64,000 bases of DNA, from NCBI GenBank assembly GCA_977020255.1, contig CDROCS010002923.1, positions 62,001 through 126,000 of the forward strand, written 5' to 3'. The notes below the pieces were generated by a model. That model saw only the letters and a list, made by a program, of their open reading frames with translations, did not search any database and was not told the DNA's origin. This document shows, one piece after another, positions 1 through 64,000 of the stretch. Numbering within the stretch: the first letter of the stretch is position 1; every line of letters starts with the position of its first letter. The position numbers were made by a program, and so were the translations under genes. Source of the stretch: Obrimoposthia wandeli (Eukaryota).

Positions 1-1901
1 GCGGGTGTGTTAGTTAGCAAACAATGATTCTTGCTCAATTATGACAATTCATAACTTTGATTGACAAGCAGTTATGATTTGAATTTTTCACTGATCTATA
101 ATGCTCTATTTAAAAATTATTTTATTTTCTATCCGTATTTTTTCATACCCCTCAAATTTATGAAAAATAGACGGAATGCTAATATTGGCCTTTTTAAAAT
201 AGTTTACAAAAATGAATTAGATTGACAATGAATTAGGATATTTTCTAAGTTTTATTTTGTTCGCAAATATCCACTTATGATAATAATGTTTTGCTAAATG
301 ACTGATTTTGGCTATCTTTGGTCAACCGTAGTACAAAACTGATCAGTCCACCAAGTATCATGTTTGGGCATTAGGGCATTGTGACCATTTTAAATCATTC
401 ATCATGCACTGCATGGTTTATAATGTTATATTAGGTGTTTAATTAATTATTAACATTTTTATTGAGTTACAACGTATATAATGGGATAAAATATACATAT
501 AAACAAAATTGGTGACGAAATATAATTTATTTTAGAAAAAGTCTCAAAATGTCTGTCATGCTCATCAATATTGAAATTAACCAGTTGGTCGTAGGACGAT
601 ATCTTTGGTCAGTTTTGTTAAAACTAGTATTGTTTTACAATTTTTTTATTTGTCTCGCATGTTTACAATATTTATCCAATGGTTTTATTTTTATAATATA
701 TTTATAATAGAGGAACGAATCTCAGAGCCATCTTCCACTTTTTAAGACTTACTAAATTTAAAATTTTAATTTTAACTATATAAAATTTTTCATGTTCAAT
801 ATAATATAATTTGTTGATAAAAATAAAGAATATTATCATATGGTATCATACAGTTTACTGCTCTCAGAATTGGTTCGATACTCTTTTGAGAATTTTACGA
901 TCCGTTTAATTATACATAAACCGTGAGATGTACGTACTAAAATATATTTTCGAGTTTACAAAAGCCTATATCAAAACATTTCGAAGAATATTTTACTGAT
1001 TTTATTTAAAATTGGACTAAAACAGTTTAATAATTTATGATGTTTTATTATTTTTCATTCATAGTTAAAGCAGAATTGGAAACAGCTGATATGTTAAACA
1101 TTCTAAAATTTAAAGTATTTATAATGTAAAGCACTATCTTTATCTTTAAGTAATTCGTTTATATATAACTTAAGTTTACATTTTCAATATTTCCAAATGT
1201 TTACAAAATATGTTGCACAAAAATAAAAATAAAGTTAACTGAATAAATTGTTTCTAGTTCCAAGTGATCTTGCAACTTTAGAACATAAATTTAAAATGAC
1301 GTTTATTGAAGCTCATGAAATGTATTTATTTAGACTGAGTAATATGGTTGAAATACACAACAAAAATAGTTTTTAATAATTAATAAATGCTCAACTCAAC
1401 ATTCATTGAACTAAATAAGAAAATTATAATTAGAGTTGCTGTACAAACTTGTAACTGAAAATTATCTAATTGTAAATATTTGATAAATTCTAAATCTTAC
1501 CGTAGAATAATCTTTGAGTAGGATTCAGCTTTGGACTGATACTATGATAATTGCTTGCGAAATTAAATAAGGTTATTTTCTAAATTTAGTTTTTTTTTCC
1601 TTCAATTTATTGTGGAAGTTTTCAGTTAATATTTTAGTAACATAATAAAAGGTTCTTTGGGTGGAAAATTTTTTTTTTTACAAATAATTTGCTCTTGCGT
1701 AATCAATTTGATCAAATAACAAAATCAAGAGACTTGTTTGTCAAATATATTTTATTCAACAAAGGTAAGTAACATTTGATGATAAGATTAAAGCCGCAAT
1801 ACAACATTTAAGTGTGTTGCCTAACCATAGACGGTCACATCCATACTTGAACAATGTTTTTCAGCCAAACCTTTGCAGTGTGGACTGTCACTCTTGGGCG
1901 A

Positions 1902-1916
1902 TGACGTCACTTCCGG
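1902..1916 (-). promoter_or_regulatory. Perfect overlapping ETS-CRE composite motif (CCGGAAGTGACGTCA)
   Basis: Plus strand TGACGTCACTTCCGG at 1902-1916, a GC-rich 15-mer in very AT-rich sequence. Function is not shown. Confidence 0.4.
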
Positions 1917-2303
1917 TTGGTGTGTTAAACTCCTTCCTTATATCTACTACAAAAATAATAAAAAATGGAAATGCTAATATGTGCACTCTGGAGGACAATA
2001 TTATTTCACCGACGTGTTAAATGGCAATGTTCCATTTTCTAAAAATCTATAATAAATTTATGATACATTTGTAGTTTCCCTTTGTTTTTTCTTTATCTTA
2101 ATTTTTTAGGCTGTTAACTTTACACTAGTAGTTCCAAATAACGGTAATTATTTCTATGATTTTATTTGAATTGAATCTAAAAATTTATAGCAACTAAGAA
2201 GTTTAACGATTATAATTTATATATTTCCGTTAATTCACCAAAAGCCGGAGAGTCTTCATTGTGTCTGGTTACTGTATATGACGAATTGTTTTGTCTTTTG
2301 CAG

Positions 2304-2436
2304 GCAAAAGTGTCTTGTCTTATCTGTGTAGCTAAGTTACTTGAACACACCGACAAATGGTTCGTGCTCGATGACGTGTTACCCATGCTCGGAGACCTGA
2401 AGACCAAGGAGCCAGCGGTGTTGATGGCAATTCTTG
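2304..2436 (+). CDS. SCYL2: SCY1-like pseudokinase 2, internal exon (upstream exons not found in window)
   Basis: ttttgcag acceptor, then AKVSCLICVAKLLEHTDKWFVLDDVLPMLGDLKTKEPAVLMAIL, then G|gtaag donor. Matches the remembered SCYL2 stretch VRVNSLVCLGKILEYLDKWFVLDDILPFL...KEPAVLMGILG. Confidence 0.92.
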
Positions 2437-3829
2437 GTAAGCAAACGTGGGACAAAAATGAACGGTCCTTAAGTCAAATGAATTTTTAATATAGAAATAA
2501 TGGAATATTTAGGAGACACCATACCTAGTAGTATTTCTCCATTTATTTAAAACACTGGCATATTGTTCGCCATTATGTAAATAAATAATGTTTTATTCTT
2601 TTTGAGAATGATATATATTTCTTTGCAAAGAATAACATACGTGGAAATAAGAGTAAAATTTCAATTACAATTGTAAAATGTACCTTTAACATACAACGAT
2701 GAAATCAAAAAATCATCATTACGATGTCTGGGCTTATATTGACTCCAGTGATAAATTCAAAACAATAACACATAGCATACAAACATTAATATTTATTGAG
2801 TACTATTTTGAAGTAAATTTCTGCTGACATTTATTGCACTTATTATTATATTGTCGATCCACAGATCTTGGGATCAAAAAAACAGCGTCTTCTCATAAAA
2901 TCAGTATTCATTTTAATTCTTTTACTGCATAGCATCTTAATCACCAAAAGTACAAATTATAATCCGTCTTATATTATTACGTTGATAGTTTAACTTTCAT
3001 TCTCAGTATCTGAATATGTTCTTGTAAGTTCATCTTCTAGCATCTTCAATGCTTCATACGATTCCATTTTAAAATTTTGATTTATGTAAATTTGATAATA
3101 TAAAAATAAATTTAGTATATTTCTTAGAAACGATTAAAAACTAAAATAAATCTTTTTTGTATATATAAATTGATATTTTAATTCAGTTTTTTGCTCAGGA
3201 ATTATTTAATATAAATATGAATGCTTAAGGATTAGAAAGTAGATGTTTCAACTGAAAAATTAATATTTAAATTATAATTTTAATGTGAATATACTAATTT
3301 TACATTTAAAATGTTTTGGATTCATATCGAACCAAATTACATGTCTAGTGTTAAAAGTACAAATTGATTCAACCTATTCAATCACTATAACATAATTAAG
3401 TTTGGATATGAAGTAGCCAATATCACTAGCTTTTTTTTGTTGGTAATCACATGTGCTGAGTGTAAATTAAAGGTTTAACCAAAGTAAAGGCTATTAAAAA
3501 AAGAACAGAAATGTATTTAAAATAATTTAAATCTAATAACGAAAGAACATACACTACCGTTTTATATTTTTGCCCTGCTTGATCAATGCACAGTTTTAAT
3601 CTACTAAGAAAACCATTACTAACGTTTCTCAACATTTCCGAAGTATTTTTTGCATGCACTTTTTATTGACATTTTCAACTCATCTAAATCAGCTGGCGTA
3701 GTTTTGTGTGTATTGTACTTAATAAGGTTCAATTTTATCAAAGTGGCATTCCTACATAAATAATTTTCTATTCTTTCGATTTACAATGTCCTCATTTTTG
3801 TTGGTAATTTAATCACCCTCCTTTTTCAG

Positions 3830-4049
3830 GAATTTATCAAATGGCGTTCAGTCACAAGAAGCTAGGCATTACCAAGGAAAGTTTGGCTAATAAAGCGGTA
3901 CCGTTTCTGTTGCCATTGGCGACTGACAACAACCTAAATCTCAGTCAATACTCTGCCTTCATGAACCTCATCCAGCAAATGATTGTCCAGATCGATACGG
4001 AACACCGATCTAAGCTGGAGCAGATTAATGGGATCCAGGAAGAATACAA
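3830..4049 (+). CDS. SCYL2: SCYL2 exon
   Basis: ctttttcag acceptor; phase 1 matches the previous exon (G|GA). Encodes GIYQMAFSHKKLGITKESLANKAVPFLLPL...HRSKLEQ. Donor gtgggc at 4050. Confidence 0.92.
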
Positions 4050-4115
4050 GTGGGCACAAGTTCTCCATACATTGTAGTAGACTTATTAGTGATGTTTAAC
4101 TGTGATTTTGCGCAG

Positions 4116-4432
4116 ATCTCTGCCGATGAGCTCCATGAATGGTGACCAGCAGCAACAGCAGTCACAACAAAGCCAGCAGCAAGACGAAAAGTACGCAAAC
4201 TTGCTAGATGAGGTCAGTGAAGCATTCGGGTTTAGTGGCACTGGGAGCAGCAGTGGACCCGGAGGATCGAGTGCGCTGCCTCAGACGCTAGTGCGGTTCA
4301 CCTGTCAAGATGGAGCGACAGTCAGTAGCGGCATAGGCAGCGGTAGCAGTGGGGTGGGCCTCAGTCTGCAGCAGAAGCAACGACTGGCCTCTCAGCAAGA
4401 ACAAATGACCAGGCTGCGCCAAACCACGTCAG
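4116..4432 (+). CDS. SCYL2: SCYL2 exon (Q/S/G-rich linker, LSLQQKQRLASQQEQ)
   Basis: 66-nt intron 4050-4115 with phase 2 consistent (AA|A, K-S-L). LSLQQKQRLASQQEQ resembles SCYL2 LTLEEKQKLAKEQEQ. Donor gtgag at 4433. Confidence 0.88.
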
Positions 4433-5145
4433 GTGAGCGGACACTGCCTATCGTGGTTGGGGTACTGCATGGAAAACAATTTACTCTAAGGATAATATTT
4501 TTAACATACCTTTTCTTCGTAAACTGATTTTTCAGGTTTTAAATTTTTTTAAAAAAAGCTGATTTTAATATAATTTATAATAAAAATATATTTTTTAAAT
4601 TACATGCATTTGAAAATTATATATCACACTGTCGATCCTCTTTTGCATCTGTTATTCCTTTTGATCAATTTGAACTCAACGTTAAGCATCTATGATATAA
4701 TCTTTTTATATCTAACGTTTTTTGTTTTGTAAAATTAAATGTTTACCAATATTTCTTATTAATTATTTTAATATTTCAATTTTTGTTACAATTTTAAAAT
4801 ATGTGAACTTATATGTTTGGGTTTTATAAATTTTTAAAAGCTTTTTTCTCAACTAAAGAAATTCACATTTTATTTATGAAAAAGTGAATGAGTTTGTTAG
4901 CTAAGGTTTTTTTATTATTTTAGTATTCTTAATGCTTTGTCGTTTTCTTTAGCCCAGTGGAATGTTTCTTCTCAAAACTATAATTTTTGTTGATTTTGTT
5001 CTTCCTATAGTTTTTAAGTTTATGTTTATAATGATTCAGGTATTTGAGTATAGAAGGAGGCTTATGTCTGAAATTTTCGACACTATGTACTGTTTTTATG
5101 TCACTACTTGCTTTCACGAAAATAATGTGTTTTAGGCAGTGCATG

Positions 5146-5655
5146 TTTAAAATTAGGACGTTTCGGACTTTCCCGATTTTTGGTAGGTTTCTGATAGGTT
5201 TTTTTGTATCAATTTACAAGAAATAGTTAGTTTTCAGAAATAAAAGATTTGAGCGAATTTACAAGAAATAGTTAGTTAGATTTTTGCCTGTCCACCTCTG
5301 AAGTTGTGGTTAACGTCTTGATGGAAATCAGAGATGGAATTGTGCTCAGATGATCCGTCCTCACAAAGATTACAAAGTCTGGTTTGGAGTTCAGTGTACA
5401 CTTCCTTATCTCTTTTCCTCGATTTGATACCACGTTCATCTTGAAGAAGAATGCCAGAAACCTGACCATACTGGACTCAATAAGCACTCAATAATCACTC
5501 AATAAGCATTCAAATTGACTTACTATTTCATATAAATTGACTCAAATCTAAATATTTGAAACTAACTATTTTTTATAAATTGACCCACAAAACTTATTAA
5601 AAAAAGCTTCAATTTCTACCAAAATTTTGGAATGTCCGAAACGTCCTACTTTAAA
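5146..5655 (-). mobile_element. Internally deleted Mutator-like (MULE) relic with ~40-bp imperfect inverted repeats
   Basis: 5146-5186 and 5616-5655 are inverted copies (core taggacgtttcggac). A minus frame at ~5285-5470 reads SGILLQDERGIKSRKRDKEVYTELQTRLCNLCEDG...ISDFHQDVNHNFR, resembling MULE transposase C-termini. Confidence 0.45.
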
Positions 5656-6339
5656 AAAGGGCCAGTCCAAAATGTCCTACAGTCGTTTTAGGCACTCTTG
5701 GCACTTAAGAAGGTTTTTGATTACGGCATTACTCTTTTTACTTGTAAATTTCCTAGTTAACCTAGATATTTATTACTTACAAATTATAAAACGTTGTAAT
5801 TTATTCTTGTATTTCAATTTTTGGATGACCGTTTATGTAAAACAACAATTAATAAAGAATTTCCCTTACTGTGGAATAAAAGTGAATGTAAAAAATAATA
5901 CAGTATTTATCCACTTATAACTGGTATTTCGATTGGTTTTCTACCCACATAGACTTTTTCGTATCTTTATTCTCAGTTTTAAAGGTGGCTCAATGAAAAA
6001 TAGTGTGCTGGATAATTTGAAACCCAATTTCAATTAAATTAAACAACTTGTATCATTTTGTCGGTAGACATTAGTCAAACACAATAATGTAGAAAATAAT
6101 GCTAATATAATGCAGACAGTCTGCATATTGCAAGCAGCATTCTTCAAGCCATTTCTATCAAATGAAGCCCCTAACACTTATTAAGTATTTTAGTAAGTTA
6201 TGTTTTATATCGTAGACATAATTCAAGACTTAGATTTCACAACACAATTTATATTTTGAATATTAAATGTCAGTTTTTAAACAAATTATTGAAAGTGAGA
6301 TAATTTCGGTTTCTGATTACGTAACTTTCCCCTTCACAA

Positions 6340-6795
6340 TTCAAATTTACATTTCTTCAGCTATTCGATTCTTCTGGGATGTATTCCTCTTGGAAACTGT
6401 ATTGATAACTGTCGTGGACTCAAAGTTCTATTATTCTATATGGGCCTTCATACCGGTCAATAAATTTGCTTCTTTTAATTGGGTCCTTTTTACTTCAAAT
6501 ATCCTTTCCCCTCTTCTTTCATTGTCTAACTTCTTTAACCTTTCAGCTGAGATTTGTTGGTTCTTCCATACATCTTGAATGATATTTTCTTTATTGTTTT
6601 TTGATGCTTGAATTGTTATTTTTCTTCCAAAAATGACCTCAAACGGTGAATGTTTTGAAGAACTATTTACTGTTGCATTTATAGTAAATTCAATGTGTGG
6701 CAATAAATCGTGTCAACCTTTTCCTGTTTTTTTCCCCGTTACAATCATATCTCTTACCGTGCGTATAACTCTTTCTGCTAGACCGTTAGCTTGGT
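6340..6795 (-). pseudogene. Gypsy integrase C-terminal fragment
   Basis: QANGLAERVIRTVRDMI, LPHIEFTINATVNSSSKHSPFEVIFG and GPY motif (RYEGPYRII), with frameshifts. Confidence 0.85.
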
Positions 6796-6798
6796 TAG

Positions 6799-7030
6799 CT
6801 TGAAAATTTTGGGACGAATTGCGTTTCCTATACTATTACGTTTAGGACGAATTGATTCAAAAATATTTACAAATGTAGTAATGAACTATATACCAATTTT
6901 GATTCAAGTAAAATCAAATGCAATTAGTGAAGTACCAGGTTTGTTGCCTGAAGCAACAAAAGCTGCTAGTCAACTAATGACTGCAATAAAGAAAGTCGAA
7001 AACGACCAGCACAAATTCCTGTTGAAATAA
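6799..7030 (+). pseudogene. 5'-truncated small Polinton/adintovirus ORF preceding the major capsid gene (amphipathic, 'gasderminX'-like)
   Basis: LKILGRIAFPILLRLG parallels MKVFGCFAFPLLKRLG of ORF 33900-34163. Both lie immediately upstream of an MCP gene. Confidence 0.6.
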
Positions 7031-7101
7031 AATAAAAACTACAGAAAATTAGTGGTAGTATAAATAAACGTAGAAAAATAGGAACCATATTTGAGTAAGA
7101 A

Positions 7102-8329
7102 ATGGCATGTGCAAAATCTGAACTGTGTTTATTTGATCGTCCACTACCTCAAATTGCTATAGAAAATGGATGTTTTGAGAATATTTACCCGGTTAATAAT
7201 ATTACCGGTAGTACTATTAATACAATAGAGTTTAATATCCATTCGAGTGAAACAGAATATTTAGATTTGAATGATTCTCTATTATATTTGAAAATTAAAG
7301 TTTTAAAAAATAATGGAACAAACAGTTATATTGACATGATTGAAGCAGATAAATTTAGACCAACAAATTTCTTTTTTCCATACACTATTTAAAAATGTGC
7401 AAATTCATCTGAATATTACTCGTATTGAAGGAGGAAATGGTAATTATGCTCACAAGGCTTTGATTGAATGTATGCTTAATTATAGCAAAGATACGAAAAG
7501 TGTTTCATTAGATGGAATTAGTTATGATAGTAATGAGAATGTACGAAAAGGGTGGATTGAAAAATCTAGTGAATTTGAGTTGTGCGGTTCAATTCGATCA
7601 GATTTTCTTGAACAACCCAAATATCTGCTTCCCAGTATAAATGTCGGTATAAAATTGATTATTTCCAATGCAAATATGTCACTAAAACAGGTATAACTCG
7701 TAGAATAAAACATTTAGATGCTAAAATAAAAGTTAGACGTGTACGAGTTGAACCATCAGTTTTGATGGCTCATAGGATTGATTTGGAAACTCTAATGCGG
7801 TTTATCCATATAGACGGGGGAAAGTGGAACATTATTCACTACCTAAATTTTTATAAATCACCTATTGTTGATGATGAGCAATTCCATAAATTTGTTTTAG
7901 TTACATTTCAACATAATCTTAAAATGGATGGGTCTAGTGAAACAGACACTTCAGAATTTGATCATTGTAATGTCGGTTCAATTTGCCTTAGTATAAACAC
8001 TGATTTTGTTGAAACATACACTACAAATTTTGAAAAAGATGAATACATGTTTGCGTATATTTAATCACTGATTAGAAACATGAGATTATTGGATAATAAT
8101 ATAAAACATAGGTATAATATCTGAAGAGTTTAAGGAACGTTACTCATTTTTTATATTCATATTGGTCCCTGACTTTGATATAAATCAACATCAATTACCG
8201 AGACAAGGTAATCTAAGACTTGACGTAAAGTTTCACAAGGGATTGGAACATCCATCAAACCTTATAATTTACGGTGTTTTTGATACTGAAATTCAAGTAA
8301 CTAAAGGCAAACGTCCAATTGTAGGATGA
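7102..8329 (+). pseudogene. Polinton/Maverick major capsid protein (double jelly-roll), frameshifted
   Basis: N-term CAKSELCLF...YLDLNDSLLYLKIKV; middle FELCGSIRSDFLEQPKYLLP; C-term GNLRLDVKF...LIIYGVFDTEIQV, stop at 8327-8329. Split over several ORFs. Confidence 0.88.
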
Positions 8330-8704
8330 AGTAAGTGTTGAGTATTTATTGATCTTAATAAATGTAGTTCTAAACAGGTTAATACTGTGGAAATTGAATT
8401 GTTGGAACATAAATTCAAAGGAGTGTTTCCTATGGATAAAATACCGACTCTAAAGCCTGGCAGATATGTTGTAAATACTCAGACAAGTAATTTACCTGGT
8501 GAACACTGGATTGCGCTATTCGTGAGACGTGATAGTGTACACGTATTCGATCCTCTAGGAATTTATTATCCATCAGCACTCATTAGACATGTTTAAATGA
8601 GTGGGAAACGTTATGTATTCTATAATAAAACTCGTATGCAAACCCCATTAAATAATAATTGTGGTCCTTTATGTCTTTTATGGTTGTATCATCAAGTTTC
8701 TTAA
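8326..8704 (+). pseudogene. Polinton adenain-type cysteine protease
   Basis: GEHWIALF, VFDP, RMQ...NCGPLC give the His/Asp/Gln/Cys catalytic set. In-frame stop at 8594-8596. Confidence 0.88.
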
Positions 8705-9680
8705 TAAATTTTACGAATTTAAACGACTTATTTTATTAAAATATATATAGATTATAAATATTAATTTCAATAAAATTTCTTACATTTTTAGAATCTGATA
8801 TTTATTTAGAAATATAAAAAATATAAAATATTTAAACTTATAATTTGATAATTTAGATTCGTTAGAATTTTACAAATCTTTTTTTAAAAAAATTTAAAAA
8901 CTTTTATACTTGCAAATAAATTTGTTATTTCCAAAGACATGAAAATAATATCAAACATATTATGACATACTGTATTTCACAATATATATTTTAATATATG
9001 AACTTTTAGAACGATATAATGGAATCTTTTGTATTAAAAGCTGAAAATTTGAGATTAAGAACTCGAAAATTACAAATTGGATACTTACAGAATCAGGCAG
9101 ATATTAAAGAGTTGAAAATATCGAAATTGAGAAGTTAGAACTTCTCATCTTAAAACGTTAACTACAAAATATGAAGTTGTAAAAAATATTTTGTCGTTTT
9201 TCGTTGAACAATCAAAATTGAGTATAAACATGAACTGATTTCCTTATTATCTTGTTATAAACACAGTGTACAAAAAAATTATATATCCTTATTATTTTTT
9301 AAATATAAACTCTTTATACATCGGTTAACCATCATCTTCATACAACATTTACCTCTAAAGTTGCTTTAAAATGTTTTGACTATAAAATGAGATGGGTTTG
9401 TAAGAATAAAAGCCTTGCTTATGGTCATTTTAATTTAACTTAATAATTTTTAAATAATATATATAGTTTTGTTATTGTTATTATTATTTAATGTCATCAT
9501 TTGTACACACACACTCATTCACTTCAATATATTAATACAACTTTTGTGTTTAATCAATTTATTTAATATATAGGATTAATTTGATTAGTTGACCAATTAT
9601 ATTGAAGTTAGGTTTTTATATAATCGAAAAACTTTAGTTTTAAAATCATTTCAGCATTATGACTTTAAGTACTTTGGATA

Positions 9681-10210
9681 TGTTATGTGCTCTTCGCACC
9701 AACCTTAAAGAAGAAAATTTTCAATATCATTACCATCAAAGTATCACATGAATAAATGATTTATTGATTTTATTTTAATGTTATTATCATATGAATAAAT
9801 AATTAATTGATTTTATTATTCTTTCAAGGTTAACTATAAACAAAAGTAATATAACTATAATCTTTGCCAAAGGTGCTGCCCGGTCTTCGGATGAAGGGCT
9901 GCCCTCTTAGGAGGCTCCGCAAGGGAGACTTTGGTCACTTAAAATATACTTAATCTACTTTTGTTTGAAACTGTAAGATTTATAGCGCGATATTTGAAAC
10001 ATTTTCTTGAAATCGCGCATACAACACCAGACCTGACTTGGGGTTGTATTTAGGATTTTGAGTCATTTTAAGCCATTTTAACGACACTCTGTCTAAAAAT
10101 GACTATATATATAGACTTTTTAGGCACTATAGTGTTGGTACTAAATCAAAGCGACAAGGCCACCTGGGGGGCTTTGTCGATTTGGTTTAGTACCGACACT
10201 ATATACTACT
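9681..10210 (-). mobile_element. Polinton terminal segment (AGTAGT end, subterminal hairpin, start of PolB)
   Basis: Inverted homologue of 17949-18584. Similarity ends exactly at ACTACT (10205-10210), which interrupts the Gypsy LTR. The inner end reads GWCEEHITYPKYLK, PolB N-terminal-like. Confidence 0.75.
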
Positions 10211-10436
10211 GACTTAGATTTAGCAACACAATTTATATCCTCAATATTAAATATAAATTTTTAAACAAATTAGGGAAAGTAAGATAATTCCGGTTTCTAA
10301 TTACATAACTTAGTAAAATGAATTTAGATAATAATATAACATAAATTTCATAAAACTTCATTTTGGAGTACTGTAGTTTCGTGTAGTGATTCACATTCAA
10401 TCAAATGTTCACTCCTTCTAATGTGACCAATCACAG

Positions 10437-10575
10437 GAGCTCCAGTGCAGCCCATATCAGTTAATCAACGACTTCGAGGCCCACCAAGCAGTCAGCCTAA
10501 GGATCTCACTAGCACCCTTGTAGACCGCAATCTGGCTATGATGAGTCAGCCTGTAGTTCAGTCTAGTTGGAATGG
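10437..10575 (+). CDS. SCYL2: SCYL2 exon (PKDLTSTLVDRNL); below the ORF-track length cutoff
   Basis: cacag acceptor, phase 1 in (G|GA), phase 2 out (GG|gtgag). PKDLTSTL resembles SCYL2 TKDLTDTL. It exactly reconciles the phases of exons 4116-4432 and 11287-11608. Confidence 0.88.
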
Positions 10576-10921
10576 GTGAGTGACAAGTGATCGGAAAGGT
10601 GTCTGAACTTAGTTGATTATTTGAATTAAATTCAAACGAATTAACAAAAGAAACAGTAAAATTTCACGAGTTTTGATATAATATTAAATATTAAGATAAT
10701 GTAAGAAATAATATGTCGATTTATACTTGTCAATCGTGATGATAATTAATAAATATAATAAATCATTTCCACTGATTAACGCTCACTCATCTATTTAGAG
10801 ATCAGTTAAAAATATGTAAATTTTATTAATATAGGTAACACATCTTATCAAGGAATTAAATTAAATAATATTTTACATATACAATATAAATCTCAGTGAC
10901 GTATAACAAAGTCCAATTGAG

Positions 10922-11107
10922 AGTAGGTGGATGTGTCCGGTCTAATCCACACTCCCCCTCCCCCCCTTGTCCTTTAAAACCGTGCATGTGTGTGGAGTGA
11001 AATTTCGTGTAGGTGTGTGGAGTGAAATTTCACTTCACACACATGCACGGTTTTAAAGGACAAGGGGGGAGGGGGGGTGTGGATTAGACCGGACACATCC
11101 ACCTACT
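10922..11107. mobile_element. 186-bp foldback miniature element with Polinton-type AG...CT termini and 6-bp TSD ATTGAG
   Basis: ~83-bp near-perfect inverted arms starting AGTAGGTGGATGTG. ATTGAG lies at 10916-10921 and 11108-11113. Confidence 0.85.
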
Positions 11108-11286
11108 ATTGAGTTATAATAATATAATTTGGAAGAAGTAGTTGAAGACTTTACTATTCAGAAAATATTACGAAGGATAGTTGAAAACATGAAGCACTTT
11201 TGAGAAATAAATCATATATTCATTAGATATGGCGCTATATTAAATATATTATTGTTAAATATATCATATATTTATAAATCCCACAG

Positions 11287-11608
11287 AACGTCCTCGATGT
11301 CCTCGACCTCATATCAGCCAAACTACAACATTTCATCACCTAGCAACAATTTGGTCAGCAATGGTCCGCAATTTTCTAGACCTCAACAAATGTCCACACA
11401 GCTCCAGTCGCAACCTCGATCCAATATTGATCTTTCCGCTTTTGACAATCTCTGCAGTTTGGGTCCTGCACGTAACCAAATTCCCATGGCAGCCGCTGTT
11501 AGGCAACCAGCTCCCGTGGCAGCAATTTCTAGGCAAACAGGGCCCATGGTTTTGTCTCAGCCACCAGCTCCATCGGGAACTGTCGATATTGATGATCTGC
11601 TTGGCTGA
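11287..11608 (+). CDS. SCYL2: SCYL2 terminal coding exon
   Basis: cacag acceptor, phase 2. Contains DLSAFDNL and ends DIDDLLG*, like SCYL2 DLKDLFG*. Confidence 0.85.
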
Positions 11609-11868
11609 TAGCGACTGCTGCATATCCTACTCGACGTCATTCATACACAGTTTAACTATTCCTAAGGTATGTGCAACATATTTTCTGTAGTTTAAGTAAT
11701 TTTAAAAAATTATTCATAAATTAAAAATTTGAAATTAGTTGAATGAATCATGAATAAAAGGTAAACTTTACTAAATTTAATATTAAACAGTTTAACCCGT
11801 AGAAGAATATTAGCATCATTAACTCTAATGCATTGATTTTAATGATTTATGATATGATCAACTCATAA

Positions 11869-12066
11869 TTGAAGCAAAATATGACAGTTAGTAGAATGGC
11901 CTCAGTTTTGGGAATATCTAGGAATACAGTATACAAAGGAGAAAGGAAAAGAAAGGGAAAACAAATCATTTTAGAGAAACTTCAACAGATAGGCAAATTA
12001 TTAGGGCAAAAATTGTTGAATACGGTTCAAAAATTGCTTCAAAGAAAAAAGTTTTTATTTCGGTAA
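11869..12066 (+). pseudogene. Tc1/mariner-like N-terminal HTH relic
   Basis: MTVSRMASVLGISRNTVYK is an HTH-like pattern. The downstream sequence is degraded. Confidence 0.35.
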
Positions 12067-12861
12067 TTAAATGTTCTGTAAGAAAAGATAATGCAAACAA
12101 TTAGCATCGTTCAAGAAACAGAGTCGGATTTAATAAAACAACTCTACGATTGGTGTATCTTTAGACTTCAAAGTTATCAAAACTGGTGGTGGTAAAACAT
12201 TGAAGGTTATATAGTCGTCGTATATGTTAAATGTTCAAGTTAATTTATTTTGCATTTTGTTTACACAAATATGTGGATTTTGTTTATTGATTACTATTTC
12301 AACTAATATACGATACAAATAAAGTTCGATATTTCTTTTTTAAAGCCTATAATCAATATTTATTTAATTATAATTTATTTGTTACAAAATATACATGGTT
12401 ATTAATGAAATATTCGAGATTTTCTACACCAACTAATGATTCAAAATTAGCGTGAATAATAAATATATATGGTATTTCAATTAATAATAATTGGACTCAA
12501 ACATTTTACAAGCCATGTCGTTTTTTTCGTTAATTTTATGTTTTCTTCTCGAAGAGGAAGTTAAAAGAGTTGGCTAATCAGGCAATTAGTCTAATTGGGT
12601 TTTGTGGGATTTGTCACGTGGTTGGGAAATATATAATCTCGTTTTTTGTTATTCAATTTACATCATATTATTATACAAGTTATTAAATATGCATGAATTT
12701 ACTTCTAATTTATAAAATGATCACGAGTTACATATTCACAGATATGAGACGAAACCGAATGTTATGTCGTTCATGAATATAAATCGAGTGAAGCTTTTTT
12801 GAACCGTCAGAAATTGGTGCTAATTTTAAAACGTTATTTGAAAACATTATAAGCATATAAT

Positions 12862-13207
12862 CAGGTCCTGTCAGAGCCACTTGGAGGCCCATGTCAAGTA
12901 ATATATGTGGCTCCCTTTATACTGGAAAAAAATTAAAATTTGTACGTTTTTATTGATCCAAAATAAAATACAAATCTGAGTTAGTTGTTCAACGAAAAAT
13001 ATATTTGAGGTAAGTGAAAGTAGAATTACGCCAAAATTAGGGCCTCTCATAGTTGTATTAGATTTTATTATACGGATATTTTTGTTGCTCTACGTAAAAG
13101 TATTAAATATTTTTTAAAAAGGTTTGCATAGTTTGCTATAAAATTTATATCTAAATTTTGGAGGCCCCTTGAATTCAGAGGCCCAGGTCAAACGACCCAT
13201 AGCCCTG
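12862..13207. mobile_element. hAT-type MITE
   Basis: Ends CAGG...CCTG with internal GGAGGCCC motifs. Flanks CATATAAT (12854-12861) and CATATAAG (13208-13215) form a 7/8 match to an 8-bp TSD. Confidence 0.7.
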
Positions 13208-14013
13208 CATATAAGTATTGTATGAATTATGATTATAACTAATTTTTGTCTTTTACTATCTTTCTCATACTCGATGACTCATTAAATTCAAAAAAAATTA
13301 TTTATTTAAAATGTTTAAATTGCATCAATTCAACAGAAAGTCATTATCACGTGATCTAAATTGAAACAAAAATGTAAGAAAATAACTACGTGAATTGACT
13401 TTTTTTTACTGTACATTGTTAAATATATGTTGTATTAAAATTAGTTTTATAAGTAACGTATAATTTAGTGATATAATTGCTCGAGAATTGTACATAAAAG
13501 GGGAATTCCACTGTAATAATAAATGGATTTGTGACATCAATAAATCTATATTTTCAGAAAATGTGAAAATCATCATCTGTTAAGGCAACACATTAAATTA
13601 CTCGAATTTTCATATTTAAAGCTTGAAACTTATGTGTTAGAAATAATAAAAATATAGATTTAATTTATTGCAGAATGGTCCAAATACGTATACTTCTCTA
13701 TCATTCGTGTACAGTTCTATTTAAACAAATGAATACTTAAGTCACGATCTATTACTAAAGCAAAACACACTGAGTCGAGTTATTGATCATTATTGTTATG
13801 CATTCCATACAATTTAGCTGATCGTATACGATATTGTTAGATAAAGTATGTATGAACCTGTCTGATATATTCCTATGAAGACAGTGCAGTAACTCCGTAA
13901 TTTGTGAGTTTAATGTTGGTATTTCGTTTCAATTGAATAACAAAATCGTAAATCTGGGTTTGTTGATTTTGTTAATTTTGTTAGATTAGCCTTGAATCAG
14001 TAGTAAATTTGTT

Positions 14014-14085
14014 GCCGCGACCGGGGATTGAATTTCTGGTCTCATCACACACAAGTCGGGCATTCTACTACCGAACTATCGTGGC
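14014..14085 (-). pseudogene. tRNA pseudogene or tRNA-derived SINE head (isotype uncertain)
   Basis: 72 nt long. Acceptor stem GCCACGA/TCGCGGC, D-stem GTTC/GAAT and a TTCAATCC T-loop are present. The anticodon stem does not pair. Confidence 0.65.
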
Positions 14086-14329
14086 TAGTAATATTTTCTG
14101 ATAACTCAGATAAGAACTGGAAATGGGGATTATATTAGGTTGTTTCAAAAAATTTAAAAGTGGACATATTTTTCAATTATTTGTAATCAATCAAGTAAGA
14201 AACAAGATTAGAATGCATTTAAAGCAACAGATTTATAATATAAATTTGAAGGTTAAGATGCACTCAATACTTTTACCGCAAGAATATAGTATGTGAAATT
14301 TAATAGAGGCGGACAATTTTCTGAGAATG

Positions 14330-14515
14330 ATGGCATGTTCTGATCGTCCATATTCACTTGACTTAGACCACTTGAAGTACAGTATCGAGAGCAATGCTTA
14401 TAAAACATGTCGATATTTAGCTGAAGTACTTCCGCGATTTAATAGTCAATCAAGCAAAGAAGATATATGTGATATGTAAAAACTGCTCGAAAACCATCTT
14501 GGCGATATATTTTGA
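14330..14515 (+). pseudogene. Tc1/mariner catalytic C-terminal relic
   Basis: PYSLDL (cf. PYSPDL) and a terminal ...GDIFEHK-like reading across frameshifts. Confidence 0.35.
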
Positions 14516-17500
14516 ACACAAATAGTTACATATGATAAAAATGAAATAAATATGTAAACATTGATTATGGTAAACAATGGTTAAGTCCAATTGAACGTTA
14601 ACAAAAGTGACTTCAGAGCAAATGTCATGCTTATAGTTTCTTTCAATTTGAAGGTGTTTTGTGGATCACAATTTTTTCCAACCCGTCCAGAGTTTTATTG
14701 CAACCAACTTCGAGCAATAAGGAAAAAATCGAAGGTTACATATTCTTATTTTGTCAAAAGTAGAAAGAAGGGAAAACCGCAACGTTACATTACACTTCAA
14801 TTCAATATGCAGAAAACTCGAAGAATTTAATTTATTAGAATTCTTGGTCATTCGTCGTCAAACCCAAACCTAGCACCTTCTATTTATCACCTTTTTAGAT
14901 CAATGGCGCAAAAGATGGAAAGATTGTAAAAAAAACTCAAAGCTGGGATGCAGAATCTTTTTGTTTCAAAGTCCAAGAAATGATATCGACGAGGAATTGA
15001 GCTATGAACAAGAAGATTGGTTTCAATGTCTACAATAAAATAGTCAGTTTCTAGAAGTTATACTTTATAAAAAATTGCTTTAAATCGGTTATTTTTTAGA
15101 AATAATTTACTGAGTAACTGAGAATTGTACAACATTGATTGCCATTTATTTAACCTATTTTAACATTCCCATGCAGATGAAGCTCGAAGTTCCTGTGATA
15201 CCCGTTTCGACACGCTGATGGTCATCTGTGTCGTTATCGCCATCGCCTTCATATCTCGACTGCATAATTCCCGCCACACAAAGTGTGACATTCATTCCTA
15301 ACTCTTGTCATTCTACTCTATGCTTTTATTACAAACTGTGTTTTTATTTACTTCAGAAATGCGTCGAAAACAACGCTTCAGATAAAATAAGTATTTGTTT
15401 TTTCTTTAAATTTTGAAAGAATATTACGTTTAAAGTTCATATATAGTTCAATGTATAAATCTGAAAGAAACATCATTTGTAATGACAACGTTTTAGTTCT
15501 GAAAGCAACCAAATTTCACGTAATCCGATATTTAATTATATAAGAATTATCTATAATATATGATTCAATTTTATATAATAAAAGATATTTTAAATATAAT
15601 ACAACAATTAAATGCAATATATATTTTTTCTAATATTATTGGATGCCAATCAATAATATAAGTTATGAATGAAAGTCAATTAAAATTATGAAACCACTTA
15701 GTCTATTACAATTGTATGAAAATGATATACCACACTTATTTATATTCTAGGTTTAAAAAAGTACAGATACGTTTGGATCGCGTTTAATTATATCAAAATA
15801 ATTCATTCGACAATTATTTTTATAAAACAAAGTTGCATAAATACACAAATTTAAATTGACCCCGAATTTGTTGGGGATTAAAATATTATAATTAAAAATT
15901 TTAATGTATTTATCGAAGTACCCACTGTCGAAAAGCTATTTTAAGACTACAAAGGCCAGCACTTTAGGCCGTTTCATCCTACCGAGATTGTCAGCTGACT
16001 GTTATTGTCTTATGAAGTTGGATAAAACACAAAAAGAATTACTGCCCCTGGGGATTTTTCCGGCTTGCCAGTCGGTAATTTTCAATTGCAACATTTATAC
16101 CAGGAATTTTACTGCTTTTAATTATGTAGTGGTGCAGATTTACGCATGTGAGCCTGCAAATTTATTCAATGTCACTTACAACAGTAAAATGAATATTAAA
16201 ATTGGTAAGCATTGATATATTTGTCATAATTGCTAACGCCAATTTTTTAATTTCTAAAAATACAAGTTGAAAACAGAATTATTGTATATAAAAATTTACC
16301 ATTTAGAACAAATACTTTGATTAATATTCAAAATGCAGATAACAAATGTTTCATTTGGTCAATAGTTTGTCATTTCTTAGAATTTCAAATTCCACTTTAT
16401 TAAGAAAGAGTCTTGATATAAATTGCATGAATACTCATTAAAATATCATGATAAAAATTGCCAATGATAATTAATTATATTTAAATTTTTTTTAAATAAA
16501 ATCATTTAAGAATAAATGTTTATATGATTGAATTCCAATTCCAGCTGTAGTGGTTGCCTTCCAGCCTATTTATGGTCCTGAAATTGATCCATCCCTCGTC
16601 TCTTTGGATTCTGCAGCCGACTCATCCAATCAACTGACTACAACGAGTGGATAAACGTCATCACCAAAGCAGACTTTGAGGATTTCGTGCCAGTTATCCA
16701 ATTCACGAACAATGACTGAATGGATCAAATATTTCAGTCAGATAACGAGATGGAAGAGCCTCAATGAAGTGACAACAGCTGGTTGAATGAAATCGATGAA
16801 TCCGATTTCCAGTTAACATATGAGAGTTGGATGGATGCTGTCGATGAAGAACACTTCCAACCAGCTACCGTTTGATCCGGTAATTTTTGTTATGAATTTT
16901 TAAATGTTATATTATATATGTCATATAATTTATTTTAATTAGTAATATCCTTGAGACAAGCGATGCTGTCCTCCACTACGACAGCAATTCCTTCCTCTAC
17001 TACAACAGCGATGCCCCTCCTGAGTGAGTGCTTACGTCGATGCTCGCATGCCTTAGAGGTAATGAATAAAATAAATATAATCATCAGCATTCACAACAGT
17101 CGCATCCCGAACTTCTCTAGCTGCTATACCACATTCATCGATGTTGGTACCAGGGTCAACTTTGCCTAACTTAAGAGGTTAATTGAGAATTATCTAAAAT
17201 AATTATTGATTTTCTTTCAACAGCTTTGTCCTCAACGACATTGCGCTTCTACAAGCGCTGTATCCTCAACATCCGCCGCAGCACCATCAGCTGCTGTAGC
17301 CTTAGCAGCATTATCTACAAGAGCTGCCATATAGTTAGCGTCATAATCATGAGCTATAGCCTCAACTTTAGCAGTATCATCAACAAATTAAGGAGGATTT
17401 TGTAATATAAATAGTTGTATTCCCATTCAGTTAGGGGGATGTTTATTGTCGATTGTAGGAAGAAAGAGGCAAGGCCAAATTCTTAATAAGGCCTTACCAA

Positions 17501-17657
17501 AAAACGTATGGAAAACAGTGCTACTATAGAGTATCACCTAAATAACAAATACGTTATAGTTAAGGTGACAATAAGAAATAAAATTTTATTAAACGTAGGT
17601 GTAGATGCAAATAGAGGTAACTAAATTAAAATAGGCTAAGGTTCCATTTGCGCAACA

Positions 17658-17855
17658 GTGCAGTTTAAAAATGTTAATGAGGAAACTAAAACTTGGGTAA
17701 TTTCACATAAAGCAACAGTTTTCTATGATAATTTTGTAACTGAGATTGGAAGAAATTTAGATGAAAGAATTGCTAGTTATAACGAGGTAAGTAGTGGATG
17801 GACTCTAGTAAGAATTCACGATGTTAGCTTTGGTTTAACAAAGTTCACTGACATG
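17658..17855 (+). pseudogene. Polinton PolB N-terminal fragment
   Basis: YNEVSSGWTLVRIHDVSFGLTKF resembles the SGW motif upstream of Polinton PolB. Confidence 0.55.
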
Positions 17856-17948
17856 ATATATCTTTTTTCATTGCGTCTTGATGAGAGTATCGAAATGGAT
17901 AATAGTGCACAGAGTAATTTTCATGAGTCGTGGATAAAAACTTTCGAA

Positions 17949-18584
17949 AGTAGTATATAGTGTTGGTTCTAAACCAAAGCGTCTAAGCCCTCCCCCGGGG
18001 GCGGCTTTGACGCGTTAGTTCAGTACCAACACTATAATACCTAAAATGTCTTATTATAGTCATTTTTAGACAGAATATCGTTAAAATGGCTAAAAATGGC
18101 TTAAATTGACTCACCAGGTCTCAAAATCCTGCATACAAGACCAAGTCAGGTCTTTCAAGACTTGAAAAATCACGCATACTATGCCAACGGTAATAGGTCC
18201 CACCCCGGGGAGACCCTTTTGCTGCAAAATCATTTTGATGTTGTATGCGTGATTTCAAGACCATTTTCAAATATCGCGCTATATCTTACCGTTTGAAACA
18301 AAAGTAGATTAAGTAGATTTTAAGTGACCAAAGTCTTCCTTTTGGAGCCTCCTAAGATGGAAGCCCGTCATCCGAATACTGGGCAGCACCTTTGGCAAAG
18401 ATTATATTTTATATTACTTTTGTTTATAGAAAACCTCGAAAAAGACAAATAATAAAATCAATTAGTTATTTATTCATATGATATATAACATTAAAATAAA
18501 ATCAATAAATCATTTATTCATGTGATACTTTGATAGTAATGATATTGAAAATTTTCTTATGGTTGGTGCGAAGAGATCATAACA
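17949..18584 (+). mobile_element. Polinton terminal segment (AGTAGT end, subterminal hairpin)
   Basis: Starts AGTAGTATATAGTG. Inverted homologue of 9681-10210. Runs directly into PolB coding sequence. Confidence 0.75.
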
Positions 18585-20350
18585 AAAAGTGACAACATTT
18601 GCCTCCTGTATAAGGTCTTGGCCATCCTAAAAGGGATATAATTACTTTAATATCCCAGTTAATGTAATAGAGGAATATAATTTTTTAAATCATTTTGTAG
18701 ATATAGTTTATAGGAGAAAAAATAAGGGGACTACAATCAACTTAATTTTGCTCAAACACAATAATAAATATGCTGCAATTTCTAATTTGGATCGTCTTCT
18801 TAATTTAGATAAAGGAGCCTTACCGGTTAGGCAAATGTGTAAGTGGTATCATAGATGTTTTCATGGATTCAGATCCAAGCTCTCTTATAGCAAACATTTG
18901 ACGTTATGTACACTAAATCCTGATGACAATACGTCATATAGCATGCTAAAGATAAGGATTTAAAATTCAGGGATTGGGCAAAATGCATACCCGTGGAATT
19001 CAGGGTGTATGCTAATTTTGATTAAATTCTATCTTTACACGACCAATATGAGAGTATTCACCTACCGGCTTCGACAGGACTACTATTCTTAGGCCCCAAT
19101 ATAACCCAGTATCATGAATTTTCAGGTTCAAATTGTATTTTAGATTTTATGTTAAAATTAGAAAAATTAGTTACCACTATTATCAAACCGTGGTATGATC
19201 TTACTGCTCATCAAGCAATGATCCTGACTGACATAGACTGGGTTAATTTTAATTCGTGTCGATCTTGTTATTTGTGTGGTACCCAGTCTAAGTAAGAGAT
19301 AACGATCATGTTACGGGGCGATAACTGGGAGCGGCGTGCAACTTTTGTAACCTTGGCTGTCAACTTCCTAAATTGGGTTTCATAATCTCAAAGGATATGA
19401 TTTATGTCACATATTTAAATACGCATTGGGTACATAAAGCTCATGGGAATTTCTTGTATACCTCAAACTTCGGATAAATATTTATCTTTAACTGCATATA
19501 CTAAATTCTGCAGTTAAGATTTATAGATTCCCTGCAGTTTTTGAGAGGGTCATGAAAAATATTTAACGATATCTTTGAATGCATGACCAATTACACAGTC
19601 AGTGTTCCCAGCTTCGGTTAATGATAAGGGGATTTCTTCTTATAAATTTGCAAAAACATTTGCTGATTTACAAAATACAATAGAAATCCCGCGCATAACT
19701 GAATTCGAGGGTGTGAGTCTTCAAGATTATAATGAGGCACATACATTTTGGGAGAGTAAATGTCGAATTCTTCTAAGGTATATGCTTTATTATATGATGT
19801 TAGACCTTTATCTTTTAGCTGATGTGTTTGAGGCCTATCCTGTAATTTGTTAGCTAAATATGTGCTAGATTCCATGAATTTCTTTAGTTTACCTGGTCTT
19901 TCATGGGCAACGGCAATAAAAACTCTTAACATTAATGTCCAGTTACTGCAAGATCCCACGATGTATCAAATGTATGATTATGTTATACGCAGTGGAATTA
20001 CTTTTGTCAACAAAGATCATGTTGAGAAAAATCAATCAACGGAGATTCTGTACATCGACATTAATAATGTGTATGGGCCGGCGCTTGCTCAACCTCTACC
20101 ACATACCAACTTTAAGTAGCTGTATGATGTGAAAGAGTTGAATAAGTTGATGACAGATTTGGCTACTGTTGATATAGTTTCATCGAATGTCGGATATTTG
20201 GTTGAGAGAAGACAGAATCTCAGGAAGAAAATTAAATGGTACCCAATGATAGAGATTGGGCAATGGACGGATTTTGCCCAATTACTACATGTAAAATATA
20301 AAAATATGTTAAATCAGAAAAATATTAAAATTTGTTGTAGAACATTTAGT
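18560..20350 (+). pseudogene. Protein-primed family B DNA polymerase of a Polinton, degraded and 3'-truncated
   Basis: SDNICLLYKVLA, ISNLDRLL, FHNLKGYD, YMMLDLYLLADVFE, SLPGLSW and motif A YIDINNVYG. Motifs B and C are absent. Confidence 0.88.
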
Positions 20351-20559
20351 TGAAAAAACATTTTCTAATTTTTGTGATGTCACTCTCATATTTTCATATT
20401 TTTAAAGTAAAATTAAAACAACGATTTTAAGTCATTATAAATTTCTTTAATTAAATTTTCAAAATAAATATTTTTGTTTAGTTTATACAAAACAAATAAA
20501 CATAAAATTCCATAAATTCTAGTATTATTACGTTGGACTTGTAAAGTATTATAAACAAA

Positions 20560-22300
20560 ATCAGAAGATAAAAATGACTCAACTTCTTTCGTCGTATGAA
20601 TACCATATGAGTCAAATTAAAAATGTCTATTAAAATTGGAAGCTTTGCTTCCTAAAACTTCGTTCGGAATACAAACCTAATGACTTCTTTTTTATTAGAA
20701 TTTTGAATGTTGATAATTATATTGTGTTTCTTAGTATTCTTCATTTCATCTAATTCTTTATTCATCAATATTTTAACTGATAAATTTAAATAATTAGCAT
20801 AATCTTTTAAGTCAAAATTTGTCTTGGTATTTGTACCAAATGTTTTACGAGAAATCAAGAACGGAGTATTGGGTTATACTTGCTGAATTTGTCATTTGTA
20901 ATAAGTTTATTATCTAACAGTGTTTTGATATATTCGTTAACATTATCATTCCTACTTTTATAGCTGACAATACTTTTCTCAATTCTATAAATGTTTCAAT
21001 ATGATTATCAAAAGGACTATTTATTATAGTTTTTTGGAATTGTTCTCTCTACTTTCTCTACTTTCTAATCCTTTTATATAATTTCTCTATCCATATATAT
21101 AATTTTTAAATATTGTTTAATGTCATTATTACTATCAGAATTATATCCTCTTATCAAATTATCTAATTCAGGTGTATACTTAAAAGTTTTATCATCTGTT
21201 TTAGATTCTAAATATGGTTCTCATTTATTGTTAAAGAGTTTAAATTTAATGATATTAATTTTTATAAAGTCATAATCTTCTCCATTTACTTTTTTCATAG
21301 AAAAATATGGTTTTATGGTTCTAGTTGTACTTATGGCTTCATTATTAAATTTTGCATTGATATAATGAGGTGTGATATCTGATGCATCAGATTTAGCTCC
21401 TTCTTCATGTTCTTCTGCATTAGTTGGTACTTCCATATTATTTTCAATAACTTGTGTTTCTCTATTCTTCTCTATAGCTTTTACAACAGGTTCTTGTTGT
21501 TTTAAAATTTGATAATTTTAAATAATTTCATTCTTTTTGCTTTTATTTCTCTATAATTATATTCATCATCTTCTTTAACTATTTTTAACAAATAAGCTAA
21601 TCTATCTTCAAAAAACTTATTTTTAAAGACAAAAATTAATTAGTCATTTTGATTAAAAAAAATTAATTCTTTGTATAAGGTTTCAAAAATATTCTTATTC
21701 CATATTTACCTTCTTTAACTTTACATCTTTTCTTCAAACTTTTGCATTTTTGTTTCATTTGTGATTTTTTTTATCAGCTGCTAAGTCATTATTCTGATTG
21801 ATAAGATTTTTCAAGAAATCATTTAGTCCTTGACCTTGATGATGATTAGATAAATTCCTTTTTCAAGTGTTTACTCTTTGCTTTTAGTTATTCTTCAGCT
21901 AATATTTCAACTTTCAAATCTTTTGATCGGCGATGTGGGTAAATCTACAGTGGAGTTGCAGCATTATCAATACTTCTGCTGTGGCTCCAACTATATTTAA
22001 ACCACAGTCTTTGCTATCAGCGATCAGAACCGCAATCCTAAATTCAAATAGATACATTAAAACTGAATTTAATTGTGAAAATGTTTGGAGATATATTAAA
22101 GCTAAATTAAAGCTAAATCAATTGTGAATTTTTTGGAGATAAGTTAAAAACAATTTGTGATCAACCAATACATCATTTATCAGATTCGTTATTATTCCTT
22201 TTAATAAACTAACATTTGTAAGTCCTGCTTACCACATTCCCTATCAAAAAAATTACAAAGAAGGCAACGATTTGGATTGCCTTTAAAATACCCGAAAAAT
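20560..22300 (-). pseudogene. Lys/Asn/Glu-rich ORF remnants converging on PolB, probably Polinton accessory genes
   Basis: Several broken minus-strand ORFs (20652-20858, 21221-21436) directly adjoin the PolB relic. No diagnostic motif. Confidence 0.3.
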
Positions 22301-23101
22301 AAGAAGCACTGAGTTATTAAAGGAATAATTTTGTGTAATATCAATTTGTATAATTCATAAAACTATCAATTTTGTGGAGTGATCAATTTGGTGTGGTTCT
22401 CAAATTCAGTCTAGTTCATAAATTATGTGTAACAATTGCGGTAACATAACAGACAAATTTTATTTTGATTTTTAAATTATAAATTTTTGTAACACACTTG
22501 TTAATAATAGTAACTGTGAATAAAGCAATATATTGTTTAAAATTTTAGTACATCTGTACTCTGGGAAATTTGCATTTCACCTTTTCACTAGAGTAAGGAC
22601 CGAAATTATAACTCTAAGAGTATGAAGCTGAAGTTCAAACTGTCCGATTACTGCCCGTACAATTGGACAGGTCGTATCTATGTAGAGTCGCCCAGCTCAT
22701 TAACTGCCCAATTTTGTTGGTTTATGCTTAGCCAAATTATTTAGAAGGAAATTTATATTGAATGGCCTAAACAGCTTACGAAACACACCATATCACATTA
22801 GTTTCGGGAAATTATCCGATAAATTGTACACTACTCCATAAATAGCAAAGACCCACATTCAGATCAAATTGAGACTAAATACTAGGATCACTAAGACGCT
22901 TCTCTATAGAACTCACGTTGTGAGCCTCCAGACGATGATTCTAAAGATTGTTTAAGAAAACACCAACAATATTATTATGATTATTATTTTTATTTTAAAA
23001 AAATCTTGATTTTGTAATTGTAAAATAAAATTGTAAAAATTACAAAATCGATTCGAAATAAAATATTTATTTTACGTGTTAACATGTCATAATTTCATTA
23101 A

Positions 23102-23977
23102 ATGTCAACGGAATCCGGCGATAAACCTACTTTTGCACAAAGAGTCTCAGCTCGTGTCCGTAGCACTGGTAAATTTCTTTACAACAAAGAGACTCACGAA
23201 TTTTTTGGTCGTAATTGTGGCAGCTGGTTGAAAATCTTGATTTTCTACATCTGTTTCTTCAGTTATCTAGCATTTGCTGAATTCAGTCTCATGATGATAT
23301 TCACCAAGTTTTTCTTAACAACAGGGCCATATCTGTCCGGTGAAATCAACATTCTTCGTCTCAGTCCTGGCCTACAAATGTCGCCAAATCCAAGTGGGAA
23401 GACGTCAGCATTTGTGTTTACTTTGAAACCGAAGGGAATTATGCAAAAACTAGACAACTTTGTAAAGGCTATTCGGGAATTACCACCAATTCCGCCTTCA
23501 GATGCTGCTAATTGCAGTATAGACCCTGTTAAAATAGAGCCCAACGGTACAACGAAGATGTGTCCATTTGATGTCACATACCTGGGACCTTGTGCCAATC
23601 CCAGTCGAGAGCTGAAGGACCGGAATCTTTCGTGTGTTTTTGTTTCTCTCAATCGAATCTACGGCTGGATCCCTGATGTTATCAATACTAAAATTCCCGG
23701 TACTGAACTCAGGTGTAAAGGCAACACAATTGGTGACCAAGCCAATATTAAGTCTATCAACTATTTCCCTAACATCTCAGGATATGGCTTTTTCCCACAC
23801 ATGTACTACCCATATTTGAGACAGCTCTACTACCGCAGGCCCTATGTAGCTATTCAATTGGATATCGACAAGTACGTACTGGTTTTTGTGAAGTGCGAAT
23901 TGATCAATGTGAAACAATTCAATTATAAAAAGTTTGGGCAAATGAAGTTCATTTTAGAAATTATTAGTACTGACTGA
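23102..23977 (+). CDS. ATP1B: Na+/K+-ATPase beta subunit, single exon
   Basis: FLYNKETHEFFGRNCGSWLKILIFY plus a TM helix; LSPGL, LNRIYGWIP and YYPY motifs; six ectodomain Cys in three expected pairs. Intact 291-aa ORF. Confidence 0.93.
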   Translation: MSTESGDKPTFAQRVSARVRSTGKFLYNKETHEFFGRNCGSWLKILIFYICFFSYLAFAEFSLMMIFTKFFLTTGPYLSGEINILRLSPGLQMSPNPSGKTSAFVFTLKPKGIMQKLDNFVKAIRELPPIPPSDAANCSIDPVKIEPNGTTKMCPFDVTYLGPCANPSRELKDRNLSCVFVSLNRIYGWIPDVINTKIPGTELRCKGNTIGDQANIKSINYFPNISGYGFFPHMYYPYLRQLYYRRPYVAIQLDIDKYVLVFVKCELINVKQFNYKKFGQMKFILEIISTD

Positions 23978-24650
23978 TAATTAATGACTATATAAATGAT
24001 ATAATTATGCTAAAATAATTTTAAGAATAAAACGTTATATTTCATTTATTTTCATTTTTCTTTTTATTATTTTTGTAAATATTTATTTATAATATATTTT
24101 CAATCTGCATCTCTGTCAACATAAAATAAAACTATATTTTAAAGATACCAGAATTGTTATAAATGCATGCAATTACAGATTCCTGACTTTTCCGTTAAAT
24201 ATTCTTTTATTTTAATTTTCTGTTATAAATTTTAAACTTGTTTTTTGATATCATTTACATTAAATGAATCATAATTTTAATGGATTTAAAAAATTTGTCA
24301 GAAGAAAGCATTTTAAAAAAGAAATTTTAAAATTTCTGACGGTCAATTTAAATGAAAAATATTTTGCAAAAAATATACTTTTACCAAAAATTCTAAATAT
24401 AGTTTTGTTTAGTATTTTTCCGGTTCGAAGGAATTTTATAGAAGAAAATTATAGAAATTAGAGATTGAGTAATTGATTTTTAACAAATTGTTTAAATTTT
24501 TCAGTTTGGCTAAAATGTATAGTTATCGAAGATGGTAATCACAATTTTTTATAATATTTTCAAATGTACTTATTTAATTTAAAGACCGTGGTTGAGAAAT
24601 TATTTCTCTCCATGATAATTATGTAAAAGAATATCTACATAATTATCGTA

Positions 24651-25637
24651 CCGTAAATTCGCATGTATATGAAATACACGTTTAAGGCTCAGTGGCGTAT
24701 AAGGCGCATTATCTATTTAAAAATGTGCTTGAATAAATTCAACCAAAGAATCTCAACTATTCATTTATTTAATTTTTTCAATGTAATCTAGTGGTAATTG
24801 CTGGGATGTAGTTGTTCTGCTACGAATAGATTAGTTTCTTCGTTGCATGAATCTAAAGCACCAAGATGAATCCCCAATAAACCCTTCAAGATTCATCTCT
24901 TCAGCAACCGACTGTGCCTTTAATTGAATATCAACAGGGGAAAGACCCCTACTGGCACATCTCAGCAATATTACCCATTGCTCAACCACATCTTTCTAGC
25001 TGAGGCCAGCGCGTATTAGAACCTCTGAAGCTCCTTCGAGTTTTAGTGGCTTGTGCTAATGCAATCTCCTGCTTCCTCCATTTTCTGACCATCGATTCAT
25101 TAATATTATACTCAGCTGCAGCAGGTCTATTGCCATTCATTTTAGAAAATTCAATAACTTGGAGCTTAAAGCTACCTTGATAAGAACGTCTTTTTCCATT
25201 TACCATTTTAAGCCCAAAAAACAGATTTTTATATTTATAAAATTAGATATGATATTTATTGATCTATATTGAAATCATGCTATTATTAAGTATTTCATGT
25301 ATTGCCATATTATTTCATGATTTTCTTGATACAATTTTACCGACGATCAAAAATAGAAATTCTACATCTAAGAAATGAACTGAATAGGTTAAGTATAGTA
25401 TACTAAACATATAAACAAAAATCAAAGGAGAGGAGTCAACTATTATATTATATTTATAACCCCCTTCTCAAGGTTAAATGACTAGAAATATGTTTCAACG
25501 TACAAGAGATACACGTATAAGGCGCAGTGGTGTATAAGGCGCAGTGGTGTATAAGGCGCAGTGGTGTATAAGGCGCAGCCCCTAATTTATTTATAAAAAT
25601 ATGTAAAAGGGTGCGCCTTATACATGCAAATTTACGG
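24651..25637 (-). mobile_element. Internally deleted pogo/Tigger-like DNA transposon
   Basis: TIR CCGTAAATT(C/T)GCATGTATA with TA on both flanks. Subterminal TATAAGGCGCA repeats (17-bp tandem x4 at ~25515-25578). ORF 25206-24982 (KRRSYQGSFKLQVIEF...NINESMVRKWRKQ) is a pogo-type DNA-binding domain. Confidence 0.88.
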
Positions 25638-26565
25638 TATATATTTACCCATTTATTTATTTCGTTTAAGTTAAAATTGTAACTTATGTAATCCAATAAT
25701 TAAACTTGAAATTTTTAATTACTTATAAAGTATTTTAAGGGTTTATACATCTTCTTGACTTGACTTTTCATTATAAAAAAGAGTACAATAAATATATTTA
25801 AATTCGATTTAAAGCTAATAGTTATCAATTAAATTTAATCAAATGCATAAATTATCAAAATAAGAGTATTTTAAATGCTGTTAGTTTCATAACAAAATGA
25901 TTTAATTATTAATCAATCTTTTGTGAACTAATAACTTTGAGTTTGTAACTTATTTGTAATGAATTTTTAAGAAAAATTCAAATTAGATATTTTCTCTTTA
26001 AAGAAAGTGAGATTCATGCTGATTCTAGTGATTATTAGTTATAATATTTTAAGTCAATATGTCACGTACTATCCTCTTAATAATACCATATCTCATTAAC
26101 TTATCAAACATAATTTGATATTTGAAAGTATAAAAACGAGTTTTTATAAATATCATGTGGTAGAAAAGATTGATAACACTGGTCAACAAAAAGCTCTTTA
26201 TTGGCATGGAAACTAGAACAGGATTAGACTAATTTTGTGTTAATGAATCCAAATCTGAACTCAGATTTGCTCTATCACAACATCGATTTGTGCAATCGGT
26301 ATTTTAACAAACACGTTATGCAGGGTTTTGACGGTAGAATGCAATTGTCATGCTGATCTTAAATAATTTGTTCATATCAAATCTTATTTTACAACCAATG
26401 TATTTTTTTCTTTATATAATTTTTTTTTCGAGAATTTTTTGTCGTAGATAATGTTTACTTTATATTTCAATTTCGTCTAGCGATATTCAAAATTTGGTTG
26501 CAAAAAAAGTATCGCTGATTCAAATAGGTTGTCTAAGTCTGAGGCCAGTGACTGGATTATATTAT

Positions 26566-27885
26566 TGTTGGGTTTCTATTTGAAACTATGATTCAGATAG
26601 ATCCTCGTATGGAGGGCACCAACGTGAGTTCTGTAGTAATAGGGCTTACAGATGGATGTAACCTATTTTTGGGTTTATCTTACTTAACTTTTTCTCAAGT
26701 CTGAAGGTTTTATGCTTATGTGTTGCGGGATGTGTACAGAGTTGTATTCACGATATATTAAAAGGGTTTCTGCTAATGTAGTGTGGTGTGTATAGGGCTT
26801 TTTGATGTTCTATTCCTATATGGGTAATCGAAATAACTCTATTTGATTTGTAGGAAAACTCTATTTATTTCACACTCATTAAAAATGTTTCTACAGTTGA
26901 CAATTAGTTTGTCTTATAACACTCGATTCGTACACACTTTAAATAACGATGACCTTAACCTAACGTATTGATTTGAATTTAGTGATTTGAATCCAGTTGC
27001 TAACCCCCTACTTAACCTAGTTTATCAAATCCCAATTTTTAACTGATTGCGATTTCAAGCTAACTCTTCAAAACAGATTTTTATTTTCAAAACTACTTTT
27101 TATTTTTCGAAACAACTTTCTCTTTTCAAAATAACCTTTACTCTTCAAAATAACTTAATTTTTCAAACCACTTTGTTAAATTAAAATCGATTCAAAAATA
27201 CTTTCACTTTATCCAACTTTATTCAATCAATATTGATTCAAAAATACTTTCACTTTATTCAACTTTGTTGTCCTCACTTATGATCCTGATAATCTCAGCT
27301 GCTAGGCTCCTCGTTCCAGTCCTGTCTCCGTTCGGCTCGGTGGCTCCTCTCGGCACTGGATCCTCTCTGTTAGTCTGAATCTGTTCTCTGTTCTGTCTTC
27401 TGTCTACAATGTTCGTAAATATGACTTGATAAAATTCGCGGGTAATTTTGCTTTCGGCCACTGAATAATTATTCTTTTATAGTCTGTCCTCAATGACGGT
27501 TCTGTAAATTGAAATGAGACTCAAACCACTTAAGTTAAAGTCAAATCCACTTAATTTAAGTGCACTTACCTCAAATTGATTATGGATTTATGCAGCTTCA
27601 CAGTTTCCCACGCGTTGATTTATTCCGCGACAGCTGGATTTTTCTCACGAATGTTCTTTATAAAATTAAATTTATCTTTTTTGGGCCTTAGTTAATTAAA
27701 ATCATTATTACATACTTACACACTCCAAATGACCTCTTCAAGGTCCTAAATTATTTTGATTTTATTATTTTTAAACTGATTTTATTATTTTTAAACTGAT
27801 TTTATTTAACATTTAATTCAAAGTTTTTTTTTCTATAAATAGTTTAATTTTAATTTTATAATTCCTAATCCTAAGATTAGTAACA
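26566..27885 (-). repeat. Unclassified dispersed element, copy 1 (TGTTGG...TAACA)
   Basis: Same block order as 59868-62334. The motif GGAGGGC(A/C)CCAACGTGAGTTC is shared with 59914-59935 and, inverted, with ~22908-22931. Confidence 0.55.
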
Positions 27886-28009
27886 TACCAGTCAATATTT
27901 GGACTATTTAGTTAAGTTCCATATTGACCTAACTTAATTTCAGTGAGTATATTTGCCGCTTCAGAATAATTTACATTCCAGATATTGCTGCAATAACACC
28001 TTCTCAGCT

Positions 28010-28066
28010 TTGTAAAAGAAGGTATATGTTGCCTACTTTAAAGTATCACTTGGAGATCAGGACTAA
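28010..28066 (+). pseudogene. Short DNA-transposase-like relic (KKVYVAYFKVSLGDQD)
   Basis: Resembles the AY.LYF...LGDQDK motif remembered from transposon-derived proteins. Superfamily not assigned. Confidence 0.3.
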
Positions 28067-30959
28067 AATAGTTATTAACGGTTTTCATTTTTCAAAAATT
28101 CGTTGGAGAGCTTGGAAAAATGGATGGGTGCTTACAAGGGAATAGTCTCAAACGGTATTCTTCAATCTTAATAATTTTAATTTTATAGTTTCTTCATATT
28201 AAATTGACATTGAATATTTGCTTAATATTTGCTAATTATATATATAATAAAATTTTTAAAAAGTTACAAAAATTTACAAAACTCTGGTTTTTAGTTTCTG
28301 ATATTTCAATTAATTTGCTTATTTTCATTACGAATTTTTAAAACAAAAGTGTTTTTGTAAATAAATTAATGTTTTTTTATGTATAAGCTGCTTGTTTGGT
28401 TTTTTATTTTTACAACTTCTTTTATTAAGTCGTGGCTTATAGAATAATTTAGGATGTAATTGTAAATTGGATAAACGAAAATTTTAGTTCGAATACTGTC
28501 AATTTTTTTAATGTGAAAAATTATTATAACTTATTTATTATACTGTTATTCGTACACATGTTAACATTTTGTTTAAATCTGTTTTAAGATTGAGAAAATG
28601 TTATTCAATATTTAATTTAAAGTTAGTTTTCATAAATAGTTTAGATAAAAGTACTTTATAACGAAATCCATTCTTAAAATGATGTCATTCGGGATAAATA
28701 AAGTGTAATTTAACTTAAACACTACATATGTTAATATTTTGTTGACACTAAATAATAAGTTACTCTAAACATAAACCACTGGTAATAAGCAAATTAAAAG
28801 TAAAATAAATACCTTTATAAAAACTATTAATGTTTTAAAATGTTCGTTAGGAAAAATTAAAGAGTGAGTTAATTTTTGTAGTAATTAAAATTAAACTCGT
28901 GGAGTTAGAAACAAAAGAGTTTTCCAAAAACCCTGAAGTTACCCCAAATATATAACGTTAATAGCAGTGTTAGTATTTTTATAACACGCATAATGGTTTT
29001 TTCATATAATGGGAAGTAAGAAATAAGTTGTTTTTTATAAATATGAGTAATATTATTTATAATTGATTATTTTTGGGTTGCATTTACCATTTTCATATTT
29101 TCTGAAGATGAGTAGAGCTTAACAGGTAAGTAGGTAGATGTGGCAATGACACGATGAGGTCAAAATGTAGGTCATGCCCTTATCGATGACTCATACCCCG
29201 AGGGGTCTTTGTCCTGAAAGACTAACATCAAGTAGGGGGATGGGCGTCTTTCAGGACAAAGACATTATGATTCATAGGGTATGGGACAAGTTAAGGTCAT
29301 AATGAGGTCAAAACAATGACTCATCTTATGACTCATCGATGACTTATCGATGACTCATTGCATGACTCATAATCTATTTTTAGTAACATATTTTAAAACT
29401 ATATATATTTTTATCTAAAGGTTGTATTAACATGCAATCTTCATCAAAAGACATCTCGTATATGTGTGTGTATGTTCAAGGTAAAATCATATATAAGTAT
29501 GTGTAAGTATGTGTGTGTATGTGTGTACTGCCTCGATTTAAAACTATATATATTTTTATCTAAAGGTTGTATTAACATGCAGTCTTCACCAAAAGACATC
29601 TCATGTGTGTGTGTTCAAGCTTAACTTACATACATGTGTGTATGTATGTGTGTACTCTTTCAACTCGCGTGTATAATACCGCTATTCCTATACAACAAAG
29701 GAACTATTCATCATAAAGACATCATGTTTAAATACATCAATTTCCTAATTATATTAATTAAACCTGGGATTATTTAAGCATTATCATAAACACATCAATT
29801 AGATTATTTGAACAAAAGTCATTTAATTGAATGTATTATATAAATTTAATTAGGACATATCTAGGTAATTATATATCATGTTTATTTTATTTTATTCGAA
29901 ATTTTATTATATTATCCATTATTAATTAAAATAGACTTTGTTTTACTGAATCAATAAAATTAATTAATCCAGGAAGAGTATATAAGAGAAATATTTTAGT
30001 TTCAAATCATAATTTATTAATAGAAGAATTACGACAAAATTTGTTAAAGGAGCTAATGGAGAGCAAGCACACTCTGGCGGATAAGTGTTATCTTGCGAGG
30101 GCTTGAGGCTCCGATAGGCTCTGGAAGTAGAAGAGATCCCAGGTTTCATTGGCTGGTCATCAAATTGTTTGCCACTCATCTTGCAAAATGAAAATGGCGA
30201 TGAGGCCCTTGATCACAAACATACACACACTTGAGAACGGACCCAAAGTCCTTATTAAGACTACATAAAACAGATATCAGAGGGGAAGGGAAAATTTTTC
30301 AAAAATATGTTTTTAAACGACACAAAAAATTATTTTTTAAAACTTTAGCTACTTACTATTAAAAGTAGCTAAACGTGCTATCTACTTATAAAAATTAAAC
30401 TAAATTCAATGCAAATATCTACTCATAAAAATAAGTATTATAAAATTTCTAAATTTATTTAATCTAAATTCAATTAAACGATCTACTCATTAAAAATAAG
30501 TATTATATAATTTTTTATAAATATTTTTAAACGTTCGTCTATGTGTTATAATAAAGACAGTCTTGTACTGCATTTATATTGCAAAAACTTGCAACTTTAT
30601 GTAAATTAAATAATTTCTAAATAAAGACAAGTATTTTTTGAAACATCTATTCCTTAAAATCTCAAAGGAGAGTAAAAATATATACATAGACATATAAAAG
30701 TTAATACAATTTCATCCGGGTATAAAAAGTGGCCATAGGCAACTGATCGATTTTTATCTTCCAACTTGCGTTTACCATCGCTACTGCTTAAGGTAATTTT
30801 ACTTAATCTTACAGTTAAAAGTTGCTGATTTAGCGAGCTTATGCTTTGTTGTTGTACACGCTCGCTAACGCCACTCTCATAGACGATAAAGTAATTAGAG
30901 TGTCTAATACCTGTCTGTCGGAGACTAATACCTTTAGCTCTCATCTGAGATTAACCTTC

Positions 30960-33230
30960 TGTAGTCTCTAAGCTATATGATTTTGGACGTAGAAAATTCC
31001 CTTGCCTATAGCTAAATAATCCCTTACTCTAATCTTTAAATTTGCCAATTGCTGTATTAAGCGTCTTATAAAGCGGATGGGTTTTTTGAAATTTCGAGGT
31101 ATCCAACAGTCCATCAGCAATCATATCAAGTAACAATGTTTATTGAACATTTACATTATTACACTTCAAGAAAAAACTATCAGTCTCACCTGCTATAATT
31201 CTAATGTCACAGTTAATTGGAGCTCGATATTTCTCCAACTGCTCATATTGTAGCTCATACATACGAAGTTTGCGTAAATTTAATACTGCCTGGCCTATAT
31301 AACTAGGACGATCCAAAACAATATTTTCCTTATCCAGTAGAACTGTAATAAGCTCCGTATCGATTTCGATTGTCCTATGAAACTGGGCTTTACTACAATA
31401 GGTAACCAGCTTCTGTAGAGTATTACAAATCCGGAGGTTAATTCTTTTCATTAGATTCTCAATGAGTTTTCCAAATAAAGAATTCACCTTCAGTTTGTAA
31501 TACTCTCGCTAGAAATCTGTTGTAGCAGCTCTATAAGAGAATTGTCCTCAATATATTGTGAATAAAAACCTTAGTTTGTTCAATCTGTATTGCTCTGTAT
31601 ACAAAATCTACCTTAGCACCAAGTCTAACGTACATTTGTAGCAATCTAGAATGTACAACTAAATGTTTCTTAGGATAATGTGTTGGTAATAATTTTTCAG
31701 CCTTACTAGAAAAACCCTGATGGACGCTGTTTAATTTGAGCAAGGGGAAGATCGTCAAATTTATTATGTAGCTCATTGGGAATGGATAAATATATTTCCA
31801 ATAAATGAGCGAAGCGACTACATGATAAATCTGTTGATTTTAAGCTGGAAATAATATTCCCACACTCTAACCGATCAGTTACCCAGGAAAATTTACCACA
31901 AGGTAAAAACTGGGACAGTACCCACTCGTACAAGTTGTTCACATCTATATACAAAAGTTCAGTACCGTTGATAGCGTCCACCATGTGTTCATTCACGAAG
32001 ATCATGCCCCCGCAAATCCCGGAGCGGAAGATACAGTACATTTCCGGGTCCTGGATGAGCTCGACTCGTATAGGAGGAGCAGTAGAAGCAGGAGAAGAAT
32101 CCAGGTGAAGCAGTGACTTGAATGCACTGGCGAAAGTCAGTACTGTAAAGAGAAATAAAACATTTAATAAAATCATTACTTAGTGAAAATCATTACTTAT
32201 TGAAAAATTTACTCAATGAAAATTTAGTTAAGGAAAATTAACTTAGAAAAAATGAGTAAAATACAAACCAGGGATGGGGAATAAATTGAGCGGCTCCAGC
32301 TCGTCGTCAGTAATGGCCTTGATCCGGAATGCTGTAAAAACATCTGCTAGAAGGTAGACATCCATCTTCATATAGACCAGCATATAGTATCAGAGCGATG
32401 TGCAGCCGCTCTGAATCCAGACCATCATCGTCATCTCATATTGTGCTGACTTGATCTTCTCATCCCACTTTGGTGTTAAGCTCATAATTTTCACAAAGAG
32501 CAGTCTCTGATACTGCCATATTATACGGGAAGATGCCCTTAGCGCTCACCAGATGTTGCAGGAAGACCGAATGTATTAGAGGAGTCACACCCAAGTTTTC
32601 CACAGGTTTTTTAAGTCCGCTGTTCAAAAACTGTAAGAAATCTATCAAATCGAATACAGACTCCTTTAATATACACCACCATAGCCCGAAATTTCTCTGT
32701 TGATTGAGATATAACAGAGACATTCCAGTCAGAAAACTTGCACAGTGCGTGTTTTAGTATTTGGTGCACATCATTACCCATCAAATTATGAAAAATGACG
32801 GGAAAAGAGCGATTCAGTTTTCTTGATACGTTGCATTTTGTATGTGCTGCTCCGAGGTACTCGCCCGTCATGTGATCGTGATCTCAAACTTTGTTTGTCA
32901 GTTTTTTCTTACATAGGTAACAGATTTTTGCAGCATTGAAACTCGATACCTGTTTTTGTGTAAGTTGTCTCATCTCCTCGATAGCATAATTTTTGTACCA
33001 TGGAAGAACAACCTATTTCGCCAAGTCCGCTAATTATGTGTGTACCCTGTCGTGGCTGCAACTGGAGACATGAGCATACCGGCTGAGATTGAAAGTTGAA
33101 TCTGATGATGTATTCCATGTGGCAGCAGCACAGCCTCAAAGTCCGCATAAACAGCAAAAGGCGGAAAAATCGTTTTTGAAAAGTCCTTAAACTATTCGAT
33201 GTCCACCGAGTACAGATGGTTCCACCTTTT
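30960..33230 (-). pseudogene. Polinton protein-primed PolB, frameshifted, with a 126-nt GT-AG intron (32143-32268)
   Basis: DHMTGEYLGAAHTKCN, FHNL, YMKMDVYLLADVF, motif A YIDVNNLY, motif B NSLFGK, YIGQAVL and motif C-like AGETDSF. Confidence 0.9.
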
Positions 33231-33244
33231 CTCTACGAACCAAC

Positions 33245-33801
33245 TATTTTGCTTCCGTAATCTCAATCAGCGCAGACAACACTAAAATCAACTGGATTTA
33301 TCTTCATTCGAATATCTGCACTTACACCAGGTAAAAGATACTTTGGTTGCTTAAAGAAATTCAAATGGAGACTCCCACAAAGTGACAATACTTTAGATTT
33401 CGCAATTGAAGCTTTTTTTCTTTCTTTACTATCATCAAACCCAATTGCTTCAAGATTAATCAATTTCGTATCATTATCGTAATTCAGTAATGTTTTAATC
33501 ATTCACATTATTGAGACTGAGAATCACATCCTTGAAAAAAAATATATATTAGCTGATTTGATATCCATACCATTATCCAAATCACCTCCACTTTCCTTTG
33601 TAACTTTCAATTTAAAGAGAAATAAACTATCATTCAAATCAAGATATTGAGTATTTGATCCATTTATAATGAATTATAAATCCAGAAAAGATGTCCCGTT
33701 AACCGTATTTGTTGGAAAAATTTCTTCAAACTAGTCCTATCAACCCCAACCCGAGGTATAGGTTTATCGAATATACACAATTCAGTTTTAGGATAACTCA
33801 T
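33245..33801 (-). pseudogene. Polinton major capsid protein, N-terminal half
   Basis: MSYPKTELCIFDKP...YLDLNDSLFLFKLKV...SLCGSLHLNFFKQPKYLLPG, homologous to 7102-8329. Confidence 0.85.
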
Positions 33802-33899
33802 TACTTCAAAATTGTTCCACCTAGTTTCAAACGTTTGTTTATACTCGATGCTTTAGATATTTTCTTACGTTTATAACCACTTCCCTTTTGAGTTTTCTT

Positions 33900-34163
33900 T
33901 TACCAAAATTCAGCTAGATTTGGAGAAATTTCATTCAACTGATCCAAGGCAGCAATTTTTAGTGTGGGAAGTAATTTCTCATCACCAGATAAGTATTTTG
34001 ATCCAACAATAGCAATAAATTTCCCGAGTCGCTTGAGTAGTGGGAAAGCAAAACAACCAAAAACTTTCATCCATCCAGATCCATACCGTTTTCCCAGCAA
34101 ATAAGGCAAATCACCTTCTTGCATAGGTTTACTATATCCATCGATTATACTTGAATCAATCAT
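33900..34163 (-). CDS. Small Polinton/adintovirus ORF between penton and hexon ('gasderminX'-like, GSG motif)
   Basis: RYGSGWMKVFGCFAFPLLKRLG: a G-x-G site followed by an amphipathic helix, in the expected position. Confidence 0.65.
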   Translation of the reverse strand: MIDSSIIDGYSKPMQEGDLPYLLGKRYGSGWMKVFGCFAFPLLKRLGKFIAIVGSKYLSGDEKLLPTLKIAALDQLNEISPNLAEFW

Positions 34164-35182
34164 AATTTACGAAAATGAACCGTTAAACTTGTTTTAGCTC
34201 CGTAAGCAAATGTAATTAATCTTACAGAATCATTAAATATATTAACTTCAATATTGTTTATAGAAGAAGAACTCACTGGAATATACATGAGATTTTCAAT
34301 TGGAATATGTATAACATCCTCATACTTGTACTTTTCCTGTTGAACCCAAATTGCTTTTATTAATGGAAGTTTAGTTCCTCCTACGAATATTAGTTCAGTA
34401 ATACTCGTGTAAATATAAATGTGATTATATGCATTAGTTATTTTAGGAATAATCTTTGCTTTGAAAACAATATTTTTATTTTCAAAGTCATTTCCATCAA
34501 AACCGATAATTGAGGCTAATGATTTATCTATGACAACTTTAACAATATTTGATTTCAATTTGAAATGAATCAATTTATTAACTAGTTTAAAGTTTTCAAA
34601 TACATTTGGTAACACTGTTTTAAAATGTTTACAAATGCTTTCACTATCTGGAAAAAGAAAATCATTGGGAACTGAATATATTTTCCTATCTTGTTTAGTG
34701 AATTTGTTTTTTATCTTGAATGTAATTATTGGATACTTGATATGTTTATCCATAATTCCCGAAACCACATGCTTTCCTTTATCAGAGTTAGTTGGAAATC
34801 CATATTGTTCTGCAACAATCTCATCATTAAAAACTATTTCAAAATTATCACCTTGTCCTGCAATTTGAATTTGATTCTCTTTATTTAAAAAGATTGTGAA
34901 ATCATATCCTGTATTAATACGAGCCAAATCCATATGACCCATGTCAAATAGTAAAGTCACAACAGTTACTTTATCAGTTTCTCGTTGAGTAATATATTTA
35001 ATCTCAGTTTCACTTTGAATAGATAGAGGAGAGTAATTGAAAGAAAATTCCGTAAAATCAGCTTCCAAAGCTACTGGTAAATTGATTGAGCTTTGATAAT
35101 CAATACTAAAATTATTAGCAGTATTATTCGGTTGAGTTAATGGTGAACCATTACTTAATAATACAACATACATTGAATTCAT
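34160..35182 (-). CDS. Polinton minor capsid protein (penton), open ORF
   Basis: N-term YVVLLSNGS...NTANNF; C-term HIYIYTSITE...LPLIKAI...YIPVSSSSINNIEVNI...SLTVHFRK. Uninterrupted frame. Confidence 0.85.
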   Translation of the reverse strand: MNSMYVVLLSNGSPLTQPNNTANNFSIDYQSSINLPVALEADFTEFSFNYSPLSIQSETEIKYITQRETDKVTVVTLLFDMGHMDLARINTGYDFTIFLNKENQIQIAGQGDNFEIVFNDEIVAEQYGFPTNSDKGKHVVSGIMDKHIKYPIITFKIKNKFTKQDRKIYSVPNDFLFPDSESICKHFKTVLPNVFENFKLVNKLIHFKLKSNIVKVVIDKSLASIIGFDGNDFENKNIVFKAKIIPKITNAYNHIYIYTSITELIFVGGTKLPLIKAIWVQQEKYKYEDVIHIPIENLMYIPVSSSSINNIEVNIFNDSVRLITFAYGAKTSLTVHFRKL

Positions 35183-35998
35183 TCTATTTGAGAAGCTAAT
35201 ATCCAACTAGGTTCAGTATATCCATGCCACTTAACTCGATATTGTTTATGCTTTCCGCTCCCTTTTGTCTCTAAGATTTCCTGAATTATATATACATTTG
35301 GTTTCTCGGGCAAGACTTGTAATTCCTCATGATAAATTTACCAGTGGTTATATTATTGGTTTCATCTTCATTGAAATACATTAACGGTACATGTATATTA
35401 TCAATTTTAGTTATACGAAATACTTCATCACTCCAATTCTCTTTGAAATTCTTTATAAAAGGAGTAGTACTAATTTGAGAAATACATACATAATCACCAA
35501 CTTTATACTTGAGTTTCTTTACAACTTGACTTTGGTTACAACGTTGCCTAATTTCTATAGCATTCTAATCTGTAACACCAACAAGTCTCTTCCCATCTAA
35601 TGAGGAGTGTTCACTATGATTGTATGCATGTATTATTTGAAGTAAAACAGTGACCCAGGACTTATTTTCCTGCTTAGTGAAATACGTTTTCAATCGAACT
35701 CTTAATGGAATAGCTCGTGCAAATTTACTAAAGACATCAACAAAAGTTAAAATATATCGATATCCAGCGGTAATACTCGCATATGGAATCATTTCTATCA
35801 AATCTGCTTGCCATAAATCATTTGGGCCGCTCGTTTTGTATGATCTCGTTGGAAACCGACATCTCATTGGTTTGTTTAAGCTAATTGATTTCTCAACCAC
35901 GCCTGAGTTTCCTTTTTCCTCTTCTTTGTCTCTTTTGATAATTTTGAAACTCCTGTGTAACCAACGGGATGACTTGGATCAAACCATATTTTCTCCAT
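35179..35998 (-). pseudogene. Polinton retroviral-like integrase with C-terminal chromodomain
   Basis: MEKIWFDPSHPVGYTG, LWQADL...YRYILTFVDVFSKFARAIPL, GKF..EELQ and YIIQEILETKG...YRVKWHGYTEPSW. Frameshifts and an internal deletion. Confidence 0.88.
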
Positions 35999-38587
35999 TT
36001 CAACAAGACGATTTGATTTTTATATTGAATTTAGGAATAGATGGATGTGATCCCATATATAAATTCATATTATTGAGGCTATTTCTTAGCATTAGTACTA
36101 TGTTTGAATAATCATAGTTAAAGCGTTTTTCATTTTTAATTAATGCATATTATTTTTATTTCTTTTATTTAAATTAATTTAAAATATAAAGTTGATGTTT
36201 TTTTCTTCCTTTTCTTTTCAGAAAATCAGACATTCTAAAAAATAATTTGAATTATACCTCAATTTTTTCTAATATTTGAAACAAATAGTTCTGAGTATAT
36301 AAAAAGGTTTCACCCGTTTGTTACTAACACATAAGTTAAATATTAACAAAAGCTTGATTCTTCTGTTTAATTTGTTTATTTTAACTTTTTAATTATTATA
36401 AAAATATTGTGCCAGTTAAGACTATTCTAATAATATTTTACAATGTATAGCATATTCTGTTTACACCAGAACACCAGATGGTAAAATTTATTAAAATAAT
36501 AAGTAATTTCTGGATTTTCTTTCTTCCTACGTTTATAATTTTTCATTTTTACAGTTTGGCATAGATATTTGACTTCTGAAATAATTAAAATAAAAGGCAA
36601 AAATTTACTCAAGTTCGATTTCAAAACATATTTAAATTATGTTATTATATTAACTATTCTGTTTTGTTTGGACTTAGTCAGGTTTGCGATAAACATAATA
36701 TACTGTATAAAGAAACTGTTCAAAATAACTACGATTTAATATAATATATATAAAATTAATTGAAGCTATAATAAAAAAATATATGAAATAAAGTACTGGG
36801 AATAATAAATAACCATTATTAATCTATGTATATCTGTTGTTAATAATTAATTCTGTAAACTATATAGCATAAAAATATGGTAATAAATAATTTTCAATAA
36901 ACATAAATAATACTGATTTACGCCAATTTTGCTGATTTTTTTATATAGACTTGAATTAGATTGAGTGAGAAAATTTCAAAAATGATTATACATGTTTTAT
37001 GAGAGAGACTTGTTTTCTGAATAATTACAAAATAATATATTGAATATTTATATAATTATTATAAGGATTATAATCACATAATAATATAATGACATTTAAT
37101 CAAGATATCATTTAGGTTATAATCTAACTAGTTTTAGTAAATATATTTAAATAATACTAAACCCTTTTAAAATGTTTGATCAAAAGTTGAAAGAATTTAT
37201 ACTGTGAGATCTTATAGAAAATGTCTAGTGTAAAAAAAAGCAATGAAAGATTATTACTCAATTATGGTTTAGAAACTTTTGCATTTCATTTGTTGCATCT
37301 CTCGTATTTGAGTGCAGTTACATTTAGATATTAATTTTGAGGAAATAACTGGTAAATCTGATGTAAATTATACAGAAATCTTTGCAAATAACACTCTACT
37401 TAGAATGAAATTTATTATAGAAAAAATTATCAACTCATGAAATAAAATAATTATACTTCCGACAGATTTATTGAATCAAAAATATCACAGAATTTCACAA
37501 ATTACATTTTTTGCACAAAACGAAAATAACAAAAAAAGAAATCACAGATAACTAAATCAGAAAAGTAATGGCCAATCGGTTTGAAGGGAATATTTTATTG
37601 GAAATCTGACTAAAGCCAACCAGTCAGCTTAGACCATTTAAGTCTTCAATGATCTGAAAAATAGTTCTGTTCAATGAGATTTAAACGATATAAATCTTTC
37701 TTAATTTTAGGCGAGGATATAAATAATTCATTTACTCGAAAACTTACTTGATCTATAAATATACTCTGGAGCAATATTTTTAAATAAAATCAACTATTTG
37801 TGAAATAATTCTTAAACTTATTTAATGTATATCGGTCAATATTATAAAATGTTAAAATAAATATATTAAATAATTTCTTTGCTCTTAAATAATGTAATTT
37901 TTAAAAATTATAAACTGTATTTTTTGACAATTTTATATTTGGATTCAATATTGGACTTTAATTAAAGATACGTTAATTGTAATGGATTATTATTGTAGCC
38001 TTAATAGATAATGCTTAATAGATAATAATCGGAAAGAAAAATAGCAAGGAAGCTCAGAAGTGAAGGAAAAAATTGAAAAATTGGTTTGATTAATTAAATT
38101 CAGAATAAGAAGATAAGATTAAGTCATAAATAGATTTGGTCAAAACGCTCTTTTTAGAAAAATAATAATAATTGTGATATAAATTATCGATAGAGAATGT
38201 TCAACGATGTTTAGAGAGATTACAGTTTCAAACAGTAGGAAGAAAAATATAGTATAAAAGAGAGCACAAAGAATTAAGATTAATATTTGTTGTATTTGTT
38301 GCTCATTAATTTTGAATATAATTCTGTCTTATTATCAGATGAAAATTTTCCCGATAATTGGAAGAGTTATGTATATTTTTTAAGAACTGTAGATTTAACA
38401 ATATTTTTATATATTTTCAAGCACAAAATAAGTCAACATTTTTACACTTTCAATCATTCGTTTTACAAGATAAAACTACTCTACAAATGTTGGTTCCCTC
38501 TGAAATCTCCCTTAAAATAACTGGTATTTGAAGTGTAGTTGTATTTGTTAAAGCGTATGTTCAGAAGTACTGGGCATGTAACGTCCT

Positions 38588-38822
38588 CAACTTAATCCCA
38601 AACTCTAAATGGATCCGATGTGTAACTTTCGTCACTGAAGTTGCACGATTTAATGCTAATGCTCAGCAGGTCCTTTTTGGTAACCAGAATTGGTGATGTG
38701 GGTCGTTTGGTTCATGCTACAACGCCAGTTCTGCTTACCAAAAATGGCCATTATGCATTCGTATTAAATCGTGTTTCGAAGAAATCCACATATCGAACCC
38801 ATTCAAAGTTTGAGTAAACTTG
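38588..38822. pseudogene. Inverted pair of diverged 28S rRNA fragments (foldback)
   Basis: Both arms resemble the 28S segment ...CCATTTTTGGTAAGCAGAACTGGCGATG..., which is also present at 47606-47725. 38588-38702 is sense and 38716-38822 antisense. Confidence 0.8.
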
Positions 38823-38868
38823 CTAGAATAAGATGATGGCGTACAAAGCAATGTTGGGACCGGGTAGG

Positions 38869-39173
38869 TCAGAGTAGCACACTGTCGTTGCGCCGCCGTC
38901 GCCCGGAAGACCGGCACGAGTGAGATATGCCCCCAAAGTTGGAGGACGTCTTGCGTCGGGTGCTACTACCGTTGCCGGTATTGTTGCCGAGAGCGATGCT
39001 GGTGCTGATGTTACTGATCTTGCGCAGCTCACCAATCTGCCGCATGTACGACTGGCTGCGCACTCTGGCATTGATGTGCTTGCATCGGCACAGTAGCACC
39101 TCCCGCACCGGCAGCCGAAACTCTTTGTTGAACTTGACGTAGATGATTGGGTTTAGGAAGCTGTTGAAGTAGC
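38869..39173 (-). CDS. HTR7: Terminal exon of a 5-HT7-like biogenic amine GPCR (TM7, helix 8, tail)
   Basis: gtgcag acceptor, then GYFNSFLNPIIYVKFNKEFRLPVREVLLCRCKHINARVRSQSYMRQIG (NPxxY; resembles invertebrate 5-HT7 tails). GC-rich like the SCYL2 exons. Confidence 0.8.
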
Positions 39174-40090
39174 CTGCACGTGAGACCGACGCTTAAAAGC
39201 ATTGTCTAATGTAAACTTTACTTGAAATCACATAACAGTTACTCAATATCGTTTGTCCGAGAATGATTCCTATGTTACACTTTGCACATGTGCAATTTGA
39301 ATGAATATTTGTGAAACTAAAGAGCATATCCGGTTACATTGCACACGAGGTTAATAAAAGTATATAAAGCCAAAGTTGTAATGCTTCCTAGGGCTTTTTT
39401 TAACCTTATATATATGTAGTTATATTTTAGAGAATGTATGCAGAATACCATACGAAAATCTATAGAGTTATGTAAAACATAACCGGATGTCTATAAGTCG
39501 AGAAATAGTTATGATTGCGTGTATTAAATTGCGATGTATTAAATAGCAATTTATTAAAATCTCACTCCAACCTTCGCTCTAAAATTGCTCTAATCATAAA
39601 CTCAATTTAAAATTTGTAATAAAAGTAATAAATCTAACACTGGTTTAAATTAATTAAATGTATGTTAGCTTTAATGGACTACTTGTTAAATAAATCGAGT
39701 TGCTTGTAGAACTGTTAAAAATTATGATATTTATATAACATAATTATTACCGAGCCACAGGAATAATTGATTGATTGATTGTGGAATTCGTATTAATTCG
39801 GTCTTGGCGTTTTCATGTATGATCTTGAAAATTGGATTGAGAATCTAAAATTAAAGATATTCTTGTCAGAAAGAGTATTTAACACAATTTTGACCAGAAA
39901 ACAGAATTTAAAACATATTTGTCTTAATTGTAAATTTTAACTGTTAAAATACTTTAAAATGTAGAGAGTAAGTCACTTAAAGGTAAACAACTTATACAAA
40001 CTTCAAATTTCAAAATTCTAAAAAAATGAGCCTGAGATATGTTTTAAAATTGGAATATGATTGTTAGACATTCTGTCAAGCTCAATGAAG

Positions 40091-40417
40091 ATGCTCAGCT
40101 CAGTAGGTCCTTTTTGGTAACCAGAATTGGTGATGTGGGTCGTTTGGTTCATGCTACAACGCCAGTTCTGCTTACCAAAAATGGCCATTATGCATTCGTA
40201 TTAAATCGTGTTTCGAAGAAATCCACATATCGAACCCATTCAAAGTTTGAGTAAACTTGCTAGAATAAGATGATGGCGTACAAAGCAATGTTGGGACCGG
40301 GTAGGTCAGAGTAGCACACTGTCGTTGCGCCGCCGTCGCCCGGAAGACCGGCACGAGTGAGATATGCCCCCAAAGTTGGAGGACGTCTTGCGTCGGGTGC
40401 TACTACCGTTGCCGGTA
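40091..40417. repeat. Near-identical direct duplicate of 38659-38980 (28S piece plus GPCR 3' end)
   Basis: Base-by-base match over ~320 bp with one small difference at the left edge. Confidence 0.92.
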
Positions 40418-43400
40418 CAAAAGATATGTCATCGACATATTCCATTACCGTGCACATGGATGGGATATTTATGTTGTTCTCAAATTGACAAACTTTCTGC
40501 TCTTGTCTACAATGTGATCTTCAAATATTAAAAAAATATTTATTTATTTTAATTAATTACCTTATTAATGAAATTACAATAAAATATTTAAAATAATTAT
40601 AATAAAAATAAAACCAAATCGCAACAATCAGGAGAGCTATTAAACTTTGAATATACTGTTAAATACCATGAACAACCATAATGATGATGATGCCGAAACC
40701 CAACAATAAAGGGAACCCAGACTATTCATTTCTTACCTCGTCTGTATCCTGAATCGAAGTTGTGCTGCTGAAAACTAAAGAGTTTATGTTATATATATTT
40801 AAAATCTAGACTTTTTTATACTGTTATTGCCTTTTAAAGAACAGTAAATCATCTAAAAGGAGTTTGGCTATTGTGATTACTTAATCATCCATTTTAGTTT
40901 TACGGATAACCAAGTAGTGTGTGCCCGTGTCCTTTTAACGTAATTCTTATACTATAAGACGTTTTCAACCGAATGTGTTATTTCAACAAAATATACATCA
41001 TACAATTAGAATTAATTTATATTTTAAAATTATTTTTGATTCACTAATATATGACTTTTATTATATAGTAATTTGTATATAAAGTTTAATTAATAAAATC
41101 ACATTTTTGTGAATTAATTCTAATACAGAATTTAAAGAACTTTCAATCTAAAATGATATGAAAGAGTATTTAATTATACGTCTGATTCTTAAATAGATTC
41201 ATGGTACAAAACGTTATTCACAAAATAAGTAATTACTGAGTTTATGTTTTGAATTTAAATGAATATTATATCGTTTTCATTTTAATCTTAATTGTTTTAC
41301 ACGTTACTTTTTATTTATGTTGGGCTTTTAACTTTAAACTGAAATTATTTCAACAATATACTTTATTAACAAAATTAAAGAAAGCACAGATATTCGAATA
41401 AACAAAATAAAGCAAACTACAGTAATAACGAGATGGTCAACAATTTTAATCTACTGAGTCCATTTAAATATATTGGTGGTGACGTTGACGATAAAACTAA
41501 GTTAACAATATCGGACTAACTATCTTATTCCACCAATTTTCCCAGTTCCTTTATCCGTCCGGTAAAAAGTTGGAATTTTTATGTGTATCATGTTCAAACC
41601 TATGCCTTGTATAGTTTTAGATCTTTCAGCGGACCCGGTAATATTGACGTACTAAATAGTTTCACTCAGTGTGCCTCCTAATGTGGTGCACATTTATTTA
41701 TTATATTTTCTATATTTAAACATGTTTTTGTACCGGTTATGATTTGAGTCGTACCTCTATTTTTTCGATAAAGTTTTCTGATTTGTTTGGTGCAATTTAA
41801 TTTCTCCACGTCCTACCATTCTTTCAAAAGTTTTATCCCTTGTAATTTTAGCTATTCAAATATTTTTATCCCTTGTAATTTTAGCTATTCAAATATTTTT
41901 CCCTATTAAGACCCAAACTTTTTACTAATCTTTATATATGTACAAGATCTATATAATACCTCATTATAACCTAGTAAAATAATTATCTCCTAGAGTACGT
42001 TATATCAGAATTATGCTGAAATAAAAGTCGTTAGAAAACAGCTTTTATACACTTTTACATGAATACTAATGAATTTTTATATGTTTCCAAATTATTTGTT
42101 TAAGCCTCAAGATCTGAAACAGTTTTTTTAATTATGTCAAGACTATGTAACCTAAATGAACCAATTCCTAAATTCTTAAAATCTACAAATTTTGACATGT
42201 ATTTGGGTGTAAATGCACTTTACCGACAGGTAAGATCACATGACATTTGAAGGTTACTGGCATACTATTTGTAATTTACATTACAAATATATATTATTTA
42301 AATAAAAATTTAATAATATAAGATCACAGGTTTATTAAAGTTAACAAAAATAATCAAAAAAATGTTTTGACTTTTAATATACAATATGTATATCAATAAT
42401 CTTTAAATATTTTTTCCGTAAGGTTCATTTACGTCAGCATTTGTATTACATTTATTTAAATTTAGCCTTTTAATACTTATACGAAAATTAACAAAAAATA
42501 CATTTTTAATAAAGAAAATAAATTGAAAAAACATACCTGAGAATCTTTTTAACAGTAATAATTTCAAAAATATCCCTATTAAAAATTGTAAATCTAATTA
42601 TGATTTAAATTTAACAGCTAAATTTTCTGTTTTTTATATATATTTATGATAATAAAAAATTATATGATTTTTAAAAATCATTTTCTAGTCACAGCTATCA
42701 AAGCAAAATATAGTTTAGATAAATCCAAAAATTGAAGAGATCAGATATGAATAAAATTGATTAATCAATATTTCTAAAATGTTTGATGTGTGTGTATGGC
42801 TGAGATTATTTAACTATAATAAAGCATGTAACAGTTATTAATACCTAACTATTTCAACTCAAAAAATTTAAATACAGGGCAAAACAAATTATAAATTTTG
42901 TAACACAGTGTAATTGTTGAATTCTACTTATACATGTATTTTATAACTTTAATAATTTCATTTATTGTTAAACTCTCATCATCAGAAGCATTATGTGTTA
43001 AAATGTGGCTAAATATTTCAAATAAGACAAAATGTTTGCTAAATTGATACAGTAAAACAAAAATATAAATTTTGTTTAAATCCCAAATCGTAAAGTTATT
43101 TATTTGTCAAATAAAACTATATAAAATTTACCATTTCTAAGCAGTATTTCGTAAGTTAGCTTTCTCATTTTTTAAATCATTTTTGAAAATTCTCTACGAT
43201 AGTTTATTTCGAATATGAACATATCAACTTGGTATGTGATCATATTGTGTGACGTTTCATTAAAAGTATTTGTGCTGTAATTAGGATGCAAAAACTATCT
43301 CCTAAAACTTCTTTTCATCAGATTTTTTAAATGTTGCGACTTGTTATTTATTACAAGCATTTAGACTTTTATAGTTGAGAAAATAAACTTATGCAACTTT

Positions 43401-45189
43401 AAAAAAATAAATTGAAAATAAAGATAATTTGTTTTAATCTTTTGTGCTTAAGAATATTTTTATAAAAACGCACTGAATCGAACAGAGACGGTCCGGAATT
43501 ATTTTGTCTCACAAAAGACTGAAAGTAGTTTTCTTTTACAAATGCTTTATTATTCAGAAGACTAAATCGATAAAATACATTTGAATTTATCGCCCCGCTA
43601 AAAGAATAGATTGTTTTCTATCAATGTTTTGTTAATTTTGACTACTGCATTTATTGTGAAATTATACACTTTTGAAACATTTAGAACCATAAATAAGTAA
43701 AAAAGAAGCTAAAGTTTAAAATAACAGTCTAAACTGTCAAAAAACCTCTCACATGACACTAATATGGTTACTTTCTATTTAGATTCCAATTTTATTGCTT
43801 TTAAAGAATTCTGAATGAACTGTTGACTTTGTCTGATATGCACTAGTTCATATTGGGCATTTTCAAAATGTTAATTAAAATGATTATTAATCACTGAGAA
43901 ATTGGGGTTTAGTTGGGCTTACTGAGGTAGGATTTTGGCATACTTTAGGGTTCTTAGAGAAAAAATATTTTTGTTTTAATTATTAATTAGTAATCTGTAT
44001 ATTATATTTAAGAGATTCAAATAAATTCATTGAAGAATAACTTTAAAATATTAATAAAAATTGAAAAATATATAGTGGATAAATGACTCTTAAAAAAGTT
44101 TTTTTTTCTATCCTTTTAAAATAAACTTTATGTATATTTATACATTTATAACAAATATTTATTTAGATTCTGCACTTTTACATTACTGTAGTTTTCTTTA
44201 AACAACTGTACTGAGAATTGTTCTGATTTTCTTAAGACAGACAAGCCACTTAGTGCTTCTAAACGTCAAAAGCAGTTAATTCTTTGTTCCTCACAAAATT
44301 ACACTAAAATGGAAATTATTATAGTTTGTTTGTATTTAATAAAAACATAATATGATCTACAGACATTTAATAAATAAATAAAATATTAAATGATTATTAA
44401 ATACATGTATTGCTTTCTAATTTTTTTTTGTAGTAAATGTAAGTTAAGTATTTCATTTTGCCGTCTAGAAAGATTAAAATCTCGTATTAAATTATTTGCT
44501 GACTTTTGAATTTCATAATCTATATCTGTAGTATCATTTTACATGTATAATTTTGTGGGTGCATACGGCATCACGTGGCACTGGTATACTAGCAGTCTTT
44601 AAATTTTGATACTAAATCAGTTAATTTCTGTTGAACGAGTATCGGGTAATTCTTTTATATCAATTACTTTTATTTGCGCAAAATCATTTGTGTGGTGAAA
44701 TACCTGCAACCTATTTAGTTAACCTCTTAAATATATGGTACATCTGATGCGGCATTTATGAAGTGACTGATGTTTCTTCTGGTTATCAAGTTAAATTTAA
44801 AGTAACTACAGATACTCTTCTTTTTAATTTGATTATTTTTGTCTTTCTGATGTAATTATATCTTTCTCTACAAGTACAACAAAAATAATTTGAATTAAAT
44901 CATTTCAAATTAAAGCACATTTAATTCTTTATTTATCAAAATATATTTTATAATAAAAGGGATATTTATATAAATGTATGATTGTACTACAAATCATTAA
45001 TTTTAAACCTTACAGTAATAATTTAATCAAAAATAATAAAAAGTATTAAATTTGTTATTAGACATTAAATTATAATTTTTTTCTAGACGTGCAGGCACAA
45101 TTTTTTTTATAAGTCATTTCAATCATATTTCGAGTTTCGGCAAGATAATGCAAGTATTCATAAGAGCATATGTACTCAGGTATGGTTAC

Positions 45190-45384
45190 ATGCTAAAAAT
45201 GTACACTATGGATTGGTCTACTTATTCTACGGATTTAAACCCCATGAAAACCTTATGGAGTATTGTGGTTATTATTGAGGCATGGAACGATATTAGCCAA
45301 TATACTATTCAAAACTTTAAAAATAGTATGGACAACAGAAATTTTTATCTAATTTGTAAAAAAGGACGTCTTACGAAATACTAA
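45190..45384 (+). pseudogene. Tc1 transposase C-terminal relic
   Basis: DWSTYSTDLNPMKTLWS...EAWNDISQYTIQNFKNSMDNR...KKGRLTKY matches the Tc1 pattern WPxxSPDLNPIENLW...SMPxR...GGxTKY. Confidence 0.8.
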
Positions 45385-47371
45385 TTTTATTTATCGTTAA
45401 ATATTTTCGTCTAAGTTGATATTTGTCAACGTTTATCTTATCTACTTTTTTCATTTTGAAACAGAATGAATTCAAGCAATTGGTCTCTTTCATCGAACAA
45501 AGGGCTATTTAGATTCTGGACTGCAATAAATTGTCATTTAACAGTTTTCATGTAAAGTGCAGCAGCTTTCTCAACCTCGTCGTGATAACTAAATGTCAAT
45601 GTCCGAGTACACAGAAATGGGACTATTTTACCAATGATATTTTTGTTGTTTCGTGCCACGTGTTGTTGAGTGTTGTATAACCGAAGTTGGACGTTTGACA
45701 TTTCCCCCGTTTCCAGAACTGTTCCCACCACTTCATTAAAGACAGAAACATTTCTTGGAATTCACTGCTTCTCCATATCACAGTGCTTGCACATATCGTC
45801 TTTCATTCAATTCGCTCAACATGTTCTTCTGAGTAGTCCTTGGTGTCAGTTCTAGGACCTGGACTCAATCGCTATCCGGCCATTATAAACTTTGGGAATG
45901 TTGCCTAACGTCAAAGTAAACTCACGGCAATCGTCGTTGTATAAGAAAAAGAGGGTCATGATCAAAGATGGTGAAAAGTGATTCATAGACCAACAATTTC
46001 TATTCATTTTAAACTACACAAACGCATAGAGACAAATTTTTGAGAGTCGGGTCTGCATTTATTTTAAATCAATTTAAAGTCAATATAATTTAATTTAACT
46101 AAAAGTATAAATAAAAAAAAGTACAACTTCCTGGACAGCCCAGTATAAAAGTAGTGCCTAAAAATCATTGTTTACTGCCTTGGGTTCCCTATTTCACTGT
46201 CAATTTCTTAAAAAAATATTCTCTAACTTTTGGAGTTGACATTCTATCAATTTCATTTGTTTGACAATATTTCAAAACTTTTACTTTCATCGCAAAGCCT
46301 TAAATACGACAGACAACACAAACTGTTGAACTATTCAGCAGGTTATCCGTATTATGTACTAAAGCTGCTGATTCTATAAACTTCAAATAATTTGTTACGT
46401 CATCTAGAAGTACGTCATTATCTTCTTTTCGAATTTTTGAATCCACTTTCAGAAAACTAACTGAATACTTTAGAAAGTTTTAACGTAACTTTTTATGCAT
46501 ATAGTTGTTTTAAGAATGGTCAAATTTAGCTAATTACTTAATGAATTATGCAATGAAATGGATGTAAAAATTAACTGTGAACAACATAATTTATCGTTAA
46601 TAAATCGTTATTTATCCCGACTTAACTCCATTGGATTTTTGGTACTGTAAAACGCAAGTCAATTTTGGATCTAAAATAAAAATTAATTGATACTATTAAT
46701 GGAATAGTAGAAAAATGTTTCAAAATAAACGTCAATTAACACGCTGTGGACATATTATTTGTTTATTCTATTAAAAAGTAAAAGTATTTTTAAATTCGTC
46801 ATAAATGTAAAATTGCAATTTTAAAAATTTATTTCTCAATGCCCAAACAAAACAATATGAGAAATCTTGTAAAGAATTATGATCTCAGGATATTGTAAGT
46901 AAAATGTAAGTTACGACACATTTCTTTTTTAATTGTCATATGATTAAAGGTAGCACGAGCTTGTGAATGAAAATTTGAAAAGAAAGTAAGGAACATATTT
47001 GTTAATGAACTGTAAAACGGAAATTACAGAAGAAAGATTAAGAAACTAGCCTACTAATGAAGTATAACTTATAATAATAGGTCATTAAGGACAACTCGCA
47101 AATTTGAAAATGAAGACATTTCTCATTACATATAATTTAATTTAGTACACATATGTTTTCTTGTAAAATGAATTGTAATGTGCGTTTGAATTTATTCTAA
47201 ATATATCTCCATCTATAATACAGTTGTATATTTCATTTCATCATTTGGCTTTAATTCTGTTAAAAGTAATTGTTTGTGTTACAATGTACATTATGATAAA
47301 CATTACACGGGGTTGATTAAAACCGAGGTAGTGCGTTAATATCTTTCATCCTGTCAAAACTTTTTGAGAGC

Positions 47372-47606
47372 TCAAAAATTAGAGTAAAACGTATATAAAA
47401 TGCTATCCAATTTAACATTCTTTATATCATCAAATTTGAAAGTAAATAAAAACTTCTTTGCATCAATTTTCTTCTTGTGCAACAAACGGCTTGAGGATGG
47501 CAATGTTCTTCTTAACTGTAAATGACCAATTTTCCATATCACCTTCCACCGAAGAATCCTCAAATTTACGATCAACTAGTCTTTTGGCATCAAAACCCGT
47601 ATTATT
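47372..47606 (-). repeat. Inverted partial copy of the gag-like ORF start at ~48872-49105, fused to a 28S fragment
   Basis: Direct sequence match (ctaataatacgggttttgatgcc...). The junction has ATGAA(C/T)C microhomology. Confidence 0.85.
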
Positions 47607-48141
47607 AGGTTTGGTTCATCCCACATCGCCAGTTCTGCTTACCAAAAATGGCCCACTAGGCATTCGTATTAAATCGTGCGTCTTCAATGAAGAAAGCCAC
47701 GCATCGTACCCATTTAAAGTTTGAGAATAAGTTGCATCCCCATGACTTCTAATCATTTGCTTTACCAGATACAACTACGCTCAAAATGCCAGCTATCCTG
47801 AGGGAAACTTCAGAGGGAACCAGCTACTAGATGGTTCGATTAGTCTTTTGCCCCTTAATGCATGTATGACGATCGATTTGCACGTCAGAACCGTTTCGGT
47901 CCTCAATCAGAGTTTCCTCTGACTTCAACCTGCACACATTAAGGTCACCATCTTTCGGGTCTCTACCCGATTGCTCTAACTCTGCTCAAATGCGAACAAT
48001 TACGAACAGGTTGATACTGGACCTGATGGATTTGCGACCAGGGTCGTATCTCAGTTCACATTAAACGAACCTTTACTTTCATTACGCCATGGGGTGTCGT
48101 AGGGCCCTTTGACTCGCAATCAAATAAAACTCCTTGTCCGT
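47606..48141 (-). pseudogene. Dispersed 28S rRNA fragment (~535 bp)
   Basis: Antisense conserved LSU blocks: GCCAGTTCTGCTTACCAAAAATGGCCCACT, CCAGCTATCCTGAGGGAAACTTC, GGAACCAGCTACTAGATGGTTCGATTAGTC, TCACCATCTTTCGGGTC, ACTCCTTG-TCCGTGT. It carries substitutions and has no flanking rDNA. Confidence 0.92.
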
Positions 48142-48515
48142 GTATAAAGTATATAAAATGAATATATTCAATTGACTAAAAGCCAGTGATCACTATCTAT
48201 CGAAAATGTCGAATTTAATTGTGTTTTGTTGCTTCATATTTTTGCCGAATTTTATTTGGTGATTAATTGTTTGTTAAGAAATAAAATTATCTGATTTGTT
48301 TTTTTGTCACAAATTGTAAAACATTTGTAAAAATTTCCTAATGCTTAAATTTTAACTTTTAAATATGGAAAATTTGAGTGCACTACCTAGAATTTTAATA
48401 TACAAAAGACTAGTCCTGCCAGTGATCTAAATTTAGTGATATTTTGGAAATGTAATCAATATGTAAGATAAAACTATCGTTTAATTAATTTTATATTTAG
48501 TTTTTATTTCATATA

Positions 48516-48650
48516 CACACATGTATATTACACAAATGTATATTATCCACATGTATATTACACACATGTATATTACACAGATGTATATTTCACACATGTA
48601 TATTACACACATGTATATTACACACATGTAGATTATACATATGTAGATTA
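48516..48650. repeat. 15-bp minisatellite (ATGTATATTACACAC) x9
   Basis: Nine consecutive units counted directly. Confidence 0.95.
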
Positions 48651-48721
48651 GTTGTAAATAACATTTGTTTTTAGGCAATATGAATAAAAGTGCAGCTTAA
48701 GTCTATAGTTTTTATTATGTA

Positions 48722-48822
48722 GTTTGAATGTTTTAAAAGTATCGATTTCAATAAAGTTTTCGTTAGGTCTTATGCTATGTTTTATGATTTTAATTATTAT
48801 GATCAAAACTGGTAGCAGAGCG
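48722..48822 (+). mobile_element. LTR 3' end plus initiator-Met primer binding site
   Basis: 48722-48796 matches 59788-59862. TGGTAGCAGAGCG at 48810-48822 is complementary to the tRNA-iMet 3' end (CTCTGCTACCA). Confidence 0.7.
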
Positions 48823-48864
48823 AAATGAAAGAGGGATCGGAGATGCTGCTGAAGATCAAGTTGC

Positions 48865-49448
48865 AATGAATCCTAATAATACGGGTTTTGATGCCAAAAA
48901 ACTAGTTGATCGTAAATTTGAGTATTCTTCGGTGCAAGGTGATTTGGAAAATTGGTCATTTACAGTTAAGAAGAACATTGCCATCCTCAAGCCGTTTGTT
49001 GCACAAGAAGAAAATTGATGCAAAGGAGTTTTTATTTAATTTCGAATTTGATGATATAAAGAATGTTAAATTGAATAGCATCATCGGGAATTCTCATAAA
49101 CATATCGATATCACCGAGTCACTGAAAAGGTTTTTTGGTAAGGTACAATTTTTATATGCTTTATATGAAGTTAAATTTGAGGATAAGAAGAAAGCTATGC
49201 GCTTCTTCCAGATGAAGACAGCGGATGTTGATGTTACGAAAGTCAATTTCAATTTTGTTTATGAGCGAAATATTTTAAATAAGATTGTTGAAAAGAAGAA
49301 TGCTTCTAATGATGATAAGGAATATGTTAAAGATTCGGCTGAGGATGAAGATGTGAAAATGGAGGTTGAAGTCAAAGAGACTCAAGTACTAAATAATGTT
49401 GAAGTTTCGGATGCTTCTGAAGTTTCTGAAGTTCCTATATTTAACTGA
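48865..49448 (+). pseudogene. Gag-like ORF remnant following the PBS
   Basis: ATG at ~48865 ([12 protein letters not shown]...GDLENWSF) frameshifts into ORF 48906-49448. Assigned by position only. Confidence 0.4.
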
Positions 49449-50152
49449 AATGAACTTACGAAAAGATGATTCACCCAAATTTACCATGTATCTCAGGAAT
49501 TTTCACCCTAAAGCCGTTGTATTTGAAATGACCTTAAATTTAATAAATTTAATTCATGTGAATTTACCTAAAAATGAAAGTGGAAAACCGAAAATTCGAG
49601 AGGAAGCTACGAAGAAAGAAACTACGGCTCGGGAGAAGATCAAAACTACCGATTACGCTTTGATGAACAATTTAATGAGAATGCAAGATGGATCCAGCAG
49701 ACAATCGGATACATATTATTGTCATGCGCCAAATATTATGGGTGGACAAGTCACTGCTGGAGGTTGTGTTTTTGCTCCTATTTTTATTGCCGGGACCCAC
49801 ATCGTCAAGTTTCAAAATTAATTGTAGAGTTTTCAAAGTTAAAGTAATATAAATATTAGAAAATATTAACGCTGTAAGTCCCTATTATGTCTCGGGTTGA
49901 TGAGGAGCGGCTATACTGTAAACGTATCCCAAAAATAGTATGTAAGCCTGTAAATCATGATGAAGGTGATAAGTTTATAAAACATATAGATAATTTTGGA
50001 CTTGATGAGTTGTCAGATTTAATAAAACGGTTTTACAAAAATTCTCCCACAAAGAATAATGCACTATCAGAGCTGTTCCAGACTAATATAGGTTTTGGTT
50101 CGAGAACAAAGGCATATTTAATACCTGAAGGGATTATCAAGGGATTATTTTG

Positions 50153-50832
50153 ACAGAAAATGTTGAGGGAAAAACTTACTCAGAGATTTTACTAAATTCG
50201 ACATCGATTATAAAGGATTTAATGAGACTTTTGACTCACTCCTTGACGATTCATATGTGGAGAATTTCAGTGGATGGCAGGCACGATCCGAGAAACCACT
50301 TCAGCCGACATTGGCGGAGGCCCATAAACGAAGTTTGACAGAGGGATGCTTCGCAATGCCGGTTGAGGATGGGGACAGCGTGCATCCAGACGCAAGGATC
50401 GTGACCGTGGCCTCAGGAAAAGATGGCTATAACTTTTCAAGAAAAGCGGCAATGTCGATGACAGATGACCGTCGAAAGAATGACAGATACGATAGCCAGC
50501 GATGTCGATGTTCGGATGCAGAAAAAAACAACAATAGAAATCAGACGCGTTTATGAAGATGAAGAAGTGGAAGAATTATCATGGAGTTCAAAAAACAGAA
50601 AATGTTGAGGGAAAAACTTACTCAGAGATTTTACTAAATTCGACATCGATTATAAAGGATTTAATGAGACTTTTGACTCACTCCTTGACGATTCATATGT
50701 GGAGAATTTCAGTGGATGGCAGGCACGATCCGAGAAACCACTTCAGCCGACATTGGCGGAGGCCCATAAACGAAGTTTGACGGAGGGATGCTTCGCAATG
50801 CCGGTTGAGGATGGGGACAGCGTGCATCCAGA
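50153..50832. repeat. 238-bp direct duplication (50153-50390 and 50595-50832)
   Basis: Near-identical copies separated by ~200 bp. Confidence 0.9.
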
Positions 50833-51133
50833 TAATGACATTTAGCTAGTTTCAGAGGAGACATTAATGATATGATAATGGAGTATATGATATTTATAAG
50901 GTTCTGAAGGCAAAATAATGATATATTCAGGAAATTAATGATATGGAAGAAATGATATAATATTTAGTGATATTTGTGAGCATTGCTTGGAATATGGATG
51001 ATATTTAACTAGATGCTTCTAGAAGAGAAATTGATGATACGTATATGGTTAAGAAAGAGAGAGAGAAAGTTCGCGTTCAGTGGTGGTGATGTGATTGGAA
51101 ATCATGGGGCGATTTGCGGAGGTAGTGATGCAG

Positions 51134-51300
51134 AGTAGGGAGATGTGATGACTTCAACTCAAGGCAATAGCTCCCTCCTGAAGTAGGTCAAATTTCTCCC
51201 GAGAAGACCTGTTGGAAGTCAATTTCTCCCGAGTAGACATGATATTTTCATGTAAAGGTCATTTGAAGGTCATTATTTTGTTTAAACGCATCAAAGTCAT
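51134..51300 (+). mobile_element. Third AGTAGG-type Polinton terminus
   Basis: AGTAGGGAGATGTG followed by AGGTCA-rich sequence, as at 29129. Confidence 0.55.
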
Positions 51301-54189
51301 TTTTGTTTTTAACGCATCAATATTTGTGCGTGCCAAATTCAAATTTTCCCAAAATTATTTTTGGCGGATTTTCAAAATATTTTTTGAAAAAATGATTTTT
51401 GTTTAAATTTTTAATAAAATTTAAAAAAAACATAAAATTTCGAAAAACTTAAAATTTCAAAAAACTTAAAATTTCAAAAAACTTTTAATTTTCAAAAAAC
51501 ATTAAATTAAAAAAACTTAAAAAATTTAAAATATTGATATTTGCATTTACAACTGTGTTTTATAATATTATCCAAAGGAAACGTATCCTTTTCATAATCC
51601 TTTATCCTTCATCTCATCAATGCAATCCTTTATCGTAATCCTTCATATTGTTTTCATCATAATATGACATCTAATCTTCACTATCGCTATCCTTCATCCT
51701 CATCTCACCATTATCGCAATCTCTCTTCTTTCATCTCATCATCTTCATTATCGCAATCCGTCATCCTTCATCGCAATCATTCACCATGTCTTCATTATCG
51801 CTATCCTTCATCTTATCAATGTAATCCTTCACAAACTAGATGTTCATGTCATTTATGATATTTAAATGATTCTAAAAGAATAAGCATAGTCTTAGAAGAA
51901 AATTATGAGATGTTCAGGAAATAATTGATGTTTTACGAGGAATATTACTAGTATATAATGTATTGAAACCTTTCAAAAGAGAAAACATATCGACTTAAAA
52001 TGGGTTTACAGGGGGATTTATCAGGGGTGTTGGTTTCAGAATATAAAATATAACATGTGAAAGGGTTCAGAGGGTGATTTAAGATTTTTCAGAAGAGAAA
52101 ATTAGTAGGTTTTAGAAGCAAATTTAGATATTAACAACTTAGAAGGATTTTAGAAGAGAAAATGACGTAGAATACAAATTGATGGTTCAGGGGTGATATT
52201 ACCCAGATGGCTATAGAAGATAAATTTATGATATTTAGGTGGTTGAGAAGCAATTTCTGGAAATTATTTAATATAGATATGAAAAGAAATTAACAATGAA
52301 ATTGGGGTATGTAGGTGATTAAGAAGAGAAAATATAGAAAGAGTACTCAGAAAGAGAATTAACGGGTGAGTCCATAGATTTCAGAAGATAATTTATAGTC
52401 TTAACAGGGGGTTAAGATGGGATTTACCCAGATGGTTCTAAAAGAGAGAATTAGGGGTTTCAGAAGCAAATTTAAGCATTGATATTAACAATTTAGCAAG
52501 AGTTTAGAAGAGAAAATGATATAGAAGACAAATTCACGGTTCGGAGGAGATATTTAACTAGATGCTTCTAGAAGAGAAATTGATGATACGTATATGGTTA
52601 AGAAGTAAATTCAGGAAATGTATGATATTTAGAAAATATGGGTAATAGAAATTAACAAGGTGTTCAGGAAATTTATGATATTTAGGTTTAAGCATAGATG
52701 ATTAGCTAATTTTCTTCTACTTAATCTCCCTCAACCACCACGAAATTATCATATTCTTAATCCCCATATTATTCTTCCCTTCTTAGAGGAGAAATTATGA
52801 GATTTGTGTTATTCTAAGATGACATTACTCAAATACCTATCTTTATCGGTATTTCTATCATAAAGATGGGATACATGATTCGAATCAATAATTTAGCTGT
52901 AACACCCTTTGACATAATTCCACTATTAAGTCGCAGTAATTTAGGTAAAGATAATCAGAGTATGTTTCGGTTACAGTATTATCAGTTAGGGTAATTTTGA
53001 AATATCATTTCCACATACTTGATAATTGATTTATAGTATAACTCTGAAATTGATCCAAGACCGTTGAAGTATCAGTTATATCTAAATATTATGTCATTAT
53101 TTGATAATTTTTATATAAATGCATTCCTGCTGAAGCCAATAAGTTATATCTAATGTCTGCTAAATAATGAGTCTCTGAAATTGATGAGTTAGAAATTATT
53201 ACGAATTATAGGAAAATGGTGCTAAAAAAACTGGTGCTAAAGTGAATTATAAATAGACTTATATCAATATATGAGAGAAAGTTATTTATGATATTTAGAA
53301 GAGACATTAATGATATGTTCAGAAAATTTTTGATATCTAATCTGGCCCTAAAATGATTTATTGATAGGTTTATATCGATATTTGATAGAAAGTTGTGATA
53401 TTTGGATGCTTCTAGAGGATAAATTAATGATATATTCAGGAAATTAATGACATTTAGCTAGTTTCAGAGGAGACATTAATGATATGATAATGGAGTTTAT
53501 GATATTTATAAGGTTCTGAAGGCAAAATAATGATATATTCGGGAAATTAATGATATGGAAGAAATTATATAATATTTAGTGATATTTGTGAGCATTGCTT
53601 GAAATATTTCAATTGATTAGAGAAATTTAGGGAACAACATACATTGATGGAGTGTGTATTTGATTCAGTTTAATAGTCTTAATGAAAATGTAACCCATAT
53701 GATGATATCAGTGAATGTTCTCCAATCAATAAATTACAGAAAAATGGATCAATATGGTGGTGAAAGTATAAGTCTCTTTATATTGATTTATTGGATGTAC
53801 CCGCAGATGAGTTTACAACAAGAATACCACCGATGACTGAACCTCTCAATTTCTCATCCAAGTAAGATATTATCATAGGATTGCCCGCGCTTTCATGTCA
53901 TTGCAGTTAAAAGCATGATCTACTATGGAATTGTCCCTGGGATGCTACTTGAAGAAGGTATTCGCAGAGGAAGGACATTTATCGACTAACGTTATTATTA
54001 ATTCTGAGGGTGATTCTATTTTGATAACCCCAATTTTCACCAGTTGGAGATTTACCCAGATCAATTAGATGGATGTAGATGAAAGTATTCCGAATGAATT
54101 ACTTGACAATCTTGACAATCTTAGAAAATAATATTTGAAGACTTTATTATGCAAAGAAGATTGCTTTCATCATTTTGTTTACAATAGGT

Positions 54190-54790
54190 TACAGAAGAGA
54201 AATTAGTGATATTTAGGTATTTCTATATGAAACATTAATGGTATATCTAGGAAATTTACCATATTTAAGCGGTTCTAGAAGAGAAATTAATGATATTTTC
54301 AGGAAATCTATGATATTCTGATGGTTCTATAAGAGAAAGTAATGATATGTTTAGAAAATCTATGATATATAAGTGTTTCTATAATATAAATGTATGTTAT
54401 CTTCAGTAAATCTACGGTATTTAAATGATTCTATAATAGAAATTAATGATATGTTCGGGAAATCTATGATATTTAGGTGTTTCTAGAGGAGAAATTATTG
54501 ATATGTTCAGGAAATCTATGATATTCTGATGGTTCTAGAAGAGAAATCTATGATATGATCAGGAAGTCTATGATATTTAAGTGTTTCTATAATAGAAATG
54601 TATGTTATCTTCGGGAAATGATGGTTCTATAAGATAAATTATTGATATGTTCAGAAAATCTTTCATATTCTGATGGTTCTAGAAGATAAATATATGATAT
54701 CTTCGGAAAATCAATGATATTTAAGTGATACTAGAAAGGAAATTAATGATATGTTCATTCACTTTGATATATTTAGAAGGTTCTAGGGGG
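54190..54790. repeat. Degenerate AT-rich minisatellite (ATGATAT...TTCTAGAAGAGAAAT / TTCAGGAAATCT units)
   Basis: Recurrent ~20-30-bp modules. Related copies are scattered over 50830-53600, including a 50834-50990 / 53447-53601 duplication. Confidence 0.75.
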
Positions 54791-56596
54791 ATCCCATTTG
54801 ACCTTTAACTCATTATCCAAAGAAATGCCACCGGGTTGCTTCGGATATAGGTCAGATTTCATGCATAAAAGATAGCCCCGCATAAAGGGGAACTAAGGAT
54901 TTTGATTATTATAAGTCTTTTTAGATGATTAGAGGATAATCTCATGGTAGTTAGGGAAATCTCGTGAAAGTTGAGAGGTTTAAGAGGAAAAAATATAACA
55001 AGTATTAGATATTAGATATTAAATATAACAAGTATTTAACGAAAGAATAGCATAGAATCAATGAAATCAGACCAATATCAAGCATACCTCTTTCATCAAA
55101 GCAGACATAATGATGGATGTTTTTAAATAACAGACATCATTTAGCATTACTTATACATCAATTTTGATTGGTTGAAATATTCTACGTTACAGTCATTTAA
55201 AATATTCTACGTTGAAGTTGTTTAACTATAAACATTTTGTTGTAAAAACTAAGATATTAAGACTTATAATATTTGAGTTAGATGATTAGGTTAGAGTGGA
55301 AAAGGAAAATATTGGACATTTTATAAGAATGAATCTAATAATCAATAAATTGAGATATATCTATCCATTACTAACATGTCTATCGTTTCATGAATCTTCT
55401 TTCAAAAACTTTCAACCCTAACTTTCAGAAAAATCACCAAATACCATAAATTCATATATTTCCATAGATAAATATTGATTATTGAAAAACTGAAATTATA
55501 AATATTATTATTATAAACATCTAGTCTCCCTATCATCAACCAGCATACGGTGGCTGATAATAGGAATAATGATTTTTCTAATATGTCAATGAGATTTAGA
55601 GTATAAAGTGGAGTAATGTAGCTAATTATGGAGAAGACTTAGATGTTTTGAAGTTAAATTGATTATTATACAAGCCCACATGCAATTCCTTATAACAAAT
55701 GCATATACCAATAATACATATATTTCATCTATATCATAACACATGTTGTAAATCCCTATAAAACCTAATGCACATAATTCATCATATGTATTGTATTGAT
55801 TAATCTATTCTATCAAGTAGCTATTGATTATTTAATCTAGGGAATATGTTTAATATTTCTAAGATAGCATAGTTTCTCATTATTTTTTCAATATCGTTTC
55901 ATAAATCATTTGATTCAATAAATATCAATATTTCTATCAATATAACCTTAACTTTCGGACTTCTTATTAAATATTAATAAATAAAAAGGTAGAAAATAAA
56001 GATACGTACCTTTATTTGTTAATTCCATAGATTTCAATCAGGAGTCACTAATCCGCTGGGTCCAATCTTGTATATTCCATTGTAATCCAGTTGAGTAGAA
56101 ATATAGTTTTGATCCATTGATATTTCGGAAAAATAGCATTATAATATTGAATTTGGGTTCTTGTAGGTAATAAAATTGATTTTGGCAAGTATTTGATCGA
56201 TTCTTTAATAATATCAGAAATAAAGTAAGCGAATTTTCCCATCGATATATAAAATTGTAATAGGCTTCTGGAGAAAATGCATATCTATGAAAAATACTTG
56301 GACGTTGCTATAAATCAGCTTGCATGTTTATTTAAATATCTATTCGTTTATATAAAACTGAGACTCAGATTAACCAATAAGAATATATGTTTGCAATGTT
56401 ACTAAAATTAGATTATTTTTATAGTAACTCTATAAGAAATTAGAAAAGAAGAGAGAAATTACGCGATGGTTAAGATGTTTAAGGAAAATAGGGTTGGTGG
56501 AATTCTGGAAAAGAAGAAGCCGTAGCAACTATCCAAGGCAAGTTAAATTATAACGATTATAAAGTATTTCAGGAAACACGACACGGAATAGTAAAT

Positions 56597-59460
56597 GTGG
56601 AAGGGAGGTATGAAGTAAGTTTACCGTGGAAATATGAGAGCGCTAATGTTAGATGGGATTGTGAAATAGCTAACCAGCGGCATATGAGCTTGGAGAGACG
56701 GTTAGACAAAGACACTCAGTTGAAATCGGAGTACACGGCAGTCATGGATAGCCATCTACAGAAACGTTATATCAGAAAGGTAGAGAAAGTTGAAGTAAAG
56801 TTGATTAAGTGTTTGTTGCTGCATTTCCCGATCGCCAAGCGGAAAAAGGAAACAACTGAAGTTCACATAGTGTTCGATGCAGCTGCGGAAGTGCCAGGCA
56901 CAAGTTTGAATGATTTAATTCATTGTGGTCCGAACCTGCAAGGAGATCTAGAAACGATCTTGTTAAGGTTAAGAAAATATACTGTAGCATTAGTTTGTGA
57001 TATATCGGAGATGTATCTCCAAGTAAAGGGGGCAGAGAAAGATAAAGCGTGGTTGAGGTTTCTATGGAAGGGGCGTGGAAAAGTGCAAATGTATGAATTT
57101 AATCGGGTAGTATTTGGAATAAAGGCGTCACCCTTCTTGGCACAGTTAGTAACTCGAATAAGCACGGATAAGTTGAGTATGCTACAGAGCCATCGATACG
57201 ATACTAAAATCCACATACATGGATGATAGTTTGAATTATGTTCCGTCCGTTGAGGAGGCGATACAGATACAACAAGATCTGCTGCGGGTGTGGGACGGCA
57301 CGGGAATGAGTGCCAAAAATGGGTAAGCAACAATGACAGAGTCAATCAACAAATCGCCACAGCAGACCACGCAAAAGTATTAAAAATCGCGGATGGCGAA
57401 ACAATGCAAAGCATAAATACTTTGGGAGTAGCGTGAAACGCACAAGAAGACGTCTTCAGAATGACGACGAGTTTAGAAACGTTGAAGACAATCACTAAGA
57501 GGACATTCCTAAGTCTTCTGTCAAAAGTATTTGACTCATTAGGTTTTGCGAGTCCGATAATAATAAAGGCAAAGATTATTATGCAAGAGCTATGGCTGTC
57601 AGGTTTGGACTGTGATAAGAAAGTCGAAGGAAGTATTAGTGAGAAGATAATTCACTGGGTGGAAGATGTAAAGTTGTTAAATAAAGTTAAAGTTCCCAGA
57701 TGGATACTTGCTAAAAAATGTAGTAAGAGTTCGTTACACATTTTTGTAGACGCTTCTGAGCAAGTTTATGGAGCAGTAGGTTACTAGTATAAATCAGTGG
57801 AGGCACGTACCCACAAAATTAAATCCAGCGGACATATTTTCAAGAGGAGCCGATGTTCAGTGAATGAGCCAAGAAATGTTATGGTGGGAAGGTCCCGAGT
57901 TTTTATTAGGTCAAGAGATGGGGTGGCCAAAACAACTAACACAAGAAGTGATGTCAACAGAAGTAAAAAAGAAGCAAAAAGTGATAGTGACACATGTTAC
58001 GCAGAGAATCGATGGGTGCAATATAAGTAAGTATTCGACACTCGCAAGGTTACAAAGATGCATGGCGTGGGTAAAATGTTTCACAATTAACACACGGTTA
58101 GATCGAGATAATATATTATTGAAAGAACTGGAGATCACAGAAATTCAAACTGCAACAAAGCGGTTTTTAAAAGCTGAGCAACAAAGAAGATATTATCATG
58201 AAGATTATAAAAGACTAGAACAACAAAGGTCGCTAGAGAATAGCAGTGGTCTAATTAAATTGAATCCATGGATCGATCCAGATGGAATGATACACTCAAA
58301 CACAGAAATTATCCATGCACAATTTTTGGATTATCAGGCCAAGTATCCTATAATCTTCCCATACAAAAGTTGGGTCACAAGATTGATCCTAGAGGCGCAA
58401 CACAGAAAGTTGCATCATTATGCCGGCGTGTAGCATGTGTTGTGTGAGTTAAACAAGCAATATTGGATTCCAAAAGCGAGAAGATTAATATGAAATGTGG
58501 AATTCAAATGTATGACATGCCGAAAGAGTAAAGCGAGTGGAATGTCAGCTGCAATGGCTCTATTACCATATTTTCGTTTTGAAGAACCCCTCAGAGCATT
58601 CGGGAACGTAGGAATTGATTACGCAGGACAATTTTAACGAAGCAAGGCCGTGGAAACGTCAGAATGAAACGGTACTTGTGTTTACTAACCTGCTTACAGA
58701 CACGCGCATGATTTGACAATAGATTGGGTGATCAAGGCGTTAAAACGTTTATTGGAAGACGAAGAAGACTAAGCATGTTATTATCAGATAACGGGTGAAA
58801 TTGTGTTGGAGCAGTAGCAGAGGTTAAAAACTTTATGAAAAATACGTACAGTATTAAGTAAAAACTAAAAAAGGAGGAAATACGATGGGTGTTCAACCCA
58901 CCTTATACGCCGCACTTTGGAGGAGTGTTTGAAATTATGGTGAAGTGGGCAAGAAGGGCTATATTTAAGTTACTACAGAAGGCGACCATCAGTGACGAAG
59001 ACTTAACGACAATATTTATCGAAGCCGAAGCACTGTTAAACTCACGGCCGTTTTGAATAAAAAGTATGGATCCGAAAGAGAGCGAGGTGTTAACACCAAA
59101 TCATTTTTTGATAGGAGAAGTGCACATAGAAACGGGTTTAGAAGAAGAACAGTTTGGTGTGCAACAGCGTTGGAGATTGGTACAAAGGTTGACGACAGAG
59201 CTATGGAAGTGATAGTGGAGGAAATTGTGCCAATGTGGGCACCTCAACAACGATGGAATCAGAAACGTTCGCCATTTAAAGATGGGGATAGAGTCTGGGT
59301 AGTTGATAAGTAAAATGAGAGAGGGCAGTGGAAGTTGGGAATATATATAGAAGTGAATCCAGGAACAGATAAAAAGGTGAGAGTCGCAACGGTGAAGATT
59401 GGGTCCAAGATAGAAGTAAAGTCGCTGGGACTCCTTTGTAAACTGGGATGTGAGGCGTCG
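56597..59460 (+). pseudogene. BEL/Pao LTR retrotransposon pol (RT, RNase H/peptidase A17 domain, integrase)
   Basis: HIVFDAA..SLND...GPNL, CDISEMYLQV, LRFLW, VFGIKASPFLA, YMDD, LHIFVDASEQVYGAV, GIDYAG and [14 protein letters not shown]. Many stops and frameshifts. Confidence 0.93.
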
Positions 59461-59500
59461 GGAGGACGATGGATACGTTAAGGTTGATCTAATTAGATCA

Positions 59501-59867
59501 AAGGGGAGAGCATGTTTTGGAACAGAATTACGGAAAGTGCAGAAGGTGACGGATGTAGATAATCACATGCTGAATAATTATTATCTAATAAATTAAATAT
59601 TAAAATAATAGTAATAATTATGATGACGATGATGGTTAGGCAATAAAAATAGTGGTGAAGGTGATGGTCTTAAAAAGTAATTGTTTAAAAAGAGTAAAAA
59701 GAAATGACCTTGGTGATTAAAAAAGTTTGAAGTTATGGAAATAAAAATTTATTGATGTTGTGAAGTTTATTAAAAGTTTAAAAAACGGTTTGAATGTTTT
59801 AAAAAGTATCAATTTCAATAAAGTTTACGTTAGGTCTTATGCTATGTTTTATGATTTCAATTAGTAT
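59501..59867 (+). mobile_element. PPT and 3' LTR of the BEL/Pao element
   Basis: AAGGGGAGAG (59501-59510), then TGTTTTGG at 59513. The distal end matches 48722-48796. Confidence 0.7.
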
Positions 59868-62334
59868 TGTTGGGGTTTCTATACGAAACTTGGTATAGAG
59901 CCTCTTGAATGCGGAGGGCCCCAACGTGAGTTCGATTAGAAGCAGGTCTTAAAGTTGGTCGTGGCCTACTTAGTGTTATGGTTGCCTAATCTCTTGTACT
60001 ATCTGAAGGTATTTGATTTGGTGTCTCTTATTCTGAAGGGTGCAAAAACAACTTGTTCTAATGTAGGAAATTGTTTATTTGTAATTCACGAACTAAAACA
60101 CAACAATACGTTTATGTACGTATTTTCTAAAAAGTATAGTAAAATTCCTAAGACTTCTGTAAGTCTCTACAACAAGTGGGGATGAACCACGTATCGATTT
60201 TATGTTAAGGGTGATCGAGTTTTTTAGAGTCGTTCCTCTAACTCGCGAATAAGCTCAAGTTAAGATTTTCAAATTAATATGACTCTTATGTCAAACTCTA
60301 ACTTTAATTCCCAATTTTAACTTTACTGGCAAACTTTTATCTTTATACCAAACTATGGCAATTTAGACAAAACTTCTCTTCAAACTTTTATGGCAATTTT
60401 TAGACAAAAAACTTCTCTTCAAACTTTTATGCAATTTAGACAATTTCAACAAATTGCAATGTCAAACTCTATGACAATTTTAGGATAAACTTTATCAATT
60501 TAGTTTATAATCAAAAATCAATGTAATTCAAAATGTGATGTCAATTTTATGACAATTTACTAGAATAAATAATTCAAAATGTGATGTCAACTTTATGACA
60601 ATTTTCTAGGATAAACTTTATCAATTTAGTTTACAATCAAAAATCACTGTAATTCAAAATGCGATGTCAACTTTATGACAATTTTCTAGGATAATTAATT
60701 CAAAATGTGATGTCAACGTTATGACAATTTTCTAGGATGAACTTTATCAATTTAGTTTACAATCAAAAAATCAATGTAATTCAAAATGCGATGTCAACTT
60801 TATGACAATTTTCTAGGATAAATAATTCAAAATGTGATGTCAACTTTATGACAATTTTCTAGGGTAAACTTTATCAATTTAGGTTACAATCAAAATCAAT
60901 GTAATTCAAAATGCGATGTCAACTTTATGACAATTTTCTAGAATAAACTTTATCAATTTAGTTTACAATCAAAAATCAATGTAATTTAAAATGCGATGTC
61001 AACTTTGTGACAATTTTCTAGGATAAACTTTATCAATTTAGTTTACAATCAAAAATCAATGTAATTTAAAATGCGATGTCAACTTTGTGACAGTTTTCTA
61101 GGATAAACTTTATCAATTTAGTTTACAATCAAAAATCAATGTAATTTAAAATGCGATGTCAACTTTGTGACAGTTTTCTAGGATAAACTTTATCAATTTA
61201 GTTTACAATCAAAAATCAATGTAATTTAAAATGCGATGTCAACTTTGTGACAGTTTTCTAGGATAAACTTTATCAATTTAGTTTACAATCAAAAATCAAT
61301 GTAATTTAAAATGCGATGTCAACTTTGTGACAGTTTTCTAGGATAAACTTTATCAATTTAGTTTACAATCAAAAATCAATGTAATTTAAAATGCGATGTC
61401 AACTTTATGACAATTTTCTAAGATTATGACAATTTTCTAAGATAATGAAGTAAAACTTGAGACAATTTTTAACAATCTCTCTTACGTTTCTCTTTATCTC
61501 GAGGCGATTTCCAAGTCCTGTGTGGTGTCCGTGATGATTTCCAATCTGGTCGCTGCTAGGGAAAATGTTGGCTCCTTTTAGGCTTGAGAATTTACAACGT
61601 TAGGATATTGCACGATTGCTGGAGAAGTCAGGAATGCGACTTTAATTGATGAATGTAGGAGTCGGTGATATCGGCAATAGTAGCTCTGACGATTTCTTCT
61701 TTCGTTCTGATTAATAGGTTGGTGATAACTGGAGAGGATAACTTTTGCTTCGAACGGAGGACTAAAATCTAAATTAATCTTAAGTCTACTGTCGACTACT
61801 ACTTACCAATTCGTGGCGATGTATGTCTGTCGGAGATATTGATTCCCTTCTTCTAGTCTACTAGTTTCCTGGATTGGCGATCCGCCTTATATAGTTGCTT
61901 TGTTGAAATATTGATTTTTTCCGGTTGAGTTGTTTTGGCAATTGACTATGGCAATTTAGTCAGAGATTCACGGGGATTCTTCTGCTCAGGACAATTGAAA
62001 CAACAGCTGCTAGCTGAAAGTAATTAAAGTTTATTGCACGTAAATGTGCTTACCTCTTGATTGACGTTTTTCTTTCTGCTGACGTTAGCAGATTCTAAAT
62101 TCTTTTGCTTAGTTAATTTGTTGCCCGTTTGGGTTAATTAATTTAACTTTTATACACATTTCACACTATACACGACCTTCGTGGTCCTCCTAATTTTTAC
62201 CCTAAATTCCACTAATTTTAATTCTAAAACTAAAATTAATATTTTAATTTAATTTTCAACCTTGCTTTCAAGGATTTTTATTTTAGTATTTAATCGACTA
62301 AAATATTTAAATTTCTTAATTCTCAAACCTAACA
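59868..62334 (-). repeat. Unclassified dispersed element, copy 2, carrying the 80-bp satellite
   Basis: TGTTGGGG...CCTAACA ends. Colinear with 26566-27885. Confidence 0.55.
60459..61440. repeat. Tandem array of 80-bp units mixed with ~42-bp half units
   Basis: Line starts recur every 240 nt (3x80) at 61021/61261. Each unit contains TGTCA-N6-TGACA. Confidence 0.95.
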
Positions 62335-62636
62335 TACCTCGGGGGTTCAAAAAATGTTACGTCCCCGGAACGTATCGATTTTACTTAAATAAGCCTCTGG
62401 CTGTTGATTTTAGGTTCATCCCTACAAAATCAATCATTCAACTTCAACAAACATGCCCAAAACAAAATTTCTCAAAATCCCGGTTTTTTAGTGGGAAACA
62501 TAATGTATAATTTGGAACAAGTCTCAGACTATACATTATTACTTATACACAACTAAAATTTACACACAAAAATATTGAGGGTGAGGAATATGTCACAAGA
62601 TTGTCTGGGATATGTCACAAGAATGTCTGGAATATG

Positions 62637-63140
62637 TCAACCGTTCCTGTCCTTCAGGAACAGCAAGACCTGCTCCAGTGGTAGTTCCGGATACGATGGT
62701 GGGCCGCCATTGTATAGTAACATTTGCTGGCGCATGGTGAGGTGTTGACTCGGGTGGAAAATGGTAGTATATCGCCCGTGTATTCCGCGATTTCCGAGCC
62801 ATATTTGACGGCCACGCTGCCATGAGCGGGGGTCGCGAGTTGATCGGTATTTCTCGCGGAGGGCGAGTTTTGCATCGCGACGGCGCGCGATACAGTCGGG
62901 GCAATGGCAGTGCTCGCCACCAATACAGCTGGTGAGCGAATGGGTGGCCTTGTGGCGCCCTCGACACTGTAGTGTCCATTCCGCGAAGGGAGTACGGCAA
63001 AAGGGGCAATTGACATGTCCTTCGGGTCGAAGTCGGGCCCAAGTATATAGGCAGGATTCGTGGAATTTGTGACGGCAGCCGACAGGGGATGCTGATGCCG
63101 CCCAAATTTTCTCCATGCATACAGCGCACTTCATCTGCAT
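62637..63140 (-). CDS. Intronless RING-H2 protein 1
   Basis: CAVC...CRHKFHESC...CPFCR (C3H2C3), followed by CIGGEHCHCPDC. GC-rich. Confidence 0.8.
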   Translation of the reverse strand: MQMKCAVCMEKIWAASASPVGCRHKFHESCLYTWARLRPEGHVNCPFCRTPFAEWTLQCRGRHKATHSLTSCIGGEHCHCPDCIARRRDAKLALREKYRSTRDPRSWQRGRQIWLGNRGIHGRYTTIFHPSQHLTMRQQMLLYNGGPPSYPELPLEQVLLFLKDRNG

Positions 63141-63475
63141 AAGAAAATAACTCCTTTCAATTTGGGTTCACCGTTCTCATCGTTAATTTAAATTTTATTT
63201 CAAAACGAATCCTTAGTTATCTAATCCTACCGAGTTTTGTTTCGATTTTAGGCATGTTTACGCATTCACACTAAGCATTAAAAAATTGTCTTTTTTAGAA
63301 ATTCAGTATAATAATTACACTTTCAGTTAAACATCATACATAAAAATGGTAATGGTCAATTTACAGTTCACAAGATTATATAATTATGATTACAATTATG
63401 GTAGCTAATTTATCGCGGTATGCGATACACAGGGTAGTTCATGATGTCACGTTCAAGTCAGAAAGTTACCTTCGA

Positions 63476-63781
63476 TTATTGTTGGGGATTGGGCTGGCCT
63501 GTGCTTCGCTCCTCCACGCAGAACGAGCACCAGCAATCGCAGATGGTTTTCCAGCAGTGTACGATGGGTACCACTGCTTGGAGGCTGTCCTGGTTGTACA
63601 CGTAGTGTACTGAGAAGGTCGCTCTGCACATCGGGCAGGTTGGGAAGTCGAGGGGATTGTTGCTGTTGGCGATGGGAATCCACGTCTCGAGGCATTCGAT
63701 GTGGAAGAGGTGGTCGCAGTTGTTGGGCTTGGTGTAGAGGTCCACGATGCTCTCGTAGCAGATGGAACATTCTCCAGACAT
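63476..63781 (-). CDS. Intronless RING-H2 protein 2
   Basis: CSIC...CDHLFHIEC...CPMCR, followed by CWKTICDCWCSFC. Confidence 0.82.
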   Translation of the reverse strand: MSGECSICYESIVDLYTKPNNCDHLFHIECLETWIPIANSNNPLDFPTCPMCRATFSVHYVYNQDSLQAVVPIVHCWKTICDCWCSFCVEERSTGQPNPQQ

Positions 63782-63841
63782 TACTGTGGGAGGGTTGATG
63801 TTGAATTTGGGCTCGATTGAGGACTGGTGGTTGTGTGATGT

Positions 63842-64000
63842 TTACACAAAAGTGGTCTGATTTTGTCGATCTGACAAACAGTAATAACACCAACACTCTC
63901 CGAAATTCTTCCAACAGAATACCACCTGTACATATACATCCTCTTGGTTGGGTTCTAACATGATGAACCTTGCGAATTGTCTTCTGCATACAGGGCAACA
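63842..64000 (-). CDS. RING-type protein 3, cut by the window edge (not in ORF track)
   Basis: Reading from 64000: CCPVCRRQFARFIMLEPNQEDVYVQVVFCWKNFGECWCYYCLSDRQNQTTFV*. Same layout as protein 2. Confidence 0.7.
   Translation of the reverse strand, partial: CCPVCRRQFARFIMLEPNQEDVYVQVVFCWKNFGECWCYYCLSDRQNQTTFV

Follow-up and report, generated by a model that had tools for sequence, protein, structure and literature searches.

In the formation of a solo-LTR, recombination between end repeats removes the interior of an element and leaves a short unit within the original TSD, while snap-back or copy-back defective viral genomes derive both of their ends from one terminus by fold-back. Among Polintons, kb-sized non-autonomous forms were reportedly listed by Kapitonov and Jurka in 2006. 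Full-length Polintons or Mavericks are described as having a 6-bp TSD, AGT-starting termini and a gene set of integrase, protein-primed PolB (pPolB) and ATPase (PMC8097293; PMC6431247). A Maverick expansion is reported for Dugesia (10.64898/2025.12.11.693146), and non-autonomous Polintons were reported to be apparently absent from Anolis (PMC3014272). Two described cases come closest to the element reported here. The Goblin MITE, derived from Ozma (Tc1/mariner, Aedes), is likewise a hairpin-like miniature and was explained by template switching between ends with microhomology (PMC3814204). At eri-6/7 of C. elegans, gene-less Polinton TIRs (Polinton_CE_TIR) are likewise tied to local rearrangement; these fragments of the TIR measure 744 bp and occupy a single locus, and no TSD-bounded two-ended hairpins are described in the available part of that source (10.1101/2024.01.15.575659). 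No Polinton-derived MITE or solo-TIR was found in the full-text literature searched, although Repbase and Dfam may hold short Polinton derivatives; the wording "non-autonomous Polinton" occurred once for Tlr1 and once as the bare name Polinton-N1A_NV.

Within the window, the whole 64,000-nucleotide stretch of Obrimoposthia wandeli DNA analysed here, a first-pass annotation had called a 186-bp inverted-repeat element with a perfect 6-bp TSD ATTGAG and AG...CT termini, which was confirmed at 10922–11107 on the plus strand and is referred to below as the mini. It starts with AGTAGG, ends with CCTACT and has the layout t-a-loop-a'-t', with arms of about 85 bp and a loop of 15 nt between them. The 27-bp terminal sequence t (10922–10948, plus strand), common to the parent Polinton family by exact genome matches, is followed by a variable C-tract (10949–10967, plus strand), whose partner G-tract at about 11063–11080 is the putative junction site on comparison of tract lengths. 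Between these tracts lies the inner palindrome a-loop-a' (10968–11062, plus strand) with two 25-bp direct repeats at 10981–11030, and the element closes with the right terminal sequence t' (11081–11107, minus strand). The two copies of ATTGAG occupy 10916–10921 and 11108–11113. The insertion hit an older host repeat (10775–10921) which resumes to the right of the mini and was found in 40 other places, including empty-site paralogues. The target hexamer was single in three of the four paralogues examined, and the ATTGAG duplication therefore came from the insertion.

The mini had been placed in the last intron of SCYL2, and this placement was upheld. Positions 10574/5 were joined to 11286/7 in a spliced contig (run X4), so the intron is real; it spans 10576–11286 on the plus strand with GT..AG ends, the exon upstream of it matches SCY1-like protein 2 (E 1.9e-20, best named hit) and the following exon reaches a stop at 11608. 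No run contig bridges the mini. As DNA the mini folds at −103.3 kcal/mol (z −23), with none of 200 shuffles equally good, and as RNA at −169.7 (z −22.9), in agreement with the strong RNA stem that had been claimed; a stem of about 85 bp would form in the SCYL2 pre-mRNA.

The terminal 27-mer t gave 15,282 exact matches (7723 forward and 7559 reverse) in the 1.35 Gb genome searched, with 0 for the control and 0 in viral_contigs. One Polinton TIR group supplies about 15,000 exact termini in this genome, that is about 7,600 elements' worth of ends, which is an unusually large load. Pairing of the first listed ends returned TSD-bounded elements of 11.5, 15.8, 15.9, 16.1, 17.4, 17.5 and 27.8 kb (7 of 13 pairs tried), and single stretches with the same terminus were TSD-bounded in five of five cases (297, 808, 3,246, 6,065 and 8,189 bp). 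The search for autonomous Polintons bearing the terminus of the mini, suggested by the first-pass annotation, thus returned TSD-bounded elements with the expected genes: an integrase (rve, E 1.5e-8) with a chromo domain and a protein-primed PolB (DNA_pol_B_2, E 5.5e-18) were identified with Pfam in the TSD-bounded 17-kb elements, together with a packaging ATPase (Pox_A32, E 1.4e-6 to 1.9e-6). Many ORFs of the family are interrupted. ORFs at the positions expected for the jelly-roll capsid proteins and the cysteine protease look capsid-like, but are candidates without a Pfam match. The termini read AGTAGG...CCTACT (5'-AG...CT-3') and the TIR measures about 95–125 bp.

The parent of the mini is a Polinton by its 6-bp TSD, termini, integrase, pPolB and ATPase, since PMC8097293 characterises Mavericks by such a TSD, by termini starting with AGT and by these genes. 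The two inward-facing modules also correspond to those of the described elements, and the TIR of about 100 bp falls inside the published range of 46–1,447, with parents of 11–18 kb (PMC8097293; PMC6431247). By comparison with the same descriptions, the terminus here is AGTAGG as against (AGT)2 or (AG)3, differing at base 6 from the (AGT)2 of PMC8097293, and the subterminal palindrome, the number of ends and a TBP-domain ORF are further features in which the parent differs. This ORF (PF00352, E 5e-12 to 1.7e-11) adjoins the ATPase in the parent family and also in a second, nested Polinton family, with examples at L082:5988–6686, L067:7086–7481 and L092:5737–6333, all on the minus strand. No clear report of a TBP domain in Polintons was found in the literature searched.

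One kind of parent end, designated B, has the structure t-a-loop-a'-interior with a palindrome a-loop-a' of about 110 bp; in L067, an element of 8.2 kb, the hairpin of the left end lies at bases 38–148. The earlier proposal that the mini is built only of Polinton ends was borne out, as its first 148 bp (10922–11069, plus strand), comprising the terminus and subterminal palindrome, are 96.6% identical to the left end of L067, and the mini is this B end plus t', which is absent from the B end. B-type matches, with the palindrome taken as mini bases 1–148, number 2,849 genome-wide, minis included. A resemblance of the terminal 14-mer to Polinton ends elsewhere in the window had also been noted, and it is indeed present at 29129 (one mismatch) and at 51134 (two mismatches), but the similarity goes no further, with 15 of 30 and 17 of 30 bases in agreement, respectively. 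Neither could be retained as the parent, the genes near 29129 being 65–75% identical to those of the parent family, and both ends belong to other families. The 29129 end was also rejected as parent on its relatives, which match only from base 22 and have different termini; it belongs to a decayed Polinton of a different family with pPolB and integrase fragments (29129–36010).

A genome search with the mini gave 40 scored places, all 94–100% identical, with a perfect 6-bp TSD in 26 of the first 30. Two-ended units were counted by a search demanding exact 17-bp ends, so that the figures are lower bounds: at least 177 at ≤171 bp, 262 at 172–202 bp and 113 at 203–434 bp, or 552 in total at ≤434 bp. 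The 172–202-bp class is a sharp peak on a size continuum, with 8.5 copies per bp of length as against 0.49 at 203–434 bp. At 262 copies as against 15,282 ends and 2,849 B ends, under search patterns of unequal stringency, the minis amount to about 3% of all ends and about one-tenth of B ends. A perfect TSD was present at six of the six short loci checked, among them L224 (160 bp) and L228 (146 bp), which are joined at the self-complementary GAAATTTC; this junction is possibly a second collapse point. It should also be noted that two-ended units of 60–61 bp, consisting of t and a partial t', occur at G000:C636:61665–61987 (three clustered) and C745:176824–176883.

Of the approximately 262 minis, 85 were examined at the level of the locus, 38 picked for their similarity to the one in the window and 47 taken in contig order (three of the 38 were also among the first 50 by contig order). 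They comprise 60 loci with a perfect TSD, six with one mismatch, 13 with an inverted host flank and six others. At the inverted-flank loci (13 of 85; eight of the first 50 in contig order), as read from the genome assembly, 21–208 bp of the left host flank is copied, nearly perfectly, in inverted orientation on the right. Polinton sequence follows the t' side in 12 of the 13, and two of these 12 also have Polinton on the left. A far-end TSD matching the outer flank was recovered at six of the nine such loci checked, namely L103 (element of 11.7 kb), L113, L135 and L146 (13–17 kb), L029 (570 bp) and L153 (415 bp); the last two are TSD-bounded with the host-flank copies inside and the whole interior gone. 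No far-end TSD was found for L118, L139 and L027, the last within the 10 kb read. Host flank can be copied only after integration, and the inverted-flank loci are therefore chromosomal fold-backs.

Other loci record switches of different reach. At L116, a second mini, 9.6 kb distant, supplied t' and 12 bp of flank. L109, although included in the 60 perfect-TSD loci, is really the end of an element of about 20 kb that carries the same mini-plus-flank junction at both ends, which indicates exchange between ends. L015 and L019 also run on into interior sequence, L015 rejoining it right at the terminus without a flank copy, and L170 is a B end with a partial fold-back in which about 10 bases of t' are copied before the sequence returns to the interior. 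L111, L121 and L136 are without explanation among the mini loci. The loci as a whole demonstrate template switching at the B-end palindrome on integrated copies, onto itself, onto a neighbouring copy or onto the opposite end. In three TSD-bounded minis (L024, L141 and L143) the right arm is of the TACTG/CACTG type known from non-B ends, so that two different ends are needed for their formation.

The C-tracts were compared between arms and classes. Among 12 fold-back loci, six have a shortened tract in the right arm and none in the left. Of 59 TSD loci, 17 show such a tract on the right as against two on the left (p 0.0002), and the 29 unbiased TSD loci show it in 12 and two cases, respectively (p 0.005); the fold-back and unbiased TSD frequencies do not differ (p 0.73). 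This shortening of the t' arm suggests that both classes share a junction in the G-run that follows a'. Short C-tracts were absent from the 19 B loci but occurred in about 8 of the 85 listed non-mini B-type rows and in about 5 of 25 other ends, and their presence on some long ends counts against the common-junction reading. Left-right concordance of the tracts gave no distinction between the classes (p 0.91, 0.07 and 0.91).

With respect to divergence, there was no identical pair among the 3,486 formed by 84 minis, a lack which assembly homopolymer errors could inflate. With the C-tracts left out, distances over 122 positions averaged 4.33 among 29 unbiased TSD minis, 4.07 between these minis and 20 B ends, and 3.76 among these B ends, which include L187, a mini with a mutated end. 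The minis are no closer to one another than to the ends of long elements, and the end variants CTTGTCC and CCTGTCC are found in minis and long ends alike. Neither t nor a of the minis yielded symmetric variants.

Taken with the fold-back loci, this suggests that the TSD-bounded minis, including the window copy, are probably a recurrent end-collapse product, or solo-TIR, of this abundant Polinton family. Under such a mechanism the palindrome, as a hairpin or cruciform, would stall or break a host replication fork; a 3' end at the G-run after a' has, on integrated copies, often primed on the wrong template. In a fold-back, a strand that has passed t-a-loop-a' pairs a' with a, copies t' and the flank, and then rejoins the element. 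Were the switch made instead to the far TIR, where a' and t' directly repeat the a' of the B end, and completed there, the interior would be lost and a hairpin of 170–190 bp kept between the original 6-bp TSD. Collapse across this fixed direct repeat predicts the sharp size peak at 172–202 bp. The TSD would then have been made by the integrase when the long parent inserted, and the mini itself need never have moved. The interior loss and TSD retention proposed here are those of a solo-LTR, with the differences that the parent ends are inverted, that a direct repeat arises only through the inverted copy of part of the TIR within one end, and that the product is palindromic. Goblin is described as one founder family amplified after excision and gap repair, as opposed to the many separate births, chromosomal intermediates and self-synthesising parent here (PMC3814204). 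An in-place origin is demonstrated for about 17 of the 85 loci, those with inverted flanks or ectopic copies, and not for the TSD class with the window copy. No locus was seen as both a long element and a mini: in the genome the window flank has no allelic copy, its matches being to the repeat only, and the four runs represent one sample with short contigs.

It was further claimed that the mini is mobilised as a self-amplifying MITE, which was left unsupported, or is an extreme internal deletion, which is closer to the present reading except that the loss would be recurrent and guided by a built-in hairpin and not a one-off. That the minis are a true Polinton MITE, descended from a single founder or a small number of founders which integrase and pPolB amplified in trans, is unlikely. 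The mini is a short non-coding sequence with the TIRs and TSD of an autonomous partner, both termini are intact, the sizes form a sharp peak, and, as the first-pass annotation had anticipated, the copies examined share length and differ in their 6-bp TSD, the 59 perfect TSDs tallied being 59 different sequences. Repeated in-place collapse also keeps the TSD, however, so that same length with different TSDs cannot separate collapse from a moving MITE and is no proof of MITE mobility. Against a MITE stand the copy number, which shows no excess over the ends of the autonomous partner, the lack of identical pairs and of greater likeness among minis than among parent ends, and the range of lengths from 60 to 200 bp, in which the peak is already predicted by the direct repeat. 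The star-like divergence of the minis is also compatible with an old burst of a MITE at the time of the parents. Birth as snap-back defective genomes is rather doubtful in our estimation. Here the new strand would fold at the B-end palindrome during protein-primed replication of a free Polinton and run off at the terminus, and the resulting 186-nt hairpin would be duplicated and inserted once by the integrase, with recurrent births outside the chromosome. The geometry expected is exactly t-a-loop-a'-t', and the TSD, the missing mini clades, the junction signature in the G-run and the rejoining at L015 would all be accounted for. Such molecules cannot, however, yield inverted host flanks or ectopic flank copies, and the fold-backs demonstrated here differ from snap-back and copy-back genomes in having copied the host chromosome, and so in having occurred on integrated DNA. 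Matching arms would also be predicted, yet symmetric variants are lacking and the right arm sometimes belongs to a different type of end, and the replicons would presumably outnumber their parents, yet minis are a small fraction of the ends.

That the intron holds a selected RNA hairpin or a miRNA precursor by which SCYL2 is regulated would agree with the stem predicted in the pre-mRNA, but is highly improbable: none of the 27 Rfam hits of the mini reaches its gathering score, most being matches to hairpins in general (best MIR7724, 78 of 100 bits), the mini has hundreds of further copies outside this intron, and at base 114 the window copy has a mismatch private to itself. A MITE of another superfamily with merely Polinton-like ends was entertained because a 6-bp TSD alone is not unique to Polintons, with IS3EU and hAT6 as other superfamilies of this kind; this is effectively refuted by the match of 148 of the 186 bases to ends of elements encoding Polinton integrase, ATPase and pPolB. 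Nor is the mini itself an autonomous Polinton, as it has no genes and, at 186 bp, is about 1% of the parent length, as against the coding capacity and 12–25 kb of such elements.

Returning to end collapse, a broader reading may tentatively be offered, to which we give limited credence: the built-in hairpin would be a programmed weak point of this Polinton lineage, repeatedly yielding a minimal two-ended unit of 146–190 bp both in place and as snap-back molecules insertable by the integrase. If true, this would define the smallest cis sequence that a Polinton needs to replicate and integrate, and the minis would preserve defective-interfering Polinton genomes as fossils in the genome. What is understood of how Polintons replicate and integrate comes mostly from their gene content, and here the fate of the ends is readable from thousands of copies and graded end rearrangements. 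The results suggest that giant insertions may be removed leaving a dated, TSD-bounded footprint, and they provide a visible birth route for whole-hairpin MITEs. Should any mini be shown to insert alone, 186 bp would set a limit on what the Polinton integrase requires in cis.

A number of further features were observed in the window. An interior fragment (pPolB region) that shares about 85% identity with the parent family and is unlinked to the mini lies at 17403–20206 (plus strand), and another decayed Polinton fragment occupies about 6700–8600 (plus strand) within the SCYL2 gene span, with ORFs which we take to be capsid-like and protease-like. The segment 8810–9421 is an empty-site paralogue of the 17.4-kb element G000:C12:59056–76485, with both flanks contiguous and TATGAA present once. 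Hairpins of 37–40 bp are found at 10128–10203 and 17949–18058, in a repeat common, in inverted orientation, to 9711–10210 and 17949–18560, and a similar hairpin lies beside L027. An intronless Na/K-ATPase beta ORF at 23102–23977 (plus strand) had no relative in a protein search. From 51134 to about 54800 a Polinton-like end is followed by 17-bp and 52-bp tandem arrays, with no partner end seen in the window. Decayed retrotransposon ORFs with RVT_1 are present at 56492–58433 (plus strand) and are presumably BEL/Pao-like, and two intronless RING-finger ORFs at 62593–63841 (minus strand) are possibly of mobile-element origin.

Follow-up and report, generated by a model that had tools for sequence, protein, structure and literature searches.

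A giant env-bearing Gypsy LTR retrotransposon with three predicted RING-H2 ligase genes at its 3′ end

Three RING-H2 ORFs and their shared Cys4 motif

The stretch of DNA analyzed here (64,000 nucleotides; hereafter 'the window') ends in a group of three compact open reading frames (ORFs), all on the minus strand (Table 1). A preliminary description had reported three co-oriented RING ORFs carrying a second cysteine motif, and these are indeed present; the ORF interrupted by the window edge encodes a full C3H2C3 RING once the contig is followed past that point. Each ORF exceeds the Pfam zf-RING_2 cut-off of 27.3 bits (33.5, 36.0 and 37.5 bits). An alignment of 20 natural copies, chosen for their open frames, reveals the C3H2C3 ligands, the E2-contact Trp and Pro residues and the linchpin Arg in every member. 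The roles of these residues in RING-H2 ligases are well established. Invariant in all 20 are the eight RING ligands, P19, L31, W34, P50, R53, F56 and the four cysteines of the second motif (Cys4).

Table 1. Positions of the accessory genes, their putative acceptors and the 3′ flank (window numbering, except where a contig stretch is named).
Feature	Position	Strand	Description
ORF3, first RING gene after the polyprotein stop (window part)	63842..64000	-	C-terminal 52 of 99 aa; Cys4 CWKNFGECWCYYC at 63878-63916
ORF3, complete gene	contig stretch L021:5842-6141; start 141 nt past window edge	-	99 aa, full C3H2C3 RING
ORF2	63476..63781	-	101 aa, RING-H2 + beta-hairpin + Cys4 CWKTICDCWCSFC at 63518-63556; Pfam PF13639 E 8e-9
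Predicted 3′ splice/trans-splice acceptor of ORF2	63784..63800	-	pyrimidine-rich tract + CAG, 2 nt before ATG
ORF1	62637..63134	-	165 aa, RING-H2 + Cys4 CIGGEHCHCPDC at 62892-62927 + ~80 aa tail; Pfam PF13639 E 5e-8
Predicted acceptor of ORF1	63135..63150	-	pyrimidine tract + CAG immediately before ATG at 63134
3′ untranslated stretch before LTR	62336..62636	-	22-bp tandem repeat at 62585-62639
3′ LTR	59868..62334	-	2467 bp, TG...CA; 80/126-bp tandem array at 60459-61424; then TSD ATAC

The Cys4 motif begins 23 residues past the last RING cysteine in all three ORFs, within the spacing of about 20 to 25 amino acids reported initially, and takes the form C-x5-C-x-C-x2-C in ORF1 and C-x6-C-x-C-x2-C in ORF2 and ORF3. 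The paralogues are only 27-36% identical in pairwise comparisons, which bears out the remark that they are highly diverged yet open. ORF1 lies in an open frame spanning 62637-63140, with its likely start codon at 63134, and its tail yields no Pfam match. In 11 of 27 tails, representing an ORF1 subtype found at L002:629-1156 and in similar copies, the protein ends in TITIDLTY; the ORF1 of the window stops before this sequence. The tail resembles a SUMO-interacting motif, and its combination with a RING would suggest a SUMO-targeted ligase.

The GC content is 0.56 for ORF1, 0.55 for ORF2 and 0.40 for the window part of ORF3, relative to 0.31 for the whole window. The spacer between ORF1 and ORF2 is likewise at 0.31, and therefore the 'GC-rich island' noted earlier consists of the ORFs themselves and does not include the spacer. 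At third codon positions the difference is larger still, with values of 0.58 (ORF1) and 0.78 (ORF2) versus 0.37 for the adjacent polyprotein. The high GC and GC3 point to a foreign origin, and they favor a reading, weighed below, of the ORFs as RING fragments captured from a host or a virus.

AlphaFold2 models of ORF2 and ORF3 (mean pLDDT 78 and 79) contain a confident RING, a beta-hairpin at approximately residues 58-72 and a final helix, and the Cys4 loop is modeled with low confidence (pLDDT 57-66). In the viral structure library they come closest to baculovirus IE2, PE38 and CG30 and to herpes ICP0, with E-values of 6.5e-5 to 1e-3 over 74-103 columns (for ICP0 Q59I51, TMq 0.64 and rmsd 2.8 over 82 columns). 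If these models are accurate, ORF2 and ORF3 would share with ICP0, IE2 and PE38 a RING followed by a beta-hairpin. The viral proteins are DNA-virus ligases that are far longer and mostly of the C3HC4 type, and none showed a Cys4 motif, whereas the element encodes RING-H2 proteins of 99-176 aa in a retroelement.

Foldseek returned no PDB match at E<=0.001, the top entry being 3vk6 (E 0.08, rmsd 12.3), which we take to be Hakai. VIA-align rows are generic RINGs aligned over residues 1-69 (best Z 7.3) that barely cover the Cys4 segment, with RNF125 (5dka) among them at Z 5.7, and matches from the PDB sequence search are to RING cores and extend no further than profile position 70. The post-RING parts gave only TNFR_nem in Pfam (E 0.07), and PHROGs gave no match. 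In the ESM Atlas, the closest clusters consist of small RING proteins from Nucleocytoviricota and Preplasmiviricota (0.90-0.94), and the value with the Cys4 part is 0.79, which is below the meaningful range. Viral contigs match the RING core alone (residues 4-57). A search for homologous proteins of near length found none for ORF2 and, with the alignment as query, one generic RING. The top profile matches include a tandem-RING protein from a tapeworm.

CxCxxC follows none of the 245 RINGs in the 151 best outside proteins (the best 150 of 5,835 matches in a 1.84-billion search, plus the one from the homologue search). Multi-RING proteins dominate the ranking of these 5,835 matches, and therefore a distant Cys4 relative could rank lower. 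The Cys4 motif, which the preliminary description could not assign, thus appears to be without a family match in Pfam, PHROGs, the ESM Atlas, viral contigs and the structure searches made, although it is not proven to be new.

The carrier is a giant Gypsy LTR retrotransposon

The three ORFs are 3′ accessory genes of an env-bearing Gypsy LTR retrotransposon of ~24-27 kb, with an internal region of ~19.5 kb (three copies). From 5′ to 3′ the element is arranged as gag, mononegavirus-like env, protease, BIR, RING, protease, RT, RNase H, integrase, two phosphatase domains, stop, ORF3, ORF2, ORF1 and 3′ LTR. Pfam scans of separate natural frames recover, in order, zf-CCHC, a Monjiviricetes fusion glycoprotein, an aspartyl protease, BIR, a C3HC4 RING, a second protease, RVT_1, RNase H, rve and two DSPc domains. 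The PR-RT-RH-IN domain order is that of Gypsy/Ty3 elements, and paired TG...CA LTRs, a PBS-like site and target site duplications (TSDs) are present. The env domain (PF24664) lies upstream of the protease, and in some copies frames of more than 4000 codons are open through env. The BIR match is strong (PF00653, E 2e-11) and the ubiquitin-family matches are weak (E 0.03 and 0.11). BCL2-like, MATH, ankyrin, Smc and dUTPase domains gave no Pfam match in the element pieces scanned.

In the two copies compared, 123 nt separate the polyprotein stop from ORF3, and the polyprotein terminus carries a predicted membrane span and a PPPP run. In the window copy the polyprotein is broken into several frames, owing to decay or assembly error. 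Two aspartyl-protease domains flank the BIR and C3HC4 RING (L025:2-2152, L027:8607-9998 and other copies), and the two DSPc domains follow the integrase. The BIR-RING segment between the proteases would constitute an IAP-like unit, which excision could release as a separate protein.

At the 3′ LTR junction we saw no canonical polypurine tract. Contig C754, which we take to represent the same locus as the window because a 9.3-kb flank is common to both at 94%, carries a 5′ LTR preceded by ATAC, a PBS-like site and an element of 24.5 kb in total. Two further copies measure ~26.7 and 23.9 kb, with TSDs CTAT/CTAT (C572) and TGTG/TATG (C1509, one mismatch), such that the TSD is exact in two of three copies (ATAC for window/C754 and CTAT for C572). 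The PBS-like sequence starts ~8 nt past the 5′ LTR (L029:2085-2105) and resembles the 3′ end of elongator tRNA-Met.

The preliminary description had favored an endogenous viral or Polinton-borne E3 array or a host defence family, and had suggested looking beyond position 64000 for viral core genes or TIRs. The idea of a mobile, viral-type array survives, but its carrier is an env-bearing Gypsy element with LTRs, 4-bp TSDs and RT/RH/IN, and the extended contig holds Gypsy pol and an LTR on the two sides of the ORFs, in place of the TIRs and the pPolB, INT, ATPase and capsid genes that would mark a Polinton. Polinton cargo is rejected on the same grounds, and the one Polinton-like remnant in the window is ~27 kb away, outside the LTR boundary. 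It is extremely unlikely that the ORFs form an E3 array of a Polinton or large dsDNA virus or belong to an ordinary host RING family. The ESM Atlas clusters mentioned above and the tapeworm tandem-RING protein speak for such sources, and either could be the distant donor of the RING. However, LTR boundaries with TSDs enclose the genes, the similarity to viral contigs is confined to the RING core and no RING in the 151 best outside matches is followed by CxCxxC, and this reading is already refuted as regards the present carrier.

In architecture, on which the assignment rests, the element matches the Burro type; no named Burro sequence was among the matches recovered. Burro/GYPSM1 elements, giant members of the Gypsy LTR retrotransposons, occur in planarians (Grohme 2018 and Jurka 2007, both after the account in PMC6431247). 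Like the present element, Burro is described as exceeding 20 kb, with one huge gag-env-pol polyprotein, a CCHC Gag, a mononegavirus-like env between gag and protease, a BIR, a weak ubiquitin-like match, tandem repeats, high copy number and an AT-rich animal host genome (PMC6431247). Also reported there are an accessory ORF located upstream and several further domains, namely AIR1 (where the RING remark concerns the Gag knuckle region), Smc, MATH, ankyrin, BCL2, SUMO-like and dUTPase (PMC6431247); scans of pieces of our element found no MATH, ankyrin or dUTPase domain. The present element is smaller, since the Schmidtea mediterranea Burro is given as >30 kb and the Burro internal region as up to 25 kb (PMC6431247). 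It also has a 3′ RING-H2 gene array, a Cys4 module, a second protease and predicted acceptor-led expression, none of which is listed in the Burro section of that review (PMC6431247, section 7).

Copies, recombination and selection

A search of the 1.35-Gb genome produced 22,085 candidates for ORF2 and 18,574 for ORF1. For each, 150 were scored, and all of these matched at 96-100% amino acid identity; 150 is therefore a lower bound of the copy number. The genome-wide count called for at the outset thus stands at no fewer than 150 near-identical copies of the cluster. The 5′ and 3′ LTRs of individual copies differ by 0-6 substitutions per 570-870 nt, and such near-identity indicates that the insertions are recent. 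Among 29 copies (30 loci picked by neighboring DNA, window locus included, minus the C754 allele), RING and Cys4 lie in one frame in 26 for ORF3, 22 for ORF2 and 20 for ORF1.

An outside query, a tapeworm RING protein, brought up older subfamilies at ~75-85% DNA identity in which gene order and motifs are kept. In the 30 loci fetched in this way, 27 of 43 RINGs bear Cys4, and all 27 sit in element-matching loci, which gives no support to the proposal of a host defence family; five of six fetched flanks contain LTR ends.

Only the first ~200 and last ~370 nt of the LTRs are common among copies, with unrelated tandem arrays exchanged between them (window 59868-62334; L023, L026, L035, L149-L154). 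ORF1 subtypes differ at dS up to ~1, while ORF2 and ORF3 remain 97-100% identical. The swapped LTR interiors, together with divergent ORF1 genes beside uniform ORF2 and ORF3, therefore suggest frequent recombination at the 3′ end. A strict association between ORF1 type and LTR type was looked for and not found.

Substitution patterns indicate that ORF1 and ORF2 are under purifying selection, the Cys4 segment included (dN/dS of about 0.05-0.3). For ORF2, comparison with eight older copies gives 0.15-0.26 over the RING and 0.06-0.23 past it; for ORF1, seven older copies give 0.13-0.32 and 0.05-0.23, respectively. These pairwise values all include the branch to the window copy and hence are non-independent, and Fisher tests were applied to one pair each (ORF2, p 3e-6; ORF1, p 8e-7). 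ORF1 subtypes differ from the window copy by dS 0.47-0.99 and dN 0.04-0.29 (90 codons; two frameshifted copies left out). In the sample picked by neighboring DNA, shared synonymous and non-synonymous changes number 5 and 3 for ORF2 (p 0.009) and 1 and 3 for ORF3 (p 0.57), and the synonymous excess of ORF2 in loci picked by protein similarity is biased.

The RING of ORF3 is constrained more weakly than those of ORF1 and ORF2 (dN/dS 0.30-0.61). Past the RING, comparison of ORF3 with older copies gives 12-19 non-synonymous and 0.5-4 synonymous differences (dN/dS 1.1-6.8; not significant, p 0.19, one pair), and, the retained cysteines apart, no purifying selection is seen there. These cysteines persist in most copies.

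The possibility that the ORFs are functionless hitch-hikers, fragments captured from a host or virus and carried along in a young element, can be judged against these values. Frameshifts in many copies agree with it, as does the base composition noted above. Against it stand dN/dS values far below 1 at dS up to ~1, as well as the retention of order, starts and metal ligands across subfamilies. We regard this reading as very unlikely overall, and as largely refuted for ORF1 and ORF2.

A frame of 225 codons that overlaps both ORF3 and ORF2 (L021:5453-6130, minus strand; window 63453-64000 and beyond) was considered and rejected as a gene. It is open in 35 of 47 young copies, with pS similar to pN and no Pfam match.

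Putative splice acceptors and a proposed function

Because the ORFs follow the polyprotein stop, the genomic RNA probably cannot express them, and they would need 5′ ends of their own. The sequences at their starts, TTTAG-A-ATG (ORF3), CACAG-TA-ATG (ORF2) and TGCAG-ATG (ORF1), each place a YAG 0-2 nt before the ATG, with 8-9 pyrimidines in the preceding 12 nt. This arrangement suggests expression by cis- or SL trans-splicing at predicted acceptors. YAG precedes every start that was found (28/28 copies for ORF3, 29/29 for ORF2 and 27/27 for ORF1). In another sample it precedes 26 of 27 ORF1 starts, and the YAG of ORF2 is kept in eight of eight older copies. As background, YAG precedes 65 of 652 internal ATGs, and YAG with a pyrimidine tract precedes 12 of the 652, in a comparison whose acceptor rule was set after seeing the sites and whose background stretches are partly homologous. 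The ORF1 acceptor provides the best evidence for the predicted splice sites, as its TGCAG is kept in seven of seven divergent copies even though most of the upstream 45 nt differs. The whole 45 nt upstream of ORF2 and of ORF3 is conserved, and therefore the YAG is not singled out there; promoters or other signals may possibly lie before these two genes.

No conserved splice donor was found among the three LTR types compared. A TATA (61893) and a GTAAGT donor (61806) in the window LTR were rejected as support, as the arrangement is not retained in the two other LTR types compared and chance alone would yield 0.31 such hexamers per kb. Four sequencing runs of unknown kind cover all 30 bins, and of their 64 joints the 15 listed include none with splice-type ends at the acceptors, a result that weighs neither way. 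The intergenic gaps are 60-340 nt, and in this respect resemble those of flatworm operons, which are resolved by SL trans-splicing (PMC8629364). The Gypsy element Cer1 likewise is described as producing a spliced, SL1-trans-spliced mRNA (PMC3315495). Complex retroviruses and Cer1 thus share with our element short ORFs downstream of the main polyprotein, here predicted to be spliced. Unlike in those systems, the three genes are paralogous, are predicted RING ligases and each have a predicted acceptor at the start.

Expression might instead proceed without splicing, by internal promoters, by termination-reinitiation or by read-through of a stop to give a tandem-RING protein, although we judge this to be decidedly unlikely. 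The strong conservation upstream of ORF3 and ORF2 would fit such a route. Reinitiation could exploit the overlap of the ORF2 ATG with the TAA of another frame in young copies, but this TAATG is lost in six of eight older copies (CAATG or AAATG). As for read-through, ORF3 and ORF2 are in the same frame, a TAA and 60 nt apart, in all 23 copies with a 99-aa ORF3, and one of 28 copies is open across as 221 aa; however, when the spacer is read in the RING frame, synonymous differences (0-2) are not in excess over non-synonymous ones (2-5). The ORF3/ORF2 junction has no unusual RNA fold (z 0.11), and the conservation of the ORF1 acceptor by itself also argues against the unspliced routes.

It seems probable to us that the ORFs are element-encoded ubiquitin E3 ligases, made from spliced or trans-spliced RNAs, that tag host proteins which would otherwise restrict the element or kill the host cell. 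The genes sit between the polyprotein stop and the 3′ LTR and are copied with the element, and their order persists through subfamilies at 75-85% DNA identity. Expression would begin with splicing onto the YAG near each ATG, either from an upstream donor in cis or by SL trans-splicing as in flatworm operons, which would bring the ATG to the 5′ end. Each RING would then bind two Zn, and its conserved Ile/Val, Trp, Pro and linchpin Arg would serve to recruit E2~Ub. The Cys4 motif may bind a third Zn at the end of the beta-hairpin, where it could prop the RING or form a surface for a substrate or partner, and the three diverged paralogues might provide three substrate specificities. Targets could be host proteins of restriction, silencing or death pathways, and the ligases would complement the BIR-RING (IAP-like), ubiquitin-like and phosphatase domains of the polyprotein.

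Second predicted or known Zn modules shortly past the RING also occur in RNF125 and RNF114 (C2HC) and in Hakai (HYB). The Cys4 of the ORFs differs from these in its C-x5/6-C-x-C-x2-C pattern without His, and shows no sequence or structure match over the Cys4 itself. In RNF125, the Zn finger adjoining the RING is required for E2 binding (PMC4944129), which makes this protein the closest working analogy for the Cys4 module.

A more specific version of this proposal takes the cluster to be an operon-like three-RING cassette with a new Zn-binding module, SL trans-spliced into separate mRNAs, whose products degrade host silencing factors of the piRNA/SUMO pathway. The SUMO-interaction-like TIDLT at the end of one ORF1 subtype speaks for such targets. 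The cassette would then be a retrotransposon counterpart of ICP0, a virus-encoded ligase that acts against host defences (PMC5972323). In this detailed form we consider the proposal quite unlikely.

The ORFs could also be genuine E3 genes that serve the element's own cycle, ubiquitinating Gag or the polyprotein for turnover, budding or uncoating. Ubiquitin acts in retroviral budding, and the element encodes an env-like fusion protein and a polyprotein that ends in a membrane span and PPPP, all of which would suit this role; selection acts at the level of the replicating element under either reading. Nevertheless, the low similarity of the three paralogues and the exchange of ORF1 subtypes that differ in their tails suggest that the substrates are several or that they change, and the folds matched best belong to DNA-virus ligases that counter host defence. 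We hold a role in the element's own cycle to be unlikely, and favor host proteins as the substrates.

Burro elements and the apoptosis- and ubiquitin-related domains of their polyproteins were known already, and a review proposes, without test, that they interfere with host apoptosis and ubiquitination (PMC6431247). In the literature searched, no 3′ RING array is described for Burro or other LTR elements; the original Grohme 2018 report and the Repbase GYPSM1 entry lie outside that search and may mention one. How animal transposons counter host silencing is largely open, and the present element offers three candidate ligases that are very small, under selection, encoded on their own and readily expressed and assayed. 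It also offers a specific splice prediction and a Cys4 module still to be classified. In planarians, Burro1 loses its silencing upon PIWI knockdown (PMC8532177), and if the host is a tractable planarian, questions of expression and targets become directly testable.

Several other features were observed in the window, which contains no tRNA genes. A decayed pol of another LTR element, presumably BEL/Pao-like by its motifs, occupies 56597-59313 (plus strand; RVT_1, E 8e-6) and ends ~550 nt from the insertion site. The decayed Polinton-like remnant lies at 30650-36000 (minus strand) and includes DNA_pol_B_2 pieces (E 0.002), an integrase-like piece and a 348-aa ORF at 34160-35206 that has no Pfam match and looks like a minor capsid gene. 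An intronless gene for a 291-aa Na/K-ATPase beta subunit is located at 23102-23977 (plus strand; Pfam E 7e-39), with no match at E<=1e-10 in the protein collection searched. A pair of 213-bp inverted repeats (96% identical) surrounds a 15-bp tandem array at 47400-49081 and is probably a MITE, and a region of 52-bp satellite extends over 50100-54800.
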